Source: an uncultured delta proteobacterium | GTDB taxonomy: Bacteria; Desulfobacterota; Binatia; UBA9968 | Direction: 5' to 3' | DNA: 64,000 nt | Assembly: GCA_963727625.1 (NCBI GenBank) | Contig: CAVSHR010000005.1 | Span: 992,001 to 1,056,000 of the forward strand | Shown: positions 1 through 64,000 of the stretch, piece by piece | How positions within the stretch are numbered: position 1 is the first letter of the stretch | How the letters are laid out: each line of letters begins with the position of its first letter | Program-made: the position numbers and the translations under genes | The notes under the pieces: model-generated | Databases searched by the model: none | What the model was told of the DNA's origin: nothing | What the model saw: the letters and a program-made list of their open reading frames with translations, nothing else

Positions 1-131
1 ATGCCGACCAACAGATTGCCTTCATGCTGCGACAGGTGGGACCACTCGATGCGTTGACCGCTCTGTGAAGTGACGACCAGCTGGTTGGTCATATTCGCCG
101 CCAGCAACTCGAGGCATTCATGACGGATCAT
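1..131 (-). CDS. ComE-like ThDP-dependent decarboxylase beta subunit (partial, runs off the window)
   Basis: Manual translation MIRHECLELLAANMTNQLVVTSQSGQRIEWSHLSQHEGNLLVG matches the N-termini of the paralogs at 3834-4433 and 7812-8411; ATGA overlap with the upstream alpha gene. Confidence 0.85.
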   Translation of the reverse strand, partial: MIRHECLELLAANMTNQLVVTSQSGQRIEWSHLSQHEGNLLVG

Positions 132-634
132 ACCGAAAACTCCCCGGCGAAAAGCAGCGCGTAAGGCGCGCGCAAAGCGTTGGCCGCCCGCACCGCGTCT
201 TGGATTTTGCCTTCGAGGCGCGCGCCGTCTTCGAGCACCCGGTGTTCGATGCCGAGACCGTTCAGCACGGGAATCGTGTGGTTACCGATGGTGGCGTAGA
301 GAAAACTGTTGCGCTGGTCGGGTACGCCGCCGAGATAACCGATGACGAGAAGAATCGGCACGCCGAGCTGTTTGCCGGTCACCAGCAAACTGTAGCTCGA
401 CACGTAAATGCCGGTGTTTTCCATGTAAACAGCCGCCTGCTTGCCGCCCAGCGTGGCGCCCGCGGCGATGGTCACGGCTTCTTGCTCGCTGGCGGCGGCG
501 ATCAGTTCCATGTCGGGATCATCGCGTATAAGCGGCACGATCTGACTCAGCCGGGTTTCCGGCAAGTAAGTCACGAAATTGATCCCGGCGTCTTTCAGAC
601 CTTGGACCAATCTTTTCGCGAGTTCGTCTTTCAT
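128..634 (-). CDS. ComD-like (sulfopyruvate/phosphonopyruvate decarboxylase alpha-type) ThDP PYR-domain subunit, copy 1
   Basis: YLPETRL, SEQEAVTIAAGA-LGGK and YMENTG motifs; 168 aa; coupled to a beta subunit. Confidence 0.8.
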   Translation of the reverse strand: MKDELAKRLVQGLKDAGINFVTYLPETRLSQIVPLIRDDPDMELIAAASEQEAVTIAAGATLGGKQAAVYMENTGIYVSSYSLLVTGKQLGVPILLVIGYLGGVPDQRNSFLYATIGNHTIPVLNGLGIEHRVLEDGARLEGKIQDAVRAANALRAPYALLFAGEFSV

Positions 635-695
635 GAATAATGAACTGCATTAGCAGAGACAGGAATGACTGGCAACGGGAAAAATACCCAAGGCC

Positions 696-740
696 CGTTC
701 CAATCGTTTAATCGCTTCGCTCCATTCGAGTCGTTTCGAA
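696..740. repeat. Degenerate copy of the GTTCAAnnn 9-bp-period intergenic element
   Basis: cgttccaatcgtttaatcgcttcgctccattcgagtcgtt aligns with 51818-51865 (gttcaagccgttcaaccgctgcgctccgttcaaaacgtt). Confidence 0.6.
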
Positions 741-772
741 ATAAATGCCCATGCCGGAAGCCCGACACTTCA

Positions 773-3031
773 TTACTCCGATTGCTCGCGTATCGCCCGC
801 AGGATCTTCTCCGCCGTAATCGGCAAATCGAAAATCCGCACACCGACGGCGTCCGCTACCGCGTTGGCGATCGCCGCCGCGGTGGGAACGACGGGCGGCT
901 CGCCGATACTCATGCCGCCGTACGGTCCGTTGCCCACCGGAAATTCCTGAATCACCGTTCTCAGAGTTGGAATATCCCGAATCGAAGGAATCTTATTCTC
1001 GCCGAAATGGGTCGTGATAACCTTGCCGCCGTCGATCACGACGCCTTCCATCATCGCGAAGCCGATGCCCATGACGACTCCGCCGTCGATTTGGCCTTGA
1101 TGCATAAGCGGATTGAGCACCGTTCCCGTGCTGTGCGCACTCGTGAACCGGTTGAGCTTCAACTGACCGGTCTCGACATCCACCTCCACCTCCGCCACCT
1201 GCACGCAAAGCGCCGCTTCCGGGCCGGATTCGAAGTTCTTGTAAAAGCCATGACCGCGAATCGCCTCTCCGTTGGCTTCCACTATCTCGCCGTAGGCTAT
1301 GTTCTTGCCGGCCGGCGTTCGCAGCCGGCCGTCGCCCGTCAATGACAGCAGCTCCTTGGCAATTCCCAATGACCGACCGGCAGCGTCCAGCAATTGCTCT
1401 TTCGCTTGGATTGCCGCCAGCCGTGTGGCGTTGCCGAAAATGCGCGTCCCCCGGCTCGCGCCGATGCCGGTGTCGGGTCCAACCCGGCTCGTATCCAATG
1501 TCTCGATGCGAATCTGCTGCAGCGAAACTTTCAGCTCTTCAGCCGCGACCAGCCGCATCGCCGTGTGCGTGCCCGCGCCCTGATCGAGCATCGCCGTAGA
1601 GACCGAGATGATCCCAGCTCCGTCGATCGTCACGAAGGCGTGGCATTCACCTCCCAACGGCAGCCATTGGGCGATCGCCGCCCCGCGCCCGGTATGTTTT
1701 CGCTTCGGTCGCCGGTAGCCGGAGCGCTCGAGCGCGCCGTCGAGAATTTCGTCGCTCTTGATATGCGGCACCTTGTGGCCGATTGGCGAGACATCGCCGT
1801 CACGCATCAGATTCTTTTTCCGAAACGCGATCGGGTCCATGGCCAATCGGCGCGCGATCAAGTCCATCTGCGACTCATTGGCGAAAAAACCCTGCGGGTC
1901 GCCCGGCGCCCGCATGTGGCCGCAAGGAATCTTGTTGGTGTAGACGATTTTCTCTTCGATATAGACGTTGGGGATATTATACGGCCCGGCGGCTTCTTTC
2001 GGACCGACCAAATAACCCTGGGGCTTGAACGCGCCGTAAGCGCCGCTGTCGAAAACATACTCCATTTGATGGGCCACGAGCCGGCCGTCTTTTTTAACGC
2101 CGCTTTTCACCCGCACGATCGCGGCGTGGCGCGGATTGCCGGCGACAAACTCTTCGGCATAGTCCATCACCATTTTCACCGGCCTGCCGCTCTTGAGCGA
2201 CAGGAGATAACAAATCGGCACGTCCATGAAGTCGCCCTTGCCGCCGAAGCAGCCGCCGATGAAAACCGGCCGGACGATAAAATCTTCGGTGTTTTTTCGG
2301 AATGCCGTGGCCATCTGCTCGCGCAGGGCGAAGGGGACCTTAGAGCAAGCCCAAATGTCGCTGGCGCTGCCGTCGCGCGCCTGCACGACGCAGGCATGCG
2401 GCTCGATGTAAGCTTGATGGACCGGTTGGGTCGTAAACATGTTTTCCACGATCAGATCGGCTTCGCGGAGTCCTGACTCGACATCGCCTTTGCGCCAATG
2501 CATGTTAACGAACACGTTGGTCGGCGCGTCGATCGGATGGAGCAGTCCGCGATAGCTTTGCACCCCGGGATGGAGCTGCGCGGCCGAAGGCTTGACCGCC
2601 TCGAGCGGGTCGAGCAACGCCGGCATTTCCTCATACTCGACCTCGATCAGACCCAGCGCTTCTTCAGCGATCGCCTCGCTCTCCGCCGCCACCGCCGCGA
2701 CTTTTTCGCCGATAAACCGAACCACGCCGTCGGCCAGAATCGGCATGTCGTAGATTTTCCGCCCGATCAAAAGGCCTTTGACGTCTTCTCCGGTCGCAAC
2801 GGCATGCACGCCGGGCAATTCCAGCGCGTGGACCGCGTCGATCTTTTTGATCCGCCCGTAGGAGATCGGACTGCGCAGAACTTTGCACCGGAGCATGCCC
2901 GGCAAGTCGACATCGGCGGCATAGATCGCCCCCCCCGAAACCTTTTCGGGGCCTTCCAGCCGCTGCGTCGGCGTGCCGATGATCTTTCTCGGCGCCGTTT
3001 TAGGGCGCGCCCGGGCGACTTTTTTTTTCAC
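773..3031 (-). CDS. Xanthine dehydrogenase/aldehyde oxidoreductase family molybdopterin-binding large subunit
   Basis: HQAYIEPH, IGGCFGGK, MRAPG, NPLMHQGQIDGG, IGEPPVVP and DLPITAEK motifs; lacks the CODH AYxCSFR motif. Confidence 0.9.
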   Translation of the reverse strand: MKKKVARARPKTAPRKIIGTPTQRLEGPEKVSGGAIYAADVDLPGMLRCKVLRSPISYGRIKKIDAVHALELPGVHAVATGEDVKGLLIGRKIYDMPILADGVVRFIGEKVAAVAAESEAIAEEALGLIEVEYEEMPALLDPLEAVKPSAAQLHPGVQSYRGLLHPIDAPTNVFVNMHWRKGDVESGLREADLIVENMFTTQPVHQAYIEPHACVVQARDGSASDIWACSKVPFALREQMATAFRKNTEDFIVRPVFIGGCFGGKGDFMDVPICYLLSLKSGRPVKMVMDYAEEFVAGNPRHAAIVRVKSGVKKDGRLVAHQMEYVFDSGAYGAFKPQGYLVGPKEAAGPYNIPNVYIEEKIVYTNKIPCGHMRAPGDPQGFFANESQMDLIARRLAMDPIAFRKKNLMRDGDVSPIGHKVPHIKSDEILDGALERSGYRRPKRKHTGRGAAIAQWLPLGGECHAFVTIDGAGIISVSTAMLDQGAGTHTAMRLVAAEELKVSLQQIRIETLDTSRVGPDTGIGASRGTRIFGNATRLAAIQAKEQLLDAAGRSLGIAKELLSLTGDGRLRTPAGKNIAYGEIVEANGEAIRGHGFYKNFESGPEAALCVQVAEVEVDVETGQLKLNRFTSAHSTGTVLNPLMHQGQIDGGVVMGIGFAMMEGVVIDGGKVITTHFGENKIPSIRDIPTLRTVIQEFPVGNGPYGGMSIGEPPVVPTAAAIANAVADAVGVRIFDLPITAEKILRAIREQSE

Positions 3032-3035
3032 TTCA

Positions 3036-3803
3036 CTACTTTCCCGATGAAGGCTTGCCGGCAGCGGCGAAAGCGGCTTGCAAGCACACGCCGTGCAAGT
3101 CGACGGCGGTCAAGCCACAATATTCCAAACTGTAGCCGGGCCGCGCTTGCGCCATGCCGTCTTCCAAGAGTGTTTTAAAGACCAAGCGGCGAAAACTCCC
3201 ATGACCCATCACGCCGGCGTGCTCTTTGAGATCCGCCTCTTCGTGCGTGGAAAAATACACCGCTTGCTCGCGCGTGAGGCCATAATGGGTCGTCAGGGCC
3301 TTGTAGAAATCCGCGGACCAGTAGCCTGTCTGCTCTTCGGTAGCGCCGGCGGCATAGAATTCCGCCATGGTCCCTTCCCACAAAAGCGATCTTTTGAAAT
3401 CGAGCTTGGCGCGAAACTCGGCCAACATCGGCGCCAGAAAAATATCATCCTCGGCGATGCCCAGGGCCTTCGCCGTTTCCACCACCACATGCACATGACC
3501 CGGCGGCTCGGGGTGAATCAGTTCGTCGGCGAGCTTTTCCGCCATGCGCGCCATGAGGTCGCGATGTTTGCGAAAAAACGAAATATGCTTATGGTACGAC
3601 GCCGCCTCCACCGTGTTGATCTCTATGGTATAAGAGCCCCAGTTTTTGAAAAATGTCCGAAGCGCCTCTACCGGCAGCGTGCCGGCTCTCAACTGTTGCA
3701 TGAAGGGTGAATCGGTGACGCGCGCGCGCCATCGCGCGGCGACTTTCCGATAGTGCTCGTCGACGTATTCGCCGGCGCGATCGTTTCCCTTGGTTCCGGT
3801 CAT
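3036..3803 (-). CDS. Heme-oxygenase-like diiron protein (TenA/PqqC/CADD family)
   Basis: DELIHPEPPGH and YFSTHEEADLKEH resemble the CADD/PqqC metal-ligand segments. Confidence 0.7.
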   Translation of the reverse strand: MTGTKGNDRAGEYVDEHYRKVAARWRARVTDSPFMQQLRAGTLPVEALRTFFKNWGSYTIEINTVEAASYHKHISFFRKHRDLMARMAEKLADELIHPEPPGHVHVVVETAKALGIAEDDIFLAPMLAEFRAKLDFKRSLLWEGTMAEFYAAGATEEQTGYWSADFYKALTTHYGLTREQAVYFSTHEEADLKEHAGVMGHGSFRRLVFKTLLEDGMAQARPGYSLEYCGLTAVDLHGVCLQAAFAAAGKPSSGK

Positions 3804-3833
3804 GGATCTCTCCCTTTGCGCTAGATGGTTCGA

Positions 3834-4433
3834 TCAGCCGCGGCCGCGGAAGATCGGTTTGCCTTCGCTTCGCTCGAGATAACGGACAAACTGATACTTG
3901 TTCTCCATCGGATCCAGATCGGTGCGCGTGATCTCCCGGTGGGCGACGCTCTCCTCGACCTTGCAGACGATAAATTTGAGCTGAGCCCCGTTCAGCGCCG
4001 TGTCCAGCTCCCGTTGGAAAGTTTCAAGATCGCGCACGGTCGCGGCCTGCTCGATTCCCGCCCCTCGCGCCATCATCGCTAAATCGGTTTTGCCCGCCGT
4101 CGCCGTCGGTTCGCTGATCCGCGTGCCACTGTACGCCTGGTTGTCGAAAACCAAGACGATCAAGTTTTTTGGATCGAGATTAGCCAGCGTCGCGAGATTG
4201 AACAGCGAGAGCAGCACACTGCCGTCCGATTCCAAGACGATGACCTTGCGCCGGGGCAAGCCAATGGCCAGGCCTATCCCTACGCCGAGCGCCGTTCCCA
4301 TAGTGCCGACCAAGAGATTGCCCGGGTGTTGCGATAAACTCGCCCACTCGATTTTCTGTCCGCTGAGCGAAGTGACGACGAGCTGGTCGGTAATCCGCGG
4401 CGCGAGCCGCGTCAAGCAGTCATAGCGGATCAT
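3834..4433 (-). CDS. ComE-like ThDP decarboxylase beta (PP-domain) subunit
   Basis: GTMG, ESDGSVLLSL...FDN ThDP/Mg motif; start MIRYDC at 4433 overlaps the alpha stop (ORF-track start is too long). Confidence 0.85.
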   Translation of the reverse strand: MIRYDCLTRLAPRITDQLVVTSLSGQKIEWASLSQHPGNLLVGTMGTALGVGIGLAIGLPRRKVIVLESDGSVLLSLFNLATLANLDPKNLIVLVFDNQAYSGTRISEPTATAGKTDLAMMARGAGIEQAATVRDLETFQRELDTALNGAQLKFIVCKVEESVAHREITRTDLDPMENKYQFVRYLERSEGKPIFRGRG

Positions 4434-4936
4434 CGGGTGAAGTCTCCGGTAAACACCAGCGCCACGGGCAGTTTGAGGGCGTGCATGTGGCGCACCGCGT
4501 CCTGGATCTCGGGCTCGAGGCGCTCGCCGCTCTTGATAATCCGAAATTGAATCTGCAAAGCCTCCAACAAAGGCTCGACGTATGTTCCAGACACCGCATA
4601 AACTGAATTGTTCCTTTGATCGGCCATGCTGCCGAGGTAAGCGACCACGAGCAGCAAAGGCACACCGTAGCGCCTGGCGATGGATACTAGCGTGTAGCAC
4701 GAGACGTAGAGCCCGGTGCATTCCATGTAAATCGCAACCTGCTTGCCGGCCAACGCCGCGCCTGCGCCGATCGTGACTGCCTCCGATTCGCTGGCGACGG
4801 GCACCAGTGTAAACGATGGCTCGCTGCGCAAGAGCGGTAAAATCTGGCTGAGCCGGGTCTCCGGCAAATAGGTAACGAGATCGATGCCCGCTTGCTTCAG
4901 GCCACCGACCAATCTTTGAGCCAACTCTGCTTCCAT
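4430..4936 (-). CDS. ComD-like ThDP alpha subunit, copy 2
   Basis: YLPETRLSQI, SESEAV and YMECTG; paralog of 128-634. Confidence 0.8.
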   Translation of the reverse strand: MEAELAQRLVGGLKQAGIDLVTYLPETRLSQILPLLRSEPSFTLVPVASESEAVTIGAGAALAGKQVAIYMECTGLYVSCYTLVSIARRYGVPLLLVVAYLGSMADQRNNSVYAVSGTYVEPLLEALQIQFRIIKSGERLEPEIQDAVRHMHALKLPVALVFTGDFTR

Positions 4937-4993
4937 CGATATCACCCAGGCAACGAAATTATCCGAGCCGTCGATGGCGAAAGGAGCCCATCG

Positions 4994-5983
4994 TCATTTT
5001 ATCCCCAACTCCTGATTCACTTCCCGCTGCAGAGAGAAATCGAAAATTTTGGATGCCGCAGCGGGTTCTTTCAACTTCAATAGTTCGGCATCGGCTTTGA
5101 GAAACTCCTCAATTTCCTTTTGTGAGGGAATTCCATCTGCCGTGAACGCCGGTTTGGCCAGCCGATAAGACTCCAGTGCAACAGCAATGTCGACGTGCTG
5201 ATATTTCGCCAGAACTTCGCTCGTGCCGCGTTCGTTTTCCCAGAAATAACGGTTCGCCTTTGCGCGCGCGCGGAGAATACGCTTCAAAAGGTCTCTGTTC
5301 TCGCGTAGAAATTTCTCGGTCACGGCCGTTCCATTCTGCAGGTTGGAAAGATCGTCCATGGCCGAGCCGAGAATGTTCAGCTTGAATTTATCGCGTGCCA
5401 AGATGACCGTCGGCGGCGAAAGGGCCGCCACGTCGATGACTCCGCTGACCAGGCTTTGCAGCTGCGCCGGGACGTCCCCACCCACCACCACGGTGAGATC
5501 CTTATCCGGATCGACGCCGCCTCTGCGAATCAGACGGGTGGCGGCCGTGTGCTGCGAGCCGCCGAAGGTTGTCGTACCCAGGATCTTGCCCTTCAGCTGG
5601 GAAATCGCAGTTATTTTTTTCCTGGCGACCAGCCAAAACAAGTTGCGCTTCAGACTTACCGTGAGCACCTTGAGGGGGATATCGCTACGCTCCAACGCGC
5701 GAATGACGGTTCCGATCCCGTTGGTGGCCTGCACCTGGCCGCTCAGCGCCGCTGCGATCGCCACGTTGCCGCGGATTTGCACGATATCGGCAACAAGCCC
5801 TTCATCGCGAAAGAAGCCTCGCTCCTTGGCGACGTAAAGGTCGATGGCGGCGATGCTCCGGCTGGGAATCGAGAAAACTATCTTTTCATAGGTTTGGCCC
5901 CAAAGCGGCTGGATCCACAACCAAGAAACCATAAAGGCCGGCACGATACCCCACCGGCTGAAACTGCTGCTCGTTGTTCTCAT
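4994..5983 (-). CDS. ABC transporter substrate-binding protein (SsuA/NMT1/THI5 type)
   Basis: Signal peptide, YVAKERGFFRDEGL, LKGKILG, C-terminal FDFSL; start chosen at MRTTSSS. Confidence 0.85.
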   Translation of the reverse strand: MRTTSSSFSRWGIVPAFMVSWLWIQPLWGQTYEKIVFSIPSRSIAAIDLYVAKERGFFRDEGLVADIVQIRGNVAIAAALSGQVQATNGIGTVIRALERSDIPLKVLTVSLKRNLFWLVARKKITAISQLKGKILGTTTFGGSQHTAATRLIRRGGVDPDKDLTVVVGGDVPAQLQSLVSGVIDVAALSPPTVILARDKFKLNILGSAMDDLSNLQNGTAVTEKFLRENRDLLKRILRARAKANRYFWENERGTSEVLAKYQHVDIAVALESYRLAKPAFTADGIPSQKEIEEFLKADAELLKLKEPAAASKIFDFSLQREVNQELGIK

Positions 5984-6164
5984 ATTCGTTCCGTTCTTTG
6001 ATCTTGCCGCTACAGGCGGCACCCAAGGATTCCCGCTTGACGGCGTCACGAACCGGCTAAAAACGGTTCCCATCCAGCGTTTCCGGCTCCGTTGTCCACC
6101 GACGTTTTCCCTAAAATAGTCGTTCGCCCTAAGCACCATTTTCGCCACTTGAGCATCCTTCCGG

Positions 6165-7133
6165 CTATTTCGGGGTTTCGCCCATCTCTTTTAGGACTTC
6201 CCGAGCGATGCTCAAATCAAAAACCTCGCTCAGCGGCACGTCTCTTTCAAGGTTGATATTTAACTTGGTGCTCTGGATCACTTTTTCCAAGATTTTATTC
6301 GACACTATAAGATTTCGGCTAAAGTTGCCCACCGTCGCATCGTAGGCCTGCGCGGCGGCTTTCGGGTTTGTCCGGCCCCACTTTGCGAGGATCTCGATCG
6401 CGCCCTTGCGATCCCCGATAATGAAGCGATTGGCCTTCAGGAGCGCGCGAAGAACTTTTTTAACTTCAGCCCGCTGGTTTTTAAGCTTTTGCTCGTGTAC
6501 TCCGACGCCGTTGACCGGGAAAATTAAAATATCGCGCACGTGGACCAAAGATTTGAAACCCAGGCTTTCCGCTTTGATATCCGCCGGCGGGGAAATGAAA
6601 CAAGCGTCGACCAAACCGGATTGCAATTGCGCGACCCGGCCGGAACTGCTCCCCGCCGCAACGAACTGCACGTCGGTATTCGGATCTAAATTAAAGTGCT
6701 CGGTCGTTAAGCGCGCTAAAATATCGGTAAGCGATCCAAACGAGCTAACCGCTATCTTTTTTCCTCTAAGATCCGAATATTTTTTGATTCTAGGATTAAC
6801 CACGGCAACGTGATTGGGCCTATCGATAAGAATGCCGGCCACTTTGATCGGAAGCCCTCTTAGATTGCCCGTCACGATGGATTGTAAAATCAAGTTGTAG
6901 TCGATGTTGCCGGCGGCGAGAGCGGCGATGGAAACGTTGGCGTTCATCTGAATGAGCTCGGCGTCCAACCCTTCCTCTTTAAAGAATCCTTTGAATTTGG
7001 CCACCCCCCCGCTAAGAAACGACATGTCGGGATTCGATATTGCGATGCGTATTTTCTGTGCTTCGGCGACGCCCAGCGAAAAGACGATTGTCAAAGCCGT
7101 TACAAAGGACGTTAATTTGATTCTCCTCACCAT
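6165..7133 (-). CDS. ABC substrate-binding protein (SsuA/NMT1 type)
   Basis: Signal peptide ending AEA-Q, KGFFKEEGLDAEL, DLRGKKIAVS. Confidence 0.85.
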   Translation of the reverse strand: MVRRIKLTSFVTALTIVFSLGVAEAQKIRIAISNPDMSFLSGGVAKFKGFFKEEGLDAELIQMNANVSIAALAAGNIDYNLILQSIVTGNLRGLPIKVAGILIDRPNHVAVVNPRIKKYSDLRGKKIAVSSFGSLTDILARLTTEHFNLDPNTDVQFVAAGSSSGRVAQLQSGLVDACFISPPADIKAESLGFKSLVHVRDILIFPVNGVGVHEQKLKNQRAEVKKVLRALLKANRFIIGDRKGAIEILAKWGRTNPKAAAQAYDATVGNFSRNLIVSNKILEKVIQSTKLNINLERDVPLSEVFDLSIAREVLKEMGETPK

Positions 7134-7158
7134 TTTTTCTGCGCTCCTTTCTGAAAAG

Positions 7159-7671
7159 TCATTCCGCTTCGGTAAATTCTCCGGTAAATAGCAGCGCGAC
7201 CGGTTGCTTTAAAGCATGCATGGCGCGCATGGCGTTTTTGATTTTGGCCATAATGTTTCGGCCGTCTTTCAAGACGCGATGCTGGATCCCCAAAGCCTCC
7301 AGCTGGGGTATCATGCGCGCGCCGTATTGAGAATAGAGAAACGTGCTTCTTTGATCCTCCAAGCTGCCTATATAACTCACGATCAAGAGCATCGGGACGC
7401 CATAGCGAATGCCGACCGTCAAGAGGCTATAGGCAGAGACAAAAAGGCCCGTGCCTTCCATGTAAACCGCCGCCTGTTTGCCACCAAGGGCAGCCCCTGC
7501 AGCGACTCCCACCGCCTCGGCTTCGCTCGCGACCGGCGCCAACGTGAAAGACTCGTCGGCTGCCATCAGCGGGAGAATCCCGCTCAAGCGGGTCTCGGGA
7601 ACGTACGCGACAAAATTGATGCCTGCGTCCCTTAAGGCTTTGACTAAGCTATCCGCGAGTTGTGGGGTCAT
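7159..7671 (-). CDS. ComD-like ThDP alpha subunit, copy 3 (no beta gene directly downstream)
   Basis: YVPETRL, SEAEAVGVAAGA, YMEGTG. Confidence 0.8.
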   Translation of the reverse strand: MTPQLADSLVKALRDAGINFVAYVPETRLSGILPLMAADESFTLAPVASEAEAVGVAAGAALGGKQAAVYMEGTGLFVSAYSLLTVGIRYGVPMLLIVSYIGSLEDQRSTFLYSQYGARMIPQLEALGIQHRVLKDGRNIMAKIKNAMRAMHALKQPVALLFTGEFTEAE

Positions 7672-7811
7672 GCTCCTCTTTTCAGAACTTGGCGTGCTTT
7701 GCGCGTATCGTCGCTTTTCAAAATTCGTAATCCAAGTTTCAACTGCAAATCATATTCCCAGCTAGCTTTTCATTTTCGCCATGAACGGCAGAAACGCCTG
7801 GCTCGGTTTAC

Positions 7812-8411
7812 CTATCCGCGCCCATGAAATATTGACTTGCCTTCAGTCCGTTCCAGGTACCGCGCAAACCGGTACTTCGTTTCCAATAAATCTACATTGC
7901 TCCTGGTGATCTTGCGGTGGCCGACGCTCTCTTCGATCTTGCAGACCACGAAGCGCAGGCCGTTTTCGTTGAGCGCCGCGGTCGCCTCACGCTTGAAGTC
8001 AGCCAGCTCGGACACCGTTACCGAATGCTCGATACCCGATCCTCTGGCCACCGCCGCCAGGTCGGTTTTCCCTGCCGTCGCGCTCGGATAGCTGATTCTC
8101 GTGCCGCTGTAGGCTTGGTTATCGAAAACAAAGACGGCCAGGTTGGACGGATCAAGATTGGCCAGCGTGGGCAAATTGAATAAAGAGAGCAAAACGCTGC
8201 CGTCGGACTCAAAGACAAAAACCTTCCGGTGCGGCAAAGCGAGCGCGAGGCCGATCCCCACGGCGAGCGCATTGCCCATGGAGCCGAGATTCAAATCCGC
8301 CTCCCGCTTGGAGAGATGTCCCCACTCCACCCGCTGCCCGCTCAGCGAGGTAACAACGATCTGGTCGGTCATTTGCGGCGCCAGCCATTCAAAACAATCG
8401 TAACGAATCAT
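7812..8411 (-). CDS. ComE-like ThDP beta subunit
   Basis: LGSMGNA, ESDGSVLLSL, FDNQAY. Confidence 0.85.
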   Translation of the reverse strand: MIRYDCFEWLAPQMTDQIVVTSLSGQRVEWGHLSKREADLNLGSMGNALAVGIGLALALPHRKVFVFESDGSVLLSLFNLPTLANLDPSNLAVFVFDNQAYSGTRISYPSATAGKTDLAAVARGSGIEHSVTVSELADFKREATAALNENGLRFVVCKIEESVGHRKITRSNVDLLETKYRFARYLERTEGKSIFHGRG

Positions 8412-8914
8412 AGGGTAAAATCCTCCGTGAATAGCAGCGCAAACGGCTGTTTGAGCGCGTTCATCGTGCGCACCGCGTTTTTGATTTTCCGATCGAGGCC
8501 GTCGCCGTTACGGATAACCTGATATTGAACGTCCAGCGCTTCGAGCTGAGGGATCAACTTGATGCCGCGCTGGACATAAAGAAAGCTGTTTCGATGATCT
8601 TCAAAACTGCCGACGTAACTCACCAATAAAAGCATCGGAACGCCGTAGCGCACGCCGACGGTCAGAATATTGTAACAAGACACGTAAACACCGGTTCCCT
8701 CCATGTAGCTCGCGACATTCTTTCCACCCAGCGCGGCTCCCGCGGCGATCGACACACCTTCGGCCTCGCTGCCGACGGGCACCAACTGAAAAGAATGATC
8801 GGCATGCATGACCGGCAAAATTTGACTCAGCCGGGTCTCGGGCAAATAAGTGACAAAATTTACGCCCGCTTCCCGCAACGCGTGCACCAGACCTTGCGCA
8901 AGGGCGTTATCCAT
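8408..8914 (-). CDS. ComD-like ThDP alpha subunit, copy 4
   Basis: YLPETRLSQI, SEAEGV, YMEGTG; ATGA-coupled to the beta gene. Confidence 0.8.
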   Translation of the reverse strand: MDNALAQGLVHALREAGVNFVTYLPETRLSQILPVMHADHSFQLVPVGSEAEGVSIAAGAALGGKNVASYMEGTGVYVSCYNILTVGVRYGVPMLLLVSYVGSFEDHRNSFLYVQRGIKLIPQLEALDVQYQVIRNGDGLDRKIKNAVRTMNALKQPFALLFTEDFTL

Positions 8915-8916
8915 TT

Positions 8917-9921
8917 CTATCTGACCTTTCCTTTATAGAGAGCGTCGATGTAACCGCTGTCGTCGAGCTCCTTGATAAAACGCGCATCGACAAAATCCTG
9001 CGGACGCGCTGCTTTGGCCTTGGGATTGTCATTGGCAATGGCGTCGAGCACGGTCTGAATCCCGGTCAGGGTCGGATACTGTTTGCGCGGATACTTTTGA
9101 TCGGTCGCCGAAAGCTCGTAACTTTTTTCCAGGATGTCCCGGTCTTTTGTCCGCCGCAGATACTTCGCCAGCACCGCCACGCTAGTCTTGCGGTCGGTTT
9201 TCATGAGATGCACCGCCTCGACCTGCGATTTGACATATCGCTTCACCGTGTCCCTGTTGTCCCGGATATAATGGCGCGAGGTGGCGATGCCATTGTGCAG
9301 AAACGGCAAGCCTAGGGCGCCGACATCCGCCAGCTGGTGAAAGCCTTCCCTTTCCGCGACGATACTGGTCGGAGGACTGAGAAGGGTTGCTTGCAATTGC
9401 TTGTTACGAAGAGCGATGAGCCGTTCCGGCGTCCCGCCCACCACGATGTATTTGACGTCCCTCGGCTTCAAGCCGAGTTTCTCCAGGGCGAATTCCGTGG
9501 CCACCAGCGACGCGCCGCGAATCGAGGCGAGCCCGATGATACCGCCTCGGAGCCGCTCCGGCGTTTTAATTTCCGGTTGGCTTAGGAAAATAAAATCCAG
9601 CGTCGCCATGCCGCCGGCCACATAAGCCAGATCCGACCCCCTGAGGCCGCTCTCGATCACCGTCGGGCCCGAAGCCTGAATGAAATCGAGATCGCCCGAC
9701 AGCAAGGCCAGTACGCCGATGGTGCTGCGCGTCCGCACCAGCTCCGCTTCCAATCCGTTTCGAGCAAATATTCCGGCGTCTTTTGCCAACCAGGTTGCCA
9801 GAGAGCCCGGCGCGTCGGAGCTGTAGCCGACCCTGATTTTCTTAGACTGAGCCCATGAGCCGGCGGGACACAAAACGCCGGTTAGGAAGAACAGCGAGAT
9901 CAATACATTGGCTAGGATCAC
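8917..9921 (-). CDS. ABC substrate-binding protein (SsuA/NMT1 type)
   Basis: Signal peptide, WLAKDAGIFARNGLEAEL, C-terminal DFVDARFIKEL. Confidence 0.85.
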   Translation of the reverse strand: MILANVLISLFFLTGVLCPAGSWAQSKKIRVGYSSDAPGSLATWLAKDAGIFARNGLEAELVRTRSTIGVLALLSGDLDFIQASGPTVIESGLRGSDLAYVAGGMATLDFIFLSQPEIKTPERLRGGIIGLASIRGASLVATEFALEKLGLKPRDVKYIVVGGTPERLIALRNKQLQATLLSPPTSIVAEREGFHQLADVGALGLPFLHNGIATSRHYIRDNRDTVKRYVKSQVEAVHLMKTDRKTSVAVLAKYLRRTKDRDILEKSYELSATDQKYPRKQYPTLTGIQTVLDAIANDNPKAKAARPQDFVDARFIKELDDSGYIDALYKGKVR

Positions 9922-9986
9922 CTGATGAAGCCTCCTTGGTGCTACTGTGGCACTGCTACGGGCAACGCCACCGTTAATAATTTGGG

Positions 9987-11645
9987 CTAATCGTTTTTCT
10001 TGTCTACTTGCTTCTTGAGCTTCTCAAGCTCATCGGCGAGATACTTCTTCTTGAGGTCCATGAATTTAGCTCCCCGAGGCACTTTGATCCCCTTGCGGGC
10101 GCTAAATTCAGCGTTGAGGCTATGATTTCCCGCCACCGCGTTGTCGGCCTGAATGACCGCTTCATTGGGCCACATGCCGAGCGAATAGCCCCACCACGGC
10201 GGGCGCGGATTCAATTTCGGCAACTCAAGCTCCTCCCAGATCTCCCGCGCCCGTTCCATATACGGCCGTTTCGGCAGAGCAACCGGCGGAAATTCCGCCT
10301 TCAAAGTCGCGTCCACCAGCAACGTTGAATCGGTCACGTCATAGTGCTCGCCGTCGGCGACGTAGCGAATCGGATTCCAAGGGAGCGGCCGGTTGGGCAC
10401 AATTCTCATGTCCCGATGGGGCTGGCACCGGTTGGCCATCGCCCATAAGAGCGACTGCGCATCGTGCGGGTCGATGTCTTCGTCGACGCAAACGATGATC
10501 TTGTGAATGACCCGCGACGGCAGCAGCCCTTCGAGCGCGCGCCAGGTGTCATCCGGTTTTTGTTTTTTGAGCTGGATCACCGCTACCTGCCGGTTGAGCA
10601 GGTCTTCGTAAAGCGCGACTCGCCGCGCGTCGACTCCGACATCTTTGATCAAATGATTTAGCGCGAGAGTTTCGTAAGCGGACTGTTTGATCTTGCTCGA
10701 CTCGCTCGGGGTGAGCTGGCTGATCATCGAAACGTAAATGGGATTTTTTCGGTGCGTGATACAAGTCACTTCAAAAACCCCGTTTAAATCCCCTGGATCG
10801 AGATAGCCGTGCGCTTCGCCGAAGGGACCGTCGGGCTCCAAATAGTCCCAAGGAATTTTACCTTCGATGACGATATCCGCGTGGGCCGGGACTTCGAGAT
10901 TCACCGTCTTGCAGCGGACCATTTCCAGAGGACCACGCGCCAAACCGCCAGCCAGCGCAATTTCGTCGACGCCGTAGGGCACCGGCTGAACCGCCGCATA
11001 GGTGATGCAAGGCGGGCCGCCGATGACGATAGCCGCGTCCAGAGGAATGCCTCGTTCGTTGCATTTCTCCCAGTGGATCGCCGTGTGTTTGAGGCTGCCC
11101 CACATGATCCCGGTCTTGAGCGGGCCCTTAATCTGCCCGCGGTAAACTCCCATGTTTCTAACCCCGGTGTCAGGATCTTTGGTGATCCAGCAGCCGGCGG
11201 TCAAATAAGGCGCATTGTCGAAGCCGGGCGTGGAGATGGGAATCGGCAATTTGTATAACCCGCCGGAACGGATCAGCTCGTCGCCTTGATAGACGACTTC
11301 CTGAACCGGCCCTTCTTTGACCAGAATCGGATCGATCGGGCGTTCCAGAGCTTTGGTCCAAATCTCTTCCACCTCTTCTTCTTTGCACATCAGACCGAGC
11401 GCATAGATTCGCTGTGAAGCCGCCAATCCGCCGATTAGCACGGGGATGTCGTATTTTTTGCCCTTGGCGTCGTGGATATCCTCGAAAAAAAATGCTCGCC
11501 GTTGCGCCTCGTCCAGGCCGCGAAATTGCCAGCGCACCAACGGGTGCATCTCGGTGTCTTTGTCGATCGGTCGCGTGACTCGGAAGAGCAAGCCCTCCTG
11601 CTCGAGAGCTTGCAAATATTCACGAAGGTTCTTGTAATAAACCAT
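9987..11645 (-). CDS. UbiD family prFMN-dependent (de)carboxylase
   Basis: NLREYLQALE, RNMGVYR, EPDGPFGEAHGY, VDEDIDPHD. Confidence 0.9.
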   Translation of the reverse strand: MVYYKNLREYLQALEQEGLLFRVTRPIDKDTEMHPLVRWQFRGLDEAQRRAFFFEDIHDAKGKKYDIPVLIGGLAASQRIYALGLMCKEEEVEEIWTKALERPIDPILVKEGPVQEVVYQGDELIRSGGLYKLPIPISTPGFDNAPYLTAGCWITKDPDTGVRNMGVYRGQIKGPLKTGIMWGSLKHTAIHWEKCNERGIPLDAAIVIGGPPCITYAAVQPVPYGVDEIALAGGLARGPLEMVRCKTVNLEVPAHADIVIEGKIPWDYLEPDGPFGEAHGYLDPGDLNGVFEVTCITHRKNPIYVSMISQLTPSESSKIKQSAYETLALNHLIKDVGVDARRVALYEDLLNRQVAVIQLKKQKPDDTWRALEGLLPSRVIHKIIVCVDEDIDPHDAQSLLWAMANRCQPHRDMRIVPNRPLPWNPIRYVADGEHYDVTDSTLLVDATLKAEFPPVALPKRPYMERAREIWEELELPKLNPRPPWWGYSLGMWPNEAVIQADNAVAGNHSLNAEFSARKGIKVPRGAKFMDLKKKYLADELEKLKKQVDKKND

Positions 11646-11712
11646 TAATAATTTCCCTCGATGTGGCGGTTAAAAATCCGTCCTTAGGGGTTGCGCTCAT
11701 TTTGCACCGTTA

Positions 11713-12603
11713 TTACTGCCCAAGAATCCCCGCGTCCCTCAGCTCGCGCTCCAACTTGGTGATTTCCTCTGTGGGCATCTGCTCGGTCTCCCACTTGGGA
11801 AATCGTTTCACCGCGAAACCGCGCATGCGGAAAACCTCTTGCAACGGCACCCGGCCATATTGACGCAGGCGGGCCGCGACGATCCGCGCCGCTGCATCGA
11901 CACGCTTTTGCGCCTCCACCGCGCGCGCGTAATCTTTGCTGTCCAATGCGTTGAACAGATCTACGCAGAGTTCGGGAACAAAACTGGTCGGCGGATTGAT
12001 CATGCCGGCGACGCCGAACGGCACCAGGCCGAACAAATCCGCGTTGCCGGTGAACACCGAAACATCGGGCAAGAGCCTGACGTACTCGAGCAGCGCGCCC
12101 TGGCCGTAGGCGACCTTGATACCTTTGAGCGCCGGCACCTGCTCTTTCATACGCACGGCCAAGCCCGGCGGAATCGAGATGCCGGAATATTTTGGATTCT
12201 CGTAGATGTAGATCGGCAGCGGCACCGCTTGATGTACGGCTCTGTAGTGGGCGATGATTTCATATTCCGTGTGATCGGAATAATAATACGGCGGCACGAT
12301 TGCCACCGCGTCGGCATTGTGCGCCGCCGCATGCTCCGCCAGCTCCACCGCGCTGCCGGTATCGGCGGTGCCGACGTGGATGATCACGGGCACGCGCGAT
12401 TTGGCCTGATCGAGCGCGATGGCGGCCGCTTGTTTACGCTCTTCGACAGTCATCGCCGGCCCCTGGCCGGTGGAGCCGAGAACGAATAGGCCCTGCACGC
12501 CGGCTTTGATGTGAAAGTCGACGAGTTGGCGCATCATTTGTTCATCGACGCGAACCTTCTCGTCGAACGGCGTAATAACCGGCAACAACACTCCGCGAAT
12601 CAT
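11713..12603 (-). CDS. DapA/NanA/KDG-aldolase family lyase
   Basis: ITPFD, GSTGQG, VPPYY, YENP and Schiff-base GIK. Confidence 0.88.
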   Translation of the reverse strand: MIRGVLLPVITPFDEKVRVDEQMMRQLVDFHIKAGVQGLFVLGSTGQGPAMTVEERKQAAAIALDQAKSRVPVIIHVGTADTGSAVELAEHAAAHNADAVAIVPPYYYSDHTEYEIIAHYRAVHQAVPLPIYIYENPKYSGISIPPGLAVRMKEQVPALKGIKVAYGQGALLEYVRLLPDVSVFTGNADLFGLVPFGVAGMINPPTSFVPELCVDLFNALDSKDYARAVEAQKRVDAAARIVAARLRQYGRVPLQEVFRMRGFAVKRFPKWETEQMPTEEITKLERELRDAGILGQ

Positions 12604-12634
12604 CTTTGCCTCCCCATCATCGTGCTAATGACTT

Positions 12635-12661
12635 AGATCCTTCACTTCGTTCAGAATGGCA
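12635..12661. repeat. Single arm of the GTCATCCTGAG...AGATCCTTC REP-like element
   Basis: agatccttcacttcgttcagaatggca resembles the reverse complement of the left arm at 35114-35140. Confidence 0.45.
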
Positions 12662-12740
12662 CCCGATCCAAAGGTTACTCCGAAAAGCCAAGCGACGAAG
12701 CATCTACCCTCCTGTTAAATCTTTGGCCAAACTTCACGTC

Positions 12741-13979
12741 CTATTTTGTTTCCTTCACCCGCACGCCAACCTGTGTCTCCAAACGATGGAGTTCGCTCGC
12801 CCGGTTTTTCTCGGCAATCCCTTTGGGCCGGCCGCCGTTCAGCGCCGTCTCGATGGCGTCGAGAACGATCTTACGAAATTTGATGACGCCGCGATCGGAA
12901 ACTCCCAGCTGCTCGCCGCGATCGCCAAGCAAGCCCTGCGTCCCTTGAGTCACCAGATCTTCTTTTCGAACGTTGCCTTTGTAGGGCATGAACTTGCGCT
13001 TGTCGTACGGCATCACGTTCTGCACCGGCGTTTCCTTGGCGCGCAGTGCTTTGAGTTTCTCGAAAAAATTCTCTTCCGGACCCCGGTAATTGTCCGCGGT
13101 AAAAAGCATGAAGTGGTCGTCATCGTTGGGCGTGACAAACATCCAATGTTCGCACTGGGAACCCTCCTTGATCAGCGCCGCCGCGTCGACTTTCGCGTGG
13201 ACGAATTCCGTATCGCCGACCTGAACGATGCTCGGCAGCGCCAGACTCATTTCGTCGACGAACTCCGTGCCCGGTTCGGGACCGGGCTTGGTCATGACTA
13301 CTTTCATGCCGTAATCCATCTCGACGAACTCGAAGTGCGGCATTTCCGCAATACTAAAAAACTGATTGCCCCAGGATTGCCGGCCGTAGCCGGCATTGCG
13401 GTGAAGAATGCAGACATGCGCGGGGTCCGCGGAGTTTTCGAAGAAATTGAACCAGTTGTATTCAGCGTGACGCACGGGCTCGACCTGCCATTGGCCGGTG
13501 CGTTCGACCAGCGGCGCGTAGTTGGGCAGGGTCGGCGGGTCGTCTCTATTCGGCCCCATGTAAGCGAAGACCAAACCACCCAATTCTTTGACGGGATAGG
13601 ACAGGTGCTTCACCTTTTGGCAGAATTTGCTGTCCTTCGGCTCCGCGGGCATTTCCATACATTGGCCGTCAACGTTGAACAGCCAGCCGTGATATGGACA
13701 GCGTAAGCCACCATCTTCGATATCACCGTACTCCAACGACGCACCGCGATGCGGGCAGTGCTCACCGAGCAATCCGAGCTTGCCAAACTCATCGCGGAAT
13801 AAGATCAAATTCTCGCCCAGCACCTTTACCGCTTGCGGAATATCGTAGAGATCTTGCGCCGTACCGACGACGACCCAGTAGCGGCGAAACCATTCGCCGC
13901 AGGGCGTACCCGGCCCGACATGCGGAATATCCGCAAGCGCCACTTTCGTGTTTTTTCTTTTCACAACTATTTTCGCCAC
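12741..13979 (-). CDS. Rieske non-heme iron oxygenase alpha subunit (phthalate dioxygenase/LigX/VanA-like)
   Basis: CPHRG...CPYHG Rieske motif; ENSADPAH..LH and EDL iron site; GTG start at 13979 after AGAGGA. Confidence 0.9.
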   Translation of the reverse strand: MAKIVVKRKNTKVALADIPHVGPGTPCGEWFRRYWVVVGTAQDLYDIPQAVKVLGENLILFRDEFGKLGLLGEHCPHRGASLEYGDIEDGGLRCPYHGWLFNVDGQCMEMPAEPKDSKFCQKVKHLSYPVKELGGLVFAYMGPNRDDPPTLPNYAPLVERTGQWQVEPVRHAEYNWFNFFENSADPAHVCILHRNAGYGRQSWGNQFFSIAEMPHFEFVEMDYGMKVVMTKPGPEPGTEFVDEMSLALPSIVQVGDTEFVHAKVDAAALIKEGSQCEHWMFVTPNDDDHFMLFTADNYRGPEENFFEKLKALRAKETPVQNVMPYDKRKFMPYKGNVRKEDLVTQGTQGLLGDRGEQLGVSDRGVIKFRKIVLDAIETALNGGRPKGIAEKNRASELHRLETQVGVRVKETK

Positions 13980-14007
13980 GGACCTTTTCCTCTCTTGCGC
14001 TCTTCTT

Positions 14008-14050
14008 ACGGCTTGAACGATTTGAACGTCTTGAACTACTTGAACCGTTT
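14008..14050. repeat. Tandem 9-bp repeat (TTGAACnnn)x4
   Basis: ttgaac at 14013, 14022, 14031 and 14040. Confidence 0.85.
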
Positions 14051-14056
14051 CGTCGG

Positions 14057-15433
14057 TTATTTGAACCCGTATTCCTGCCAGCGGCGCAAAACCGTTTGGC
14101 GCAGGGAGTCGATCGGCTCCGCCACTTCGCCGCGAAAGTTCTCTTTTATCGTCAGATCGAGCATCAGCTTTGACGTCAGCCCGTTCACCGTCGCCGACGG
14201 CTCCAGCGAGCTGGTGATGCTGCGCGGGATGACGAACATGTCGGTCGCCGGCTGGAATCGGGTGGTCAGCGCCCACAGCACCTCGTTGGGATCTTCGAGG
14301 TTGATGTCCTCGTCGACGACGATCACGTGCTTCCATTTGCCGCTGCGGGTGTAAAGCGACGCCGCCAGAACGTTGTTGACGATGCCCGGTCTCATCAAAC
14401 GCTTTTCCAGTTGGAGGATTAAGACAATCGAAACACCCCACGGCGGAGCGTAGGCTTTTTTTATAGCCGGATAGGCCGGTTTTAATTCTTGATAGGCCGC
14501 GACGGCGTAGGTCAGCGCGTCGACGTAGAGATGCTCGTGCGGCGGCTTGCCGAGCCAGATATTGTGATAGATAGGATTTTTGCGGTGAGTGACCGCCTTG
14601 ATCGTCATGATTCTTTCGTTGGGAACCTGCGCCGTGGTGTAGCCGCAGAATTCGCCGAACGGACCCTCGTCGCCGGTTTTCGCCGGAACCGTCAACTCGC
14701 CTTCGAGGACGATCTCGGCGAGCGCCGGAACTTCCAGGTCGATCGTCCGGCATTTCACGACATCGACCGGCGCGCCGGCCAGCCCGCCGGCGATCTCCAG
14801 CTCGTAGACGCCGGCCCGCGGCTCGAACTGGGAAGCGACGTAGACCGCCGGCGGCACGCCGATGCAGACCGCCACTTCGAATTTTTTCTGGCCGCGCTTC
14901 TCGGCGTTCTTGATGAAATCGTGGCCGTCGTGGCCGGGCGTGAAGCGGATGGTCACTTCATTGCTCGACACCAGCATCATCCGGTAGATCGCGAGGTTGT
15001 TGCCGTATTCGGGATCTTTGATGATCACGTGGCCAGCCGTGATGTAGGGCCCGCCATCGCGCGGGTTGTTCGTGCAAATCGGCAGCTTGGTCAAATCGAC
15101 GTCGGCGCCTTCGAAGACCGTTTCTTGGCACGCGCCTTGGGAAACCCGGCGCGGCGCAATCGGATGGCTGGCTCGCTGCACGGTTTCGTCGAAAACGTTT
15201 TCTTGCGACAGGCCAAGCGCCAAGGCCACGCGCCGATCGCTCGCCAATAGTTGACCGACCACCGGAATGTTGTGGCCTTTGATGTTCTCGAACAATAGCG
15301 CCGGACTGTTTGGCCGCTCGTTGTGAATCTTGCAAATCGCGCCGAGCTCATATTTGGGATCGACTTCGATCTTGATTTTTTGGAGCTCGTGCTCTTCTTC
15401 CAAAACCTTGAGAAATTCCCGTAAATCCATCAT
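14057..15433 (-). CDS. UbiD family (de)carboxylase, second paralog
   Basis: DLREFLKVLE, DGGPYIT, NLAIYR, EGPFGEFCGY, VVDEDINLED. Confidence 0.9.
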   Translation of the reverse strand: MMDLREFLKVLEEEHELQKIKIEVDPKYELGAICKIHNERPNSPALLFENIKGHNIPVVGQLLASDRRVALALGLSQENVFDETVQRASHPIAPRRVSQGACQETVFEGADVDLTKLPICTNNPRDGGPYITAGHVIIKDPEYGNNLAIYRMMLVSSNEVTIRFTPGHDGHDFIKNAEKRGQKKFEVAVCIGVPPAVYVASQFEPRAGVYELEIAGGLAGAPVDVVKCRTIDLEVPALAEIVLEGELTVPAKTGDEGPFGEFCGYTTAQVPNERIMTIKAVTHRKNPIYHNIWLGKPPHEHLYVDALTYAVAAYQELKPAYPAIKKAYAPPWGVSIVLILQLEKRLMRPGIVNNVLAASLYTRSGKWKHVIVVDEDINLEDPNEVLWALTTRFQPATDMFVIPRSITSSLEPSATVNGLTSKLMLDLTIKENFRGEVAEPIDSLRQTVLRRWQEYGFK

Positions 15434-15499
15434 GCGTAGTTCGCTCCCGTAAGAACATCCACAGCTAACTCCGAATAAGATGCGAGGGCCGAGCGTTAA

Positions 15500-16384
15500 T
15501 TAATTCACCAGCGAGCAGCGCGACTCGAATCCTAACATTCCTTTAGCCTTAGTTATGCTGTAGCCGCTGTGACAACCGTCCAGTCCACCGCGCAGGTCTT
15601 TGACCCCCGGTAAATACCTGGCGATCAATTCTCGCGTCGGCGTGTCCATGATCGTTGTCGATGCGCAGATATTGAAGGGCTCATGGCCTGTGAAATTCGC
15701 TTCAAGCGCCAGCCGGCAGGCGTGCGCGGCGTCGCGCGCATCGATATAGCTCCACAGCGCGCCGTTGCCTCGGATCGCGGGATTTTTCCGCCGTTCCAGC
15801 AGCATCGGCCGATGCGCTTCCGTGTAAACACCGGCAAATCGCAGACTGGCGATTTGCGCGCCGCTTTTCTGCGCCAAGGCGTCACAGAGCTGCTCGCCGA
15901 CGAGCTTGGTCAAGCCGTAAGGGTCTTGCGGCCTTCGCGCATGACCTTCATCGACAGGAAGATAATCGGGCTGCAGTTCGATGGTCGGATAGTAGAAGCC
16001 GTACACCGCCAGGCTCGAACCGCAGACGACCCGCTTGATACCGCAGGCTTGCGCTGCGGCGAGCACGTTGTTGGTGACGGCGACGTTTTGATTGAACCGT
16101 TCGGCATCGCCGGCGATGTCGCTGAACTCCCACTGTTGCTTCGCCGCATTGAAACCGGTTTCCGTATAGTGGAAACGGATGCGGGCGAGATGCACCACCG
16201 CATCGATGTTCTTAAAATGATCGAGCAACGGAGCGAACTTGCCGAGGTCAACGGTGTGCGTCGGGCACAGACATTCCCGCGGTCTAACCGCGTCCAAAGA
16301 CGCTACGGCGTGACCATGCGTAAACAACTCGCGAATCACATACTGACCCAACCGTCCGGAACCGCCGGTGACAACGATCCGCAT
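15500..16384 (-). CDS. NAD-dependent epimerase/dehydratase (extended SDR)
   Basis: TGGSGRLG and YGLTK motifs. Confidence 0.88.
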   Translation of the reverse strand: MRIVVTGGSGRLGQYVIRELFTHGHAVASLDAVRPRECLCPTHTVDLGKFAPLLDHFKNIDAVVHLARIRFHYTETGFNAAKQQWEFSDIAGDAERFNQNVAVTNNVLAAAQACGIKRVVCGSSLAVYGFYYPTIELQPDYLPVDEGHARRPQDPYGLTKLVGEQLCDALAQKSGAQIASLRFAGVYTEAHRPMLLERRKNPAIRGNGALWSYIDARDAAHACRLALEANFTGHEPFNICASTTIMDTPTRELIARYLPGVKDLRGGLDGCHSGYSITKAKGMLGFESRCSLVN

Positions 16385-16386
16385 GC

Positions 16387-17364
16387 CTAGCGCCCCAAGC
16401 TTTTAAACCAGCCGCTCTGCTCCAGTTCTTTCAATAGACTGTTATCGAAGAAGTCTCCTGCCTTGGCATCGCGCGCCGCTTTTGTGGGAATCTTCTTGAG
16501 GATCTCATCGATTCCTTCCGCGCGCACGTACGGAATTGGATCGCCGCTGTAACGCACGCCGTAAGTCTGATGAAGCTGGGCCAGCGTCTCGGTATCGGCG
16601 ACTTTGGTGTACTTCGACAGAACTTTCATGCTGAATTCCTTATCGGTGCGCAGCCGATGGAGCCCCCGGGTAAAGCCGCGCAGAAATCGCAGCGCCGTAT
16701 CCCGATTCGATTTGATGAAAGCCTGCGACGTTGAAAGCGGCGTATTGGGAAAAATGATTTTTAGCTGGCCGACATCGACCAGCTCGCGCAGGCCGGCCTT
16801 TGCCGCCTTGAAATTGCTCGGCGGCGAAAGCACTACCGCACTGAACACGCCGGCAACCAGCCCTGCCAGACCCTCGGGCATCCCGCCGGTCTGAACCACA
16901 GTGAGATCGCGGCGCTCCAGCCCCCAGCGCTTCAATGCCGCGTCCAATGCCCAATCGGTCGACCCGCCCAAGCGTGTCACGCCGACCTTTTTTCCTTTGA
17001 GGTCCGCCGCCTGCTTGATCTCCGGCCGCGACATGATCGAAAAAACCAGAGAATTACCGGTGTTGCCGATCAATAGGAGATCGGCGCCGCGCAACGACGC
17101 ATTGATCACCGGAACCGACGGCCCATAGGCAAACGGCACGTCTCCGCTTAGCATCGATTGAATCAAGAGTGAACCACCGCGAATGTAAAGCAACTCCACG
17201 TCGAGTCCTTCGCGTTTGAAATAACCGCCCTCCTTGGCCAACCACAGCGACGACATGGCACCGCTGATCGCGCTGTACGCCACCCGCAACGGCGCCGCAT
17301 CGACGCCACACACCGATAGTGTGAATGCCAGCAGGGTCGCCGCGAATACGCGTGAGAATTTCAT
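16387..17364 (-). CDS. ABC substrate-binding protein (SsuA/NMT1 type)
   Basis: Signal peptide MKFSRVFAATLLA, GYFKREGLDVEL, DLKGKKVGVTR. Confidence 0.85.
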   Translation of the reverse strand: MKFSRVFAATLLAFTLSVCGVDAAPLRVAYSAISGAMSSLWLAKEGGYFKREGLDVELLYIRGGSLLIQSMLSGDVPFAYGPSVPVINASLRGADLLLIGNTGNSLVFSIMSRPEIKQAADLKGKKVGVTRLGGSTDWALDAALKRWGLERRDLTVVQTGGMPEGLAGLVAGVFSAVVLSPPSNFKAAKAGLRELVDVGQLKIIFPNTPLSTSQAFIKSNRDTALRFLRGFTRGLHRLRTDKEFSMKVLSKYTKVADTETLAQLHQTYGVRYSGDPIPYVRAEGIDEILKKIPTKAARDAKAGDFFDNSLLKELEQSGWFKSLGR

Positions 17365-17377
17365 GCAACCTTTCAAA

Positions 17378-18589
17378 TCAACTACCTCCTTTGGCTCTGA
17401 TACCCGTGAATGAATCGATTTGAACCGTCTCGTTCGCTTCGCCCCGGGAGGGAATTCCCTTGGGAATCTGACCCTTCTGCACCGAACGGACGGCATTCAG
17501 AATAATCTTCCGAATCAGAATGACCCCCTTGTCGGAAGTCCCAAGTTGCTCGCTGCGCTCGTCAAGCAGCGGTTGTGTTCCCTGGCAGGCAATGTCTTCA
17601 GTGCGCACGTTTCCTCTAAACGGAGAGAATTTGCGTCGATCGTAGGGCTTCTTTTCCGACCTAGCTTCAACTCTGCGGCTTGGCGCCAATTTATCAAAGA
17701 ACTCCGGATCGGAACCGGTATAATGGTTCACGGTGAACAGGCGAAAGCTTTCATCGTCGTCCGGCGTGACAAACATGAAATGAGCGTTGTGCGAGCCCGC
17801 GCTCAACGCCTCGCGCGGCTGCTTGAAATGGGTGAACTCGGTATCGCCGATTTGCAGGATGCTCGGCAGCGCGAAGCTCTTTTCATCGACGTACTCGGTA
17901 TCCGCCGTCGGCCCCGGCTTGCGCGAAATGACTTTCATGCCGTAGGAAGTCTCGACTGCGTCGAAAGCCGGAATGTCTTTAAAATTAAAAAACCAGCTGC
18001 GCCACGTGCCGTCGTTTGGGTCGGCGCGGTGCAAAATCGAAAAGTGCACCGGGTCCGCGCCGTTTTCGATAAAGTTGAACCAGTTGTAATCGTAGGCTCG
18101 CGTCGCTTCCAACGACCTTTGCCCTGCGGTATCGGCCAGGGCTTTATATTGGGGCAATGGCGGCGGATCATCCTGGTCCGGCCCAAGATAGGCGAAGAGC
18201 AGCCCCCCTAACTCTCGAACCGGATAGGATACATGTTGCACCTTTTCAGGAAAACGGCTGTCTTTGGGCTCCGCCGGCATCGCCAAGCATTGGCCGCGCA
18301 CGTTGAATAGCCAACCGTGATAAGGGCAGCGCAAGCCGCCGTCTTCGATGTCGCCATATTCTAATGATGCTCCGCGGTGCGGACAGTGAACGCCCAGCAA
18401 ACCGAGCTTGCCATCGGGGTCGCGAAACAATACGAATTTTTCGCCCAGGACTTTGACGGCCTGGGGTATGTCATAGAGTTCGCGAGTCGTGCCCACGACC
18501 AGCCAGTAGCGGCGAAACCACTCGCCCGCCGGAGTTCCCCGGCTAACGCGGCACAGAACCGCTGGCGAAACTTCGGATGTTCTCTTCAT
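17378..18589 (-). CDS. Rieske oxygenase alpha subunit, paralog of 12741-13979
   Basis: CPHRG...CPYHG; ENGADPVH..LH; EDI. Confidence 0.9.
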   Translation of the reverse strand: MKRTSEVSPAVLCRVSRGTPAGEWFRRYWLVVGTTRELYDIPQAVKVLGEKFVLFRDPDGKLGLLGVHCPHRGASLEYGDIEDGGLRCPYHGWLFNVRGQCLAMPAEPKDSRFPEKVQHVSYPVRELGGLLFAYLGPDQDDPPPLPQYKALADTAGQRSLEATRAYDYNWFNFIENGADPVHFSILHRADPNDGTWRSWFFNFKDIPAFDAVETSYGMKVISRKPGPTADTEYVDEKSFALPSILQIGDTEFTHFKQPREALSAGSHNAHFMFVTPDDDESFRLFTVNHYTGSDPEFFDKLAPSRRVEARSEKKPYDRRKFSPFRGNVRTEDIACQGTQPLLDERSEQLGTSDKGVILIRKIILNAVRSVQKGQIPKGIPSRGEANETVQIDSFTGIRAKGGS

Positions 18590-18872
18590 ATCATTGTCAT
18601 TTGCAGTTCGCGCAAATATTCCGCCCGTCGTTTCGCAAACCCGATTTTGGCGCGCCAAGAGGCCAAAAACGCGACGTTCGAAATCGGTGTTATTCCTTCG
18701 CCGCCTTTGCGAGTTAGCCGAGGATATTCCGAGCTTTCGTTCGCTAGTCCGCGCTAGCTTATCTTACCGTCGTAAAAATTCCTGGCGACGAGCGGCCATA
18801 TTAATGACGCCCTTGAAGTGATGTCAATCTTAATTTACTTAATGATTAGTTTAGTATTTTTGAACTATTTTG

Positions 18873-19751
18873 ATGGAGCTTCGCCAACTCAATAGCGTTT
18901 GCCAGATCGTTCAATGCGGCTCGCTGAAAGAAGCGGCGAAGCGCTGCTTTCTGACTCCTTCCGCCATATCCCAGCAGATCAAGACCCTCGAACAGGAGCT
19001 GGGCTTAAGACTTTTCGAGCTCAAAGGGCGAAAACTGGCGTTAACACCGAAGGGCGAAGTATTTTACTGTGACGCCAAAAAAATTCTTGATTCGGTCCAT
19101 GAGGCTAGCGAGAAAGCAAAAAGCCGGACGGACGATTTTAGCGGGACGATTTCATTAGCGGCCCCGGCGTGCTTGCGATATTTTTATTTGCCGAGCTTTG
19201 CGCGCTTCCGCGCCGCCTATCCTTCCATCAAGCTCACTGTCCTCGCCAGGAGCCATGCGGACGCGATCTCCATGGTCCGTTCCGGCGACGCCGCTCTGGC
19301 GATGGGGCTTTTTCCGCACTCGTTGGTCGACCTCGAAGAAGTTCCTTTGATTACCCCCAAACTGACCCTCGTCATCCCGCGTCAAGGCGTAAGCTTTACA
19401 GCCAAACAAGTAGGATTGAAGGAGTTGTCGCAGCAACCCATGGTATTGCTGCAATCGTTGACCACCACAAGGGCGGTGATAGACGGAGCTTTCCGCAAGA
19501 AAAATCTTGGTCTTCGAACGGAAATGGAAGCGAGCACCTGCGTGGAAGTCAAACGCTACGTCGCCAACGCTGTCGGTTTGGGCATCGTCCACGACATCTG
19601 CATTGAACCTGAAGATAACGGTCGATTTCGAACTATCAACCTTGAAAAACTCATCGCTCACCCGAGAGCGAGACTGATCTACAACCCCGCGAGGTCTCTG
19701 GGTCCAGCGGAAAAAAAGCTTATTGAATTTATTCGCTTCACGGCGCGCTGA
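18873..19751 (+). CDS. LysR family transcriptional regulator
   Basis: MELRQL...TPSAISQQIKTLEQELG HTH; divergent from the catabolic cluster across an AT-rich spacer. Confidence 0.93.
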   Translation: MELRQLNSVCQIVQCGSLKEAAKRCFLTPSAISQQIKTLEQELGLRLFELKGRKLALTPKGEVFYCDAKKILDSVHEASEKAKSRTDDFSGTISLAAPACLRYFYLPSFARFRAAYPSIKLTVLARSHADAISMVRSGDAALAMGLFPHSLVDLEEVPLITPKLTLVIPRQGVSFTAKQVGLKELSQQPMVLLQSLTTTRAVIDGAFRKKNLGLRTEMEASTCVEVKRYVANAVGLGIVHDICIEPEDNGRFRTINLEKLIAHPRARLIYNPARSLGPAEKKLIEFIRFTAR

Positions 19752-19916
19752 CAGCCGCAGCAGACACCTGAAAAACTCCGTGGCAGTGGGACCACAGTCA
19801 CGCGGTCTCGGGTCAGATTTTGAGCCTCGAATCTGCCCAGAGGATTCGGAGACTCGCGGCCTCAGCGTATAATCACCGCTAACACACCGCCATAGCGTTC
19901 GATGCGTGTCCCTCGG

Positions 19917-19931
19917 TGGCAATTCTTTTGC
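19917..19931 (+). promoter_or_regulatory. Candidate sigma54 -24/-12 promoter
   Basis: TGGCAATTCTTTTGC (GG-N10-GC). Confidence 0.4.
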
Positions 19932-20033
19932 CAAGCTTGGCAGAGAGCTGGCGTAGCCGATCTCAAAAATCCTTAAAACTTTCTTAAATCCTAGTCGAAG
20001 GCCCTTGCACGATTCTTGCCTAACTATCCTGCC

Positions 20034-20294
20034 ATGGCCAGCTCAAGCACCGGCGCCGACGCTCTGATTGAGATTTTAAACTTGTGCGAACAAGCACTTG
20101 CTGCGTTGGAACCGGACCAGGTTGCAAATCCAAACATCCTCTCGGCGGACAAAACCAGCCATTCCAGACGGTTGCAGCGGACAAAAGTAGGGCGGCGGTT
20201 CGTTCTGATTCGCGGCGGCCTTGGGAAGGAGTCGGGCCGGTCTAATAGCGTCCGAACCGGCGGCTTGAACCCATCCGGCACCCTCCTCACATGA
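20034..20294 (+). CDS. Small hypothetical protein
   Basis: ATG-started ORF downstream of a sigma54-like site; no family recognised. Confidence 0.35.
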   Translation: MASSSTGADALIEILNLCEQALAALEPDQVANPNILSADKTSHSRRLQRTKVGRRFVLIRGGLGKESGRSNSVRTGGLNPSGTLLT

Positions 20295-20477
20295 CCGCGC
20301 GAAAGCTATAAATCGTCGCGCCCGCGGCAAAACGGCAGGCGCGGGATTTCCGGCTTTACCTCTTTGCAAATCAGTGGGGCTCGATAATATCGGTGCCTAC
20401 CGAGAACTTGCGATGGCAATAAATTTAATTTTGCCGGCTGAGCGTCCTCTCTAGCGTTGTCTAGCCGAGCCGAGTGG

Positions 20478-20915
20478 TCAGGCCTTGAGAATGCTCTGCG
20501 GATATTGATCGTCCGGATCTTCGTTCGGATGCATTTTAGAAGTCGTGCTCTTATCCACAAGCAGTTGGCCGTCTTCGGCGATCCTGACCTCGAAGCGGTC
20601 GAGGGGGCGCGGCGCCGGGCCTTCGAAGTTCATGCCGCTTTCATAGTAACCGCTGCCATGGCAGGGGCATTTGAATTTGTCTTCCACTTGCAGCCAATTG
20701 GGCGTGCAGCCAAATGGGTGCATTTGGCGAAGAGCGCGTGAAAGCCCGCTTCCTCGCGCACTATCCAAACCCGATATTCCTGTTAGAATTTATTGCTCAC
20801 CTCGCCGATGGCGTAATCCGACGGAAAACCCGCTTTAAACGTCAAAGGTGGCTGCAAATGCACGCGGGGAAACGCTGAACGGATAAAGCCGACAAGCGAA
20901 AGAAATGAAAACTCG
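20478..20915 (-). pseudogene. Rieske Fe-S subunit (QcrA/PetC type) pseudogene
   Basis: Reads ...GEVSNKF*QEYRVWIVREEAGFHALFAKCTHL/GCTPNW...CPCHGSGY...GPAPRPL; in-frame TAA near 20783, 1-nt deletion in CTHLGC near 20711, no Tat N-terminus. Confidence 0.85.
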
Positions 20916-20931
20916 CCGTAACCGACGCGTT

Positions 20932-21645
20932 TTATTTTTTTGCCAGCTCGAAAGTCACTTTGGTTTCCTGGTCCGGTTTGACGGTGACCTTCTGACTCAC
21001 CTTGCCGAGAGTATCGTGCCAAACCGTAAGTGTATAAGTCCCGGGAGGAACGTCGGTGAGCTTAAAGCTGCCGGCGTGATCGGTGACGTTGAAGTAAGGA
21101 TTGGCGGCCGAAAATAGCCAGCCGTTCATCCAATTATGGACATCGCATTTGATGTTGATAATTTCCGGTTTTTCAATCTTTACGTTCAGGGTTTTCTTGA
21201 ACTTCGGTTGGGCGAAGTTGAATGGCGCGTTGATCTTGCTGTAGCTGTGAATATTGTGCAGAATCCCGTCCGGATTGATGACGTCCACCGTAGAGCCCGC
21301 CGGGAAAGCCAATACATGGGGATGATACTCGCAATCGCGCTGATCGAGTTTCACCTCCCCGGGAGTCATCGTCTTACCCTTCTTGATATCCGCGATAAAC
21401 ACCACCGCGTCTTCCACCTTGCCATTGGAGACGATCAAGGACTGATCGGTCTTTGCCACCTTGCCGCAAACCGCGGCATCCTTGGAAACATGAATTTTTT
21501 TCGGCGCCGGCGCTTTGCCCTTAAACATAACGACGCCGTCAATCGTGCCGCCGTGGCTGACGGCCCCGCCGTCGTAGGCAAACACCTTGGCCGCCGGCAA
21601 GACTGACAAAACCAATATCAATACTCCCAAAATACTCTGTATCAT
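20932..21645 (-). CDS. Secreted carboxypeptidase-regulatory-like/cupredoxin-like domain protein
   Basis: Signal peptide; DQRDCEYHPHV, N.D.ILHNIH, CDVHNWM, VPPGTYTLTVWH. Confidence 0.75.
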   Translation of the reverse strand: MIQSILGVLILVLSVLPAAKVFAYDGGAVSHGGTIDGVVMFKGKAPAPKKIHVSKDAAVCGKVAKTDQSLIVSNGKVEDAVVFIADIKKGKTMTPGEVKLDQRDCEYHPHVLAFPAGSTVDVINPDGILHNIHSYSKINAPFNFAQPKFKKTLNVKIEKPEIINIKCDVHNWMNGWLFSAANPYFNVTDHAGSFKLTDVPPGTYTLTVWHDTLGKVSQKVTVKPDQETKVTFELAKK

Positions 21646-21780
21646 CGTTTTTCCCTCTGATTTCCGTCGGTAAGCGTTACAGCACCCGACCCGTCCTTTG
21701 CACATCGCATGGATCGATCTTCTCTGAACCGCGTCGCTAATGGCACATCGCCGATCGACGTCGAGCGAGCAAAAGCTCGC

Positions 21781-22131
21781 TTAATGCTCCGAGCCGCTCC
21801 GCTGCCAGCGGCACAAGCCGGCTCGAATGTAGTTTGGATCTAAGCCGACAACGTCGCAAATATTTTCAAAGGCGTACAGACCGTCGCTGTGCTCATGCAT
21901 GAGCCAAATCTCGGCTTCGCGAAACATCGCCTTGCCGCGCCGGCTTCTCGCCGAGGAAAATTTTTGAAAGCAAGCGATGCCGTCTTCCAGCACCGCGAAC
22001 ATCAGCATGATTTCTGGACTTTTCCAACGGCGCCGCCGCCAACGTTCGAAATACTGCACGGGCGCGAGAACATCCGGTTGAAAAAGCGACATCCAACTTT
22101 GATACTCGCGCGCTGCCTGCTTTTCGCCCAC
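21781..22131 (-). CDS. Conserved hypothetical protein (LM.AVLED...FENIC..LDP type)
   Basis: AGGAGGAG RBS, upstream sigma54-like site, protein-like composition. Confidence 0.65.
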   Translation of the reverse strand: MGEKQAAREYQSWMSLFQPDVLAPVQYFERWRRRRWKSPEIMLMFAVLEDGIACFQKFSSARSRRGKAMFREAEIWLMHEHSDGLYAFENICDVVGLDPNYIRAGLCRWQRSGSEH

Positions 22132-22225
22132 GCCTTAATGCTCCTCCTCGCAATCTTGCAGTCGCGCTGAGACCCGAGTCGACTGCATCAAACGCCGCGT
22201 TTCGCGTTCTGAAATGTTTTTATTG

Positions 22226-22240
22226 GCAAATCCCGTGCCG
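22226..22240 (-). promoter_or_regulatory. Candidate sigma54 promoter for 21781-22131
   Basis: CGGCACGGGATTTGC on the minus strand (GG-N10-GC). Confidence 0.6.
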
Positions 22241-22413
22241 CTTGATCGATTGCAGGTTTTGCTGTGCGATGGGTGGGAAATAGCCGCTGCCGACTCTGCA
22301 ATGCAGCAACCAGATGCCGCCCACTGTGGCTATCTTGCGCGGCGGGTGGGGCAGAATTGCGCGCTGTCCAGCCAAAGCAAGCCCCTGGCATCGGCAGGAT
22401 GATGATGCCCCGA

Positions 22414-22428
22414 TGGCACCGCGCTTGC
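22414..22428 (+). promoter_or_regulatory. Candidate sigma54 promoter for the SPW gene
   Basis: TGGCACCGCGCTTGC. Confidence 0.65.
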
Positions 22429-22501
22429 GTCGTTATTTTTAATGAAGAAACCATCGGCCGACTAGTAACGTCGGGCGGTCGGATGGAAGGAGGCGAGTCT
22501 A

Positions 22502-22876
22502 TTGAAACGGACGATTTGGTCAAGTTTGATTCTGGGGCTTTGGTTGATGATCTCGCCGTTTGTGCTGGTCTTGCTTAACCACGGCGCCCTTAAAGTTCTT
22601 TGGGAGGATCTGTTGCTCGGATTCGGCATTGCAACTTTTTCGCTATGCCGACTCCTGGCGCGCGGCGAGGGGGGGAACGTAATTCTGGATTGGCTAATTA
22701 CGGCGCTGGGATTTCTTACTCTGCTCAATCCGTTTTTATACAGCTACTTCAATATGGAGTTGGCGGCGTGGAATAACGTGAGTATCGGCGGCGTGGTTTT
22801 GTTGCTGGCGGTGTTCCAGGATTGGAAAGATTCCCACGGCCGGAGCTGGGCAGAGCATCAGCATCACGCCCATTAA
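22502..22876 (+). CDS. SPW-repeat-like membrane protein
   Basis: LGLWLMISPFVL...WNN pattern, four hydrophobic segments, AGGAGG RBS, His-rich tail. Confidence 0.7.
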   Translation: MKRTIWSSLILGLWLMISPFVLVLLNHGALKVLWEDLLLGFGIATFSLCRLLARGEGGNVILDWLITALGFLTLLNPFLYSYFNMELAAWNNVSIGGVVLLLAVFQDWKDSHGRSWAEHQHHAH

Positions 22877-23050
22877 AGTCCGAGCCTGTGATCTCCGCCA
22901 GCCAAGCCGGCGCAGCAGGTATTGCACCGCGCATGGCTACTTCCTCGGCAAGCCATCGCCGCACGGTGCCGGCGCCACCGCCCCCGCTCTTGGCATCCCC
23001 TTCTTAACGATCCCCGAAGAATGTGTTGAAATGAAACAAGTGAAGCTGGG

Positions 23051-24739
23051 ATGGAGCACGAGGGCAGATCGGTCGCGTTGCATTTAGCGCCCATGACGAA
23101 GCATTGGAAAACGTTCGATCACCGCGAGCGCTCGGCGCCCGCTGCTTATAGCATCGCGCTCGGATGCGTTTTGCTGGCCACGCTGGTCACCCTTGCGATG
23201 CGCCCGACGCTCGAACCCAGTCTTTTTCCACTCTATACCGCCGCGGTGATGATTAGCGCATGGTTCGGCGGGCTCGGCCCAGGGTTGGCAGCGACTGTCG
23301 TCGCGGTCTTCGCCACCGAATGGTTTTTTACCCACGGTGCGGAGCCATTGCGGCCGCTTCATGGTACGGTACGCGTCGCGTTATTCGCCCTGGTCGCGCT
23401 CTTGATCAGCTCGTTAACCGCGGCCCGCAAGCGCGCCGAAGAAGCGCTGCGCCAAGCTCACGCGGAATTAGAGCTTCGGGTCAAGGAGCGTACCGCCGAG
23501 CTGGCCGCGGCTAACGACAGCCTGCGGATAGAGATCGACGAGCGCAAACGCGCCGAGCAGGACAATCGAAAACTGCTTCGCGACCTCGGCGAGCGCGTCA
23601 AGGAACTGACGGCCCTTCACGCCGCGTCCCATTTGCTCCAGGACGAAGAGGAGAAAGCTTCCAATCTTTTGCGCAAGATCGTCGAACTCATTCCCGCCGC
23701 CTGCCAGCAGCCCGATTCGACCGCGGCACGCATCGAGTTTACCGCACGCCAATACCAGACGGCCAATTTTGCCGAGTTTCATTGTCAACAACATTCCGAC
23801 TTCGCCACCAGCGGCGGCAAGCGCGGATTCATCGAGGTGGGCTCCATCGGCGCCGCTTCGGAGGGCGGTGGCCATGTTTTTTCAATCGAAGAAAAGCGCC
23901 TCGTCGAATCGCTCGCCGAGATGCTCCAGTCCTATTTTCAGCGCCGTGAGGCCGCGGATCAAGTGACGCAAGTCTCACGCGAACTGATCGAGAGCAACCG
24001 CGAGCTGTGGCGTCTGCAGAGCGAGATGAAACGGGTCGAACCGCTGGCCGCGCTGGGACGCGTAACCGGGACCATCGCTCATGAGCTCGGCACCCCGTTG
24101 AACTCCGTGCTCGGCTACACCCAATTGCTCGCCCAAGACGACTTGAGCGATAACGGCCGGCGCCGTTTGGAAATCATTCGGCTGCAAGTAGAACGCATGG
24201 TTGAAATTATCAACTCTTATCTTTTCCGCGTGCGCCGTTCCTACCCGAAGCGGCAGCGCGTCGACATCAACGAGTTAATCCAAGAAACCCTCGTCATGTT
24301 CCGGCCGATTCTCCAGCAGCGCGGCGTCACGGTTGAAACCGATTTGGCGTCGAGCTTGCCCACCCCTTTGGGAGACGGACCGTCATTGCAAAGAGTGTTA
24401 GTCAATCTGCTCGATAATTCCGTCGACGCCATGCCGGAAGGCGGCGTGGTGAAGATCCTTACACAAAGCTGGCCCGCTTTGGGATCGAAGCCTTCCGGCG
24501 TCACCATGACCCTTTCGGACACAGGGAGCGGCATCGCCAGCGAAGTGCTGCCGACGGTGTTCGAGATGTTCGTCACGACCAAAGCGCCCGGCAAAGGCAG
24601 CGGTTTGGGCTTGGCGATTTCACAGGAAATCATCAAGGGCCACGGCGGAGATATCCAACTGGTCAGCGAAGTCGCCAAAGGGACGACGGTGACGGTATTT
24701 CTTCCGGCCGATGCTTGCTCGACAACCTTACAAGCTTGA
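23051..24739 (+). CDS. Sensor histidine kinase (DUF4118/KdpD-like membrane domain)
   Basis: AVMISAWFGGLGPGL TM motif; H-box IAHELGTPL; N, G1 and G2 boxes. Confidence 0.9.
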   Translation: MEHEGRSVALHLAPMTKHWKTFDHRERSAPAAYSIALGCVLLATLVTLAMRPTLEPSLFPLYTAAVMISAWFGGLGPGLAATVVAVFATEWFFTHGAEPLRPLHGTVRVALFALVALLISSLTAARKRAEEALRQAHAELELRVKERTAELAAANDSLRIEIDERKRAEQDNRKLLRDLGERVKELTALHAASHLLQDEEEKASNLLRKIVELIPAACQQPDSTAARIEFTARQYQTANFAEFHCQQHSDFATSGGKRGFIEVGSIGAASEGGGHVFSIEEKRLVESLAEMLQSYFQRREAADQVTQVSRELIESNRELWRLQSEMKRVEPLAALGRVTGTIAHELGTPLNSVLGYTQLLAQDDLSDNGRRRLEIIRLQVERMVEIINSYLFRVRRSYPKRQRVDINELIQETLVMFRPILQQRGVTVETDLASSLPTPLGDGPSLQRVLVNLLDNSVDAMPEGGVVKILTQSWPALGSKPSGVTMTLSDTGSGIASEVLPTVFEMFVTTKAPGKGSGLGLAISQEIIKGHGGDIQLVSEVAKGTTVTVFLPADACSTTLQA

Positions 24740-24745
24740 TGGATC

Positions 24746-26134
24746 ATGAACGCCGAAATTCTTATCGCCGACGATGATGAAATCAGCGGCCAGCTCTTCG
24801 CCGAAGTTTTGGCGGGCGAGGGGTATCGCGTCCGGCAGGTGCGGTCCGGCGGCGACGCTTTGACGGCTCTGGCGCAAAACGGTGCGGATTTACTGATCGT
24901 CGACGTTCGCATGCCCGGAGTGAATGGCCTCGACGTGACTCGCCAGGCGCACCGAGACCATCCGGAATTACCGGTGGTCGTCATGACCGCATTTGGCTCC
25001 ATGGACACCGCAATCCAAGCGATTCACGAGGGTGCTTTCGATTTCATCTCCAAACCAATGAACCTGGAAGAGCTCAAGCGCACCGTCCGCCGTGCGCTGG
25101 CTCAACCCGAGCTGCGAAAACAAACGGCCGGCGAGGCACGCGGCGAAGACGACGGCACGCTCCTCGGCTCGGTGGTCGGCAAAAGCCAACCGATGATGGA
25201 GGTTTACAAAACCATTGCACGCGCAGCGCCGACTCGCAGCACCGTGTTGATCCTCGGCGAGAGCGGCACCGGCAAGGAGCTCATCGCCCGCGCCATTCAC
25301 GAGCACAGCGAACGAGCCGGTCACGCTTTCGTCGCCGTGGATTGCGGCGCCTTGACCGAGACGCTGCTGGCCAGTGAATTATTCGGCCATGTTCGGGGCG
25401 CATTCACCGGCGCCGTCAATGACAAGAAGGGAGTCTTCGAAGCCGCCGATGGCGGCACCTGTTTTCTCGACGAGATCGGCAACATCAGCCTGGAGAACCA
25501 GGCGAAGTTGTTGCGTGTGCTCCAGGAGCACGAAATCAGGCCGGTCGGATCGCAAAAGTCTATCAAGGTCAACATCCGGATCGTCGCCGCGACCAATAAA
25601 AGCTTGGAACATTTGATCCGCGATGGAGACTTCCGGGAGGACTTGTATTACCGCATCAAAGTCGTGACGATTCACCTGCCGCCGCTGCGCGAGCGCACCG
25701 AGGATATCGCGCCGCTGGCGGAATATTTCCGCAAGCGCTACAGCCGGGAAAGCGGGAAACCGGTCACGGTCATCTCGGAACCGGCGATGAGTTTGTTAAT
25801 GAAGTATTCCTGGCCCGGTAACGTAAGGGAATTGGAAAATGTCATCGAACGAGCGGTCGTTTTGTCGAACCAAAGCGCCATCACCGCGGAAGATCTGCCC
25901 CCCGAGATTCGCACGCTTTCGCGGTCTCCGCTCTATGGCGATGGGTCCGGGCGCGAGCCGTTTCTGATTGCCGACACTCCGCCTCTGGAAGAAGTCAAGA
26001 AGCGTTACGTGCTGCGCATCATTGGTCTGTGCGATGGCAATCTTTCGCGCGCGGCAAGGACGCTCAACATCGACCGTCGTTCCCTGTATCGCATGCTGAC
26101 ACGCTACAAGGTCGACACTTCCGACAAAGAGTAA
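24746..26134 (+). CDS. NtrC-family sigma54-dependent response regulator
   Basis: REC domain, [22 protein letters not shown], Fis-type HTH. Confidence 0.95.
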   Translation: MNAEILIADDDEISGQLFAEVLAGEGYRVRQVRSGGDALTALAQNGADLLIVDVRMPGVNGLDVTRQAHRDHPELPVVVMTAFGSMDTAIQAIHEGAFDFISKPMNLEELKRTVRRALAQPELRKQTAGEARGEDDGTLLGSVVGKSQPMMEVYKTIARAAPTRSTVLILGESGTGKELIARAIHEHSERAGHAFVAVDCGALTETLLASELFGHVRGAFTGAVNDKKGVFEAADGGTCFLDEIGNISLENQAKLLRVLQEHEIRPVGSQKSIKVNIRIVAATNKSLEHLIRDGDFREDLYYRIKVVTIHLPPLRERTEDIAPLAEYFRKRYSRESGKPVTVISEPAMSLLMKYSWPGNVRELENVIERAVVLSNQSAITAEDLPPEIRTLSRSPLYGDGSGREPFLIADTPPLEEVKKRYVLRIIGLCDGNLSRAARTLNIDRRSLYRMLTRYKVDTSDKE

Positions 26135-26201
26135 GAAATTGGCCGCAAACGCTCCCTTTTCGCAATTCTCTGCGCTATAGACACTGCGGCCCGATTTTCG
26201 C

Positions 26202-26216
26202 TGGCACCATTTTTGC
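26202..26216 (+). promoter_or_regulatory. Candidate sigma54 promoter
   Basis: TGGCACCATTTTTGC, 26 nt before the ATG of the receiver gene. Confidence 0.65.
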
Positions 26217-26242
26217 CGGTGAAGTCGCCTGGGGGCGCTATC

Positions 26243-26596
26243 ATGCGCATATTGATCGTCGACGACGATAAAATTTTTTGCCAATTCTTGGTGGAGCTCT
26301 TGGAATCTAACGGCTATGATGTCGATTGGACCAACCACGCGCTGCAGGCCTTTAAGTTATCGCAGCGCTGTTATTACGACTTGTTTGTCTTCGACATCTG
26401 CATGCCGGTCATCTTGGGCACTGAACTGGCCGAAGGCCTCAAGGAGCAATGCCCCGGAGCAAACATTATTCTGATTTCTGCTTTTGCCGACAACATGTTA
26501 AACACGGCAGCCAATAAATTGGGTTTGCCCCTCCTGTCCAAACCTTTCACCACTGAAGAGCTGCTCGAATTGGTCGCCAAGACAACCGACCGCTAG
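26243..26596 (+). CDS. Single-domain response regulator receiver
   Basis: MRILIVDDD, D-I-x-MP, SA, KPF. Confidence 0.88.
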   Translation: MRILIVDDDKIFCQFLVELLESNGYDVDWTNHALQAFKLSQRCYYDLFVFDICMPVILGTELAEGLKEQCPGANIILISAFADNMLNTAANKLGLPLLSKPFTTEELLELVAKTTDR

Positions 26597-27012
26597 CGCA
26601 CGGACGCGGAGGATTGTTGCATTATTCGCGCGGTCTTCATCTACGGTTGCTGTCGAGAACTCGGAATTCCCTGAGGATTGGGGTTGATTGACCCAGCTCC
26701 AGTCCGCCAAGGAATCCATAAATTATTTGAACTGACGAGATAGCACGTTAAAGGATTTGAATCTCCGCAACATAAACTCACCGCAGTAATTTAAACGTCA
26801 AAAGGGAGTTCTTAAAAAGATTTTCGCGCCAGCCGCCGACTGCAACACCATGCCATCGAGCCCCAGGGGCCACACATTTGCGCCACAAACAGCGGGCACA
26901 GGGTCGCGCGAATTGCCGTGCCGCCGGGAACTCGATCGCGCCGCTCACGCATTATCGTCCATAATGTTTGGCATTCTTTTCCCGTCGCGCGCTGCCTTAA
27001 TCTTTGCCTTAC

Positions 27013-27027
27013 TGGCATGGGAGTTGC
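27013..27027 (+). promoter_or_regulatory. Candidate sigma54 promoter upstream of 27152 and the SOD gene
   Basis: TGGCATGGGAGTTGC. Confidence 0.6.
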
Positions 27028-27151
27028 GGCACTCCGCCAGTATGGATCCTCCGCTGGCGCAGACGGAATTTTACCGCGCCATTATCCGGCGGCGACTAAA
27101 CTGCATTCGATTTCGGTGTTTGACCCATGACCAAGTAAAGGAGAACCGACA

Positions 27152-27635
27152 ATGAAAGAAAGCCTAAATGCCAAGACAAAAATAGTCCGAGTGTTATCTC
27201 TCACCGCCGCGTCGCTCGCTCTGTTGCTGGCCCAGCCGCTGCCGCTGTGGGCGCGGACGATGCCGAGCGGTATCGACACGGGGAAGTCGCCGGAGGGAGC
27301 CCGCTTCATGTCCGGCGGTGTCGGTCTCGAAGAACGCCAACAGATGCTCAAGATGGCGCCGGGCTACGATCTCAAGCTGGCGTTTGCCGATCGCCGCGGT
27401 GATTATCTGAGCGACGTCGTGGTTACGGTCGACGACGCGCATGGCAAGCAGGTCTTGAGCACCACGACTGCAGGTCCATGGCTTTATATCAGCCGTCCCC
27501 CCGGGGAAATATGACGTGAAGGCTAACTATGGGAACCGAACCGAGGAAATCAAAGATTTGCGGATTTCCCAAGGCCGTTTGATGACACGGCTCTTACATT
27601 GGGATGGCGCCGCTCAACAGATCAGCCAAAGATAG
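27152..27635 (+). pseudogene. Periplasmic carboxypeptidase-regulatory-like protein, frameshifted
   Basis: SGGVG.EER...GPWLY motif; removing one base from the CCCCCCGGGG tract (27497-27506) restores PPGKYDVKA...LLHW up to TAG at 27635. Confidence 0.7.
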
Positions 27636-27691
27636 AACCGGTCCAACGTTTTTGATCGATGTGACGAGAAGCCAACGAACAGGAGGAAATC

Positions 27692-28378
27692 ATGAACACG
27701 AAAACTGAACCTAAAAAAACCGGCGGCATCGAGGCGGCCTTCGATGAGCGCTCCTACCCGACTAAGTCGTTCAACTTAAACGGGCTGCACGGCATCTCCG
27801 ACCGCACGCTCGAGATGCACTTCAAACTCTACGAAGGCTACGTGAAACAGACTAACCATCTGATCGAACGCCTATCGGGCTATTCAAAGAATGGCAGGGT
27901 TGAAGCGGCGGACTTCGACGTCTATTCGGAGCTTACCCGCCGCCTGGGATTCGAATACAACGGCATGATCCTGCATGAATATTATTTCGGCAACCTGAAA
28001 AAATTCGGCTCCAGCGATCCCCATGCCAATTCCGCGTTTTATCAAGCCGCCCAGTCAAGCTTCGGCAATTATCAGAACTGGCAAGCAGATTTCGCCGCTA
28101 AAGGGAAAATGCGCGGCATCGGTTGGGTTATTTGCTTCCAAGATCCTCACCGCGGCCGCCTGAGCAATCACTGGATCACGTCGCACGAAATCGGCAATAT
28201 CGCCGGTTTTACGCCGGTGCTGGTGATGGACGTCTGGGAGCACGCCTATTTGCTGGACTATCAACCGGCTGAGCGGCCCAAATATATCGAAGCCTTTTTC
28301 GCCAACATCAACTGGGAAACCGTCGAACGCCGCTTAAAAGCGCGCCAGAACGCAGCGCCGGAAAGCTCAACCATGTGA
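27692..28378 (+). CDS. sod: Fe/Mn superoxide dismutase family protein
   Basis: HFKLYEGYV, LHEYYF and DVWEHAY metal ligands. Confidence 0.92.
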   Translation: MNTKTEPKKTGGIEAAFDERSYPTKSFNLNGLHGISDRTLEMHFKLYEGYVKQTNHLIERLSGYSKNGRVEAADFDVYSELTRRLGFEYNGMILHEYYFGNLKKFGSSDPHANSAFYQAAQSSFGNYQNWQADFAAKGKMRGIGWVICFQDPHRGRLSNHWITSHEIGNIAGFTPVLVMDVWEHAYLLDYQPAERPKYIEAFFANINWETVERRLKARQNAAPESSTM

Positions 28379-28449
28379 GCATGAGCACAGTTGAGTGCGA
28401 ATGTTTTTGCCCTCAAGACGGATCGGATGGAATTGAGGTGGAATGAAAA

Positions 28450-28526
28450 TGGTGGTCGCAGTAGGACTTGAACCTACGACCTCGCGCATGTGAGGCGCGC
28501 GCTCTAACCAACTGAGCTATGCGACC
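28450..28526 (-). tRNA. tRNA-Val(CAC)
   Basis: GGTCGCATAGCTCAGTTGGTTAGAGC..CGCGC-CTCACAT-GCGCG..GTTCAAGTCC..TGCGACCACCA cloverleaf with encoded CCA. Confidence 0.96.
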
Positions 28527-28601
28527 ACTGGGTTTTTCTAACACCTTGATCGGAAAGCTTCAAGAATCCAAGGCGAATTAGCAGCTTCTCGGTCGGAAGC
28601 G

Positions 28602-28655
28602 TCATCGGCCCGCGCTGAAGTGAGCGGCAACGCCGCCCTAAGCGCGGGCCGATGA
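28602..28655. repeat. Perfect 15-bp inverted repeat with a nested hairpin
   Basis: tcatcggcccgcgct ... agcgcgggccgatga enclosing gcggc-aac-gccgc. Confidence 0.75.
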
Positions 28656-28919
28656 GTTTGCGCACCGCTCTCTTTCGCCGCGCGATCGGCCGCTTCGATA
28701 TCAGTCAGGATAACGGTTTTGCTTTAGATTAAGATCATAGAGTGGAGAGAGCGCTCCCGCCCCGCCGAAAGAAGCTAAAACCCGCTGTGATGATAAATAG
28801 TTTTGATCGAGGTGGCTGACCCGGCTTCCCATTATTAAACGAGCAGGACCAGGCAGCAGGCCGGGAATGAACTTCGCGCAAGGGCTCAATCGCCGGTGAG
28901 ATACGCGCCTCGATAGCCC

Positions 28920-30017
28920 TCATTGACGCGCCAATGACTGGCGCACTGATTCCGCGTCTTCTCGCGCGTCGAAGTGTCCAACCCGCACGCGATAATAAGT
29001 TTGTCCTTTCACCACGGCCTGAACCACGTAGCCATCGTAACCGTTGGCTTTTAACCGCCGCACCAAATTATCGGCAATATTTTTCGCGGGCGACGCGGAA
29101 ATCTGCACCGACCACTTTTTGCTCAAGTCGGTGCTTTCCGCGGAGCGAGCCTTCAAACTTGTTTTCGCCGGCTCCAACGGCGCTTGAGAGCCCGCCTCAT
29201 CCGTCGCGGAAGCGCTCTTCGCGGCGGGCCGCAGCGGGCCATTCGGGGTCGAGGCAGTTCCCTGAACCTCCGGTTTAGCTGGTGTCGGCTCGGCGCTTTG
29301 GTTCGCGAGCCCGCCGGGCGTGTCGATCGAAGCCACATTCTGCGGTTTCAATCCGATCCCAGCCGGAGCCGAGGCGGCGGGCTGCGTGATCGAATTCCGC
29401 GCCAGGGGTTTTTCGCCCGCACCATCCACTCGCGTTTGAATAATTTTGTCGGGGGGGTTACCCGGATAAAAGATGACCACCGCGCCCGCGACAAACATCA
29501 CCGTAAAAGCGCTGCCCTGCATCCGCTTAGAATAAAAACGCCGGCGAGCTTTTGGAAGCTTTTCACGCTCGTGCGCGGGAAATTCCTGTTGATCGGCGTC
29601 AGTTTCCGACTCCTGAGCACCCCGGCGCACGTCGCCCACCCTTGGGACGTTTGGCAGCGACCGGGTTTCGATCAACGCCGCTTCGGTTTGTAGCACCGGG
29701 CGGAATCTTGCGATCAGCTCATCCGCCTTGGACTTGCGTAATTCCGCCGCGCAGGGTTCAAAAGTAAAACCCGTCGGCCGTAGGTGCCGAGATTGAAAAT
29801 CAGTTTCGCTTTCGTGGCGCAGCAAGGCCTCCTGGATATTCGCCGACTCGCCGATCAAAACTTGGCAATTGAAGTTGAAGAGCCCATACACGCCGGACGT
29901 CGGCGGCGCGCAGGCCAGGATCGCCTCGCTGGTGAAACGGTCGCAACGACCTTCCGGATACCAGGACAAGCTCCAGCTCAGCGCCTCCTTGTCAATGTTA
30001 GCAACGCTCGGCTTCAA
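28920..30017 (-). CDS. GIY-YIG-like N-terminal domain + TM + SPOR-domain protein (last SPOR strand apparently frameshifted; restored end 28886)
   Basis: SGVYGLF...LIGES.NI..L.RH; TM FTVMFVAGAVVIF; SPOR WSVQIS...YYRVRVGHFDAREDA. Confidence 0.7.
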   Translation of the reverse strand: MKPSVANIDKEALSWSLSWYPEGRCDRFTSEAILACAPPTSGVYGLFNFNCQVLIGESANIQEALLRHESETDFQSRHLRPTGFTFEPCAAELRKSKADELIARFRPVLQTEAALIETRSLPNVPRVGDVRRGAQESETDADQQEFPAHEREKLPKARRRFYSKRMQGSAFTVMFVAGAVVIFYPGNPPDKIIQTRVDGAGEKPLARNSITQPAASAPAGIGLKPQNVASIDTPGGLANQSAEPTPAKPEVQGTASTPNGPLRPAAKSASATDEAGSQAPLEPAKTSLKARSAESTDLSKKWSVQISASPAKNIADNLVRRLKANGYDGYVVQAVVKGQTYYRVRVGHFDAREDAESVRQSLARQ

Positions 30018-30455
30018 TATCCGCCCCTAAATAAATTTCATGGATAGCTTCTTGGTGTCGGTCCGATGGCAAAACTGATACATCCACAACGCAATTACTC
30101 TAAACGATTCCGGCGGATTTGTCACGACAGAATCAGTCTAGACCAGGCACACACGTGGGTAATTTTTTTAGCGTAATAAAGCGGCCGCCTCATCATGTTT
30201 TGCTTGACTGAGAACAAGCCTGCATATCGCGCATCCAATCGATTTCATTTGCACGCCGAGCGATGAGAGTCGAGCGCGGGAAAAAACAAAGAGAACGCGA
30301 ACCATTTTCTTGGCCCCTGGCGAAGGCTCAATGGAGATCGAGAATGCGCTGGGCTTGGGGTCTGCGCTTCGTCCACGTAGTAGATCCAAAAAAGTGGGTT
30401 GAACGAAAAAGGGTCGAGTCCTCTTTTGTACCGCCGAACCGAAGAGAGCAGTCAT

Positions 30456-30923
30456 TCAGGACGATGATTTCCAAAAATACGCGATGCCGTTGTTCCAGTT
30501 GATGGCGAACGCGAAATCCCAATCTGAATAGAACTCAAAACCTGAGGTCTTGAGCTGTTCTTCGCTGGAGTCGAGCGGAAGAGGACTCGCAAACGAAGGG
30601 TCACGATCGATTCGAATAGTCCAGCGAAAACCGGGTCGCACCCCTGACTCGATAGTAGAACGGTCGCTTGGATCGAAGCGGAAGCTGCCGAAGCACCGGT
30701 TGGTATCAAGGTCGTGCCACTCATGAATCAACGTCGCTGAACGCGGCAGCACAGAGGGCAGCCAGCCGTGGTCGTGTGACCCCCGAGCCTCGCTATACGC
30801 TCGGTAACGGTTCTCCTGAATCTCGCCCTCAGACAGCCAAAAGTAGAACGCTAGCAACGCAGCGCAGGACCCGAGCAACGCCACGCCCAGTACTACACCG
30901 ATCTTTGCCACGCCTAATTTCAC
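30456..30923 (-). CDS. Hypothetical membrane-anchored protein
   Basis: N-terminal TM; GWLP..LP.SA..I.E.HDLDTN motif. Confidence 0.55.
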   Translation of the reverse strand: MKLGVAKIGVVLGVALLGSCAALLAFYFWLSEGEIQENRYRAYSEARGSHDHGWLPSVLPRSATLIHEWHDLDTNRCFGSFRFDPSDRSTIESGVRPGFRWTIRIDRDPSFASPLPLDSSEEQLKTSGFEFYSDWDFAFAINWNNGIAYFWKSSS

Positions 30924-30958
30924 AAATGCTCATGGGGGAAATAGGTGACCCCAATTTC

Positions 30959-31219
30959 TTACGTCTTATTTCTCTGCTTGATCCGCTGATTTAGCGACTC
31001 CAAGACGCCCGCATCGACGGCGGCGATCACGTCAATCGCCGCGTCCAGTTCTTCTTCCGTCAATCCCGCTTTCCTTGCGTCCGCAAGGCGGCGTTCCACT
31101 CACGGATCGCAGAGCCGCATCATCGCGACGGCGAGGCCCATCAGCATCTTTTCGCGGTCGGTGAGGCATTCGACGGCATGGGCGTCTCGATAGAAAGTTC
31201 GAAAATCCGCTTTTTTCAT
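30959..31219 (-). CDS. AhpD/carboxymuconolactone decarboxylase-like candidate selenoprotein (C-D-P-U), 86 aa
   Basis: Manual translation MKKADFRTFYRDAHAVECLTDREKMLMGLAVAMMRLCDP-TGA(31100-31102)-VERRLADARKAGLTEEELDAAIDV...; AAGGAG/GGAG RBS; SECIS-like hairpin 11 nt after the TGA. Confidence 0.8.
31065..31091 (-). promoter_or_regulatory. Putative bacterial SECIS element
   Basis: mRNA UGA-GUGGAACG-CCGC-CUUGC-GGAC-GCAAG-GAAA-GCGG; the G-initiated apical loop starts 18 nt after the UGA. Confidence 0.7.
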
Positions 31220-31240
31220 TCTCCCTGCTCCTTAAACAAC

Positions 31241-31262
31241 GGGGTACGGCATGCCGTACCCC
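31241..31262. repeat. REP-like perfect palindrome
   Basis: ggggtacggca|tgccgtacccc. Confidence 0.65.
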
Positions 31263-31311
31263 TTTCTAGCCCGAAACCTCAGCCCTCAGCACTCATAACT
31301 CAGCACTGACT

Positions 31312-32289
31312 TCACGCCGGTTTCACCCCTGTGATCAGCGCGTAGGAAAAACTTCCCTTGATGTGCGTGTGATCGCCGTGGGAGTGCCAGGTGAAATAGT
31401 TTTTCTTCATCCGTTCCGCGAGCTCGGGCGATTCCTTTTCCAGCTCCAGCGCGGCTTCGAGCCAGTGGCGGCCGGTGGGGATGCCGTCCATCCCCTCCTG
31501 ATTGAACGAGAAGGACAAAACATTGCAGCGCGGCACCCGGTAGCCGGCTTTGGTCAGCAGGCGCTGGATGCTGCTCGCGGTGTGGTAGCGGAAATCGCCG
31601 CCGTGGGTGCGGCGGAAAACTTGATTGATTTTCGTTTCCAGGGCGATGTCGACGGAGTCCTTCGCCTCTTCGATAATCGGATCGACGACCACGAAGCGCC
31701 CGCCGTTCTTGAGCACGCGCAGCACTTCGCCGACCACCCCCGAAGGATTGCCGAAGTGATGCAGGCTAAACGACACAAAGGCGCGGTCGAACGTGTTGGT
31801 CTTGAACGGCAGCTTGTCGGCTTCGCCGGCGCTCTGCTCATAATGCGGTATGGGATCTTTGTGCTGATGGCCGACGTCGAGCATCGCCAGCGCCTGATCG
31901 ACGCCGACGATTTTTCCGTCTTGGAGATGTTTGGACAGCGGCCGAGCGATGCGCCCCGTACCGGTGGCCACGTCGAGCACCAGCTCGCCGCCTTTGAGCG
32001 CGAGCATCTCGATCAACTTGTCCGTCAGCGAAGCGCGAATGCCGGACAGCCCGCGCTGGTCGAACTCGGCGGCATGAGCGGGATCGTGAAAGCGCGTCTT
32101 GTGCTCGTGGCCCTTACCGTGATCGTGCTGATGGCCGTGCTCGTGATCCGAATCGCCGTGAGCGTGACCGTGGTCCGCGGCGTGGCTGTGCGCGTGGTCT
32201 TCGTGCCCATGGCCGTGTGAATGACCATGCTCATGATCGTGGCCATGTTCGTGATCGTGCTTCTGTCCGTGTCCGTGTTCGTCCGCCAT
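31312..32289 (-). CDS. Class I SAM-dependent methyltransferase (UbiE-like) with a His-rich N-terminal tail
   Basis: VLDVATGTG, GVD, LPFK.NTFD, EVLRVLKNGG; 25 His in the first 63 aa. Confidence 0.88.
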   Translation of the reverse strand: MADEHGHGQKHDHEHGHDHEHGHSHGHGHEDHAHSHAADHGHAHGDSDHEHGHQHDHGKGHEHKTRFHDPAHAAEFDQRGLSGIRASLTDKLIEMLALKGGELVLDVATGTGRIARPLSKHLQDGKIVGVDQALAMLDVGHQHKDPIPHYEQSAGEADKLPFKTNTFDRAFVSFSLHHFGNPSGVVGEVLRVLKNGGRFVVVDPIIEEAKDSVDIALETKINQVFRRTHGGDFRYHTASSIQRLLTKAGYRVPRCNVLSFSFNQEGMDGIPTGRHWLEAALELEKESPELAERMKKNYFTWHSHGDHTHIKGSFSYALITGVKPA

Positions 32290-32320
32290 TGCCTTATCCC
32301 TTCTTTACTCTTGCCCTAAT

Positions 32321-32389
32321 CTCCGCGCCCTCAGCGCCTCCGCGGTGAAGGATCCGATCATGCACCACAGAGACGCAGAGTTCGCAGAG
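32321..32389. repeat. CTCTGCG-type inverted-repeat element
   Basis: ctccgcgccctcagcgcctccgcggtga / caccacagagacgcagagttcgcagag; related to 50094-50178. Confidence 0.7.
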
Positions 32390-32433
32390 TCGGATTCTTT
32401 TATGCCTTCTTACTGTTGCCTATTGCCTTCTTG

Positions 32434-32847
32434 TTACTGTCCCTTCGCCATCCCTTCCATGATCTCCCACTGCTCGTCGGTGACTTTCATGATCGACAGC
32501 CGCGAATTGCGCACCAGGTCGAAGTTTTTGAGCTTCGCATGCGCCTTCACTTCGGCCAGCGTCACCGGGCGGCGCAGCGCCCGCACCGGCTCGATGTTGA
32601 CGACCAGGAGATTGGGCTTGTCCTTTTCCGGGTCCGGATAGGCGCTACCCAGCGCCTTGGCCACGCCGACGGCCGCCTTCTCGTCGCCGGTATGGTAGAT
32701 AAAAATCTGCTCGCCTTTTTTGATGTCCTTCAAGTTTTTCAGCGCGAGATTGTTCGCCACCCCGTCCCAAACGGTTTTTTTGTCCTTCACCAGTTGCTGA
32801 TAGGAATAAACACTCGGTTCGGTCTTGAATAGCCAACGCGTCGCCAT
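32434..32847 (-). CDS. EVE domain protein
   Basis: WLFKTEP, WDGVANNLA, FIYHTG, RLSI motifs. Confidence 0.9.
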   Translation of the reverse strand: MATRWLFKTEPSVYSYQQLVKDKKTVWDGVANNLALKNLKDIKKGEQIFIYHTGDEKAAVGVAKALGSAYPDPEKDKPNLLVVNIEPVRALRRPVTLAEVKAHAKLKNFDLVRNSRLSIMKVTDEQWEIMEGMAKGQ

Positions 32848-32945
32848 TGCCTGCCTCCTCTTCAACTTCTTACTTATAAAATAGCACGGAACCGGTTTAC
32901 AAACCCTTGACGAAATTAGCCGTTAAAGGTATCCAAGCGGTCACT

Positions 32946-33508
32946 ATGAAAAAGCCCTGTCATTTTCTGGCTGTTCTTTTTGCCGTCTTCGTTCTCCTTG
33001 GCGGCGAACCCCAGCGTCTCGCCGCGGTGCAGAACGGTGGTGTCGCGGGGGCGTTAATCAACCAACCCTCGGATTTCATCGCGCTTGCGTCCGGATTCGG
33101 CTCTTTGGGACCCTCAACCGACTACGTCAACAACTTCCACCGGCGCGCGGCGCGACTGGGTGCAAAAGAACCGCCCTCTCGTAGTGCGCTTCCTGCGCGC
33201 CTATGTGAAAACCTGCGAGTTTTTCTACGAACCAAAAACCGGTCAGCCGCCGTGCGGGCGCTTGCCGAACGCACCAAGTCGAACAAAGAGGATGCGGAAA
33301 AAACCGAGCGCTCTATATGAAAACCAAGAAGACCATCCCGCGGGACGGCGGCGTCGACCTGCACGGCGCACGCCAGGTCGCCGAGATTTGGAAAGACTTC
33401 GGCATGCAAAAGATGCCCCCGCCGGTCGATGGCATCATCGATCTGGGCTACCTGGCGGAAGCAAGAAAGCAAATTAAAAAACCGGCGGATCACAAAAATG
33501 GCTGCTAA
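32946..33508 (+). pseudogene. Decayed ABC substrate-binding protein
   Basis: Signal peptide joined directly to GGEPQRLAAVQNGGVAGALINQP; later segments (VVRFLRAYVK; IIDLGYLAEA) lie in shifted frames. Confidence 0.7.
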
Positions 33509-34934
33509 AGCTGCCGATATAGTTTTCAAAAACGGCTGGGTGGTAACGCCCGGAGGGACAATCGAAGGCGGAGCCGCGGTCGTCAATGGCAAAATCGCCG
33601 CCGTTGGGAGGGACGCGTTTCTGCCCGCCGCCGACCGCGAGATTGATCTCTCCGGGAAATATCTGCTTCCCGGCGCCATCGACCCGGAATGTCATTTAGG
33701 CAGCCATCGCCCGCTCGCCGATGATTTCCAGTCCGAAACGAGAGCGGCCGCAGCGGCTGGGGTGACGACCTGGGGAATGCAGCTGGTGAGCCTGGCCATT
33801 ACCGGCGGAGCGGATAAGGTCAAAGGTCCGTCGGAGATTCCATCGTTTACTCGGGCAATGCCGTTTTACTATGAGGCGTCGCGCGCCGCGGCCATCGATT
33901 TTTTTCTGACGCCGATTCTCGGCACCGACGAGCATGTCGCCGAGATCCCCTACCTCGCCACAGAACACGGAATCAGTTCGTTTAAATTACACTTACAGAT
34001 GCAAGGACCGTGGAAAGCTTCCTGGCCGGCGTACTCGTTTGACGACGGCAGCATCTACGCCGCCTTCGATGCCGTCGCCAAGCTCGGCGCGCCGGCGATC
34101 GCGCTTTTGCATTGTGAAAATTGGGAAATCGCCCGCGTCCTGCAAGGACGTCTGATGGCGGCGGGCCGTACGGACATGGGTGCTTGGGACGATCGCTCAC
34201 CGGCATTCACCGAAGCGGGGCACGCCAGAACCTATCTTTACTACGCCCGCATCGCGGGCTGTCCGATATACATCGTTCATGCGACCACAAAGGAAACGCT
34301 CGCGGAGATTGAAAAAGCGAAGGCCGAGGGCCTGACCGTCTACAGCGAAATCGGCACGCACTATCTCGTGCTGCACAAGGACGCGTGGAAGATTAACGTG
34401 CCGCTGCGTGATCGCTCTACGCATGAGACGCTTTGGCGCGCCCTCGCCTCAGGCACTATCGATTGTATCGGCAGCGACCACGTCGCCCACACCCGAACCC
34501 GCGAATCGATGGAAACCGGCAATGTCTGGACAACGATCAGCGGTTTTCCTTCGCGGGTCGAGGGGATGTTGCCGATGATGCTGAGCGAAGGAGTGAACAA
34601 AGGCCGCATCACGATCGAAAAGTTGGTTCAGATAGCCAGCGAAAATCCCGCCCGGATATTCGGACTCTACCCGAACAAAGGGGCGATTCTCCCCGGCGCC
34701 GATGCCGATTTGATCGTCGTCGACTTGAAACGGCGCGCGAAAATCACCAAGGATCTGATCCACACGATAACGCCATGGTCGCTCTACGAAGGCTGGGAGA
34801 TCACCGGCTGGCCGGTCATGACGCTGGTTCGCGGCAACGTCGTCATGGAGTGGCCCGAGAACGAACCCCGTGCGAGGGTTACCGACAAATCCGTCGGACA
34901 ATATTTGCGACGCCGCGTCGCGGTTTGCTCTTGA
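33498..34934 (+). CDS. Cyclic amidohydrolase (dihydroorotase/allantoinase/hydantoinase family)
   Basis: LLPGAIDPECH, SFKLH, HCEN, GSDH, NPARIFGLYPNKG...GADAD. Confidence 0.88.
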   Translation: MAAKAADIVFKNGWVVTPGGTIEGGAAVVNGKIAAVGRDAFLPAADREIDLSGKYLLPGAIDPECHLGSHRPLADDFQSETRAAAAAGVTTWGMQLVSLAITGGADKVKGPSEIPSFTRAMPFYYEASRAAAIDFFLTPILGTDEHVAEIPYLATEHGISSFKLHLQMQGPWKASWPAYSFDDGSIYAAFDAVAKLGAPAIALLHCENWEIARVLQGRLMAAGRTDMGAWDDRSPAFTEAGHARTYLYYARIAGCPIYIVHATTKETLAEIEKAKAEGLTVYSEIGTHYLVLHKDAWKINVPLRDRSTHETLWRALASGTIDCIGSDHVAHTRTRESMETGNVWTTISGFPSRVEGMLPMMLSEGVNKGRITIEKLVQIASENPARIFGLYPNKGAILPGADADLIVVDLKRRAKITKDLIHTITPWSLYEGWEITGWPVMTLVRGNVVMEWPENEPRARVTDKSVGQYLRRRVAVCS

Positions 34935-34990
34935 TAGATTCGCTCACGACTGAGAGATCGGCGACCCAATCTGTCTAAAACGCCCCGCGC

Positions 34991-35071
34991 CGCGACCCGA
35001 AGGACTTCGTCGATGGCTCGATAATGGACCGGCTGAAGCAGGAGAGGTTTGCCGAGGGTCTCAAATTCTAG
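34991..35071 (+). pseudogene. C-terminal remnant of an ABC substrate-binding protein
   Basis: RDPKDFVDGSIMDRLKQERFAE* resembles the C-terminus of 8917-9921 (RPQDFVDARFIKELDDSGYID). Confidence 0.55.
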
Positions 35072-35113
35072 GACATGTATCGCCGTCGCGATCGTGTTAT
35101 TCGGATTTTATCG

Positions 35114-35203
35114 GTCATCCTGAGCCAAGGGCGAAGGATTTGCTTTTCCTCTGTGCTTGATTCCGCAAAGCAGATTCCTCGTCGCCTGGCTCTTCGGCAT
35201 GAC
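35114..35203. repeat. REP/MITE-like element with GTCAT...ATGAC termini
   Basis: gtcatcctgagccaagggcgaaggatttgc ... gcagattcctcgtcgcctggctcttcggcatgac. Confidence 0.6.
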
Positions 35204-35242
35204 ACGCAATGGCCTATCACCTCAGCCCGAAAGGACGCACCC

Positions 35243-35785
35243 ATGCCCCGCTTGCCAGAGATCGAAGAAGCCAAACTCACACCTGAGCAGAAACGCCTCT
35301 ATGACGAGATCAAGCGCGTCCGCGGCCAGGTCCGCGGCCCGTTCGCCGTCTGGCTGGGCAATCCCGAGCCGGCCGAATATACGCTCAAGCTCCAGGGCCT
35401 GTTCGCTTCGCGCGTCGCGCTCGACCGGCGCCTGGTGTAGTTGATGACCCTTGTTTCCGCCCGATTCGCCGACGCGCAGTTCGCCTGGTGCGTCCACCTG
35501 CCCCACGCGCTCAAGCTGGTTATTTCGCCGGACATCGTCGAAGCCATTCGCCAACGCCGCACGCCCACCTTCACCCGCGACGACGAACGGCTGGCCTGCG
35601 ACATTACCATGGAACCCAACACCACCCACTCGCTGGCCGAAAGAAACTTCAAACGAGGCATGGCGATGTTCGGCGAACAAATGTTAGTTGAACTCGTCAG
35701 CGCCATCGGCTTCTACTCGATGGTCGCCATGACGCTCAACGCCTTCGACGTGGCGGTTCCCGGAGATGAGAAGCCGTTGGATTGA
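35243..35785 (+). pseudogene. Carboxymuconolactone decarboxylase family gene with a nonsense codon
   Basis: MPRLPE...RGPFAVWL...LDRRLV*LMTLV...ELVSAIGFYSMVAMTLNAF; TAG at 35438-35440 where Glu is expected. Confidence 0.8.
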
Positions 35786-35791
35786 CAAGGC

Positions 35792-36394
35792 TCAAGCGGG
35801 CTCTTCGGCAGTGGCGCTTCGATCGAGCGGCCGGCGGTCGCGCTCGAGCCGATCCATCAACCATGAAAGCAAGAGTTGGAGGTAGCCGGGTTTGTCCGAC
35901 CTCGGTTCAGTCATACCGGCAACGCAACGCGCGATATGTTCCTCGGCGAAGCGCTCACGCGCGCTCTTGGTGAGATTGGCGGCCTCGGGATTTCCATCCA
36001 TTCGAGCATAGGCCTCTTTCAAGAACAGATATCCGACGAAACCCGCTTCGACCGAAAGGTGGTCGATCGACTCTTCCCGTTGGGGATTAAACGAAAACGC
36101 CTGATAGAAAGCCTGGAGCTCCGCCATCAGGCGGCCCGGATCTTCAAAGCCGCAGTAACTCACTTCGCGCGGCGATAGAGTCCCGCCGGGACCGAAGAGC
36201 CGGTGATAAATTTCTTCACCGACCGGACCGGCTTGCGCCGCACAGGCTAAAAGTTTCTCATCGGTGATTTCACAGCAAAGCGCCGCAATCTTGTCTTTCC
36301 ACTCCGGCGTCGGCCGTTCCAGAAGCAGCGACGCCAACCGCCACGCCGCGGCGCTTGCCAGCTCCTCCGTTTTGATTGCGTAGGGGATGGTCAT
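35792..36394 (-). CDS. TorD/NarJ-family molybdoenzyme chaperone
   Basis: E.SIDHLSVEAGF motif; last gene of the Mo-enzyme operon. Confidence 0.8.
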   Translation of the reverse strand: MTIPYAIKTEELASAAAWRLASLLLERPTPEWKDKIAALCCEITDEKLLACAAQAGPVGEEIYHRLFGPGGTLSPREVSYCGFEDPGRLMAELQAFYQAFSFNPQREESIDHLSVEAGFVGYLFLKEAYARMDGNPEAANLTKSARERFAEEHIARCVAGMTEPRSDKPGYLQLLLSWLMDRLERDRRPLDRSATAEEPA

Positions 36395-37338
36395 TTTGAG
36401 CTCTCCAGCGCCAGCGGAATCCAGGCGGTGCGCATTTTCTTCGATCCCACCTCTTGGTGCGACCCTTCCCAGACCGCGAACGCGACTTGCGTTCGTCCTC
36501 CCGGCCGAGCCCCGTTCGGCAGCGGCCGAATGAGCACGACGTTCCAGCCCTCTTGTCCGTGTTTTCCATTGCCGGCTGAGATGCTCTTATCGGCGGGACG
36601 GAGGGTGCCCGGACCTTCCGCCACGAGGTCTTGAACCGGAACCGTGCGCGGTCCCGCCATCGGGTTCCCCAAAGCGCGGGCCGGCGCATAGCGCCTTGCC
36701 ATTTCTTGCTGTACGGCGGATCCAAGCTTGAGCGGTGCGGCCTCGAACGGGTAATGGTCGACCTTGGCCCGTGGATAGATTGCGTGGATGTCGTCTTGAC
36801 GACCGTCGGCGACGGCCTGAAACATCGCTGACCAGTAGGTGATCTCGACCGGCTTGCCGTTCTCGCCCATTTGCGGGGCGGGGACATCCGGGGTGGTCAG
36901 GGCGGGCAGCTGAACCGCAACGGCATCCCCGAACCGCCCCGGTCCCGGCATGTCGTCCAGCGTTGCATCGTTCCAACTCAGACGAAAGACGATTTGTTTT
37001 CCGTCGCTGGCCGATTGAACCTTGACGAAGGCGGTCGACGCCTGCATCTCTCTGGGCTCGACCATGTCTTGCAGCAGCAGCTTGGCGTGATGCACGGGGA
37101 TCCGCTCCCAAGCGGCGTCGTCCACCGTGGACGGCAGCTTGGTTGCGAATACCGCCTTGACCTCGGACTCGGAAATCGGCGGTCCTTTTTTCCCGCAGCC
37201 GGAAATAACCGCAGAGATCAGCACAAATACAAAAAGAACCAATTTTAGGCCACAGGGAACCCTCAGCTTACGAAAACAATTTTCCTCGCCCGCCGGCGCC
37301 AAAGGGCCGGCGTGAGGGTCATATCGGCGGTGATCCAC
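36391..37338 (-). CDS. EbdC/NxrC-like heme-b gamma subunit, lipoprotein (start uncertain)
   Basis: Lipobox ISGC; FRLSW.D, DAVAVQLP, QMG and VAFAVWEG...K motifs of DMSOR type II gamma subunits. Confidence 0.75.
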   Translation of the reverse strand: MDHRRYDPHAGPLAPAGEENCFRKLRVPCGLKLVLFVFVLISAVISGCGKKGPPISESEVKAVFATKLPSTVDDAAWERIPVHHAKLLLQDMVEPREMQASTAFVKVQSASDGKQIVFRLSWNDATLDDMPGPGRFGDAVAVQLPALTTPDVPAPQMGENGKPVEITYWSAMFQAVADGRQDDIHAIYPRAKVDHYPFEAAPLKLGSAVQQEMARRYAPARALGNPMAGPRTVPVQDLVAEGPGTLRPADKSISAGNGKHGQEGWNVVLIRPLPNGARPGGRTQVAFAVWEGSHQEVGSKKMRTAWIPLALESSK

Positions 37339-37457
37339 GCTCAGCTCTGATTCTCGCCTGCGAAAGGAGCGGGAGGCAGCTAGTGAAGACCCTCGGGATG
37401 AGAGCAAGGATAATGTTCGGATTGCGTCTATCTTTTGCGCGATCACAGGGATTCTCC

Positions 37458-38585
37458 TCAAGAAACATTGGTGCACGCCACGCCGCGCGCGGCGTCAAAC
37501 GCCGGGCGAATTGTCGTGGGTTCCCGCAGCGGCACGCGCACGATCTCCTTGCCGTTTTCGTCAAAACCGATCACCTCCTCGTCGATCCGCTTCCACTTGG
37601 GGACGATTTTCTCCGTCGACCCGAAAAGCGTGAGAAGACCCGCAAGATCTTTGTCGCGGTGCGCGTTACGGTAGGTTTCCAGCGCCCCGTCAACGTTCGG
37701 CCCGAACATTTGCACGAGAAAATCCCGCGGCACGTTCAGCGGCGGGATGTAATAGACGTTGGGTTCGAGGCCGAACTGCGGGAAGAGCGGCAGCGCGACC
37801 TTTTTCACGTGCACCAGAAAATCGATCGGATTGTCCGGCCGCGCCTGCTCAGGCTTGGAGACCCAGCCGGCGAAGCGGATTTTGCCGATGCAGTTGGCGA
37901 AGCATTGCGGCTGGAGGCCCAGTTCGATCTTGGGAAAACAGCCGATGCACTTCTCCGATGTTCCCGTCATCGTGTTGTAAAAAGTTTTTTTGTACGGGCA
38001 GGCTTTGACGCATTCCTGATAACCGCGGCAGCGTCCCTGATCGATCAGCACGATGCCGTCCTCCTGGCGCTTATAGATCGAGCCGCGCGGGCAGGACGCC
38101 AGGCAAGCGGGATAGGTACAATGGTTGCAGATGCGCGCGAGATAAAAAAACCAGGCGTTGTGCACGCCGGTAAAGTACGCGCCTTTCTCCACGCCGTTGG
38201 CGCAATCGTCTTCCCCGACGTTCGGGTTGGCATAGTCCATCTCCTCGGGCCGCCAGCCAAAAACCCGCTCGCCGGCTTGCGCCGCTTCGAAAATCGTACG
38301 TCCCGCGTAGCGCTCGCCTTCCCAATTCTGCCCGCCGAGTTTTTCCAGGAGATTCACGTCCCAGGCGAGCGGATAGAATCCGTAAGGTTTGGTCTCGACG
38401 TTGTTCCACAGCATGTACTCCTGCCCTTTGCCGCTTGTCCACGTAGTTTTGCACGCGAGCGTACAAGTCTGACAAGCGATGCACTTGTTGGTGTCAAAGA
38501 CCGCGGCGAACTGTCGTTTGGGCCGGCTCTCAGGATACCAGTAGGACATCTCACGGCCGAGCTGCCAGTTGTATACGCGTGCCAT
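37458..38585 (-). CDS. nxrB: NXR/NAR-like beta (Fe-S) subunit, periplasmic Nitrospira/anammox type
   Basis: [57 protein letters not shown]. Confidence 0.85.
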
Positions 38586-41500
38586 TATTTTTCTCCACCT
38601 TTCTTGTTTTTGGCGGCGACGAACTTACCCTTGAGATAATTCTTCATGGCGGCGCGCTCGTATTTCGGTCTGAGCCCGAGCGCCGCCGGCCGCCAGATGC
38701 CTTTGCCGTTCATACCGCCCGGCTCGGCTTTGGTGATTTTTACGATCGCTTCGCGCGGCGCGCCCGTGGGGCAATGAACATCGGGGAGGAAACCCTTGTG
38801 GACCGATTGACCGAACAGGTCCTTGCGCACCAGCGAATCGGTCATCCAGGTGGGCTTGAGCCACCCGCGCGTGGCGGCCTGGTGCGAGCCGGATCGGAAC
38901 ATCGCCTGATAGGGGCTGCGCGGATTTTTCGCCAGACCGTCTTCGCGCGTCTCTTGTCCCTCCACGGATCCCGGCGTGGCGCCGTACATATTGAACCACA
39001 TGCGGGTCACCCCGCGCGGCGTGCCCGGGTAATAGCGGGCGCGGCACAGCAGGCGCGCGAACTTGTAATCCTTTTCATTTTTCTGCCAGCCCCGGAACGG
39101 TCGGTCCGAAGGATCGGAATCGATCCAGACATAATCGCCATCGTCAATCCCGAGAGATTTGGCGTCCTCCGGATGAATATCGACGTAGCCTTCGGCGGCG
39201 AACGGCTGGCGCTTGTCATGACGATAAATATCGCCGAACGGCCCGAAGAGCATCGCCACCATGTCCGTGTCGACCGGCATCGTGTGCGCGCCATGGCGGT
39301 ATTTCGGCGTGTGAAAAACAAATTTGTAACCGTCCTTCGCCAGCGGGTGCGAGGTCTTTCTCGCTTCGTTCCAGCTCATGACGACATTGCGCCCCTGGCG
39401 AACATCGTTGGAAAGGTCGTCTTTTTTGACGCCGTAGCTTTCGGGCCCCCTGGCTTTGATGAACGGATGGCTTGGAGCGATGATCACGTTGGGTTCGTAA
39501 AAAGTCGAATCGATGGGCTCGCGATGAACCGGCAAGTTTTCTCCCGCATCGATGAACTCGTCCTCTTCCCGATAAAATTCCAAACGTCCGGTCTTGGTAT
39601 ACCAGGGTCGGGAGTCATAGACCTGCTCGTAGCCGACGGCCTTGGGATTGGTCCGGTTCATCATGAGGGCGGGAATTCCCTTCTTCGCCTTTTCCTCCAA
39701 GTCGGCGATGTTGTATCCCTTGGTGAGTGAAGAGTGGTCGAGAATGCGCTGCAGGTAAACCTCCACGTTTCCCGCGTCGACGAACTTCCACATATCGGCG
39801 AAGCGCTGATCGCCGGTCCGTTGCGCCAGCTTTTTTCCGACCAGCGCCAGGTATTCGATGTCGCCGCGGGTATCGAACGGCCGCGGCTGAGGCGTGCGGG
39901 GAAAGATCGTCAGAAACGGGTTGGTCACCGACGCGCTCATGTCGGGATATTTGAGCTCGGACCAACTATCAACCGCAAAAACCACGTCCGCCCACTCACA
40001 GGAAGTCGACCACCACCATTCCTGGACCGCGATCATTTCGATTTTCGGCAACATGTTGACGACCGTGTTGTAATGCCACTTGACGTTTCCCAATATCGAG
40101 TTGGCGTTGGCGAACCAGAGCGATTTGGTCGGCGCCGGCATGTGCGTTTTGCCGGTGATCATCGTTTTGCCCATCTTGAGCGGGTGGTCTTCGTGATTGT
40201 AATAATGCGCCGACTCGGCCTTCCAGAACTGCTTCGGCCGCGCCGGCTTGGCGCCGTCGAGCTCGAGATCGAACGGGTTCTCATTGATGTATTGCGGCAC
40301 GCCGTTGAACATCGCCACCCGGTAATTTCCCGCGTAGGAGCCGATGTTGCCGGCGAGCTTGCCGATGTTGCCGGTGAGCGCGGCCAGGAGAAACTGGGTT
40401 CGGTCCTTATTGTCGTTGTTGAAGAACTGATTCGGCCCCATGCCGATGGCGAACAAAGTCGTTCCCGGCGTTTTTGCAATTTCCGCTGCCAGGCTTTCCA
40501 CCGCTTCCGCTGGCGCCCAGGTAATCTCCTCTGTGGTCTTCGGATCGAAGTGCTTCACGTATTCGAGGATCACATCGAAAATCGGCCGGCAGAAGATTTT
40601 CTTGCCGTCTTTGAGCGTCACTTCAACCGAACCTTCCAGGAGCGGGTCGGCCACCGTCGAGTATTTGCCCACGTGATCGCGGGCGAGCGCTTCAGGCTTG
40701 GAGGTCTGGCGATTCCACCAGACGTAGTCTCCCCAGGCTTTTCTCAATTCCTCGGGAAGCAGCATGTCGGTCTGAGCGCCCGGCGGCGGTACTTTGTCCC
40801 CTTTCACCACGGTCTTCGTCTGGTTTTTCAGGATATGGAGCTGGCCGCCGAAGACCTCCTCGGCGCGGAGCAATTTCAAATTATCGGCCCGTACCAGCAG
40901 CGGCAGATCGGTGAAGCGCCGCACGTAGTCGCCATCGTAAAGCTTTTTCTCCATGATGACGTTGCATAGGCCGAGCGCCAGCGCCGGGGTCGTGCCGGGA
41001 CGAACGACGATGACCTCGTCGCCTTTCGGGCTCGTCGACGAGTATTCGCATGCGATCACCACGACCTTGGTGCCTTTCAGGCGCGCTTCGGTCAGCCAAT
41101 GGGTGTCGGGCATTTTCGTCGTCACCCAATTCATGCCCCAGACAATCACCATACGCGCCAACTCCACGGCGTGAAGATCGAACTCGACGGTCTGCTGCCC
41201 GGTCACCATGGGATGACCGGGGGGCAGATCGGTATGCCAGGAGTAGTTATCGAAGCCGCGTCCGCCGATCGCCTCTTCGGGTTTAACGCCGCGCAGCTTG
41301 TGGTCGAGGAGAGCCATGGAATTCGCCAGCCGGTACAGGCCAAAAACTCGGGTCATCCCCAAGAGCGGCATGCCGCCGCGGAATTTGAGCACCTGGGTGC
41401 CCGCTCCCTTGGTGGCCTGAACGACCTGCTCGTCGTAACCCTGGTGCAGCAGGAGCTTTTGGCCTTTCTCGCCGCTGTACGTCGTGGCGACGTTGATGAG

Positions 41501-42040
41501 CGCCGCCGCGACGATATCCGCCGCCTGCTCATGGGTGACCCGCAGCCAGTCATCCCGCGCTCGATCGAAATATTCCTTCGGCGGGCGTCCGTCTTTGTCC
41601 CGCGGGAACCCTTTGTCCACCCAGGCCTTGAAACCCTTGCGCACCATCGGATAGCGCACGCGCCGGTCTCCGTAAAATCGCCGCGTGAGCGCCAGTCCCT
41701 TCTGACACACCCGCGGGTCCCAGCGATGACTGACCTTCGTGCCGTAGAGATCGCTGGCTTCCCCATATTTCATGGTCGGACCGATGCGCGTGATCACGCC
41801 GTCGCGCACATAAGCGTTCAAGATGCAGTTATGGGTATCGTTGGGGGCGCACAGAAAGGTAAAGCTCGAGTCTGATTTCCAAAGATCGCGATAGGTTTTT
41901 TCCCAGTCGCGGTTTGGATAGGCCGCCAGTGGATTTTCAATCGCCTGAAGCCCCCAGGCGTCGCGCACCGAGAGCGCAAACGCGGAAAAGCCAGCGGCGC
42001 CGACCCATTCTAAGAATTCACGGCGGTTGATATTTTTCAT
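38585..42040 (-). CDS. nxrA: DMSO reductase type II alpha subunit, NxrA/periplasmic NarG-like (1151 aa)
   Basis: Tat signal NRREFL; FS0 motif CAPNDTHNC...C (C-x3-D-x3-C); Mo-ligand segment [12 protein letters not shown]; start at 42040 overlaps the upstream stop. Catalytic direction not determined. Confidence 0.85.
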
Positions 42041-43710
42041 TTTCTTGTCCCCCAGGTCCGTAGGAATGCAACGATGGATGAAATTTCCGAGTCCGTCAGG
42101 GCTCCTTGCACCGTTGAGCTCGTACCGAAACCGCCCATGGAGGTTCCGGCGCGGCCGCTTTGAATCGTCTTCAAAAGATAGGTATCCGTGGCGAGATCGA
42201 GAAAGACGCGATTGTTGAGCGCCGGCCCTTCCTTGCCCTCGCCGCGCTCGCCATGGCATCGGGCGCAGGCCGAGGCAAACAAACGCTGCCCTTCGGCCGC
42301 ATTGCCTTCAATCCAGCGGCGCGGTTTAGCATCCCCTTCAAAGGCGATCCCGCCGAGATCGCGAATGTAAGCGACGAGCCGAACGATCTCTGCATCGCGC
42401 AGCCCGCCTTCCAACTCTCCCCAAGCCGGCATGCGTCGCCCCGGCCGCCCCCGCTTGATCTGCTCGCGCAAGAAATCGTCGGAAACCAGACGCAGAAAAT
42501 CCCGGTTTCCGATAGCGGGAAACGGGGCTAAACCGGGGTAGCGCATGCCTTCGCCTCCGGCGCCGTGACAGGCCGCGCAGAAAGTTCCATAGAGCGTCGC
42601 CCCGTCCGTAGCGAACTCGCGCAAACCGAAGCGCTCGGCGCGAATGCGGTCTTTAGGCCAAAGCGCTTCGTAAAAGTTCCGCCGCCGCAAAGACATCATA
42701 TACAAGGTCAGCCGATCGATCTGTTGGTCGCCCAATCCGAGCTCGGGCATTGCCGAACCGCGCACCACCGAAGCGGGAGCGCGGAAATGATCCTTGAGCC
42801 AGTTGGCGAGCGTGCGTGCTCCTTTGACTGAGCTGAAATCGAGCTGTCCGGGATCCTTGTTACCCTCGGCGGTCAAATCCGGCCCGTCATCCCCGCCTAC
42901 GCCGCGAACTTTATGGCAGCCGCGACAGCCGAGAGTATGAAACAGCGCTTTGGCTTCCACTAAACCCGGGGCGCCGACACGAGAGCGAAGATATTCATCC
43001 AGCTCGGCTCGTTCCGCCGCTGAAAGCTCGCCAAAGGCCGAAGTCCATGGTCCGAAAGCTGCCTTTTTCTTTTCGCCGAGGTGAACATCGTACCAATCAG
43101 CCTTAAATCCGGTCGCGCCTACCCGCGAGAGATCCGGTCCCTCCCCACCTCCGGCACCGCCAGGACGCAGCGTTCCGCCCCTTCCGTCCAGCTTGTGGCA
43201 CGCGAGGCAATCGGCTTGTTCGAAAACTCGTTTGCCGTTTTCGAGACGAGCGAGGTTGGGAACGCTCAGGTGGGTGTGGCATCCGCCACACCCGGCATAG
43301 AGATATTTTTTTTCCAGCATCGGCTCCGGCCAATACGGCACCGCGCCATGCGCCGCCGCCGTTTCGGTCGCCCTTCCCTGGCCGCTGTGACAAACGGTGC
43401 AGCCGTAAGCGGCCGGATCGTGGACCACATCCGGATGGCGCCCGAAGAGTCGATCGCCTTCGATGCCGTTTTCACCCGGCGCCATCCCGACGTGACAACT
43501 CACGCACCGGTCCGTCGCTTCCAGCTCACGGCTGACAATCTGCCGCAGTTGAATCGTGAAGGCGTCGGCCTGGGACGCCGGCAGCTCCGCTTGTATGCGC
43601 CGCTGGATCACGCGCCAGTCGCGGAAGAAATTCTCGCTGACGGCGGCCCAAACCAGCACCGCCAGCGCCGCCAGGCTTGACCACAGGAGCAGATGTTTGT
43701 TCGCCTTCAT
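42037..43710 (-). CDS. Membrane-anchored heptaheme cytochrome c
   Basis: CVSCH, CTVCH, CGGCH, CLACH, CRGCH, CAACH, CARCH; N-terminal TM. Confidence 0.9.
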
Positions 43711-43767
43711 CTTCCAGCGTTGACCTGAATCTGCAATTTGAGATTCGTCATCTGAGATCCCGCAGAG

Positions 43768-45336
43768 CTAGTGTCCCGGCCACTGGGAGTGAGACCAATA
43801 AAACTCCCAGTTCGGTCCGCGGAAATAGGTTCCGATCACTGTCAGCACCACAAAGCCGCACATAAAGCAGGTGAACAAAGCCAATGCGCCGGCGCGTGTC
43901 GAGTTGTACTTTTTCAGGCAGCGAAGCGAATAGCAGGCGTAGATCAAGGTCAATAGCGTGCCGGGGTTAATGAACGTGATTATGAGCTGCGGCGCGCCGA
44001 GCCACCATTGGCGAATCCAACCGAATCGAATCACCAAGGCTTCGATAACCACCACCACCGTCAGCCCGAAGATGGCCGCGCCGGCCACCAAGCGCCCGCC
44101 TCCGGCACCGCCGAACCAGGTTCCGGTCCCGTCTGTTTCACGATCCAGATAAGGGATCAATCCGAGGCCGATGAGCACGATCATCGGAATGCCGACGCCG
44201 CCCATGAAAGCTGAATGCGAGACTAATTCCTGCAGCCCGAGAAAATACCAGGGCGCTTTGGCGGGATTTTCGGGTATTGCCGGATTGGCCACTTCTTTCA
44301 GCGGCGCGTCGAGAAAAATCGCCAGAATCACCGAGAGCGCGACCGTCAACATGAAGACGGCGGCTTCGCCATATAGCAGGTGCGGCATGGAAGGCAGGGT
44401 GTGCTCCGGCCCGTCTCCGACCGCGGCTGTTCGTCCCTTGACGATGGCTGCCAAGCTGTAGGTCTTCTGCGGCGCTTCCGTAAAGACCGGATAGAGCTCC
44501 GCCGGCCCGGCCCCGAGCCGCCGGTCCGCGTCGGCAGGTTTTGCCAGGCCGCCATCCTTGCGGATGCGCCAGAAGTGCACGGCCATGAGCGTGACCAAAA
44601 GCAGGGGCAGAATCATCACATGAAAGAGATAAAAACGTATGAGCGCCTCTTCACCGACCTCTTCGGAGCCGAGAAGGATTAGTTTTTGCAGCCCGCCGAT
44701 GTCGAACCACGACGTGATCCCGAGTGCGTCCGTGACTTCGCGCGGCGACTGCGCGATGTTCGCGCCGATGGTAATCGCCCAGTAGGCCAACTGGTCCCAG
44801 GGAAGCAGGTAGCCGGTAAAGGAAAGACCGAGCGTCAGCACTAAAAGCCCCATGCCGATCAGCCAGTTGAACTCGCGCGGCGCTCGATAAGACGCGGTGT
44901 AAAACACCCGCGCCATGTGCAGCAGAACCACCACCACCATCATGTTTCCCGACCAGCGGTGGATGTTGCGAATGAATCGTCCGGTCGGCACGACAAAGTG
45001 AATGTCTTTAATCGAAAAATAAGCGACGTCCGGGTAAGGCTTGTAGTAGAACATGAGCAGCACGCCGGTGATCACGAGAACCAAAAAGCAAGAAAGCGCC
45101 GCAATCCCGAGCCCCCAGGTCGTTGACCAGCGGAGACTCCAGCGGTGCGTGCGCACCGGATGGAGATGGAGAAAGACGTTGCCAAACACAAAAGTCGAGC
45201 GGGTCCGGTCCGACGCGGGCTTCCCGCTCCGAAACATCGTCTCGGTCAAACGGCGCGGCGCCAGTTTTAGATTTTCAGTGAATCGGCCTAGTGCCGACCC
45301 GCTCGGGGCCTCCGCCCTTGAGGTTAGCGGATTCAT
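43768..45336 (-). CDS. petB: Cytochrome b of a Rieske/cytb complex (b6 + subunit IV-like regions in one chain)
   Basis: IRNIHRW...LHM, FTGYLLPWDQ, FHV...VHF heme ligands, NPAKAPWYF Qo region; start MNPL at 45336. Confidence 0.9.
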   Translation of the reverse strand: MNPLTSRAEAPSGSALGRFTENLKLAPRRLTETMFRSGKPASDRTRSTFVFGNVFLHLHPVRTHRWSLRWSTTWGLGIAALSCFLVLVITGVLLMFYYKPYPDVAYFSIKDIHFVVPTGRFIRNIHRWSGNMMVVVVLLHMARVFYTASYRAPREFNWLIGMGLLVLTLGLSFTGYLLPWDQLAYWAITIGANIAQSPREVTDALGITSWFDIGGLQKLILLGSEEVGEEALIRFYLFHVMILPLLLVTLMAVHFWRIRKDGGLAKPADADRRLGAGPAELYPVFTEAPQKTYSLAAIVKGRTAAVGDGPEHTLPSMPHLLYGEAAVFMLTVALSVILAIFLDAPLKEVANPAIPENPAKAPWYFLGLQELVSHSAFMGGVGIPMIVLIGLGLIPYLDRETDGTGTWFGGAGGGRLVAGAAIFGLTVVVVIEALVIRFGWIRQWWLGAPQLIITFINPGTLLTLIYACYSLRCLKKYNSTRAGALALFTCFMCGFVVLTVIGTYFRGPNWEFYWSHSQWPGH

Positions 45337-45830
45337 ACCGTCACCGTTGTTCCAGCGGCGACGTTGTTCCCTTCGTCGATCATGAAATGGTCGCCGCTCA
45401 AATGTTTCACCTCGAGCCACGGCAGTCCCTTCGGCGCGGGTCCTTTGATCACCGAGCCATCCTTTGCGAATTTCGAGCCGTGACACGGGCAGTCGAAACC
45501 CGTTTCGGTCGGCTTGACGATGCAGCCCAGATGCGTGCAGACCCGGGAAATCGCGTGCACCGCGTTGCCCTCTTTTATAATCGCTACCGACCGGCCGGCG
45601 GGGAGGTAGGGTTGGCCCGCGAGCAAGGATGGCGGGAGCGTGACTTTGAATTTCTTCGACGGAGAAGGAAGGACCGCAGCTTTCGGCAGCCGCATCGCGC
45701 CGAGAAAGCCGAAGAGCAGCGCGGCTGACGCAGACCACCACGCCGCGAGACCGAGGAAATCCCTGCGTGGCATCGCCTCGGGATCCAATCTGGACCGGAA
45801 CGTCGATGGGGTCTTGGCTTCGGTTGTCAT
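45333..45830 (-). CDS. Rieske [2Fe-2S] subunit (PetC/QcrA type)
   Basis: Tat RRDFL, TM anchor, CTHLGC, CPCHGSKF, GPAP. Confidence 0.92.
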   Translation of the reverse strand: MTTEAKTPSTFRSRLDPEAMPRRDFLGLAAWWSASAALLFGFLGAMRLPKAAVLPSPSKKFKVTLPPSLLAGQPYLPAGRSVAIIKEGNAVHAISRVCTHLGCIVKPTETGFDCPCHGSKFAKDGSVIKGPAPKGLPWLEVKHLSGDHFMIDEGNNVAAGTTVTV

Positions 45831-47794
45831 GCAGCCCTCCACTCGGTTTGAAAGCTCACCCGCTCCATGGCGATGGCATCGGCGGGACAACGCTCCACGC
45901 AAAGCGCGCAGCGAATACAGCGGTCTTCGTCTTTCAGAATCGCCGAGTTATTTTCCAGATCGGCGTCAGCGCCGAGTTGAGATTCAAAAAGCTCGCTAAC
46001 CTCCGCGGCCGGGTTCAGTGCGGAGAGAGGGATGATCTTCAAGCACAGCGTCGGACAAACATCGGCGCACCCGCCGCAGAGAATACAGCGATTGCCGTCG
46101 AAGACCGGGGTCACGCCGCAATCGAGACAGCGCGACGCCTCGCGCATCGCTTCGTCCTCGGCAAGGCGTTTTTCTACCGTCAAAGTCGGGTCCGCCAAGC
46201 GCTCCGCAGGCGATGCCATCGGCAATTCTACGCGGCGGATCCGCTCGTAACCGAGCTCGCGCCGATAACGGTCGAGCCGCACGAAACTCATCAACGTCTC
46301 GGGTTGAAGGGCGCGGCCGGTCACGTATTGGTACACCGAGCGAGCCGCTTTCTTTCCCGAGGCCACCGCATCGATCAAGAGCCTGGTCCCGTGCGCCAGA
46401 TCGCCAACCACGAAAACGCCTTCGGCCGTAGTCATGAGCGTTGTCGGATCCACTTTTGGCCAGCCCGGCCGGAATTGCTCAATATCGGCGCCGCCCTCGT
46501 CCAAAAACGAAAGGTCCGGCGCTTGGCCGGCGGCGATCAGAATCGAGTCGCAGTCAAGCACCTGTCTGTTTTCCTCTTCGAATGACGGCGCAAACCGGCG
46601 TTGATCATCGTAAACCCGGACGCAGCGTTTGATTTCCAGGCCGATGACGGTCCCTTGGGGGTCACGCCGAATCGCCACCGGCCCCCAGCCGGAGAGCCGC
46701 TCGATGCCTTCCTCTTCCCCTTCGCGAATTTCCACGGTGTCCGCCGGCATCTCCTCCAAAGTTTCAAGAGAGACCAGACGGACGCGCCGCGTGCCGGTGA
46801 GGCGGGCGGCCATACGCGCGGTGTCGTATGCCGCTTGACGGACAACCGTTCGCGCGACGTCATACGCGACATTGCCACCGCCGATCACGACCACATCGGC
46901 CCCAAGCGGCAGGTTCTCCGCCAGCGCAGCGGCGCGCAGGAAGTCGACGCCGCCGTAAACGCCCGGCCCCGGCTCACCCGGAAGACCCAAGGCTCGTGGA
47001 CGCTTTGCACCCACGGCCATGACTACCGCGGCGAATTCATCGCGTAACGACTGGAATGAAAGGTCACGGCCAATTTTGGTCTTGCAGCGGATTTCGACGC
47101 CGAGGGCTTCAATGACCGCGACTTCACGCCGGATCAGCTCGCGTGGGAGACGGTATTCCGGAACCCCCACCGCCAGCATTCCGGCGGCCAACGGTTCCAT
47201 CTCGAACACGACGGGTGTGAGTCCCAGCAGGGCGAGGTCGTGGGCCGCGCTCAGCCCCGCCGGACCCGACCCGATGATCGCGACCCGCTGCCCCTCGGCG
47301 GGGACTAAAGCTCCTTGCGTAGCGGCACGTAGCAAGAACGCCATTTCCTCGGCGTCCGCCGCAACTTTCGGGACATAGCTCCTGAGGCTTTGCAAAATTT
47401 CTTCCGGAGCCCGCGCTTCGGCTCCGATGGATTCGCAAACAAAGCGCTTCAAGGCGCGAATCGAGATGGGCCGGTCGGTCGCCACGAATGAGCCATCGGC
47501 ATCGGTCCGAGGAATTTTCCCGCGCCGACACCCGGTCTCACAGGGCGCGCCGCAGATTCGGCCGCAGATCGATGCGAAGGGATTCGGGCCTCTGGCGATA
47601 AGGTAGGCCTTGTCAAATTCCCCGTCGGCGATCGCGCGCACATAGCCCCGCGCATCCGTGTGCACTGGACAAGCGACTTGGCAGGCGATCAGATCCTTAT
47701 GGTGATCGCCTCTAGGAAGCTCGGCCCGAATCGGCGTTCGCATCATTGCACCATCGGTTTTCGTCGTCGCCGGCGTCGGCGTCGGCTGAATCAC
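45827..47794 (-). CDS. NfnB/GltD/DsrL-like FAD/NAD(P)-binding Fe-S oxidoreductase with C-terminal ferredoxin domain
   Basis: CQVACP..CGRICGAPCE..C; GSGPAG; GGGNVA; RCLDC; CILCGGCADVCP; CIRCALCVERCP. Confidence 0.88.
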   Translation of the reverse strand: MIQPTPTPATTKTDGAMMRTPIRAELPRGDHHKDLIACQVACPVHTDARGYVRAIADGEFDKAYLIARGPNPFASICGRICGAPCETGCRRGKIPRTDADGSFVATDRPISIRALKRFVCESIGAEARAPEEILQSLRSYVPKVAADAEEMAFLLRAATQGALVPAEGQRVAIIGSGPAGLSAAHDLALLGLTPVVFEMEPLAAGMLAVGVPEYRLPRELIRREVAVIEALGVEIRCKTKIGRDLSFQSLRDEFAAVVMAVGAKRPRALGLPGEPGPGVYGGVDFLRAAALAENLPLGADVVVIGGGNVAYDVARTVVRQAAYDTARMAARLTGTRRVRLVSLETLEEMPADTVEIREGEEEGIERLSGWGPVAIRRDPQGTVIGLEIKRCVRVYDDQRRFAPSFEEENRQVLDCDSILIAAGQAPDLSFLDEGGADIEQFRPGWPKVDPTTLMTTAEGVFVVGDLAHGTRLLIDAVASGKKAARSVYQYVTGRALQPETLMSFVRLDRYRRELGYERIRRVELPMASPAERLADPTLTVEKRLAEDEAMREASRCLDCGVTPVFDGNRCILCGGCADVCPTLCLKIIPLSALNPAAEVSELFESQLGADADLENNSAILKDEDRCIRCALCVERCPADAIAMERVSFQTEWRAA

Positions 47795-47810
47795 TGAAAA
47801 ACCCGCCCTG

Positions 47811-48224
47811 TCATCTGCCCGAACTGCTCGCCAAGTCGGCCAGCGTTGTTTGTTCCATCAGTTCGCCGATGACCCGTTGTCTCACTTTCTTCCACTTAAA
47901 ATGGAGCGCGCAGGGATTTGCTTCCGCGCACCGCTCGCTCCAAAAAATGCACCGCTCGAAAAGATCAGACCCTTCTATTGCGAGAAAAACTTCTTTCAGC
48001 TTGAGGTCCTTGGGTCTTCGCGCCAGGGCATAGCCACGAACGGCCCCTCGGGAGGAAACCAGGATTCCGCCCCGGGTGAGTTTTTGAAAGATTTTCGCGA
48101 GGAAACTGACCGGTATACCGCGCGACTTCGCGACGTCGCGAAGTAGCATCACCGTCCCAAAAGGCTTGGTGGCCAGCGCGATGAGTCCCTCGATCGCGTA
48201 TTCGCTCTCTCGTCCGAGTCTCAT
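47811..48224 (-). CDS. Rrf2 family regulator with a 3Cys+His putative Fe-S site
   Basis: SEYAI, FLAKIFQKL, S.RGA.RGY.LA, C-x6-C-x5-C-x2-H. Confidence 0.9.
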   Translation of the reverse strand: MRLGRESEYAIEGLIALATKPFGTVMLLRDVAKSRGIPVSFLAKIFQKLTRGGILVSSRGAVRGYALARRPKDLKLKEVFLAIEGSDLFERCIFWSERCAEANPCALHFKWKKVRQRVIGELMEQTTLADLASSSGR

Positions 48225-48232
48225 GTGCAAGA

Positions 48233-48259
48233 GTCAAAAGACAAATTTGATCTTTTGAC
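48233..48259. promoter_or_regulatory. Putative Rrf2 operator (9-9-9 inverted repeat)
   Basis: GTCAAAAGA-caaatttga-TCTTTTGAC immediately upstream of the rrf2 start. Confidence 0.7.
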
Positions 48260-48489
48260 ACCAACCCGACGCAAACCGCATACCATTGCATGCAATTAGC
48301 GGGAGACGAATTTTCAACGTAAAACCGATGGGGGGCTTCCGGAAATCAAGAAAACGGGCGAGTGATTTTCTCAAAAAGAAAAAACTTGGAGTTAACGCTC
48401 ATTCATGTGGATCGAATAGACCAAGCCCGGCGGGTTCCCGCTTCTAACACAATTGGCGCGGTGGACCGAGAAGAGCTGATTAAACCGGC

Positions 48490-48765
48490 ATGACTCGCCT
48501 TGCCGAGCCCCACATCGTCGAGGCCACCCGCGAGCGCCGCACACCGAGTTTCACCCGCGACGACGAACGCGTGGTCTACGACATCACGATGGAGCTCAAC
48601 ACAATCCGATAATTGTCCAAAGCTGATGTCAGCCGCGGCATGGCCTTGTTCGGGGAGCAAAAGATGGTCGAACTCGTCAGCGCGATAGGCTTCCATTCAA
48701 TGGTCGCAATGACGCTAAAGGCCTTCGACGTGCCGGTCCCGGGCGAAAGAAAACCGTTCAAATGA
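48490..48765 (+). pseudogene. Second carboxymuconolactone decarboxylase family pseudogene
   Basis: MTRLAE joined to PHIVEA.RERRTPSFTRDDER (internal deletion), TAA at 48610, ELVSAIGFHSMVAMTL; paralog of 35243-35785. Confidence 0.8.
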
Positions 48766-48897
48766 ACAAATGGTCAAGATCGGCATCGACTTCGAACTGA
48801 ACGTTTCCGCAGTGACAGGAACCTTTGTATGTTTGTTTCATGACATGCAGCACCTTTGCGTCTTCATCTCAACGCCATGACAGCCAGTTTCTGATGC

Positions 48898-49971
48898 TCA
48901 CAACCCAAACAACACCTTCGGATTATCATAGGTAATCTTCTCATACTGCCGCGGCGTGATGCCGCCCTGATTTTTCAAGTTACGCAGCGCTTCGATCTCT
49001 GTGGACTGGTCGTTGTGACCATAGTCGGTGCCGATAACGAGATTTTCTTCGCCGGAGTATTTGAGCACGTAGTCGACATCGTCGTCGGTTTGGCACGAGA
49101 CGAACTGGCGATATTCTTTGAGCGGGTTATCCGGCAGGGCGCGGTTGATCGCGCCCCAGCGGCGCTGGAAATCTTTGACGACGTAGGGAATCCACTGGGC
49201 GGCGGCTTCGGCCCAGTGAAAGCGCAGCTTGGGAAAGAGCGTCGGCACCTCGCTCATGACGACCGAATGAAACGCGCCGATCACCGGGACGCGAAACTTC
49301 CAAAAGCTGCCGCCGCCGTTGTATTGCGAGACGAGATCGATGACGTACGGGTTGGCGTTGCCGACGTGGACGCCGACGGCGAGGTTGAGCCGGCTCATCT
49401 TTTCGTACAAGGGATAGAAATACGGGTCGGTGATCATGCGCTGGCCTTCGATGCCGCGCATGAAGACGCCGCAGGCGCCGTGCTCGCCGCAGAACTTTAG
49501 CTCTTCCAGCGCCGCGCTCATGTCGAGCAGCGGCAGGACACAAATCCAGCGCAGCCGACCTTGTCCTTGAGCGTGAATGTCGGCGAGCCAGCGGTTGTAG
49601 CCTTTTGAAATCGGGATTTCCCACTCGGGTTTGTCGGCGATCTGCTCGATGAACATGGTCGGGTAGAGCACCTGAACATCGATGCCGAGCTCGTCCATGT
49701 GCTTGATCCGCGCCGCCACGTTTTCCATCTCGCGGGTTTCTTGCGAAGTGTTCATGTCGCGTCCTGTGCGCCTTGCCACGTCGGCCACATCCCGGGCGGT
49801 GAGAACGACGCGCACCAGGCCGCGGATTTTCCCGTCGATGTACCAGTATTCGCCGCCGCCTTCGCCGCGCGGTTTGACGATCAGCGGGCGATATTTTTGA
49901 TCGGCCTTGTCGATGTAATCCCAGGTGCGCTCGGATTCGACGACGTGAGCATCAGCATCGATAGTCGGCAT
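48898..49971 (-). CDS. Amidohydrolase_2 family protein
   Basis: IDADAHV, MDELGID.QVLYPT, GYNRWL, GTDYGH. Confidence 0.88.
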   Translation of the reverse strand: MPTIDADAHVVESERTWDYIDKADQKYRPLIVKPRGEGGGEYWYIDGKIRGLVRVVLTARDVADVARRTGRDMNTSQETREMENVAARIKHMDELGIDVQVLYPTMFIEQIADKPEWEIPISKGYNRWLADIHAQGQGRLRWICVLPLLDMSAALEELKFCGEHGACGVFMRGIEGQRMITDPYFYPLYEKMSRLNLAVGVHVGNANPYVIDLVSQYNGGGSFWKFRVPVIGAFHSVVMSEVPTLFPKLRFHWAEAAAQWIPYVVKDFQRRWGAINRALPDNPLKEYRQFVSCQTDDDVDYVLKYSGEENLVIGTDYGHNDQSTEIEALRNLKNQGGITPRQYEKITYDNPKVLFGL

Positions 49972-50093
49972 GGCGAATACCTCCTCAGGGCGGAGTCAAC
50001 GTATTGACGTCGTATTATTATAGCGGAGAGGTTCCGTGGCTTGCGTAAATTTTTCAGCGTCTCGTCTGATCGTATCGGACCAGAAAAAAACTT

Positions 50094-50178
50094 ACCGCGA
50101 AGGCGCGGAGTACGCCGAGGAAAACGTTTTTGGTCGATATATACTTCGAACTCTGCGAACTCTGGGCCTCTGCGGTGA
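50094..50178. repeat. CTCTGCG-type inverted-repeat element
   Basis: accgcgaaggcgcggagtacgccgag ... ctctgcgaactctgggcctctgcggtga. Confidence 0.7.
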
Positions 50179-50358
50179 AATAATGCTGCTTCTAATGGTT
50201 GCAGCGCCGCGCTAGGTTGTATGTAATTATCCAATATCCAAGGACCGAATATCAAAGGCCGGTGGTGGGTTCAACCGGAATTATTTGTCGTCCCTCCGAC
50301 CCGTGGTCGCTGTGGCCAGTACATCCAAGCCTCAGCCCATGCTATAAAAACGGTAAGT

Positions 50359-50720
50359 ATGGATAATGCGCAACTAGCCGACTTGTGCGCCTGGGTGACC
50401 AAGGTAGGCTTGAACGGGCAAAGCGAATCGGCAACGTTGACCGGCTTTTGCAAATGTGCCGTAACGTTCGGCCCACCGCACCCTCGCGCGATCGTGTCGC
50501 CGACACCTTGCACCCGACGTACGAAGGCCGAGCATTTCGCTGGAACCGCAACAAGGAAGCACTATGCTTACCAAATATGGCCGCAGCGAAGACGACCTCG
50601 GACGCTGGCGGCGCAGGCTATTTTTTCGCCTTGAAGAAACCGGCGAGCCATTACTCAGAAGGCGTCTCACGGGAGTTGCCGCGAGCGAGTTAGCGGTCTT
50701 CACCGTCTTGCCCGGCTCGC
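50359..50720 (+). pseudogene. Frameshifted N-terminal remnant, probably of an adenylate/guanylate cyclase-type protein
   Basis: Three frames give MDNAQLADLCAWVTKVGLNG / DTLHPTYEGRAFRW / RWRR..FF.LEETGE..LRRRL; no catalytic domain. Confidence 0.5.
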
Positions 50721-50801
50721 CGCCGATCCGCCTCTATTTCGCGGAACTGAAAAGCCCGGAAACGGGCGCTCGACCGTTCCCCCGTCAAGATCCGCGGTCG
50801 A

Positions 50802-51794
50802 TTACGTTTTCATTTGCGAGAACACTTTCTTGGCATTTCCTTCAGTGATCTTCAGGCGGTCTTCCTCGCTCAGCCAGTCAATCGATTGGAAAATCGGCAC
50901 CAGGTCTTCGAAGTTGCGGCCGGTCTTGGGGTCGATGGCGTTGACCGCGCCGAACATCTCGGTGGCGAACAAAATGTTGTCGGCGCCGACGCGTTTGATC
51001 AGCAGCTCCATCGACTCCTTGTCGTAAATCGCCATGTCCCAGTAGACCCGCCGCGCTGCCTCCTCGAACGGCTCGAGCCCTTCCTTCACGTGCATGCCGC
51101 GTTGGCGATTCCACTGATAGGGAATGGCGCCGCCGCCGTGCGGAATTATGATTTTCAATTTGGGAAAATCCTTGAACACGCGCGACTTGAGCAATTCGAC
51201 CGCGGCCGAGTTATGGTGCGCGATGTAGTAAGCATTGGTGAGATGCATCGCCGGATTGAGCGAGGCGCTCGCGTGCACGGTGCACGGCACATCGAGCTCG
51301 ACCATCTTTTCCCAGAGCGGATACCACCACTCGCTGCCCATCGACGGCGTCAAAGGCTCTTTCCCGCCGGCGACGTCGGGATTGACGTTGCAGCCGATGA
51401 AGCCGAGATCTTTGATGCAGCGGTCGAGCTCGTCGACCCATTCCTTGGGCCCGACGCCCGGCGACTGCGGCAGCTGGCAAACCGGTGAAATTTTGTCGGG
51501 AAGGAGCTTGGCGACGCGCGCGATCAGATCATTGCACGCCTCGCTCCAATACCGGCTCACCAGCGGCGAGCCGAAGTGATGCCCCATCGCCCCCGCCTGC
51601 GGTGAGAACAGCAAACGGTCGATGCCCGATTCTTCCATGCGTTTGAGCTGGCCCTGCATGGAGCGCGCCAGCTCTTCATCGCTAATATTGAGCCTGGCCT
51701 TCACCGGCTTGGCGAGGTTGGTGATTTGCTGGCCGCGATAGGCCTGCAGCTGCGCCGGCGCGGTGGTGAAATGAGTATGTGCGTCGATGATCAT
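50802..51794 (-). CDS. ligJ: 4-oxalomesaconate hydratase-like amidohydrolase
   Basis: MIIDAHTHFTTAP..L..YR, MGHH, CQLPQSPG, PHGGGAIPY, FATEM.GAV...DP.TG. Confidence 0.75.
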   Translation of the reverse strand: MIIDAHTHFTTAPAQLQAYRGQQITNLAKPVKARLNISDEELARSMQGQLKRMEESGIDRLLFSPQAGAMGHHFGSPLVSRYWSEACNDLIARVAKLLPDKISPVCQLPQSPGVGPKEWVDELDRCIKDLGFIGCNVNPDVAGGKEPLTPSMGSEWWYPLWEKMVELDVPCTVHASASLNPAMHLTNAYYIAHHNSAAVELLKSRVFKDFPKLKIIIPHGGGAIPYQWNRQRGMHVKEGLEPFEEAARRVYWDMAIYDKESMELLIKRVGADNILFATEMFGAVNAIDPKTGRNFEDLVPIFQSIDWLSEEDRLKITEGNAKKVFSQMKT

Positions 51795-51810
51795 AGGAAA
51801 CCTCCGAAAA

Positions 51811-51865
51811 GTTAAAGGTTCAAATTGTTCAAGCCGTTCAACCGCTGCGCTCCGTTCAAAACGTT
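51811..51865. repeat. GTTCAAnnn 9-bp-period repeat
   Basis: gttcaa at 51818, 51827, 51836 and 51854. Confidence 0.8.
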
Positions 51866-52003
51866 GGGGAGATCAAATTCAAGAACCCCTGAATCCTAGT
51901 GACACTGCAATGACCCGAAGGCCAACCCGCGCTGATTGTCAGCTCCAAATCGCTTTGCTATAGCAATCTTCTATAAAGTGTTCCACGCTGCTTTCGATTT
52001 CCG

Positions 52004-52050
52004 ACGATTTGAACGGCTTGAACATTTTGAACGATTTGAACGACCTGAAG
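52004..52050. repeat. (TTGAACnnn)x4-5 tandem repeat
   Basis: ttgaac at 52009, 52018, 52027 and 52036, abutting the aldolase RBS. Confidence 0.85.
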
Positions 52051-52060
52051 GAGTTCATCA

Positions 52061-52924
52061 ATGCCAGACATACCCCGCCTCAACGGCGTAATCAAAGCCC
52101 TGGAACAAGGGCAAACCGCTTTCGTCGCCTTCACTCCCGTGGATATCGAAAACGCCGTGGCGATGGCAAGCTCGAAGCTCGACGGAGTGGCGTTTGAAAT
52201 GGAGCATGCGCCGCTGGATTTTCCGGGATTGCGCCAGGCGCTGCAGTTTATGCTTGATCGCCGGCAAATCGTCGAGCGCGCTACCCTCGCGCCCGCGGTC
52301 ACGCCGATGGTTCGCATCCCGCCCAACGGCATTGAGATGAATAGTTGGATCGCCAAGCAGGTTCTCGATATCGGCGTGTTCGGAATTATATTTCCGCACG
52401 TCAGTTCAGTGGAAGAAGCCTGGAACGCCGTCGGGGCTTGCCGCTATCCGCGCCTATCGACCGCGCCGCTTTATAATCCGCCGGGCATCCGGGGCGACGC
52501 GCCCACGCGCGCGGCGCGCTATTGGGGACTGACGCAACAGGAATATTACAAACGCGCCGATGTTTGGCCCCTCGCCCCAAACGGAGAAGTTCTCGTCGTC
52601 ATCCAATGCGAGGAAACCCGCGCCATCGACAACCTGCCAAAGATTCTCAAAGAAGTTCCCGGCATCGGCGTGGTCTTGATCGGCGAAGGCGATTTGAGCC
52701 AGGAGCTCGGCCATCCGCGCGACTACGAACACCCGGTGGTCGCCAAAGAGATCGAGCGCATTCTCGCGATCTGCAAAGAGCACGACGTGCCCTGCGGCCA
52801 TCCTCATCCGGACGCCAAGAACATCGAACGCCTGGTCGCCGCCGGATATCGATTTCTAATGCCTTCCGCGCCCCGGTCCTTCGGGGTTTTGGATCAAGGT
52901 CGCAAGCTCGCCGGCAGGAATTAA
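52061..52924 (+). CDS. HpcH/HpaI aldolase family protein
   Basis: EMEHAP, MVRIP, QVLDIG, QCE, IGEGDLS. Confidence 0.88.
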   Translation: MPDIPRLNGVIKALEQGQTAFVAFTPVDIENAVAMASSKLDGVAFEMEHAPLDFPGLRQALQFMLDRRQIVERATLAPAVTPMVRIPPNGIEMNSWIAKQVLDIGVFGIIFPHVSSVEEAWNAVGACRYPRLSTAPLYNPPGIRGDAPTRAARYWGLTQQEYYKRADVWPLAPNGEVLVVIQCEETRAIDNLPKILKEVPGIGVVLIGEGDLSQELGHPRDYEHPVVAKEIERILAICKEHDVPCGHPHPDAKNIERLVAAGYRFLMPSAPRSFGVLDQGRKLAGRN

Positions 52925-52949
52925 GATAAGGAGTAATCTAGCGCGCCCG

Positions 52950-54560
52950 ATGTCTAAGTTCACCGAATTCTGCGCCGGGTATTTCAATAAATATTTTGAG
53001 CTTCACCCAACGGACGCGATCTACTACGGCGTCGACGGCTTTGATCATTTGCTGAACGATTACTCGGACGCGACATTCCAGGCCGAAAAAGCGTTTGTCG
53101 AAGAATCGTTACACGCAGTCAAGCAAATTCCAACGGCCAATCTTAGCCAAGACGAGGCGATCGATTACACGCTGCTCGAGGGCAAGCTCGCAATCCAGAA
53201 TTACGAGCATGCCAAAGAAGACTACCGGCTCAAGTGGCCGGATACGTATTCGCCCATCGACGCAATTTATATTCTCACCGTCCGCGCCACGAACGACCTG
53301 CCCGGCAATCTTTTGAGCCGGCTCAATCGGACGCCAGCGTTCATTCGCCAAGGTATCGAAAATCTGAGCCGCAAAGATGCCAATCCACCGAGACTCTGGA
53401 CAGAAATCGCGATCGAAGGCGCCAAAGGCGCGGTTAGTTTTCTAGAGAGCCTGCCAAGCCATCCGAAAGTGCAGAGCGCGGCCATCGATCCGAACGCTCT
53501 GCAAACCGCGATCGACAAAGCGAAGAGCGCGATCGGTGACTTGGCCATGTTTCTCAAACGCCACTTGCTGCCGCGCAGCAACGGTGTTTACGCCGTCGGC
53601 TTGGAACACTACAATCTTCTGCTCAGGAAGAAACATTTTCTCGATCACGACGCCGACAGTCTGCTGACGTTGGGCGAAAATCTGTTTGCAAAAACCAAGC
53701 GAGAATTGACCGAGCTTACCAACGAGATGGCTCCCGGAAAAAGTATCGAAGCAGCGGCTCTGTCAATCCAGGCGAATCACCCCTCGGTTGGCGAAGTGCT
53801 CCCTGCCTACCAGAAGGCCATGGAATCCGCGCGCGAATTCGTCAGGGAGCGAAAGCTCGTATCGTTTCCGCCGAAAGAAGAGCTGCACGTGGTGCACACG
53901 CCGGAGTTCCGCCGCCATGAGATTCCGTTCGCCGCCTACCTGTCGCCTTCGCCGAAAGATCCCGATCAGGTCGGTTACTACTACGTCACGCCGGTCACCG
54001 ACGACGATCTCCTCCGCGAACATAACTGGGTGGGCTTGGAAAACACCTCGGTGCACGAGAGCTACCCCGGACACCATCTGCAATTCTCCGTCGCAAACTC
54101 GGTTCCGGCGGCGTCGACCTTGCCGCGGCTGATGAACGAATCGTCGGTTTTTTACGAGGGCTGGGCGCTCTACTGCGAGCAGCTCATGCAAGAGCAAGGA
54201 TTTCTGAAAAGCAAAGAGCACCGCTTCGTCATGCTCAAAGACCGGCTCTGGCGGGCGCTGCGAATCGTCATCGACGTCAAAACCCAGACGGGGCGTATGA
54301 CCTACGACGAGGCGGCGGATCTGATGGTGCGCGAACTCCACTTCCCGCGCGCCCAGGCCTGCGGCGACTTGAACTGGTACAGCCAGTCGCCTTCGGGACC
54401 GATGGGCTACGCGCTCGGCTGGTCGATCATCAACCGGCTGCGTGCCCAAGAGCAAAAACGGCTCGGCGGCAATTTCATCCTGCGCGAGTTTCACGACAAG
54501 CTCTTGAGCGCCGGCAGCATCTCCCTGCCGCTGGTCGAGAAAAGACATTTTCAGGCATGA
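52950..54560 (+). CDS. DUF885 family protein (putative metallopeptidase)
   Basis: HESYPGHHLQ, FYEGWALYCE, LWRALRIVID, LREFHDKLL. Confidence 0.88.
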   Translation: MSKFTEFCAGYFNKYFELHPTDAIYYGVDGFDHLLNDYSDATFQAEKAFVEESLHAVKQIPTANLSQDEAIDYTLLEGKLAIQNYEHAKEDYRLKWPDTYSPIDAIYILTVRATNDLPGNLLSRLNRTPAFIRQGIENLSRKDANPPRLWTEIAIEGAKGAVSFLESLPSHPKVQSAAIDPNALQTAIDKAKSAIGDLAMFLKRHLLPRSNGVYAVGLEHYNLLLRKKHFLDHDADSLLTLGENLFAKTKRELTELTNEMAPGKSIEAAALSIQANHPSVGEVLPAYQKAMESAREFVRERKLVSFPPKEELHVVHTPEFRRHEIPFAAYLSPSPKDPDQVGYYYVTPVTDDDLLREHNWVGLENTSVHESYPGHHLQFSVANSVPAASTLPRLMNESSVFYEGWALYCEQLMQEQGFLKSKEHRFVMLKDRLWRALRIVIDVKTQTGRMTYDEAADLMVRELHFPRAQACGDLNWYSQSPSGPMGYALGWSIINRLRAQEQKRLGGNFILREFHDKLLSAGSISLPLVEKRHFQA

Positions 54561-54663
54561 GGCGGAAGGCACGAATAAGACGGTAAAGCGCTAGGAATTT
54601 TTAACTCAAGCCTCACTCTTCTCGCCTCGTGCCTAAGCCGTCATTAAAGCCGTTCAAAACGTT

Positions 54664-55542
54664 ATGACGAGTAAAAGCAAACCATGCGGCCCGTTATTGG
54701 GCGCTCACATGTCCATCGCCGGCGGCGTCGGCAACGCCCTGCTGGCCGGCAAGAAGGTCGCTTGTGATGCGATTCAGATCTTCACCAAGTCATCGCGCCA
54801 GTGGGCGGCCAAACCGCTCGCCGGCGAAGAGATCGAGCAGTTTAAGATCAACCAAAAAGAAACCGGCATCACCACCGTCATCGCCCACGATTCCTATCTA
54901 CTGAATCTCGGCTCGCCCGATGCCGGCTTGAGGAAACGCTCGGTGGCGGCGTTTATCGACGAGCTTGAGCGCTGCGAAGTTTTGGGCGTGACGAACTTGA
55001 TCGCCCATCCCGGCTCACACGTCGGTGCCGGCGAGGTCGAAGGCATCAAGACGATCGCGAAGTCGCTGGACGAAGTCCACAAGGCGTGCGCCGGGTATCG
55101 CACGAAGGTGACGCTGGAAATAACCGCGGGACAAGGATCGAATCTCGGTTATCGTTTCGAGCAGATCGGCGCCATCATCGGCGCCGCCAAAGCAAGTGAC
55201 CGATTGCGGGTTTGCTTCGACACCGAGCATGCGTTTGCCGCGGGGTACGACATTCGAACCAAGGAAAGCTACGAGCGCACCTTCGCGGAATTCGACAAAG
55301 CGATCGGCATCAAACTGCTCGCCGCGTTTCACCTCAACGATTCAAAAAAAGAATTCCACTCCCGTGTCGACCGCCACGAGCATATCGGCAAGGGCTTCAT
55401 CGGCGTCGAAGCCTTTCGCTTGTTGATAACCGACAAGCGATTCTGGGGCCTGCCCATGTGCTTGGAGACACCGAAGGGCCCGGACTTAAAAGAAGACCAG
55501 GAGAACTTAGCACTGCTCCGCAGTCTCCTCGCTCAGCGCTGA
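54664..55542 (+). CDS. nfo: Endonuclease IV
   Basis: GAHMSIAGG, HDSYLLNL, HPGSH, EITAGQG, DTEH, HLNDSK, DRHEHIG, ETP. Confidence 0.95.
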   Translation: MTSKSKPCGPLLGAHMSIAGGVGNALLAGKKVACDAIQIFTKSSRQWAAKPLAGEEIEQFKINQKETGITTVIAHDSYLLNLGSPDAGLRKRSVAAFIDELERCEVLGVTNLIAHPGSHVGAGEVEGIKTIAKSLDEVHKACAGYRTKVTLEITAGQGSNLGYRFEQIGAIIGAAKASDRLRVCFDTEHAFAAGYDIRTKESYERTFAEFDKAIGIKLLAAFHLNDSKKEFHSRVDRHEHIGKGFIGVEAFRLLITDKRFWGLPMCLETPKGPDLKEDQENLALLRSLLAQR

Positions 55543-55568
55543 ATTTCATTATTTTAACCCCTCGGCAA

Positions 55569-55605
55569 TTCGACCAAATGGGCGAAACTTCGACGATCGC
55601 GGCGA
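55569..55605 (+). promoter_or_regulatory. Putative tandem enhancer (UAS) for the adjacent NtrC-type activator
   Basis: TTCGAC-N6-GGCGA twice with a 20-bp period. Confidence 0.5.
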
Positions 55606-55678
55606 GTTTTTTCTCGCCACCGGTGACCCGCTAAAGAAAAACACTTTTAAAAATCACCGGTTCCTTCGACCCCGCTGT

Positions 55679-55693
55679 TGGCATCACGATTGC
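55679..55693 (+). promoter_or_regulatory. sigma54 promoter
   Basis: TGGCATCACGATTGC upstream of 55738. Confidence 0.7.
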
Positions 55694-55737
55694 GCTAGCA
55701 AAAAATCAAAGAGCAAAACAAAAAGGAGGAACAGGTT

Positions 55738-56145
55738 ATGAAAAAGCTCTTAAGCGCAGTCGCGGTAGCAGGCGGGTTGGCACTCCTGACCGGAGTGGCA
55801 GGGGCACAGTGGAGCGGCGGACCGGGCGGCGGCCATTTCGGCGGTTGGGGACCGGGGATGATGGGCGGCGGCGGTCGCGGCTGGATGGCCGGCGGCGCTC
55901 CTTGCGCGGGCTTCACGGGAGCCGCCGGCGAGATCAACGAGGCCAAAGCCAAGGAACTGGCCACGGCGTACGCCGGAGAATACCTGAAAGGATTCACCGT
56001 TGAGCGCGTGCTGCCGTTTACCGGCCGAGTGCACACGATGTACTCGGTGGAACTCAAGAACGAAGCCGGCGAAGTCCGAACCCTGCACGTGAACCCTTGG
56101 GGCAACGTCGTGCCCTTCGGCGGACCACGAGGCAGAGCGTCCTAG
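55738..56145 (+). CDS. Small secreted Gly/Met-rich protein (ZraP-like position; PepSY-like C-terminus)
   Basis: AGGAGG RBS, signal peptide, GPGMMGGGG, V-N-P-W-G. Confidence 0.75.
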   Translation: MKKLLSAVAVAGGLALLTGVAGAQWSGGPGGGHFGGWGPGMMGGGGRGWMAGGAPCAGFTGAAGEINEAKAKELATAYAGEYLKGFTVERVLPFTGRVHTMYSVELKNEAGEVRTLHVNPWGNVVPFGGPRGRAS

Positions 56146-56160
56146 CGCCAACGATGAACG

Positions 56161-56183
56161 AAGGCCCCCTTTTGGGGGCCTTT
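56161..56183 (+). terminator. Hairpin, probable intrinsic terminator
   Basis: aaggccccc-tttt-gggggcctt followed by only a short T tract. Confidence 0.6.
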
Positions 56184-56349
56184 CCTCTGAGGCGAGTTGC
56201 CAAGTGCTACCTATCTGAAGCGTTACCCGGAGCTTGGCTCCTCACCTCCCCCGGCTCTAGGCCAGGTGATCGAGACCCTTTGCAGGTCCTGCGGTCGACC
56301 AGTGAATACTTTGTTTACGGCCGGGCGCTGATTATAATGAGCGGCGACG

Positions 56350-58089
56350 ATGGGACCAAGTATATTACCGCGCCACTTTATTCTCTCCGTTGTTCTGCTT
56401 CTCGCGTTAGTTTCGGTTTATATTTTTTTTGAGGCGCGGCGTTCCCAGGACGAGTTGCTGCGCCAGACCGAAGCCAAGGGATTCGCACTGGCCGACGCCA
56501 TGGAAGCTAACATCCGCGACTCGGTGGTGGCGAATTCTTTGCTGGAAGAACTGATCAGCCAACGGCTTCTCGACAACGCGCGCCTGATCGACGAGCTGCT
56601 GCAATTTCCGCGGACCGACGAGAAAATGCTCCAGCAGATTGCCGCCGCTAATCGGCTTAGTAAAATCGAGCTGCTTGATCTCAAGGGGCGGCCCTTGGAC
56701 ACCTTGCCCGCGCCCAACCGCGGGCCCATGCAAGCGATGATGGGCCGGATGCGGGCGCTTCCTTCGGAAGATTCGCGCCAACAGCACAGGGCGATGATGA
56801 CTTTCATGTGGGGCCGGCGCTGGCGACTGCCGCAGGAGCAAACCCCGACGCCGCCCAAAATCACCGAAAAAAAATTTTGGGAGGGCAGTCTGTTCGGTGT
56901 CGCCATCGACGCCCGCAGTTTTCCCGGCATTATCGCCATCCACGCCAACGCCGATTACATCGTTAATTTTCGCAAGCAGATCGACGTTCAAAAACAAGTT
57001 GAAGAGCTCGGCCGGCAATCTGACATCGAGCATGTCGCCTTTGTCGACAACGATTTCAAAGTGCTGGCCCACACGAACTCGAAGCTCATTAATCAACGCC
57101 ACGACGACCCGCTGCTACTCGAGATGAAAACACACCGAGGACTCGGCCGTGGAATCATCGAGCAACCTGATGGCAGCCGACACTTTGACGTCGTCAAACC
57201 CGTAAGCATCAACGGCACTCCGCTGGGATTTCTCGAAATCGGCCTTTCATTGGAGCCCATGGAGGCGGCTTGGCGGCGCAGCCTGCGATCGATGGCCGTC
57301 TTTGGCCTCGGCATCCTCGCCGTGGGCATCCTGGGCATGGGCGCCATTTTCTATAATCAGCGGGGCCACCTGCAAAAAGTCCGCTCGCTCGAGGAGGAAA
57401 TCAACCGCAAAGAGCGGCTCTCTGAGCTCGGCAACATGGCGGCCACTGTGGCCCATGAAATTCGCAATCCGCTCAATTCCGTGTCCATAGGCCTGCAACG
57501 GCTCAAGGCGGAGTTTACGCCGACCGGAGACGCCGAGGAGTATGCGCATTTTTTGAATCTGATGCAGGACGAAGTGCGCCGGCTCAATACCATCGTCGAG
57601 CAATTTCTCTCTCTGGCCCGGCCGTTGACTTTGAACTACGAAGAGATCGTGGTCGACGAATTTCTTTGCGAGATCACGGCGCTGTTGGCCGGAGAAGCCA
57701 AGGCATCGAACGTCGATATCGAGCTGAAAGTGGCGCCGGACCTGCCGCCGTTCCGGGCGGACCGAAATTATCTCAAACAACTCTTGCTGAATCTCATTTT
57801 AAATGGCGTGCAAGCCACGCCGGGGGGCGGCAAGCTGTCGGTTGAAGCCGTCGTAGAGCAAGAATCTCTGCGGCTGAACCTCATCGATCGTGGCGTTGGC
57901 ATCGAGCCCGACAACTTGACCAAGATTTTCCAGCCCTACTTCACCACCAAAGCCAACGGTTCTGGGTTGGGGCTGGCCATCGCCCGTCGAATCGTCGAGG
58001 CCCATGGTGGTAAGATCTCCGTGGAGAGCCGGCCGGGACAGGGCTCCTGTTTTCGGGTGTCGCTGCCGATCGCCGGTGTTAAAACTTAA
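56350..58089 (+). CDS. Sensor histidine kinase (ZraS/HydH-like)
   Basis: Two TMs; VAHEIRNPLNS; NLILNG; D.G.GI; YFTTK.GSGLGL. Confidence 0.92.
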   Translation: MGPSILPRHFILSVVLLLALVSVYIFFEARRSQDELLRQTEAKGFALADAMEANIRDSVVANSLLEELISQRLLDNARLIDELLQFPRTDEKMLQQIAAANRLSKIELLDLKGRPLDTLPAPNRGPMQAMMGRMRALPSEDSRQQHRAMMTFMWGRRWRLPQEQTPTPPKITEKKFWEGSLFGVAIDARSFPGIIAIHANADYIVNFRKQIDVQKQVEELGRQSDIEHVAFVDNDFKVLAHTNSKLINQRHDDPLLLEMKTHRGLGRGIIEQPDGSRHFDVVKPVSINGTPLGFLEIGLSLEPMEAAWRRSLRSMAVFGLGILAVGILGMGAIFYNQRGHLQKVRSLEEEINRKERLSELGNMAATVAHEIRNPLNSVSIGLQRLKAEFTPTGDAEEYAHFLNLMQDEVRRLNTIVEQFLSLARPLTLNYEEIVVDEFLCEITALLAGEAKASNVDIELKVAPDLPPFRADRNYLKQLLLNLILNGVQATPGGGKLSVEAVVEQESLRLNLIDRGVGIEPDNLTKIFQPYFTTKANGSGLGLAIARRIVEAHGGKISVESRPGQGSCFRVSLPIAGVKT

Positions 58090-59478
58090 ATGAGCGATTC
58101 CATCCGCATCCTGGTGGTCGATGACGAAGCGGGCCAGCGCGAGCTGGTCACCGGCTACCTCAAGAAACAGGGTTTCGAAGTGTTTGCCGCCGCCGGCGGC
58201 GAGCCGGCGCTGGAGCTGTTTCGGCAGGCGCCGATGGAGCTGATTCTGACCGACCAGCGTATGCCCGGTCTCTCCGGCCTCGAGCTGCTCAAGGCTGCCC
58301 GAGCGATCAATCCGGAAACTCAGGTGATCGTCATGACCGCCTACGGCAACGTTGAGACGGCCGTCGAGGCGATGAAGGCCGGCGCCGCCGATTATTTAAC
58401 CAAGCCGCTCCATCTCGAAGAGTTGCGACAAAAAATCGAGCGCATCGTCGAACAACACCGGCTTTATGCCGAAAATCGCGCCCTGCGCGAGGAATTGAAA
58501 TCACGCCATCGCATCGAAGGCATCATCGGCGACAGCGGCCAGATGCTGGAGGTCATTTCCCTGGTCCAGCGAGTCGCGGCAAGCGAAGCAACGGTCTTGA
58601 TCCGCGGCGAAAGCGGTACGGGGAAGGAGCTCATCGCGAAAGCGATCCATTACGCCAGCCCGCGCGCGGAAAGGCCGCTGGTGCGCGTCAACTGCGCCGC
58701 GCTGCCCGAGAATTTGTTGGAGTCGGAACTCTTTGGTCACGAGAAAGGCTCTTTTACCGGCGCCATCGCCAACCGCAAAGGGCGGTTTGAGCTGGCCAAC
58801 ATGGGCACGTTGTTTCTCGACGAGATCGGCGATCTGCCGCTCCATTTACAAGCCAAACTCCTTCGCGTCCTGCAGGAGCGGGAGTTCGAACGGGTCGGCT
58901 CCAGTCAACCGATCAAGGTCAACGTCAGAATCCTCTCGGCGACCCACCGCGATCTGGAATCTTTGATGCCAGCGGGACAGTTTCGCGAAGACCTGTATTA
59001 CCGCCTCAATGTCGTGACGATCCTGGTACCGCCGCTGCGCGAGCGCCGCCAGGATCTGCCGGCTCTCATGGATCATTTTCTGAAACTCTTTTCCGCCAAA
59101 AACGGCAAGGCGCTTCGCGGCTTCAGCCGCGAAGCGCGTGATGCATTGCTGCGTTACGACTACCCGGGCAACGTGCGTGAGCTGGAAAATCTGATTGAGC
59201 GCGCGGTGGTTCTCTGCCGCGGCGATGTGATCGGCCGCGGCGATCTGCCACTGACGCTCGAAGAGCCGGAAGCGCCCAACGAGCCGCAAGCCCAGCTCAC
59301 CGCGGCGGTGGAAGGAATGGAACGGCGGATGATCAAAAATGCGCTGGCGAGCGCCGGCGGCGTGCAAACCCGCGCCGCCGACCTGCTCGGCATCACCGAG
59401 CGCGCTTTACGTTACAAACTCAAAAAATACGGGCTGCAAGGCGAGGATGTCGATTTCTCTAGCCCGTCGGAACCGTGA
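58090..59478 (+). CDS. NtrC/ZraR-type sigma54 response regulator
   Basis: REC domain, [25 protein letters not shown]. Confidence 0.95.
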
Positions 59479-60190
59479 TGCCCGGAAAGAAATGCTGGAC
59501 GACCAGTCCGATTAGATAACCCAAACCGGCGGCGCTGACCGCGATCAGAAAAAATTTGAAGCCGGATCGCAGGAGCGACTGTCCGGCGAGATAACCCTTG
59601 AAGGCGCCGACGCCGAAGAGCGTCAGGCCGCCGAGCAAAGTCGAAAGATAAAACGCTGGCACGCCGGCTAAAAACAGGTACGGCACAATCGGCACGACGG
59701 CGCCGACAATGAAGGAAAGCCCCATGACCAATGCGGCTTGCATCGGCTGATTGATTTCCGCGCTGCCCAGACCGAAGACTTTTTCTTGAAACGTCCGCAT
59801 GAAGACGCTGCGCTCTTGGATCAGAACTTTGACCATCCGGTAGCTTTGTTCCTTGCCCAATCCTTCGTCGCCCAGCGCTCTGAGCAATCCTTCCGCAGCA
59901 AGGTAGGGCTCGCTTTCGGCGAGCTTTTCCGCATCGGTTATTTCTTTGTCAAAAATATCCCTCTGCGCCACCGACGACAGATAGGATCCCGCCGCCATGG
60001 AGATCGCTCCGGAAAACATCGCCGTGAACCCGGTGATGATCACCACGAGGCTGTTTTCGGTCGCGCCCTGCACTCCCGCGAGCAAACCGACTGTGCTGAT
60101 TAACCCGTCTTGGATGCCGAAAACGAATTCGCGAATACGCGATCGGCTCTCGATGATTTGTTTTTTCTGCTGGATTTCGTCGAGGGACAT
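59459..60190 (-). CDS. VIT1/CCC1 family Fe/Mn transporter
   Basis: REFVFGIQDGL, GAISMAAGSYLS. Confidence 0.9.
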   Translation of the reverse strand: MSLDEIQQKKQIIESRSRIREFVFGIQDGLISTVGLLAGVQGATENSLVVIITGFTAMFSGAISMAAGSYLSSVAQRDIFDKEITDAEKLAESEPYLAAEGLLRALGDEGLGKEQSYRMVKVLIQERSVFMRTFQEKVFGLGSAEINQPMQAALVMGLSFIVGAVVPIVPYLFLAGVPAFYLSTLLGGLTLFGVGAFKGYLAGQSLLRSGFKFFLIAVSAAGLGYLIGLVVQHFFPGITVPTG

Positions 60191-60294
60191 CCGATTTGTT
60201 AATGGATCATGGATCATGGAGAATGGACAATTGAAGACCGGCTCGGGATTTCCCGATTTCCAAAATTCTCCACTATCCATTATTCATTTTGACT

Positions 60295-60828
60295 TTAGTA
60301 TTTGAGTCCCAAATCTCCGGTCGGCTGACCGGGCTGCCAATCGGACGGGCAGAGACGCTCGGTGCGCAGCGCCTTGACGACGCGCAAGGTTTCTTCGACG
60401 CTGCGCCCCACGTTGACGTGGCTCACGACCTGATAACAAATTACGCCGCCGGGGTTGATGATGGAGGTCGCGCGCAAGGCGACCTGTTCTTTCTGATCCA
60501 GCACAGCGTAGGCCCGGCTGATTTTCTTGTCGACGTCGCTCAGCAGAGGATATTCCAAACCGCCCAATTCCTCGGCCCAGGCGCGATGGCTGTCGATGGA
60601 GTCGACGCTAACGCCGAGAATCGAACTATTCTCGGCGCCGAACGCTTGCGCCATCTTGCTGAAACCGACCACCTCGGTGGGACAGATAAAGGTAAAATCT
60701 CCCGGGTAGAAAAACAGCACCAGCCATTTCCCCCGGTAAGCCGATAACGAGTAATCGGCGACGCGGTCGCGGAAGATCCCCTTGGCGGTAAAATCCGGCG
60801 CTTGATCGCCAATTTGCAGCGGGTTCAT
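60295..60828 (-). CDS. ahpC: 2-Cys peroxiredoxin (AhpC/Prx1)
   Basis: FFYPGDFTFICPTE, GRSVEE, LCPSDW. Confidence 0.9.
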   Translation of the reverse strand: MNPLQIGDQAPDFTAKGIFRDRVADYSLSAYRGKWLVLFFYPGDFTFICPTEVVGFSKMAQAFGAENSSILGVSVDSIDSHRAWAEELGGLEYPLLSDVDKKISRAYAVLDQKEQVALRATSIINPGGVICYQVVSHVNVGRSVEETLRVVKALRTERLCPSDWQPGQPTGDLGLKY

Positions 60829-60842
60829 CGTCACTTCAACCA

Positions 60843-61526
60843 TCACGGAAGATTTTGCCAAAGCGAAAAGGCCTCTTTCCGGTTCGGCGCAGCGGCCGCG
60901 GTAAACCAACCCTCTTCGATCGTGCCGGACTTGAGCAAGCCGAAAAAGTAGATTCGCAACATCTGTTCGATCAAACGCGGATACGGCAGATCCCGTTTCG
61001 GCTGATACCAGGTGTAAATCCAGTTCATCATGCCGAACAGAGTAAAAGTCGCCACCCGCAGGTCGAGAACCTTGCCGCCTTCCTGTTCTTGCAGCTCGCC
61101 GATCAAATCCATGATGACTTTGACATAGCGCCGTTTCAGCACGAGGATTTTGTCTTGGAAATCACCGGTGAGTGATTCATCCTCATGGGCCATCACCTTC
61201 ATTTCCGGCATGTTGTGCAAGAAGAAACTGAGATGATTCTCGGCGAAGGCGCGGATGCGCGCGCGTACGTCCAGCCCAGCGTCGGCGGCCTGCTCCCAGC
61301 GTTGCAACAGGGTCACGAAGCAGCGCTCTTGAATCAAATAAAGCAACTCTTCTTTAGTGGAAAAGTAATAATACAGCCCGGACAGGCTCATCTTGGTGGC
61401 GCGCGAAATGTCGCGCACCGAAGTGTGATGAAAGCCTTTTTCCGCGAAGATCTTGGCTGATGTCTTGAGAATCAGCTGAAGCTTTTCGTCGTAGTGCCGT
61501 GTTGCGGGCTCAATGCGGTTGGACAT
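60843..61526 (-). CDS. TetR family regulator (KstR2-like)
   Basis: IFAEKGFHHTSVRDI...LYYYF..KEELL; GMMNWIYTWY. Confidence 0.9.
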   Translation of the reverse strand: MSNRIEPATRHYDEKLQLILKTSAKIFAEKGFHHTSVRDISRATKMSLSGLYYYFSTKEELLYLIQERCFVTLLQRWEQAADAGLDVRARIRAFAENHLSFFLHNMPEMKVMAHEDESLTGDFQDKILVLKRRYVKVIMDLIGELQEQEGGKVLDLRVATFTLFGMMNWIYTWYQPKRDLPYPRLIEQMLRIYFFGLLKSGTIEEGWFTAAAAPNRKEAFSLWQNLP

Positions 61527-61640
61527 GGATAGACGGAATAGTTGCAAATCGGTCTTGGGCTGTCAACTTAGGTTCCTGCGTCGATAGGGCGTCCGCATCT
61601 GACTAGCCCGATCTTGAGCGCTTTGCATTTTCCGGTTTTA

Positions 61641-62729
61641 TCACTTCCCAACTTCGAGCTCGCTCCCGCGAGCGGCGAAAAGCATCGCCTTCTCGATGGC
61701 GAATCCGAGCTCTTGGCCGTCTTTAAAGACCACCGTCTTGGGGGTCTGAACGCGAAGGACAACACCATCCGCCCTAACCTTATAATCAATCAGATGCCCC
61801 GAATAATTACTTAACTCGACTCGACAGAGGATCGGACCCGCCTGGCTCAAAGAGATGTCCTCGGGACGCACCGCAACGACGCACTCGCCCGTAAGACCGC
61901 TTCGGTCAATGACGTTAAGGCGATGGTATCCGAGTAATTCGACCGTGGCTTGTTCTCCGCTCCGGCTGACGACGCGGCCGGGAACGAAGTTCATGAGGCC
62001 GATGAAGTCGGCGACGAAGCGGTCCGCGGGTTGTGCATAAATCTCCGCCGGGACGCCAACCTGGACGATGCGGCCTGCATTCATGACGGCCAGTCGGTCC
62101 GACATCGCCAGCGCTTCGCTCTGATCGTGGGTGACGTAAAGAATCGGAATGCCGGTTCGGCGCTGCAAGTCCTTCAGCTCGAAGCGCATCTGCTCGCGCA
62201 ATTTTGCATCGAGATTGCTCAGCGGCTCGTCGAGCAGGAGTATTTCGGGCTCCTTGATCAAGGCCCGAGCCAAAGCAACCCGCTGTTGTTCTCCGCCGGA
62301 GAGCTGGCTCGGATAGCGATCTGCCAAGAGATCGAGACCGACGGAATGCAAAGCCCCTTCAAGCTTCGTTTTGATGACTTCTTTTGGCAGCTTCTTGAGC
62401 TTCAACGGATAAGCGACATTGTCATGAACCGTCATGTGGGGCCAAACGGCGTAATTCTGAAAAACCATACCGATCGGCCGGAATTCCGTGGGTACGTTGA
62501 CTCCGTCAGCCGTCGAATTCACGCGCGTTTCGCCGATGTAGATGGTCCCTTCGCTGGGTTCCTCAAGCCCGGCGACACAGCGCAGCACGGTGCTCTTACC
62601 GCAACCGCTCGGCCCGAGCAAAGAGAAAAACTCCTTGTCGCCGACGGAAAAAGTTACGTCGTTGGCAGCGACGACTTTGCCGTACCGCTTGGATAAACCG
62701 ATAATCCTGATCTTTTCCATGCTGCTCAA
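61641..62729 (-). CDS. ABC ATP-binding protein (FbpC/PotA type)
   Basis: [26 protein letters not shown]-like tail. Confidence 0.93.
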
Positions 62730-64000
62730 AACCCCGCAACGCCGCCGGTTAGCCTTCGCAGGATCGCGTTACCCAGGATCAATAGACCCATGACGATCGA
62801 AGCGAGGGCGGCGGCTATCTCTCGATACCCGGCATCCTGCAAGTTGTAAACGACAACTCCGATGGTTTCGGTATGATAGGCGTAGAGTAGAATCGAGACG
62901 GTGAGCTCCCGCAGAGCGGGCATGAAAACTAGAATCCAGCCGGCGATCATTCCCGGCCGAGCCAATGGAAGAATGATGTCGCGCAATCGTGGCAACAATC
63001 TTGCCCCTGAAGCCCTGGCGGCTTCTTCGAGTGAATCGTGCACTTGTTGTAGCGTCGAATTCGTCGTCCTAACCGCGAATGGCAGATAAACCGCGAGATA
63101 GGCCGCCAGGATGATCCACAGTGTACCGTATAGGCTTACCGGCGGTCTCGACCACGCAAGAATCATGGCGATGGCAATCACGGTATGGGGCACGGCGTAT
63201 GGAATCGTCGCGAGAAAGTCGAGCGCGCGACTACCCCTTAGCTTTGCCTTGACGTGCAGATAGGAAATCACGGTGCCGACAAACATGGCTACCGTGGCCG
63301 AGACCGCACCGAGAAACAAACTGTTGATAATCGCTCGCTGCGCCGTTTCAAACTTGAGCACATAATCAAAATTTTGCAGCGTGAGGTTGGCGGCGCTGAT
63401 CGGTGCGCCCCAGTAACGCATCAGCGCCGTCAGCACCATGGAAACAATGGGCAGGATCGAAATAAAGACAACGATCGCCGATGTCAATAGAGATAGCGGA
63501 TAGCGGATCGAACGAAGTTTGAGCTCGGAGGGGTGAACCGCCTTGCCGGAAATGACCGTAAAGCGGCTCTCGCCTCTTTGAATGCCGAACTGAAGCGCCA
63601 TGGTGACGAGCGCCACCAGCACGAGCATACTGGAAAGCGCCGTGGCCAGGCCGAAATCCGGGATTGCCAAGGCGTAATAGATGCTGGTCGTGAGTACGAA
63701 AAATCTCGCTCTCATCCCCAGCAGCGCCGGTATGCCAAAATTGGCGAGGGCGCCGATAAATGCCAGTAAGCCACCCGCCATAATCGCGGGCAGAACCAGA
63801 GGTAAGGTTATCTGGCGCATAATCTGGTAGGTGTTGGCGCCCGATGCGCGCGCCGCCTCTTCGAGACTTGCGTCCATGCGCTCCAATGCGCCCGCTACGG
63901 TGATAAAAACCAAGATGAAATAGTGCACCGTCAGAACAAAGACAATGCCGCCGGGGCCATAGATGTTCCAGGGCACGGTGGTAAAACCAAAGACCTCAAA
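62726..64000 (-). CDS. FbpB-type ABC permease (5' end outside the window)
   Basis: Two EAA loops (LEEAARASGA); multiple TMs. Confidence 0.9.
   Translation of the reverse strand, partial: FEVFGFTTVPWNIYGPGGIVFVLTVHYFILVFITVAGALERMDASLEEAARASGANTYQIMRQITLPLVLPAIMAGGLLAFIGALANFGIPALLGMRARFFVLTTSIYYALAIPDFGLATALSSMLVLVALVTMALQFGIQRGESRFTVISGKAVHPSELKLRSIRYPLSLLTSAIVVFISILPIVSMVLTALMRYWGAPISAANLTLQNFDYVLKFETAQRAIINSLFLGAVSATVAMFVGTVISYLHVKAKLRGSRALDFLATIPYAVPHTVIAIAMILAWSRPPVSLYGTLWIILAAYLAVYLPFAVRTTNSTLQQVHDSLEEAARASGARLLPRLRDIILPLARPGMIAGWILVFMPALRELTVSILLYAYHTETIGVVVYNLQDAGYREIAAALASIVMGLLILGNAILRRLTGGVAGF

What the first reader, a model, noticed from the sequence alone, without database searches (positions are those of the whole stretch)
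35792..48259. One operon joining an NXR-type Mo enzyme, a Rieske/cytochrome b complex, a heptaheme cytochrome c and an NAD(P)-linked flavo-Fe-S subunit
Seen: nine co-oriented genes in the order rrf2 - flavo-Fe-S oxidoreductase - Rieske - cytb - 7-heme cyt c - alpha - beta - gamma - chaperone, with ATGA/TAATG overlaps at 45827-30, 45333-6, 42037-40, 38585 and 36391-4. Known: anammox Rieske/cytb complexes carry an NAD(P)H-oxidoreductase and multiheme cytochromes, and haloarchaeal periplasmic Nar is encoded with Rieske/cytb genes. Inference: this operon combines both designs into a possible supercomplex. It could be (a) Q-cycle-coupled periplasmic nitrate respiration, possibly with bifurcation to or from NAD(P)(H), or (b) nitrite oxidation with built-in reverse electron flow to NAD(P)+ in an organism that otherwise looks heterotrophic. 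I know of no characterised example with all modules in one operon.
Basis: partly seen in the sequence, partly recalled or inferred. Interest (0 to 1): 0.88.

Follow-up and report, generated by a model that had tools for sequence, protein, structure and literature searches.

The report
Nitrate reductase wired to NAD-linked bc complex
One tightly packed operon, found almost unchanged in many soil and sediment bacteria, joins a periplasmic nitrate/nitrite molybdenum enzyme to its own quinol-oxidising Rieske/cytochrome b complex that carries an NAD-binding flavoprotein, and nobody has yet tested how it works.

Summary
Nine co-oriented genes lie on the minus strand in the stated order, and all five stated overlaps are real.

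The alpha subunit is NXR-type. It scores 854 bits against Kuenenia NxrA (PDB 7B04) and keeps that enzyme's FS0, Asn and Asp residues.

The eight structural genes form a rigid cassette. All four upstream genes are in place in 50 of 52 related loci with enough flank, and these loci carry labels from at least seven phyla.

The flavoprotein-Rieske-cytochrome b-multihaem half is homologous, in the same gene order, to clusters that end in an HAO-like octahaem instead of NXR. Those clusters match the published anammox layout.

I read the operon as quinol-dependent periplasmic nitrate respiration. The cytoplasmic branch probably uses NAD(H) rather than NADP(H). Its direction is unknown, and so is the direction of the molybdenum enzyme.

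New for this genome:
- a sigma-54-like promoter and a palindrome upstream of rrf2
- a second NXR, far closer to Kuenenia's (1599 bits), elsewhere in the genome

This scan has already reported the same cassette on other DNA at least eight times. I found no functional study.

The parts
48271..48285 (-). Sigma-54-type promoter-like motif (TGGTATGCGGTTTGC), 47-61 nt upstream of the rrf2 ATG
   Evidence: 5 matches to TGGYAYN5TTGC in the window against 0.46 expected; 0 of 100 shuffles reached 5. The GG/TTG core is conserved upstream of rrf2 in the four closest loci (alignment A3). The consensus itself is recalled, not taken from a tool.
48233..48259 (-). Perfect 9-bp inverted repeat with a 9-nt spacer, between the promoter-like motif and the rrf2 start. 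Candidate Rrf2 operator.
   Evidence: Read directly. The right arm and part of the left arm are conserved in L001, L004, L009 and L016. Function is inferred.
47811..48224 (-). Rrf2-family regulator with a Cys92-x6-Cys99-x5-Cys105-x2-His108 motif (numbered from ATG 48224), so probably Fe-S-binding
   Evidence: Pfam Rrf2 89.9 bits. TIGR00738 92.8 bits, over its cut-off; IscR, NsrR and the other equivalog models all fall below their cut-offs. The Cys motif was read. An Rrf2 gene sits at this position at 63-71% identity in 4 loci and at about 30% in 8 more.
45827..47794 (-). Cytoplasmic flavo-Fe-S subunit: N-terminal Fer4_20 domain, FAD and NAD(P) Rossmann domains, C-terminal ferredoxin-like domain
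   Evidence: Seven N-terminal and eleven C-terminal Cys are conserved at 98-100% in 48 sequences. The YRR motif of five solved homologues is replaced by S342-L343-E344 in 46 of 48. No hydrophobic anchor was found apart from the Cys-rich stretch.
45333..45830 (-). Rieske [2Fe-2S] subunit with an RR motif and one hydrophobic anchor. The CTHLGC and CPCHGS boxes are present.
   Evidence: Cluster ligands are invariant in 53 of 53 sequences. Ser119 is present in 53 of 53 and Phe121 in 52 of 53.
43768..45336 (-). Fused cytochrome b6-like (4 helices) plus subunit-IV-like (5 helices) protein
   Evidence: The four haem-b His residues are invariant. The position of b6 Cys35 (haem cn) is Gly75 in 52 of 53. 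His57, His59 and His64 in the N-terminal extension are 96-98% conserved. C490xxC493 and the C-terminal His522 are conserved.
42037..43710 (-). Membrane-anchored heptahaem cytochrome c: three c7-like haems followed by four class-I domains
   Evidence: Seven CXXCH motifs, 98-100% conserved in 59 sequences. One N-terminal hydrophobic helix. Pfam matches.
38585..42040 (-). NXR-type molybdopterin alpha subunit, Tat-exported
   Evidence: 854.4 bits to 7B04_B over residues 4-1141. C64, N67, D68, C72, C112 and D271 are 100% conserved in 59 sequences. They align with Kuenenia C67, N70, D71, C75, C115 and D275 (PMC8387239 passages). The RR motif is at residues 7-8.
37458..38585 (-). Fe-S beta subunit (NxrB/NarH-like)
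   Evidence: Fer4_11 103 bits. TIGR03478 276.9 bits, below its 480.7 cut-off.
36391..37242 (-). Gamma subunit: an EB_dh haem-b protein that is probably lipid-anchored (lipobox Cys at 37197)
   Evidence: EB_dh 82 bits. 69 bits to 7B04_C. The lipobox Cys is 92% conserved. Met111 (100%) and Lys255 (98%), in numbering from the lipobox Gly, match Kuenenia NXR-C Met155 and Lys305 to within one residue. The start codon is uncertain: TTG 37242 or CTG 37266.
35792..36394 (-). NarJ/TorD-type assembly chaperone
   Evidence: Pfam Nitrate_red_del 32.5 bits, over its cut-off. TIGR03482 40.5 bits, below its cut-off.

Best explanation
The operon encodes one respiratory chain that takes electrons from membrane quinol to nitrate outside the cytoplasmic membrane.

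Proposed path:
1. Quinol is oxidised at the outer site of a b6-type Rieske/cytochrome b complex.
2. One electron passes through the Rieske cluster to the membrane-anchored heptahaem cytochrome c.
3. It continues to the lipid-anchored haem-b gamma subunit, through the Fe-S beta subunit, and on to the molybdenum site of the Tat-exported NXR-type alpha subunit.
4. There nitrate is reduced to nitrite.
5. The second electron crosses the membrane through the two b haems. It meets a cytoplasmic flavo-Fe-S subunit docked on cytochrome b, which links this low-potential branch to NAD(H).

In this lineage the operon appears to be read from a sigma-54-type promoter upstream of an Fe-S-type Rrf2 regulator gene.

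Shown here: the genes, their families, the cofactor-binding residues, the conserved cassette, and homology to NXR and to the anammox-type Rieske/cytochrome b layout.

Inferred: nitrate as substrate, the reductive direction, physical assembly into one complex, and the direction of the NAD branch.
For: - Gene families and translational coupling are established.
- Alpha keeps every NXR FS0 ligand, the substrate Asn and the Mo-ligand Asp.
- Gamma keeps the Met/Lys haem ligands.
- The cassette is conserved in 50 of 52 loci upstream and 54 of 56 downstream. Record titles place these loci in Binatia, Acidobacteriota, Myxococcota, Eisenbacteria, Planctomycetota, Acidimicrobiia, Thermodesulfobacteriota and others.
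- The quinol-oxidising half recurs with the same gene order but ends in an HAO-like octahaem enzyme in three small Planctomycetota genomes. The module therefore serves as a feeder for periplasmic N-oxide enzymes.
- T. terrifontis is described in its genome paper as reducing nitrate and then nitrite by Nrf. It has Rieske, cytochrome b and cytochrome c genes (THTE_1512-1510) directly upstream of its only reported NarGHI-TorD (THTE_1509-1506) (PMC5673643).
- Haloarchaeal nitrate reductase with the same narB/narC layout is described as Q-cycle coupled (PMC2483277). It is reported as antimycin-sensitive (as cited in PMC4683180).
- RuBisCO was not found in the window's own 98%-complete genome, nor in 42 of 50 cassette genomes.
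- A strong NrfA is present in 17 of 50 cassette genomes. In three of them it lies on the same contig as the cassette.
- Modelling of cytochrome b with flavoprotein residues 495-655 gave weak support. The median score was 0.58 and the best control 0.00. The mark was reached by 116 of 157 solved complexes and 2 of 215 mismatched pairs. At 0.60 or under it was reached by only 18 of those 157 and by both passing mismatches. The runs agree in at least 87% of contacts, and the partner pLDDT is at least 79. My own alignments were used, so these counts hold only roughly.
Against: - No activity, expression or complex data exist for this cassette. No RNA run was available.
- Kuenenia NXR works in both directions in vitro (PMC8387239 abstract). 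Sequence therefore cannot fix the direction.
- The own genome and its closest relatives show no NrfA, NirK or NirS above cut-off. Nitrite would accumulate or be passed to other organisms.
- The own genome has three haem-copper oxidase genes, so an aerobic nitrite-oxidising role is not excluded.
- Alpha, beta, gamma and chaperone all score below NCBIfam's curated cut-offs for the type II DMSO reductase subfamily models.
- The modelling result is explicitly weak.
- A paper on Zixibacteria RBG-1 reported that a related putative NXR lacks three of five residues conserved in NAR/NXR (PMC3903129 passage). I did not see its supplementary figure. I tested only the residues named for Kuenenia.
Confidence: 0.55

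Rival explanations
1. The NAD branch runs inwards. NADH is oxidised by the flavoprotein and its electrons reduce quinone at, or near, the inner site of cytochrome b. The complex then works as a self-contained NADH:nitrate oxidoreductase with an ordinary Q cycle.
For: This direction is downhill and needs no unusual haem potentials (inference). The S-L-E motif in place of YRR points to NAD(H), the usual catabolic donor. The carriers look heterotrophic.
Against: It would duplicate ordinary NADH dehydrogenases and offers no obvious gain. That fits poorly with conservation of the flavoprotein in 50 of 52 loci. The Rieske protein keeps the Ser (53 of 53) that PMC12954380 links to the high potentials of the anammox Rieske proteins. 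That paper argues such potentials fit reduction of NAD(P)+, not its oxidation.
Confidence: 0.2
2. The enzyme runs as a nitrite oxidoreductase. The attached Rieske/cytochrome b-flavoprotein module carries a share of the nitrite electrons backwards to quinone or NAD+ at the expense of membrane potential.
For: Alpha belongs to the periplasmic NXR lineage. Kuenenia NXR oxidises nitrite (PMC8387239). The own genome has three haem-copper oxidase genes. PMC10732223 hypothesised nitrite oxidation for this broad clade in Planctomycetota (passages).
Against: - RuBisCO was not found in the own genome or in 42 of 50 cassette genomes. Other CO2-fixation pathways were not tested.
- The only cultured carrier I could document respires nitrate (PMC5673643).
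- The own genome and its six closest relatives also hold a separate NXR much closer to Kuenenia's (1599 against 854 bits). That enzyme carries its own dihaem cytochrome c and is the more natural candidate for nitrite oxidation.
- Pushing electrons from nitrite (+430 mV) to NAD+ (-320 mV) through one complex is energetically very costly (inference).
Confidence: 0.1
3. The molybdoenzyme acts on a different oxyanion, such as chlorate, perchlorate or selenate, or on another substrate. The nitrate assignment would then be wrong.
For: All four NXR-module proteins fall below the curated NCBIfam cut-offs. The RBG-1 paper raised this possibility for a relative (PMC3903129). The cytochrome b's best NCBIfam matches are the ExtP/ExtQ models of a selenite/tellurite reduction operon, both below cut-off.
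Against: The full-length match to NxrA is about five times stronger than to perchlorate reductase or ethylbenzene dehydrogenase. The substrate-facing Asn, which is Ile in ethylbenzene dehydrogenase according to PMC8387239, is invariant here.
Confidence: 0.07

Closest known systems
Kuenenia stuttgartiensis Rieske/cytochrome b complexes Kuste4569-4574 and Kustd1480-1485 (PMC12954380; introduction, section 3.3 and discussion part 1 read)
   Same: - b6-like cytochrome b
- subunit-IV-like part with five helices
- multihaem cytochrome c in place of cytochrome f/c1
- cytoplasmic FAD/NAD(P) Fe-S subunit with about four clusters
- Rieske protein with the H-bonding Ser
- conserved His residues in the N-terminal stretch of cytochrome b, where that paper's AlphaFold3 models place an extra haem b

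Three unnamed Planctomycetota clusters with this published layout share 35-38% (flavoprotein), 33-37% (Rieske) and 41-42% (cytochrome b) identity with the window proteins, in the same gene order.
   Different: - The terminal enzyme is an NXR-type alpha-beta-gamma set, not an HAO-like octahaem.
- Cytochrome b and subunit IV are fused.
- The Cys that binds haem cn in b6 is Gly (52 of 53).
- The cytochrome has seven haems.
- The nucleotide motif is S-L-E rather than YRR.
- The hosts are non-anammox and mostly look heterotrophic.
Kuenenia stuttgartiensis nitrite oxidoreductase NXR-ABC (PDB 7B04; PMC8387239, abstract and passages)
   Same: - full-length homology of alpha (854 bits) and gamma (69 bits)
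- 3Cys/1Asp FS0 cluster
- Asn and Asp at the molybdenum site
- Met/Lys haem b in gamma
- Tat export
   Different: - It is a clearly separate clade. The genome's other NXR scores 1599 bits to the same chain.
- Gamma is a lipoprotein here.
- No tubule subunit gene is present.
- The enzyme is encoded with its own quinol oxidase.
Haloferax mediterranei nar operon: ORF1, narB (Rieske), narC (cytochrome b), ORF4, narG, narH, ORF7, narJ (PMC2483277, passages)
   Same: An outward-facing nitrate reductase is encoded behind Rieske and cytochrome b genes. Q-cycle coupling was proposed for it.
   Different: The passages read list no flavoprotein and no multihaem cytochrome. Its NarG is given as 983 residues, against 1151 for alpha here; I ran no sequence comparison with it. 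It is archaeal.
Thermogutta terrifontis THTE_1506-1512 (PMC5673643, passages and supplementary tables)
   Same: The gene order is the same: Rieske (1512), cytochrome b, cytochrome c (1510), NarG (1509), NarH, NarI, TorD (1506). The organism is cultured and reduces nitrate. A Thermoguttaceae MAG (L073) carries the full cassette at 57-74% identity.
   Different: The paper called the enzyme a cytoplasmic Nar and the neighbours a bc1 complex. It did not mention a flavoprotein. THTE_1513 appears only in the expression table. I could not fetch that genome to check it.
Candidatus Methanoperedens Rieske/cytochrome b complex with pentahaem cytochromes feeding a pseudoperiplasmic Nar (PMC4683180, abstract and passages)
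   Same: The proposed route is the same: menaquinol, then Rieske/cytochrome b, then multihaem c, then an outward-facing nitrate reductase.
   Different: The Rieske/cytochrome b genes are described there as a cluster of their own, not within a nar operon. The passages read mention no flavoprotein. It is archaeal.

Membership tests
Periplasmic NXR / type II DMSO-reductase enzymes (Nitrospira-anammox lineage) | Tat signal on the catalytic subunit | tested here: met
   An RR motif in NRREFL at residues 6-10, followed by a hydrophobic stretch. This was read from the sequence; no signal-peptide predictor was run.
Periplasmic NXR / type II DMSO-reductase enzymes (Nitrospira-anammox lineage) | FS0 cluster with 3 Cys plus 1 Asp, a substrate-facing Asn and an Asp ligand to Mo | tested here: met
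   C64, N67, D68, C72, C112 and D271 are invariant in 59 sequences. They align with Kuenenia C67, N70, D71, C75, C115 and D275.
Periplasmic NXR / type II DMSO-reductase enzymes (Nitrospira-anammox lineage) | EB_dh-type gamma subunit with Met/Lys-ligated haem b | tested here: met
   Pfam EB_dh 82 bits. Met111 is 100% and Lys255 98% conserved. They align with NXR-C Met155 and Lys305, with a one-residue offset at the Lys.
Periplasmic NXR / type II DMSO-reductase enzymes (Nitrospira-anammox lineage) | Scores above NCBIfam's curated cut-offs for the subfamily models (TIGR03479, 03478, 03477, 03482) | tested here: not met
   Scores against cut-offs: 316.9 vs 984.75; 276.9 vs 480.7; 113.5 vs 169.85; 40.5 vs 152.3. 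These models were evidently built on the Ebd/Ser/Clr side of the family.
Periplasmic NXR / type II DMSO-reductase enzymes (Nitrospira-anammox lineage) | Nitrite oxidation and/or nitrate reduction activity | not testable with these tools
   This needs an enzyme assay.
Anammox-type Rieske/cytochrome b complex with NAD(P) oxidoreductase subunit | b6-like cytochrome b with four His ligands, plus a five-helix subunit-IV-like part | tested here: met
   135 bits to spinach b6. H126, H140, H239 and H254 are invariant. A hydropathy scan gives 4 + 5 hydrophobic segments. The two parts are fused in one protein here.
Anammox-type Rieske/cytochrome b complex with NAD(P) oxidoreductase subunit | Covalent haem cN (the Cys35 position of b6) | tested here: not met
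   Gly75 aligns with b6 Cys35. Gly occupies this position in 52 of 53 sequences. A CxxC motif in the last helix is conserved (50 and 45 of 53), but its role is unknown.
Anammox-type Rieske/cytochrome b complex with NAD(P) oxidoreductase subunit | Conserved His ahead of helix A that could bind the proposed extra haem b at the dimer interface | tested here: inconclusive
   His57, His59 and His64 are 96-98% conserved.
Anammox-type Rieske/cytochrome b complex with NAD(P) oxidoreductase subunit | Cytoplasmic FAD/NAD(P) Fe-S subunit encoded in the cluster and homologous to that of the HAO-linked clusters | tested here: met
   Full-length matches at 35-38% identity lie beside Rieske, b6, SUIV, multihaem c and a PF13447 protein in L082-L084. 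The identity of those genomes as anammox bacteria is inferred from the layout and genome size only.
Anammox-type Rieske/cytochrome b complex with NAD(P) oxidoreductase subunit | Physical binding of the flavoprotein to cytochrome b | tested here: inconclusive
   Weak support only: score 0.58, best control 0.00. See the counts in the For line.
NfnB/GltD-type NADPH-dependent flavoproteins | YRR motif after the second Rossmann strand. Its role in binding the 2'-phosphate is recalled, not tested. | tested here: not met
   All five aligned solved homologues have YRR(T/S). The window has S-L-E. S-L-E is present in 46 of 48 cassette flavoproteins. L046 keeps YRR.

The most novel reading that the evidence does not exclude
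The cassette is an obligately bifurcating quinol:nitrate/NAD+ oxidoreductase.

Each quinol sends one electron downhill to nitrate and one uphill, across the membrane, to NAD+. Complex I then re-oxidises the NADH. The large quinol-to-nitrate potential gap, mostly wasted by ordinary nitrate reductases, would be harvested as roughly three times more translocated charge per nitrate (my own arithmetic, not a tool result).

This would explain two things: why heterotrophs in many phyla keep the flavoprotein, and why the cassette has spread laterally. It would also give the untested anammox NAD(P)H hypothesis a test bed in cultivable, non-anammox bacteria. In this Binatia-like lineage the cassette would work beside a second, true NXR, so that one cell could run both halves of a nitrite/nitrate cycle.
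Probability: 0.3. Interest if true: 0.9.

Novelty: new variant of a known kind. Interest (0 to 1): 0.7.

Why it matters
Relatives of the alpha subunit were found in 421 genome stretches in the species-level genome collection. At least 2787 database proteins match at E <= 1e-50. Many of these are annotated simply as nitrate reductase or nitrite oxidoreductase. The reading therefore affects how nitrogen-cycle potential is scored in soil, aquifer and sediment metagenomes.

If the reductive reading is right, these are nitrate respirers with an unrecognised coupling site, not nitrifiers.

If the NAD branch runs as proposed for anammox bacteria, this would be quinol-based electron bifurcation to NAD+ in ordinary bacteria. 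That is a long-standing proposal which cannot be tested genetically in anammox organisms; PMC8387239 notes that mutational studies cannot be performed on anammox proteins.

Tried and rejected
- **RNA evidence.** The look-up of sequencing runs listed no RNA holder and only small DNA shares. I did not lay reads, so co-transcription is untested.
- **Sigma-70 and terminator scan.** 0 promoter-like sites were found against 3.3 expected, and 9 terminator-like sites against 16.9 expected. None was convincing at a gene boundary.
- **Quinone type of the own genome.** MqnA/D (PF02621), ubiquinone hydroxylases (TIGR01988) and MenD (TIGR00173) all fell below their cut-offs. This is inconclusive.
- **NrfA inside locus L034.** I guessed this from contig numbers. 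It was not found; the neighbours there are a porin-like and an FG-GAP protein.
- **Solved structures.** No entry matches a Rieske/cytochrome b complex with a flavoprotein. The best cytochrome b matches are plain b6.
- **Literature.** I ran ten searches, one of which was rejected for a term-syntax error: (syntax error). None returned a paper that describes or tests the full cassette. Subscription journals are not covered by the library.
- **Exact palindrome.** It was not found in the 79 other loci. Only a degenerate version is conserved in four close relatives.
- **Strict sigma-54 pattern.** It is present within 900 nt upstream of the flavoprotein gene in only 7 of 47 loci. This control is lineage-specific, not a cassette feature.
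- **Named reference tree.** I did not build a tree with named Nitrospira, Nitrospina or Nitrotoga NxrA. No tool gave me those sequences, and I did not type them from memory.

Full report
**Observation.**
The minus strand between 35792 and 48230 holds nine consecutive genes. Pfam and NCBIfam identify them as follows:
- an Rrf2 regulator
- a GltD/NfnB-like flavo-Fe-S protein, with Fer4_20, Pyr_redox_2 and a C-terminal di-cluster ferredoxin domain
- a Rieske protein
- a 522-residue cytochrome b
- a 557-residue cytochrome c with seven CXXCH motifs
- a 1151-residue molybdopterin subunit
- a Fer4_11 beta subunit
- an EB_dh gamma subunit
- a NarJ-type chaperone

There are also three gaps:
- 16 nt between rrf2 and the flavoprotein gene
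- 57 nt between cytochrome b and the cytochrome c gene
- about 190-215 nt between beta and the probable gamma start

The flanking genes are unrelated. They encode aromatic-ring oxygenases, UbiD-like and TPP enzymes, amidohydrolases and two NtrC-type two-component systems.

**The molybdoenzyme.**
Alpha matches Kuenenia NxrA (7B04_B) over its whole length at 854 bits. It scores 177 bits against perchlorate reductase, 158 against ethylbenzene dehydrogenase and 133 against E. coli NarG.

The residues that Chicano et al. name for Kuenenia are FS0 ligands C67, D71, C75 and C115, substrate-facing N70 and Mo ligand D275 (PMC8387239 passages). They align with C64, D68, C72, C112, N67 and D271 of the window protein. 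All six are invariant in 59 cassette sequences.

Gamma matches NXR-C. It keeps the Met and Lys that ligate its haem b. A lipobox Cys is conserved in 92% of 59 sequences, so gamma is probably lipid-anchored.

All four proteins score below NCBIfam's curated cut-offs for the type II DMSO-reductase subfamily models.

**The quinol-oxidising half.**
- Cytochrome b is closest to plastid and cyanobacterial b6 (135 bits) and keeps the four haem-b histidines.
- It has 4 + 5 hydrophobic segments. This is the same count that Hauser et al. describe for the two flavoprotein-bearing Kuenenia complexes (PMC12954380, section 3.3).
- Unlike b6, the Cys that holds haem cn is Gly.
- Three His residues just ahead of helix A, a CxxC motif in the last helix and the C-terminal His are conserved. 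They remain unexplained.
- The Rieske protein keeps the H-bonding Ser (53 of 53) but has Phe at the Tyr position (52 of 53). The same paper reports this pattern for Kustd1480, which it measured at +335 mV.
- The flavoprotein has seven conserved N-terminal and eleven conserved C-terminal cysteines.
- Five solved homologues carry YRR after the second Rossmann strand. The window and 46 of 48 cassette proteins carry S-L-E. From recalled knowledge of this family, I take this to favour NAD(H) over NADP(H).

**Conservation.**
A scan of one genome per species found 421 stretches that encode a relative of alpha. The 79 best loci were fetched.
- All four upstream genes are in place in 50 of 52 loci with enough upstream flank. 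The exceptions are L005 and L078.
- The three downstream genes are in place in 54 of 56. The exceptions are L050 and L078.
- All seven neighbours are in place in 40 of 43.

These loci are the closest relatives, so the count describes this clade and not all NXR-like enzymes.

Record titles name Binatia, 'Deltaproteobacteria', Acidobacteriota, Myxococcota, Eisenbacteria, Planctomycetota, Acidimicrobiia, Thermodesulfobacteriota and others. Alpha identity is 71-78% across these labels, apart from two outlying loci (61% and 67%), and 86-95% in the closest Binatia-type MAGs. I infer lateral spread of the whole cassette, and a Binatia-like host for the window.

**Link to the anammox design.**
I searched 401 Planctomycetota genomes with the flavoprotein. 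Eight had cassette-grade matches (63-68% identity). A tier of full-length matches at 36-42% also appeared.

Three of these weaker matches, in genomes of 2.0-2.5 Mb, sit in clusters with this order: flavoprotein, Rieske, b6, subunit IV, multihaem c, and a PF13447 multihaem protein. PF13447 is, from my recollection, the family of hydroxylamine-oxidoreductase-like octahaems. No NXR lies next to these clusters.

That layout is what PMC12954380 describes for Kuste4569-4574. The same feeder module is thus attached either to an HAO-like enzyme or to an NXR-like enzyme.

**Direction.**
Evidence for nitrate reduction:
- A Rieske/cytochrome b complex normally oxidises quinol.
- Haloarchaeal and Methanoperedens systems are read as quinol to Rieske/cytochrome b to outward-facing Nar (PMC2483277; PMC4683180).
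- T. terrifontis has the same gene order, and its genome paper describes nitrate and then nitrite (Nrf) reduction.
- RuBisCO is missing from the own 98%-complete genome and from 42 of 50 cassette genomes.
- A strong NrfA is present in 17 of 50. The tool's own tally is 26 of 50 over the Pfam cut-off, but the extra nine are 24-29-bit multihaem matches that I do not count.
- NirK is over its cut-off in 2 of 50.
- One locus has ScdA- and YwiC-like genes just downstream, and another has molybdenum-cofactor genes.

Evidence against, or neutral:
- The own genome and its closest relatives lack recognisable nitrite reductases.
- They have haem-copper oxidases.
- NXR is reversible in vitro.
- MAG incompleteness weakens every 'not found'.

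**A second NXR.**
Contig C3 of the same genome encodes a Tat-exported alpha at 37.5% identity to the window's alpha. It scores 1599.5 bits to Kuenenia NxrA. With it come a beta, a NarJ-like chaperone and a gamma fused to two class-I cytochrome c domains. No Rieske/cytochrome b genes accompany it.

C3 matches the window's contig in tetranucleotide usage (r = 0.992). The same pair of enzymes occurs in 7 of 50 cassette genomes, including all six closest relatives; in one of these it is only a fragment. The two enzymes are therefore not redundant in this lineage.

**Regulation.**
A motif fitting the sigma-54 consensus lies 47-61 nt upstream of the rrf2 ATG. The consensus is recalled, not taken from a tool. 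The window has five such matches against 0.46 expected.

The motif is followed by a perfect 9-9-9 palindrome. Both are partly conserved in the four closest loci. No further match lies inside the operon.

The Rrf2 protein carries a Cys-x6-Cys-x5-Cys-x2-His motif like that of Fe-S-binding members of the family. This comparison is recalled, not tested.

**Assembly.**
Modelling cytochrome b with the flavoprotein's C-terminal domain gave weak support. The score was 0.58 and the best control 0.00. The calibration counts are given in the For line.

**Earlier work and novelty.**
This scan's notes already describe the same cassette on at least eight other stretches of DNA, with the same reading. I reached the same reading from my own calls.

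In print I found only partial mentions:
- the Thermogutta adjacency
- a Planctomycetota 'novel NXR' clade (PMC10732223)
- a putative periplasmic NXR in Zixibacteria RBG-1 (PMC3903129)
- Binatia 'NarG' peptides in river sediment (bioRxiv 10.1101/2022.03.11.484050)

None describes the flavoprotein-bearing complex fused to NXR. I class the finding as a new variant of known kinds. It is uncharacterised and widespread, and it could serve to test the bifurcation proposal.

Noticed in passing
Own genome contig C3, locus L080:3781-11242 (minus strand): A second periplasmic NXR module. Its Tat-exported alpha scores 1599.5 bits to Kuenenia NxrA, against 854 for the window's alpha. It comes with a beta, a NarJ-like chaperone, a gamma fused to two class-I cytochrome c domains, and MobB/FmdE. 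No Rieske/cytochrome b genes lie nearby. The same pairing with the cassette occurs in 7 of 50 cassette genomes. Binatia-like bacteria may therefore both oxidise nitrite and reduce nitrate.
   Followed up: partly
Own genome contig C12, locus L081:2571-7566 (minus strand): A related Rieske, split cytochrome b6 plus subunit IV, and an 899-residue multihaem cytochrome c cluster. It has no flavoprotein and no molybdoenzyme. Its cytochrome b is 46% identical to the window's. The genome has four cytochrome b genes in all.
   Followed up: partly
window 43768-45336 (cytochrome b), residues 57-64, 490-493 and 522: Conserved features with no assigned role: an HLHxxRxH stretch ahead of helix A, a CxxC motif in the last transmembrane helix near the cytoplasmic side, and an invariant His as the very last residue on the periplasmic side.
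   Followed up: partly
window 37243-37457 (minus strand): An untranslated gap of about 190-215 nt between beta and gamma. It is present in the window and its closest relatives (L001, L004). In most other loci gamma follows beta closely. I did not examine it for an RNA element or a small gene.
   Followed up: no
window 22414, 26202, 27013, 55679 (plus strand): Four further sigma-54-type promoter-like motifs lie near an SPW-repeat gene, a response-regulator gene and other small genes. The window also holds two NtrC-type sensor/activator pairs (23051-26134 and 56350-59478). Either pair might activate the operon's promoter.
   Followed up: no
L063:18061-21424 and L073:12326-17187: In one Clostridia-labelled MAG the cassette is followed by ScdA/YtfE-like, YwiC-like and NosD-like genes. 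In a Thermoguttaceae MAG it is followed by a full set of molybdenum-cofactor biosynthesis genes, with an NrfA-like gene (matched by the genome search) just beyond them on the same contig.
   Followed up: partly
L046 and L085 (Planctomycetota): A second-tier version of the cassette: flavoprotein 45-50%, cytochrome b 53-57% and alpha 65-72% identical. In L046 the flavoprotein keeps the YRR motif, so this subgroup may use NADP(H).
   Followed up: no
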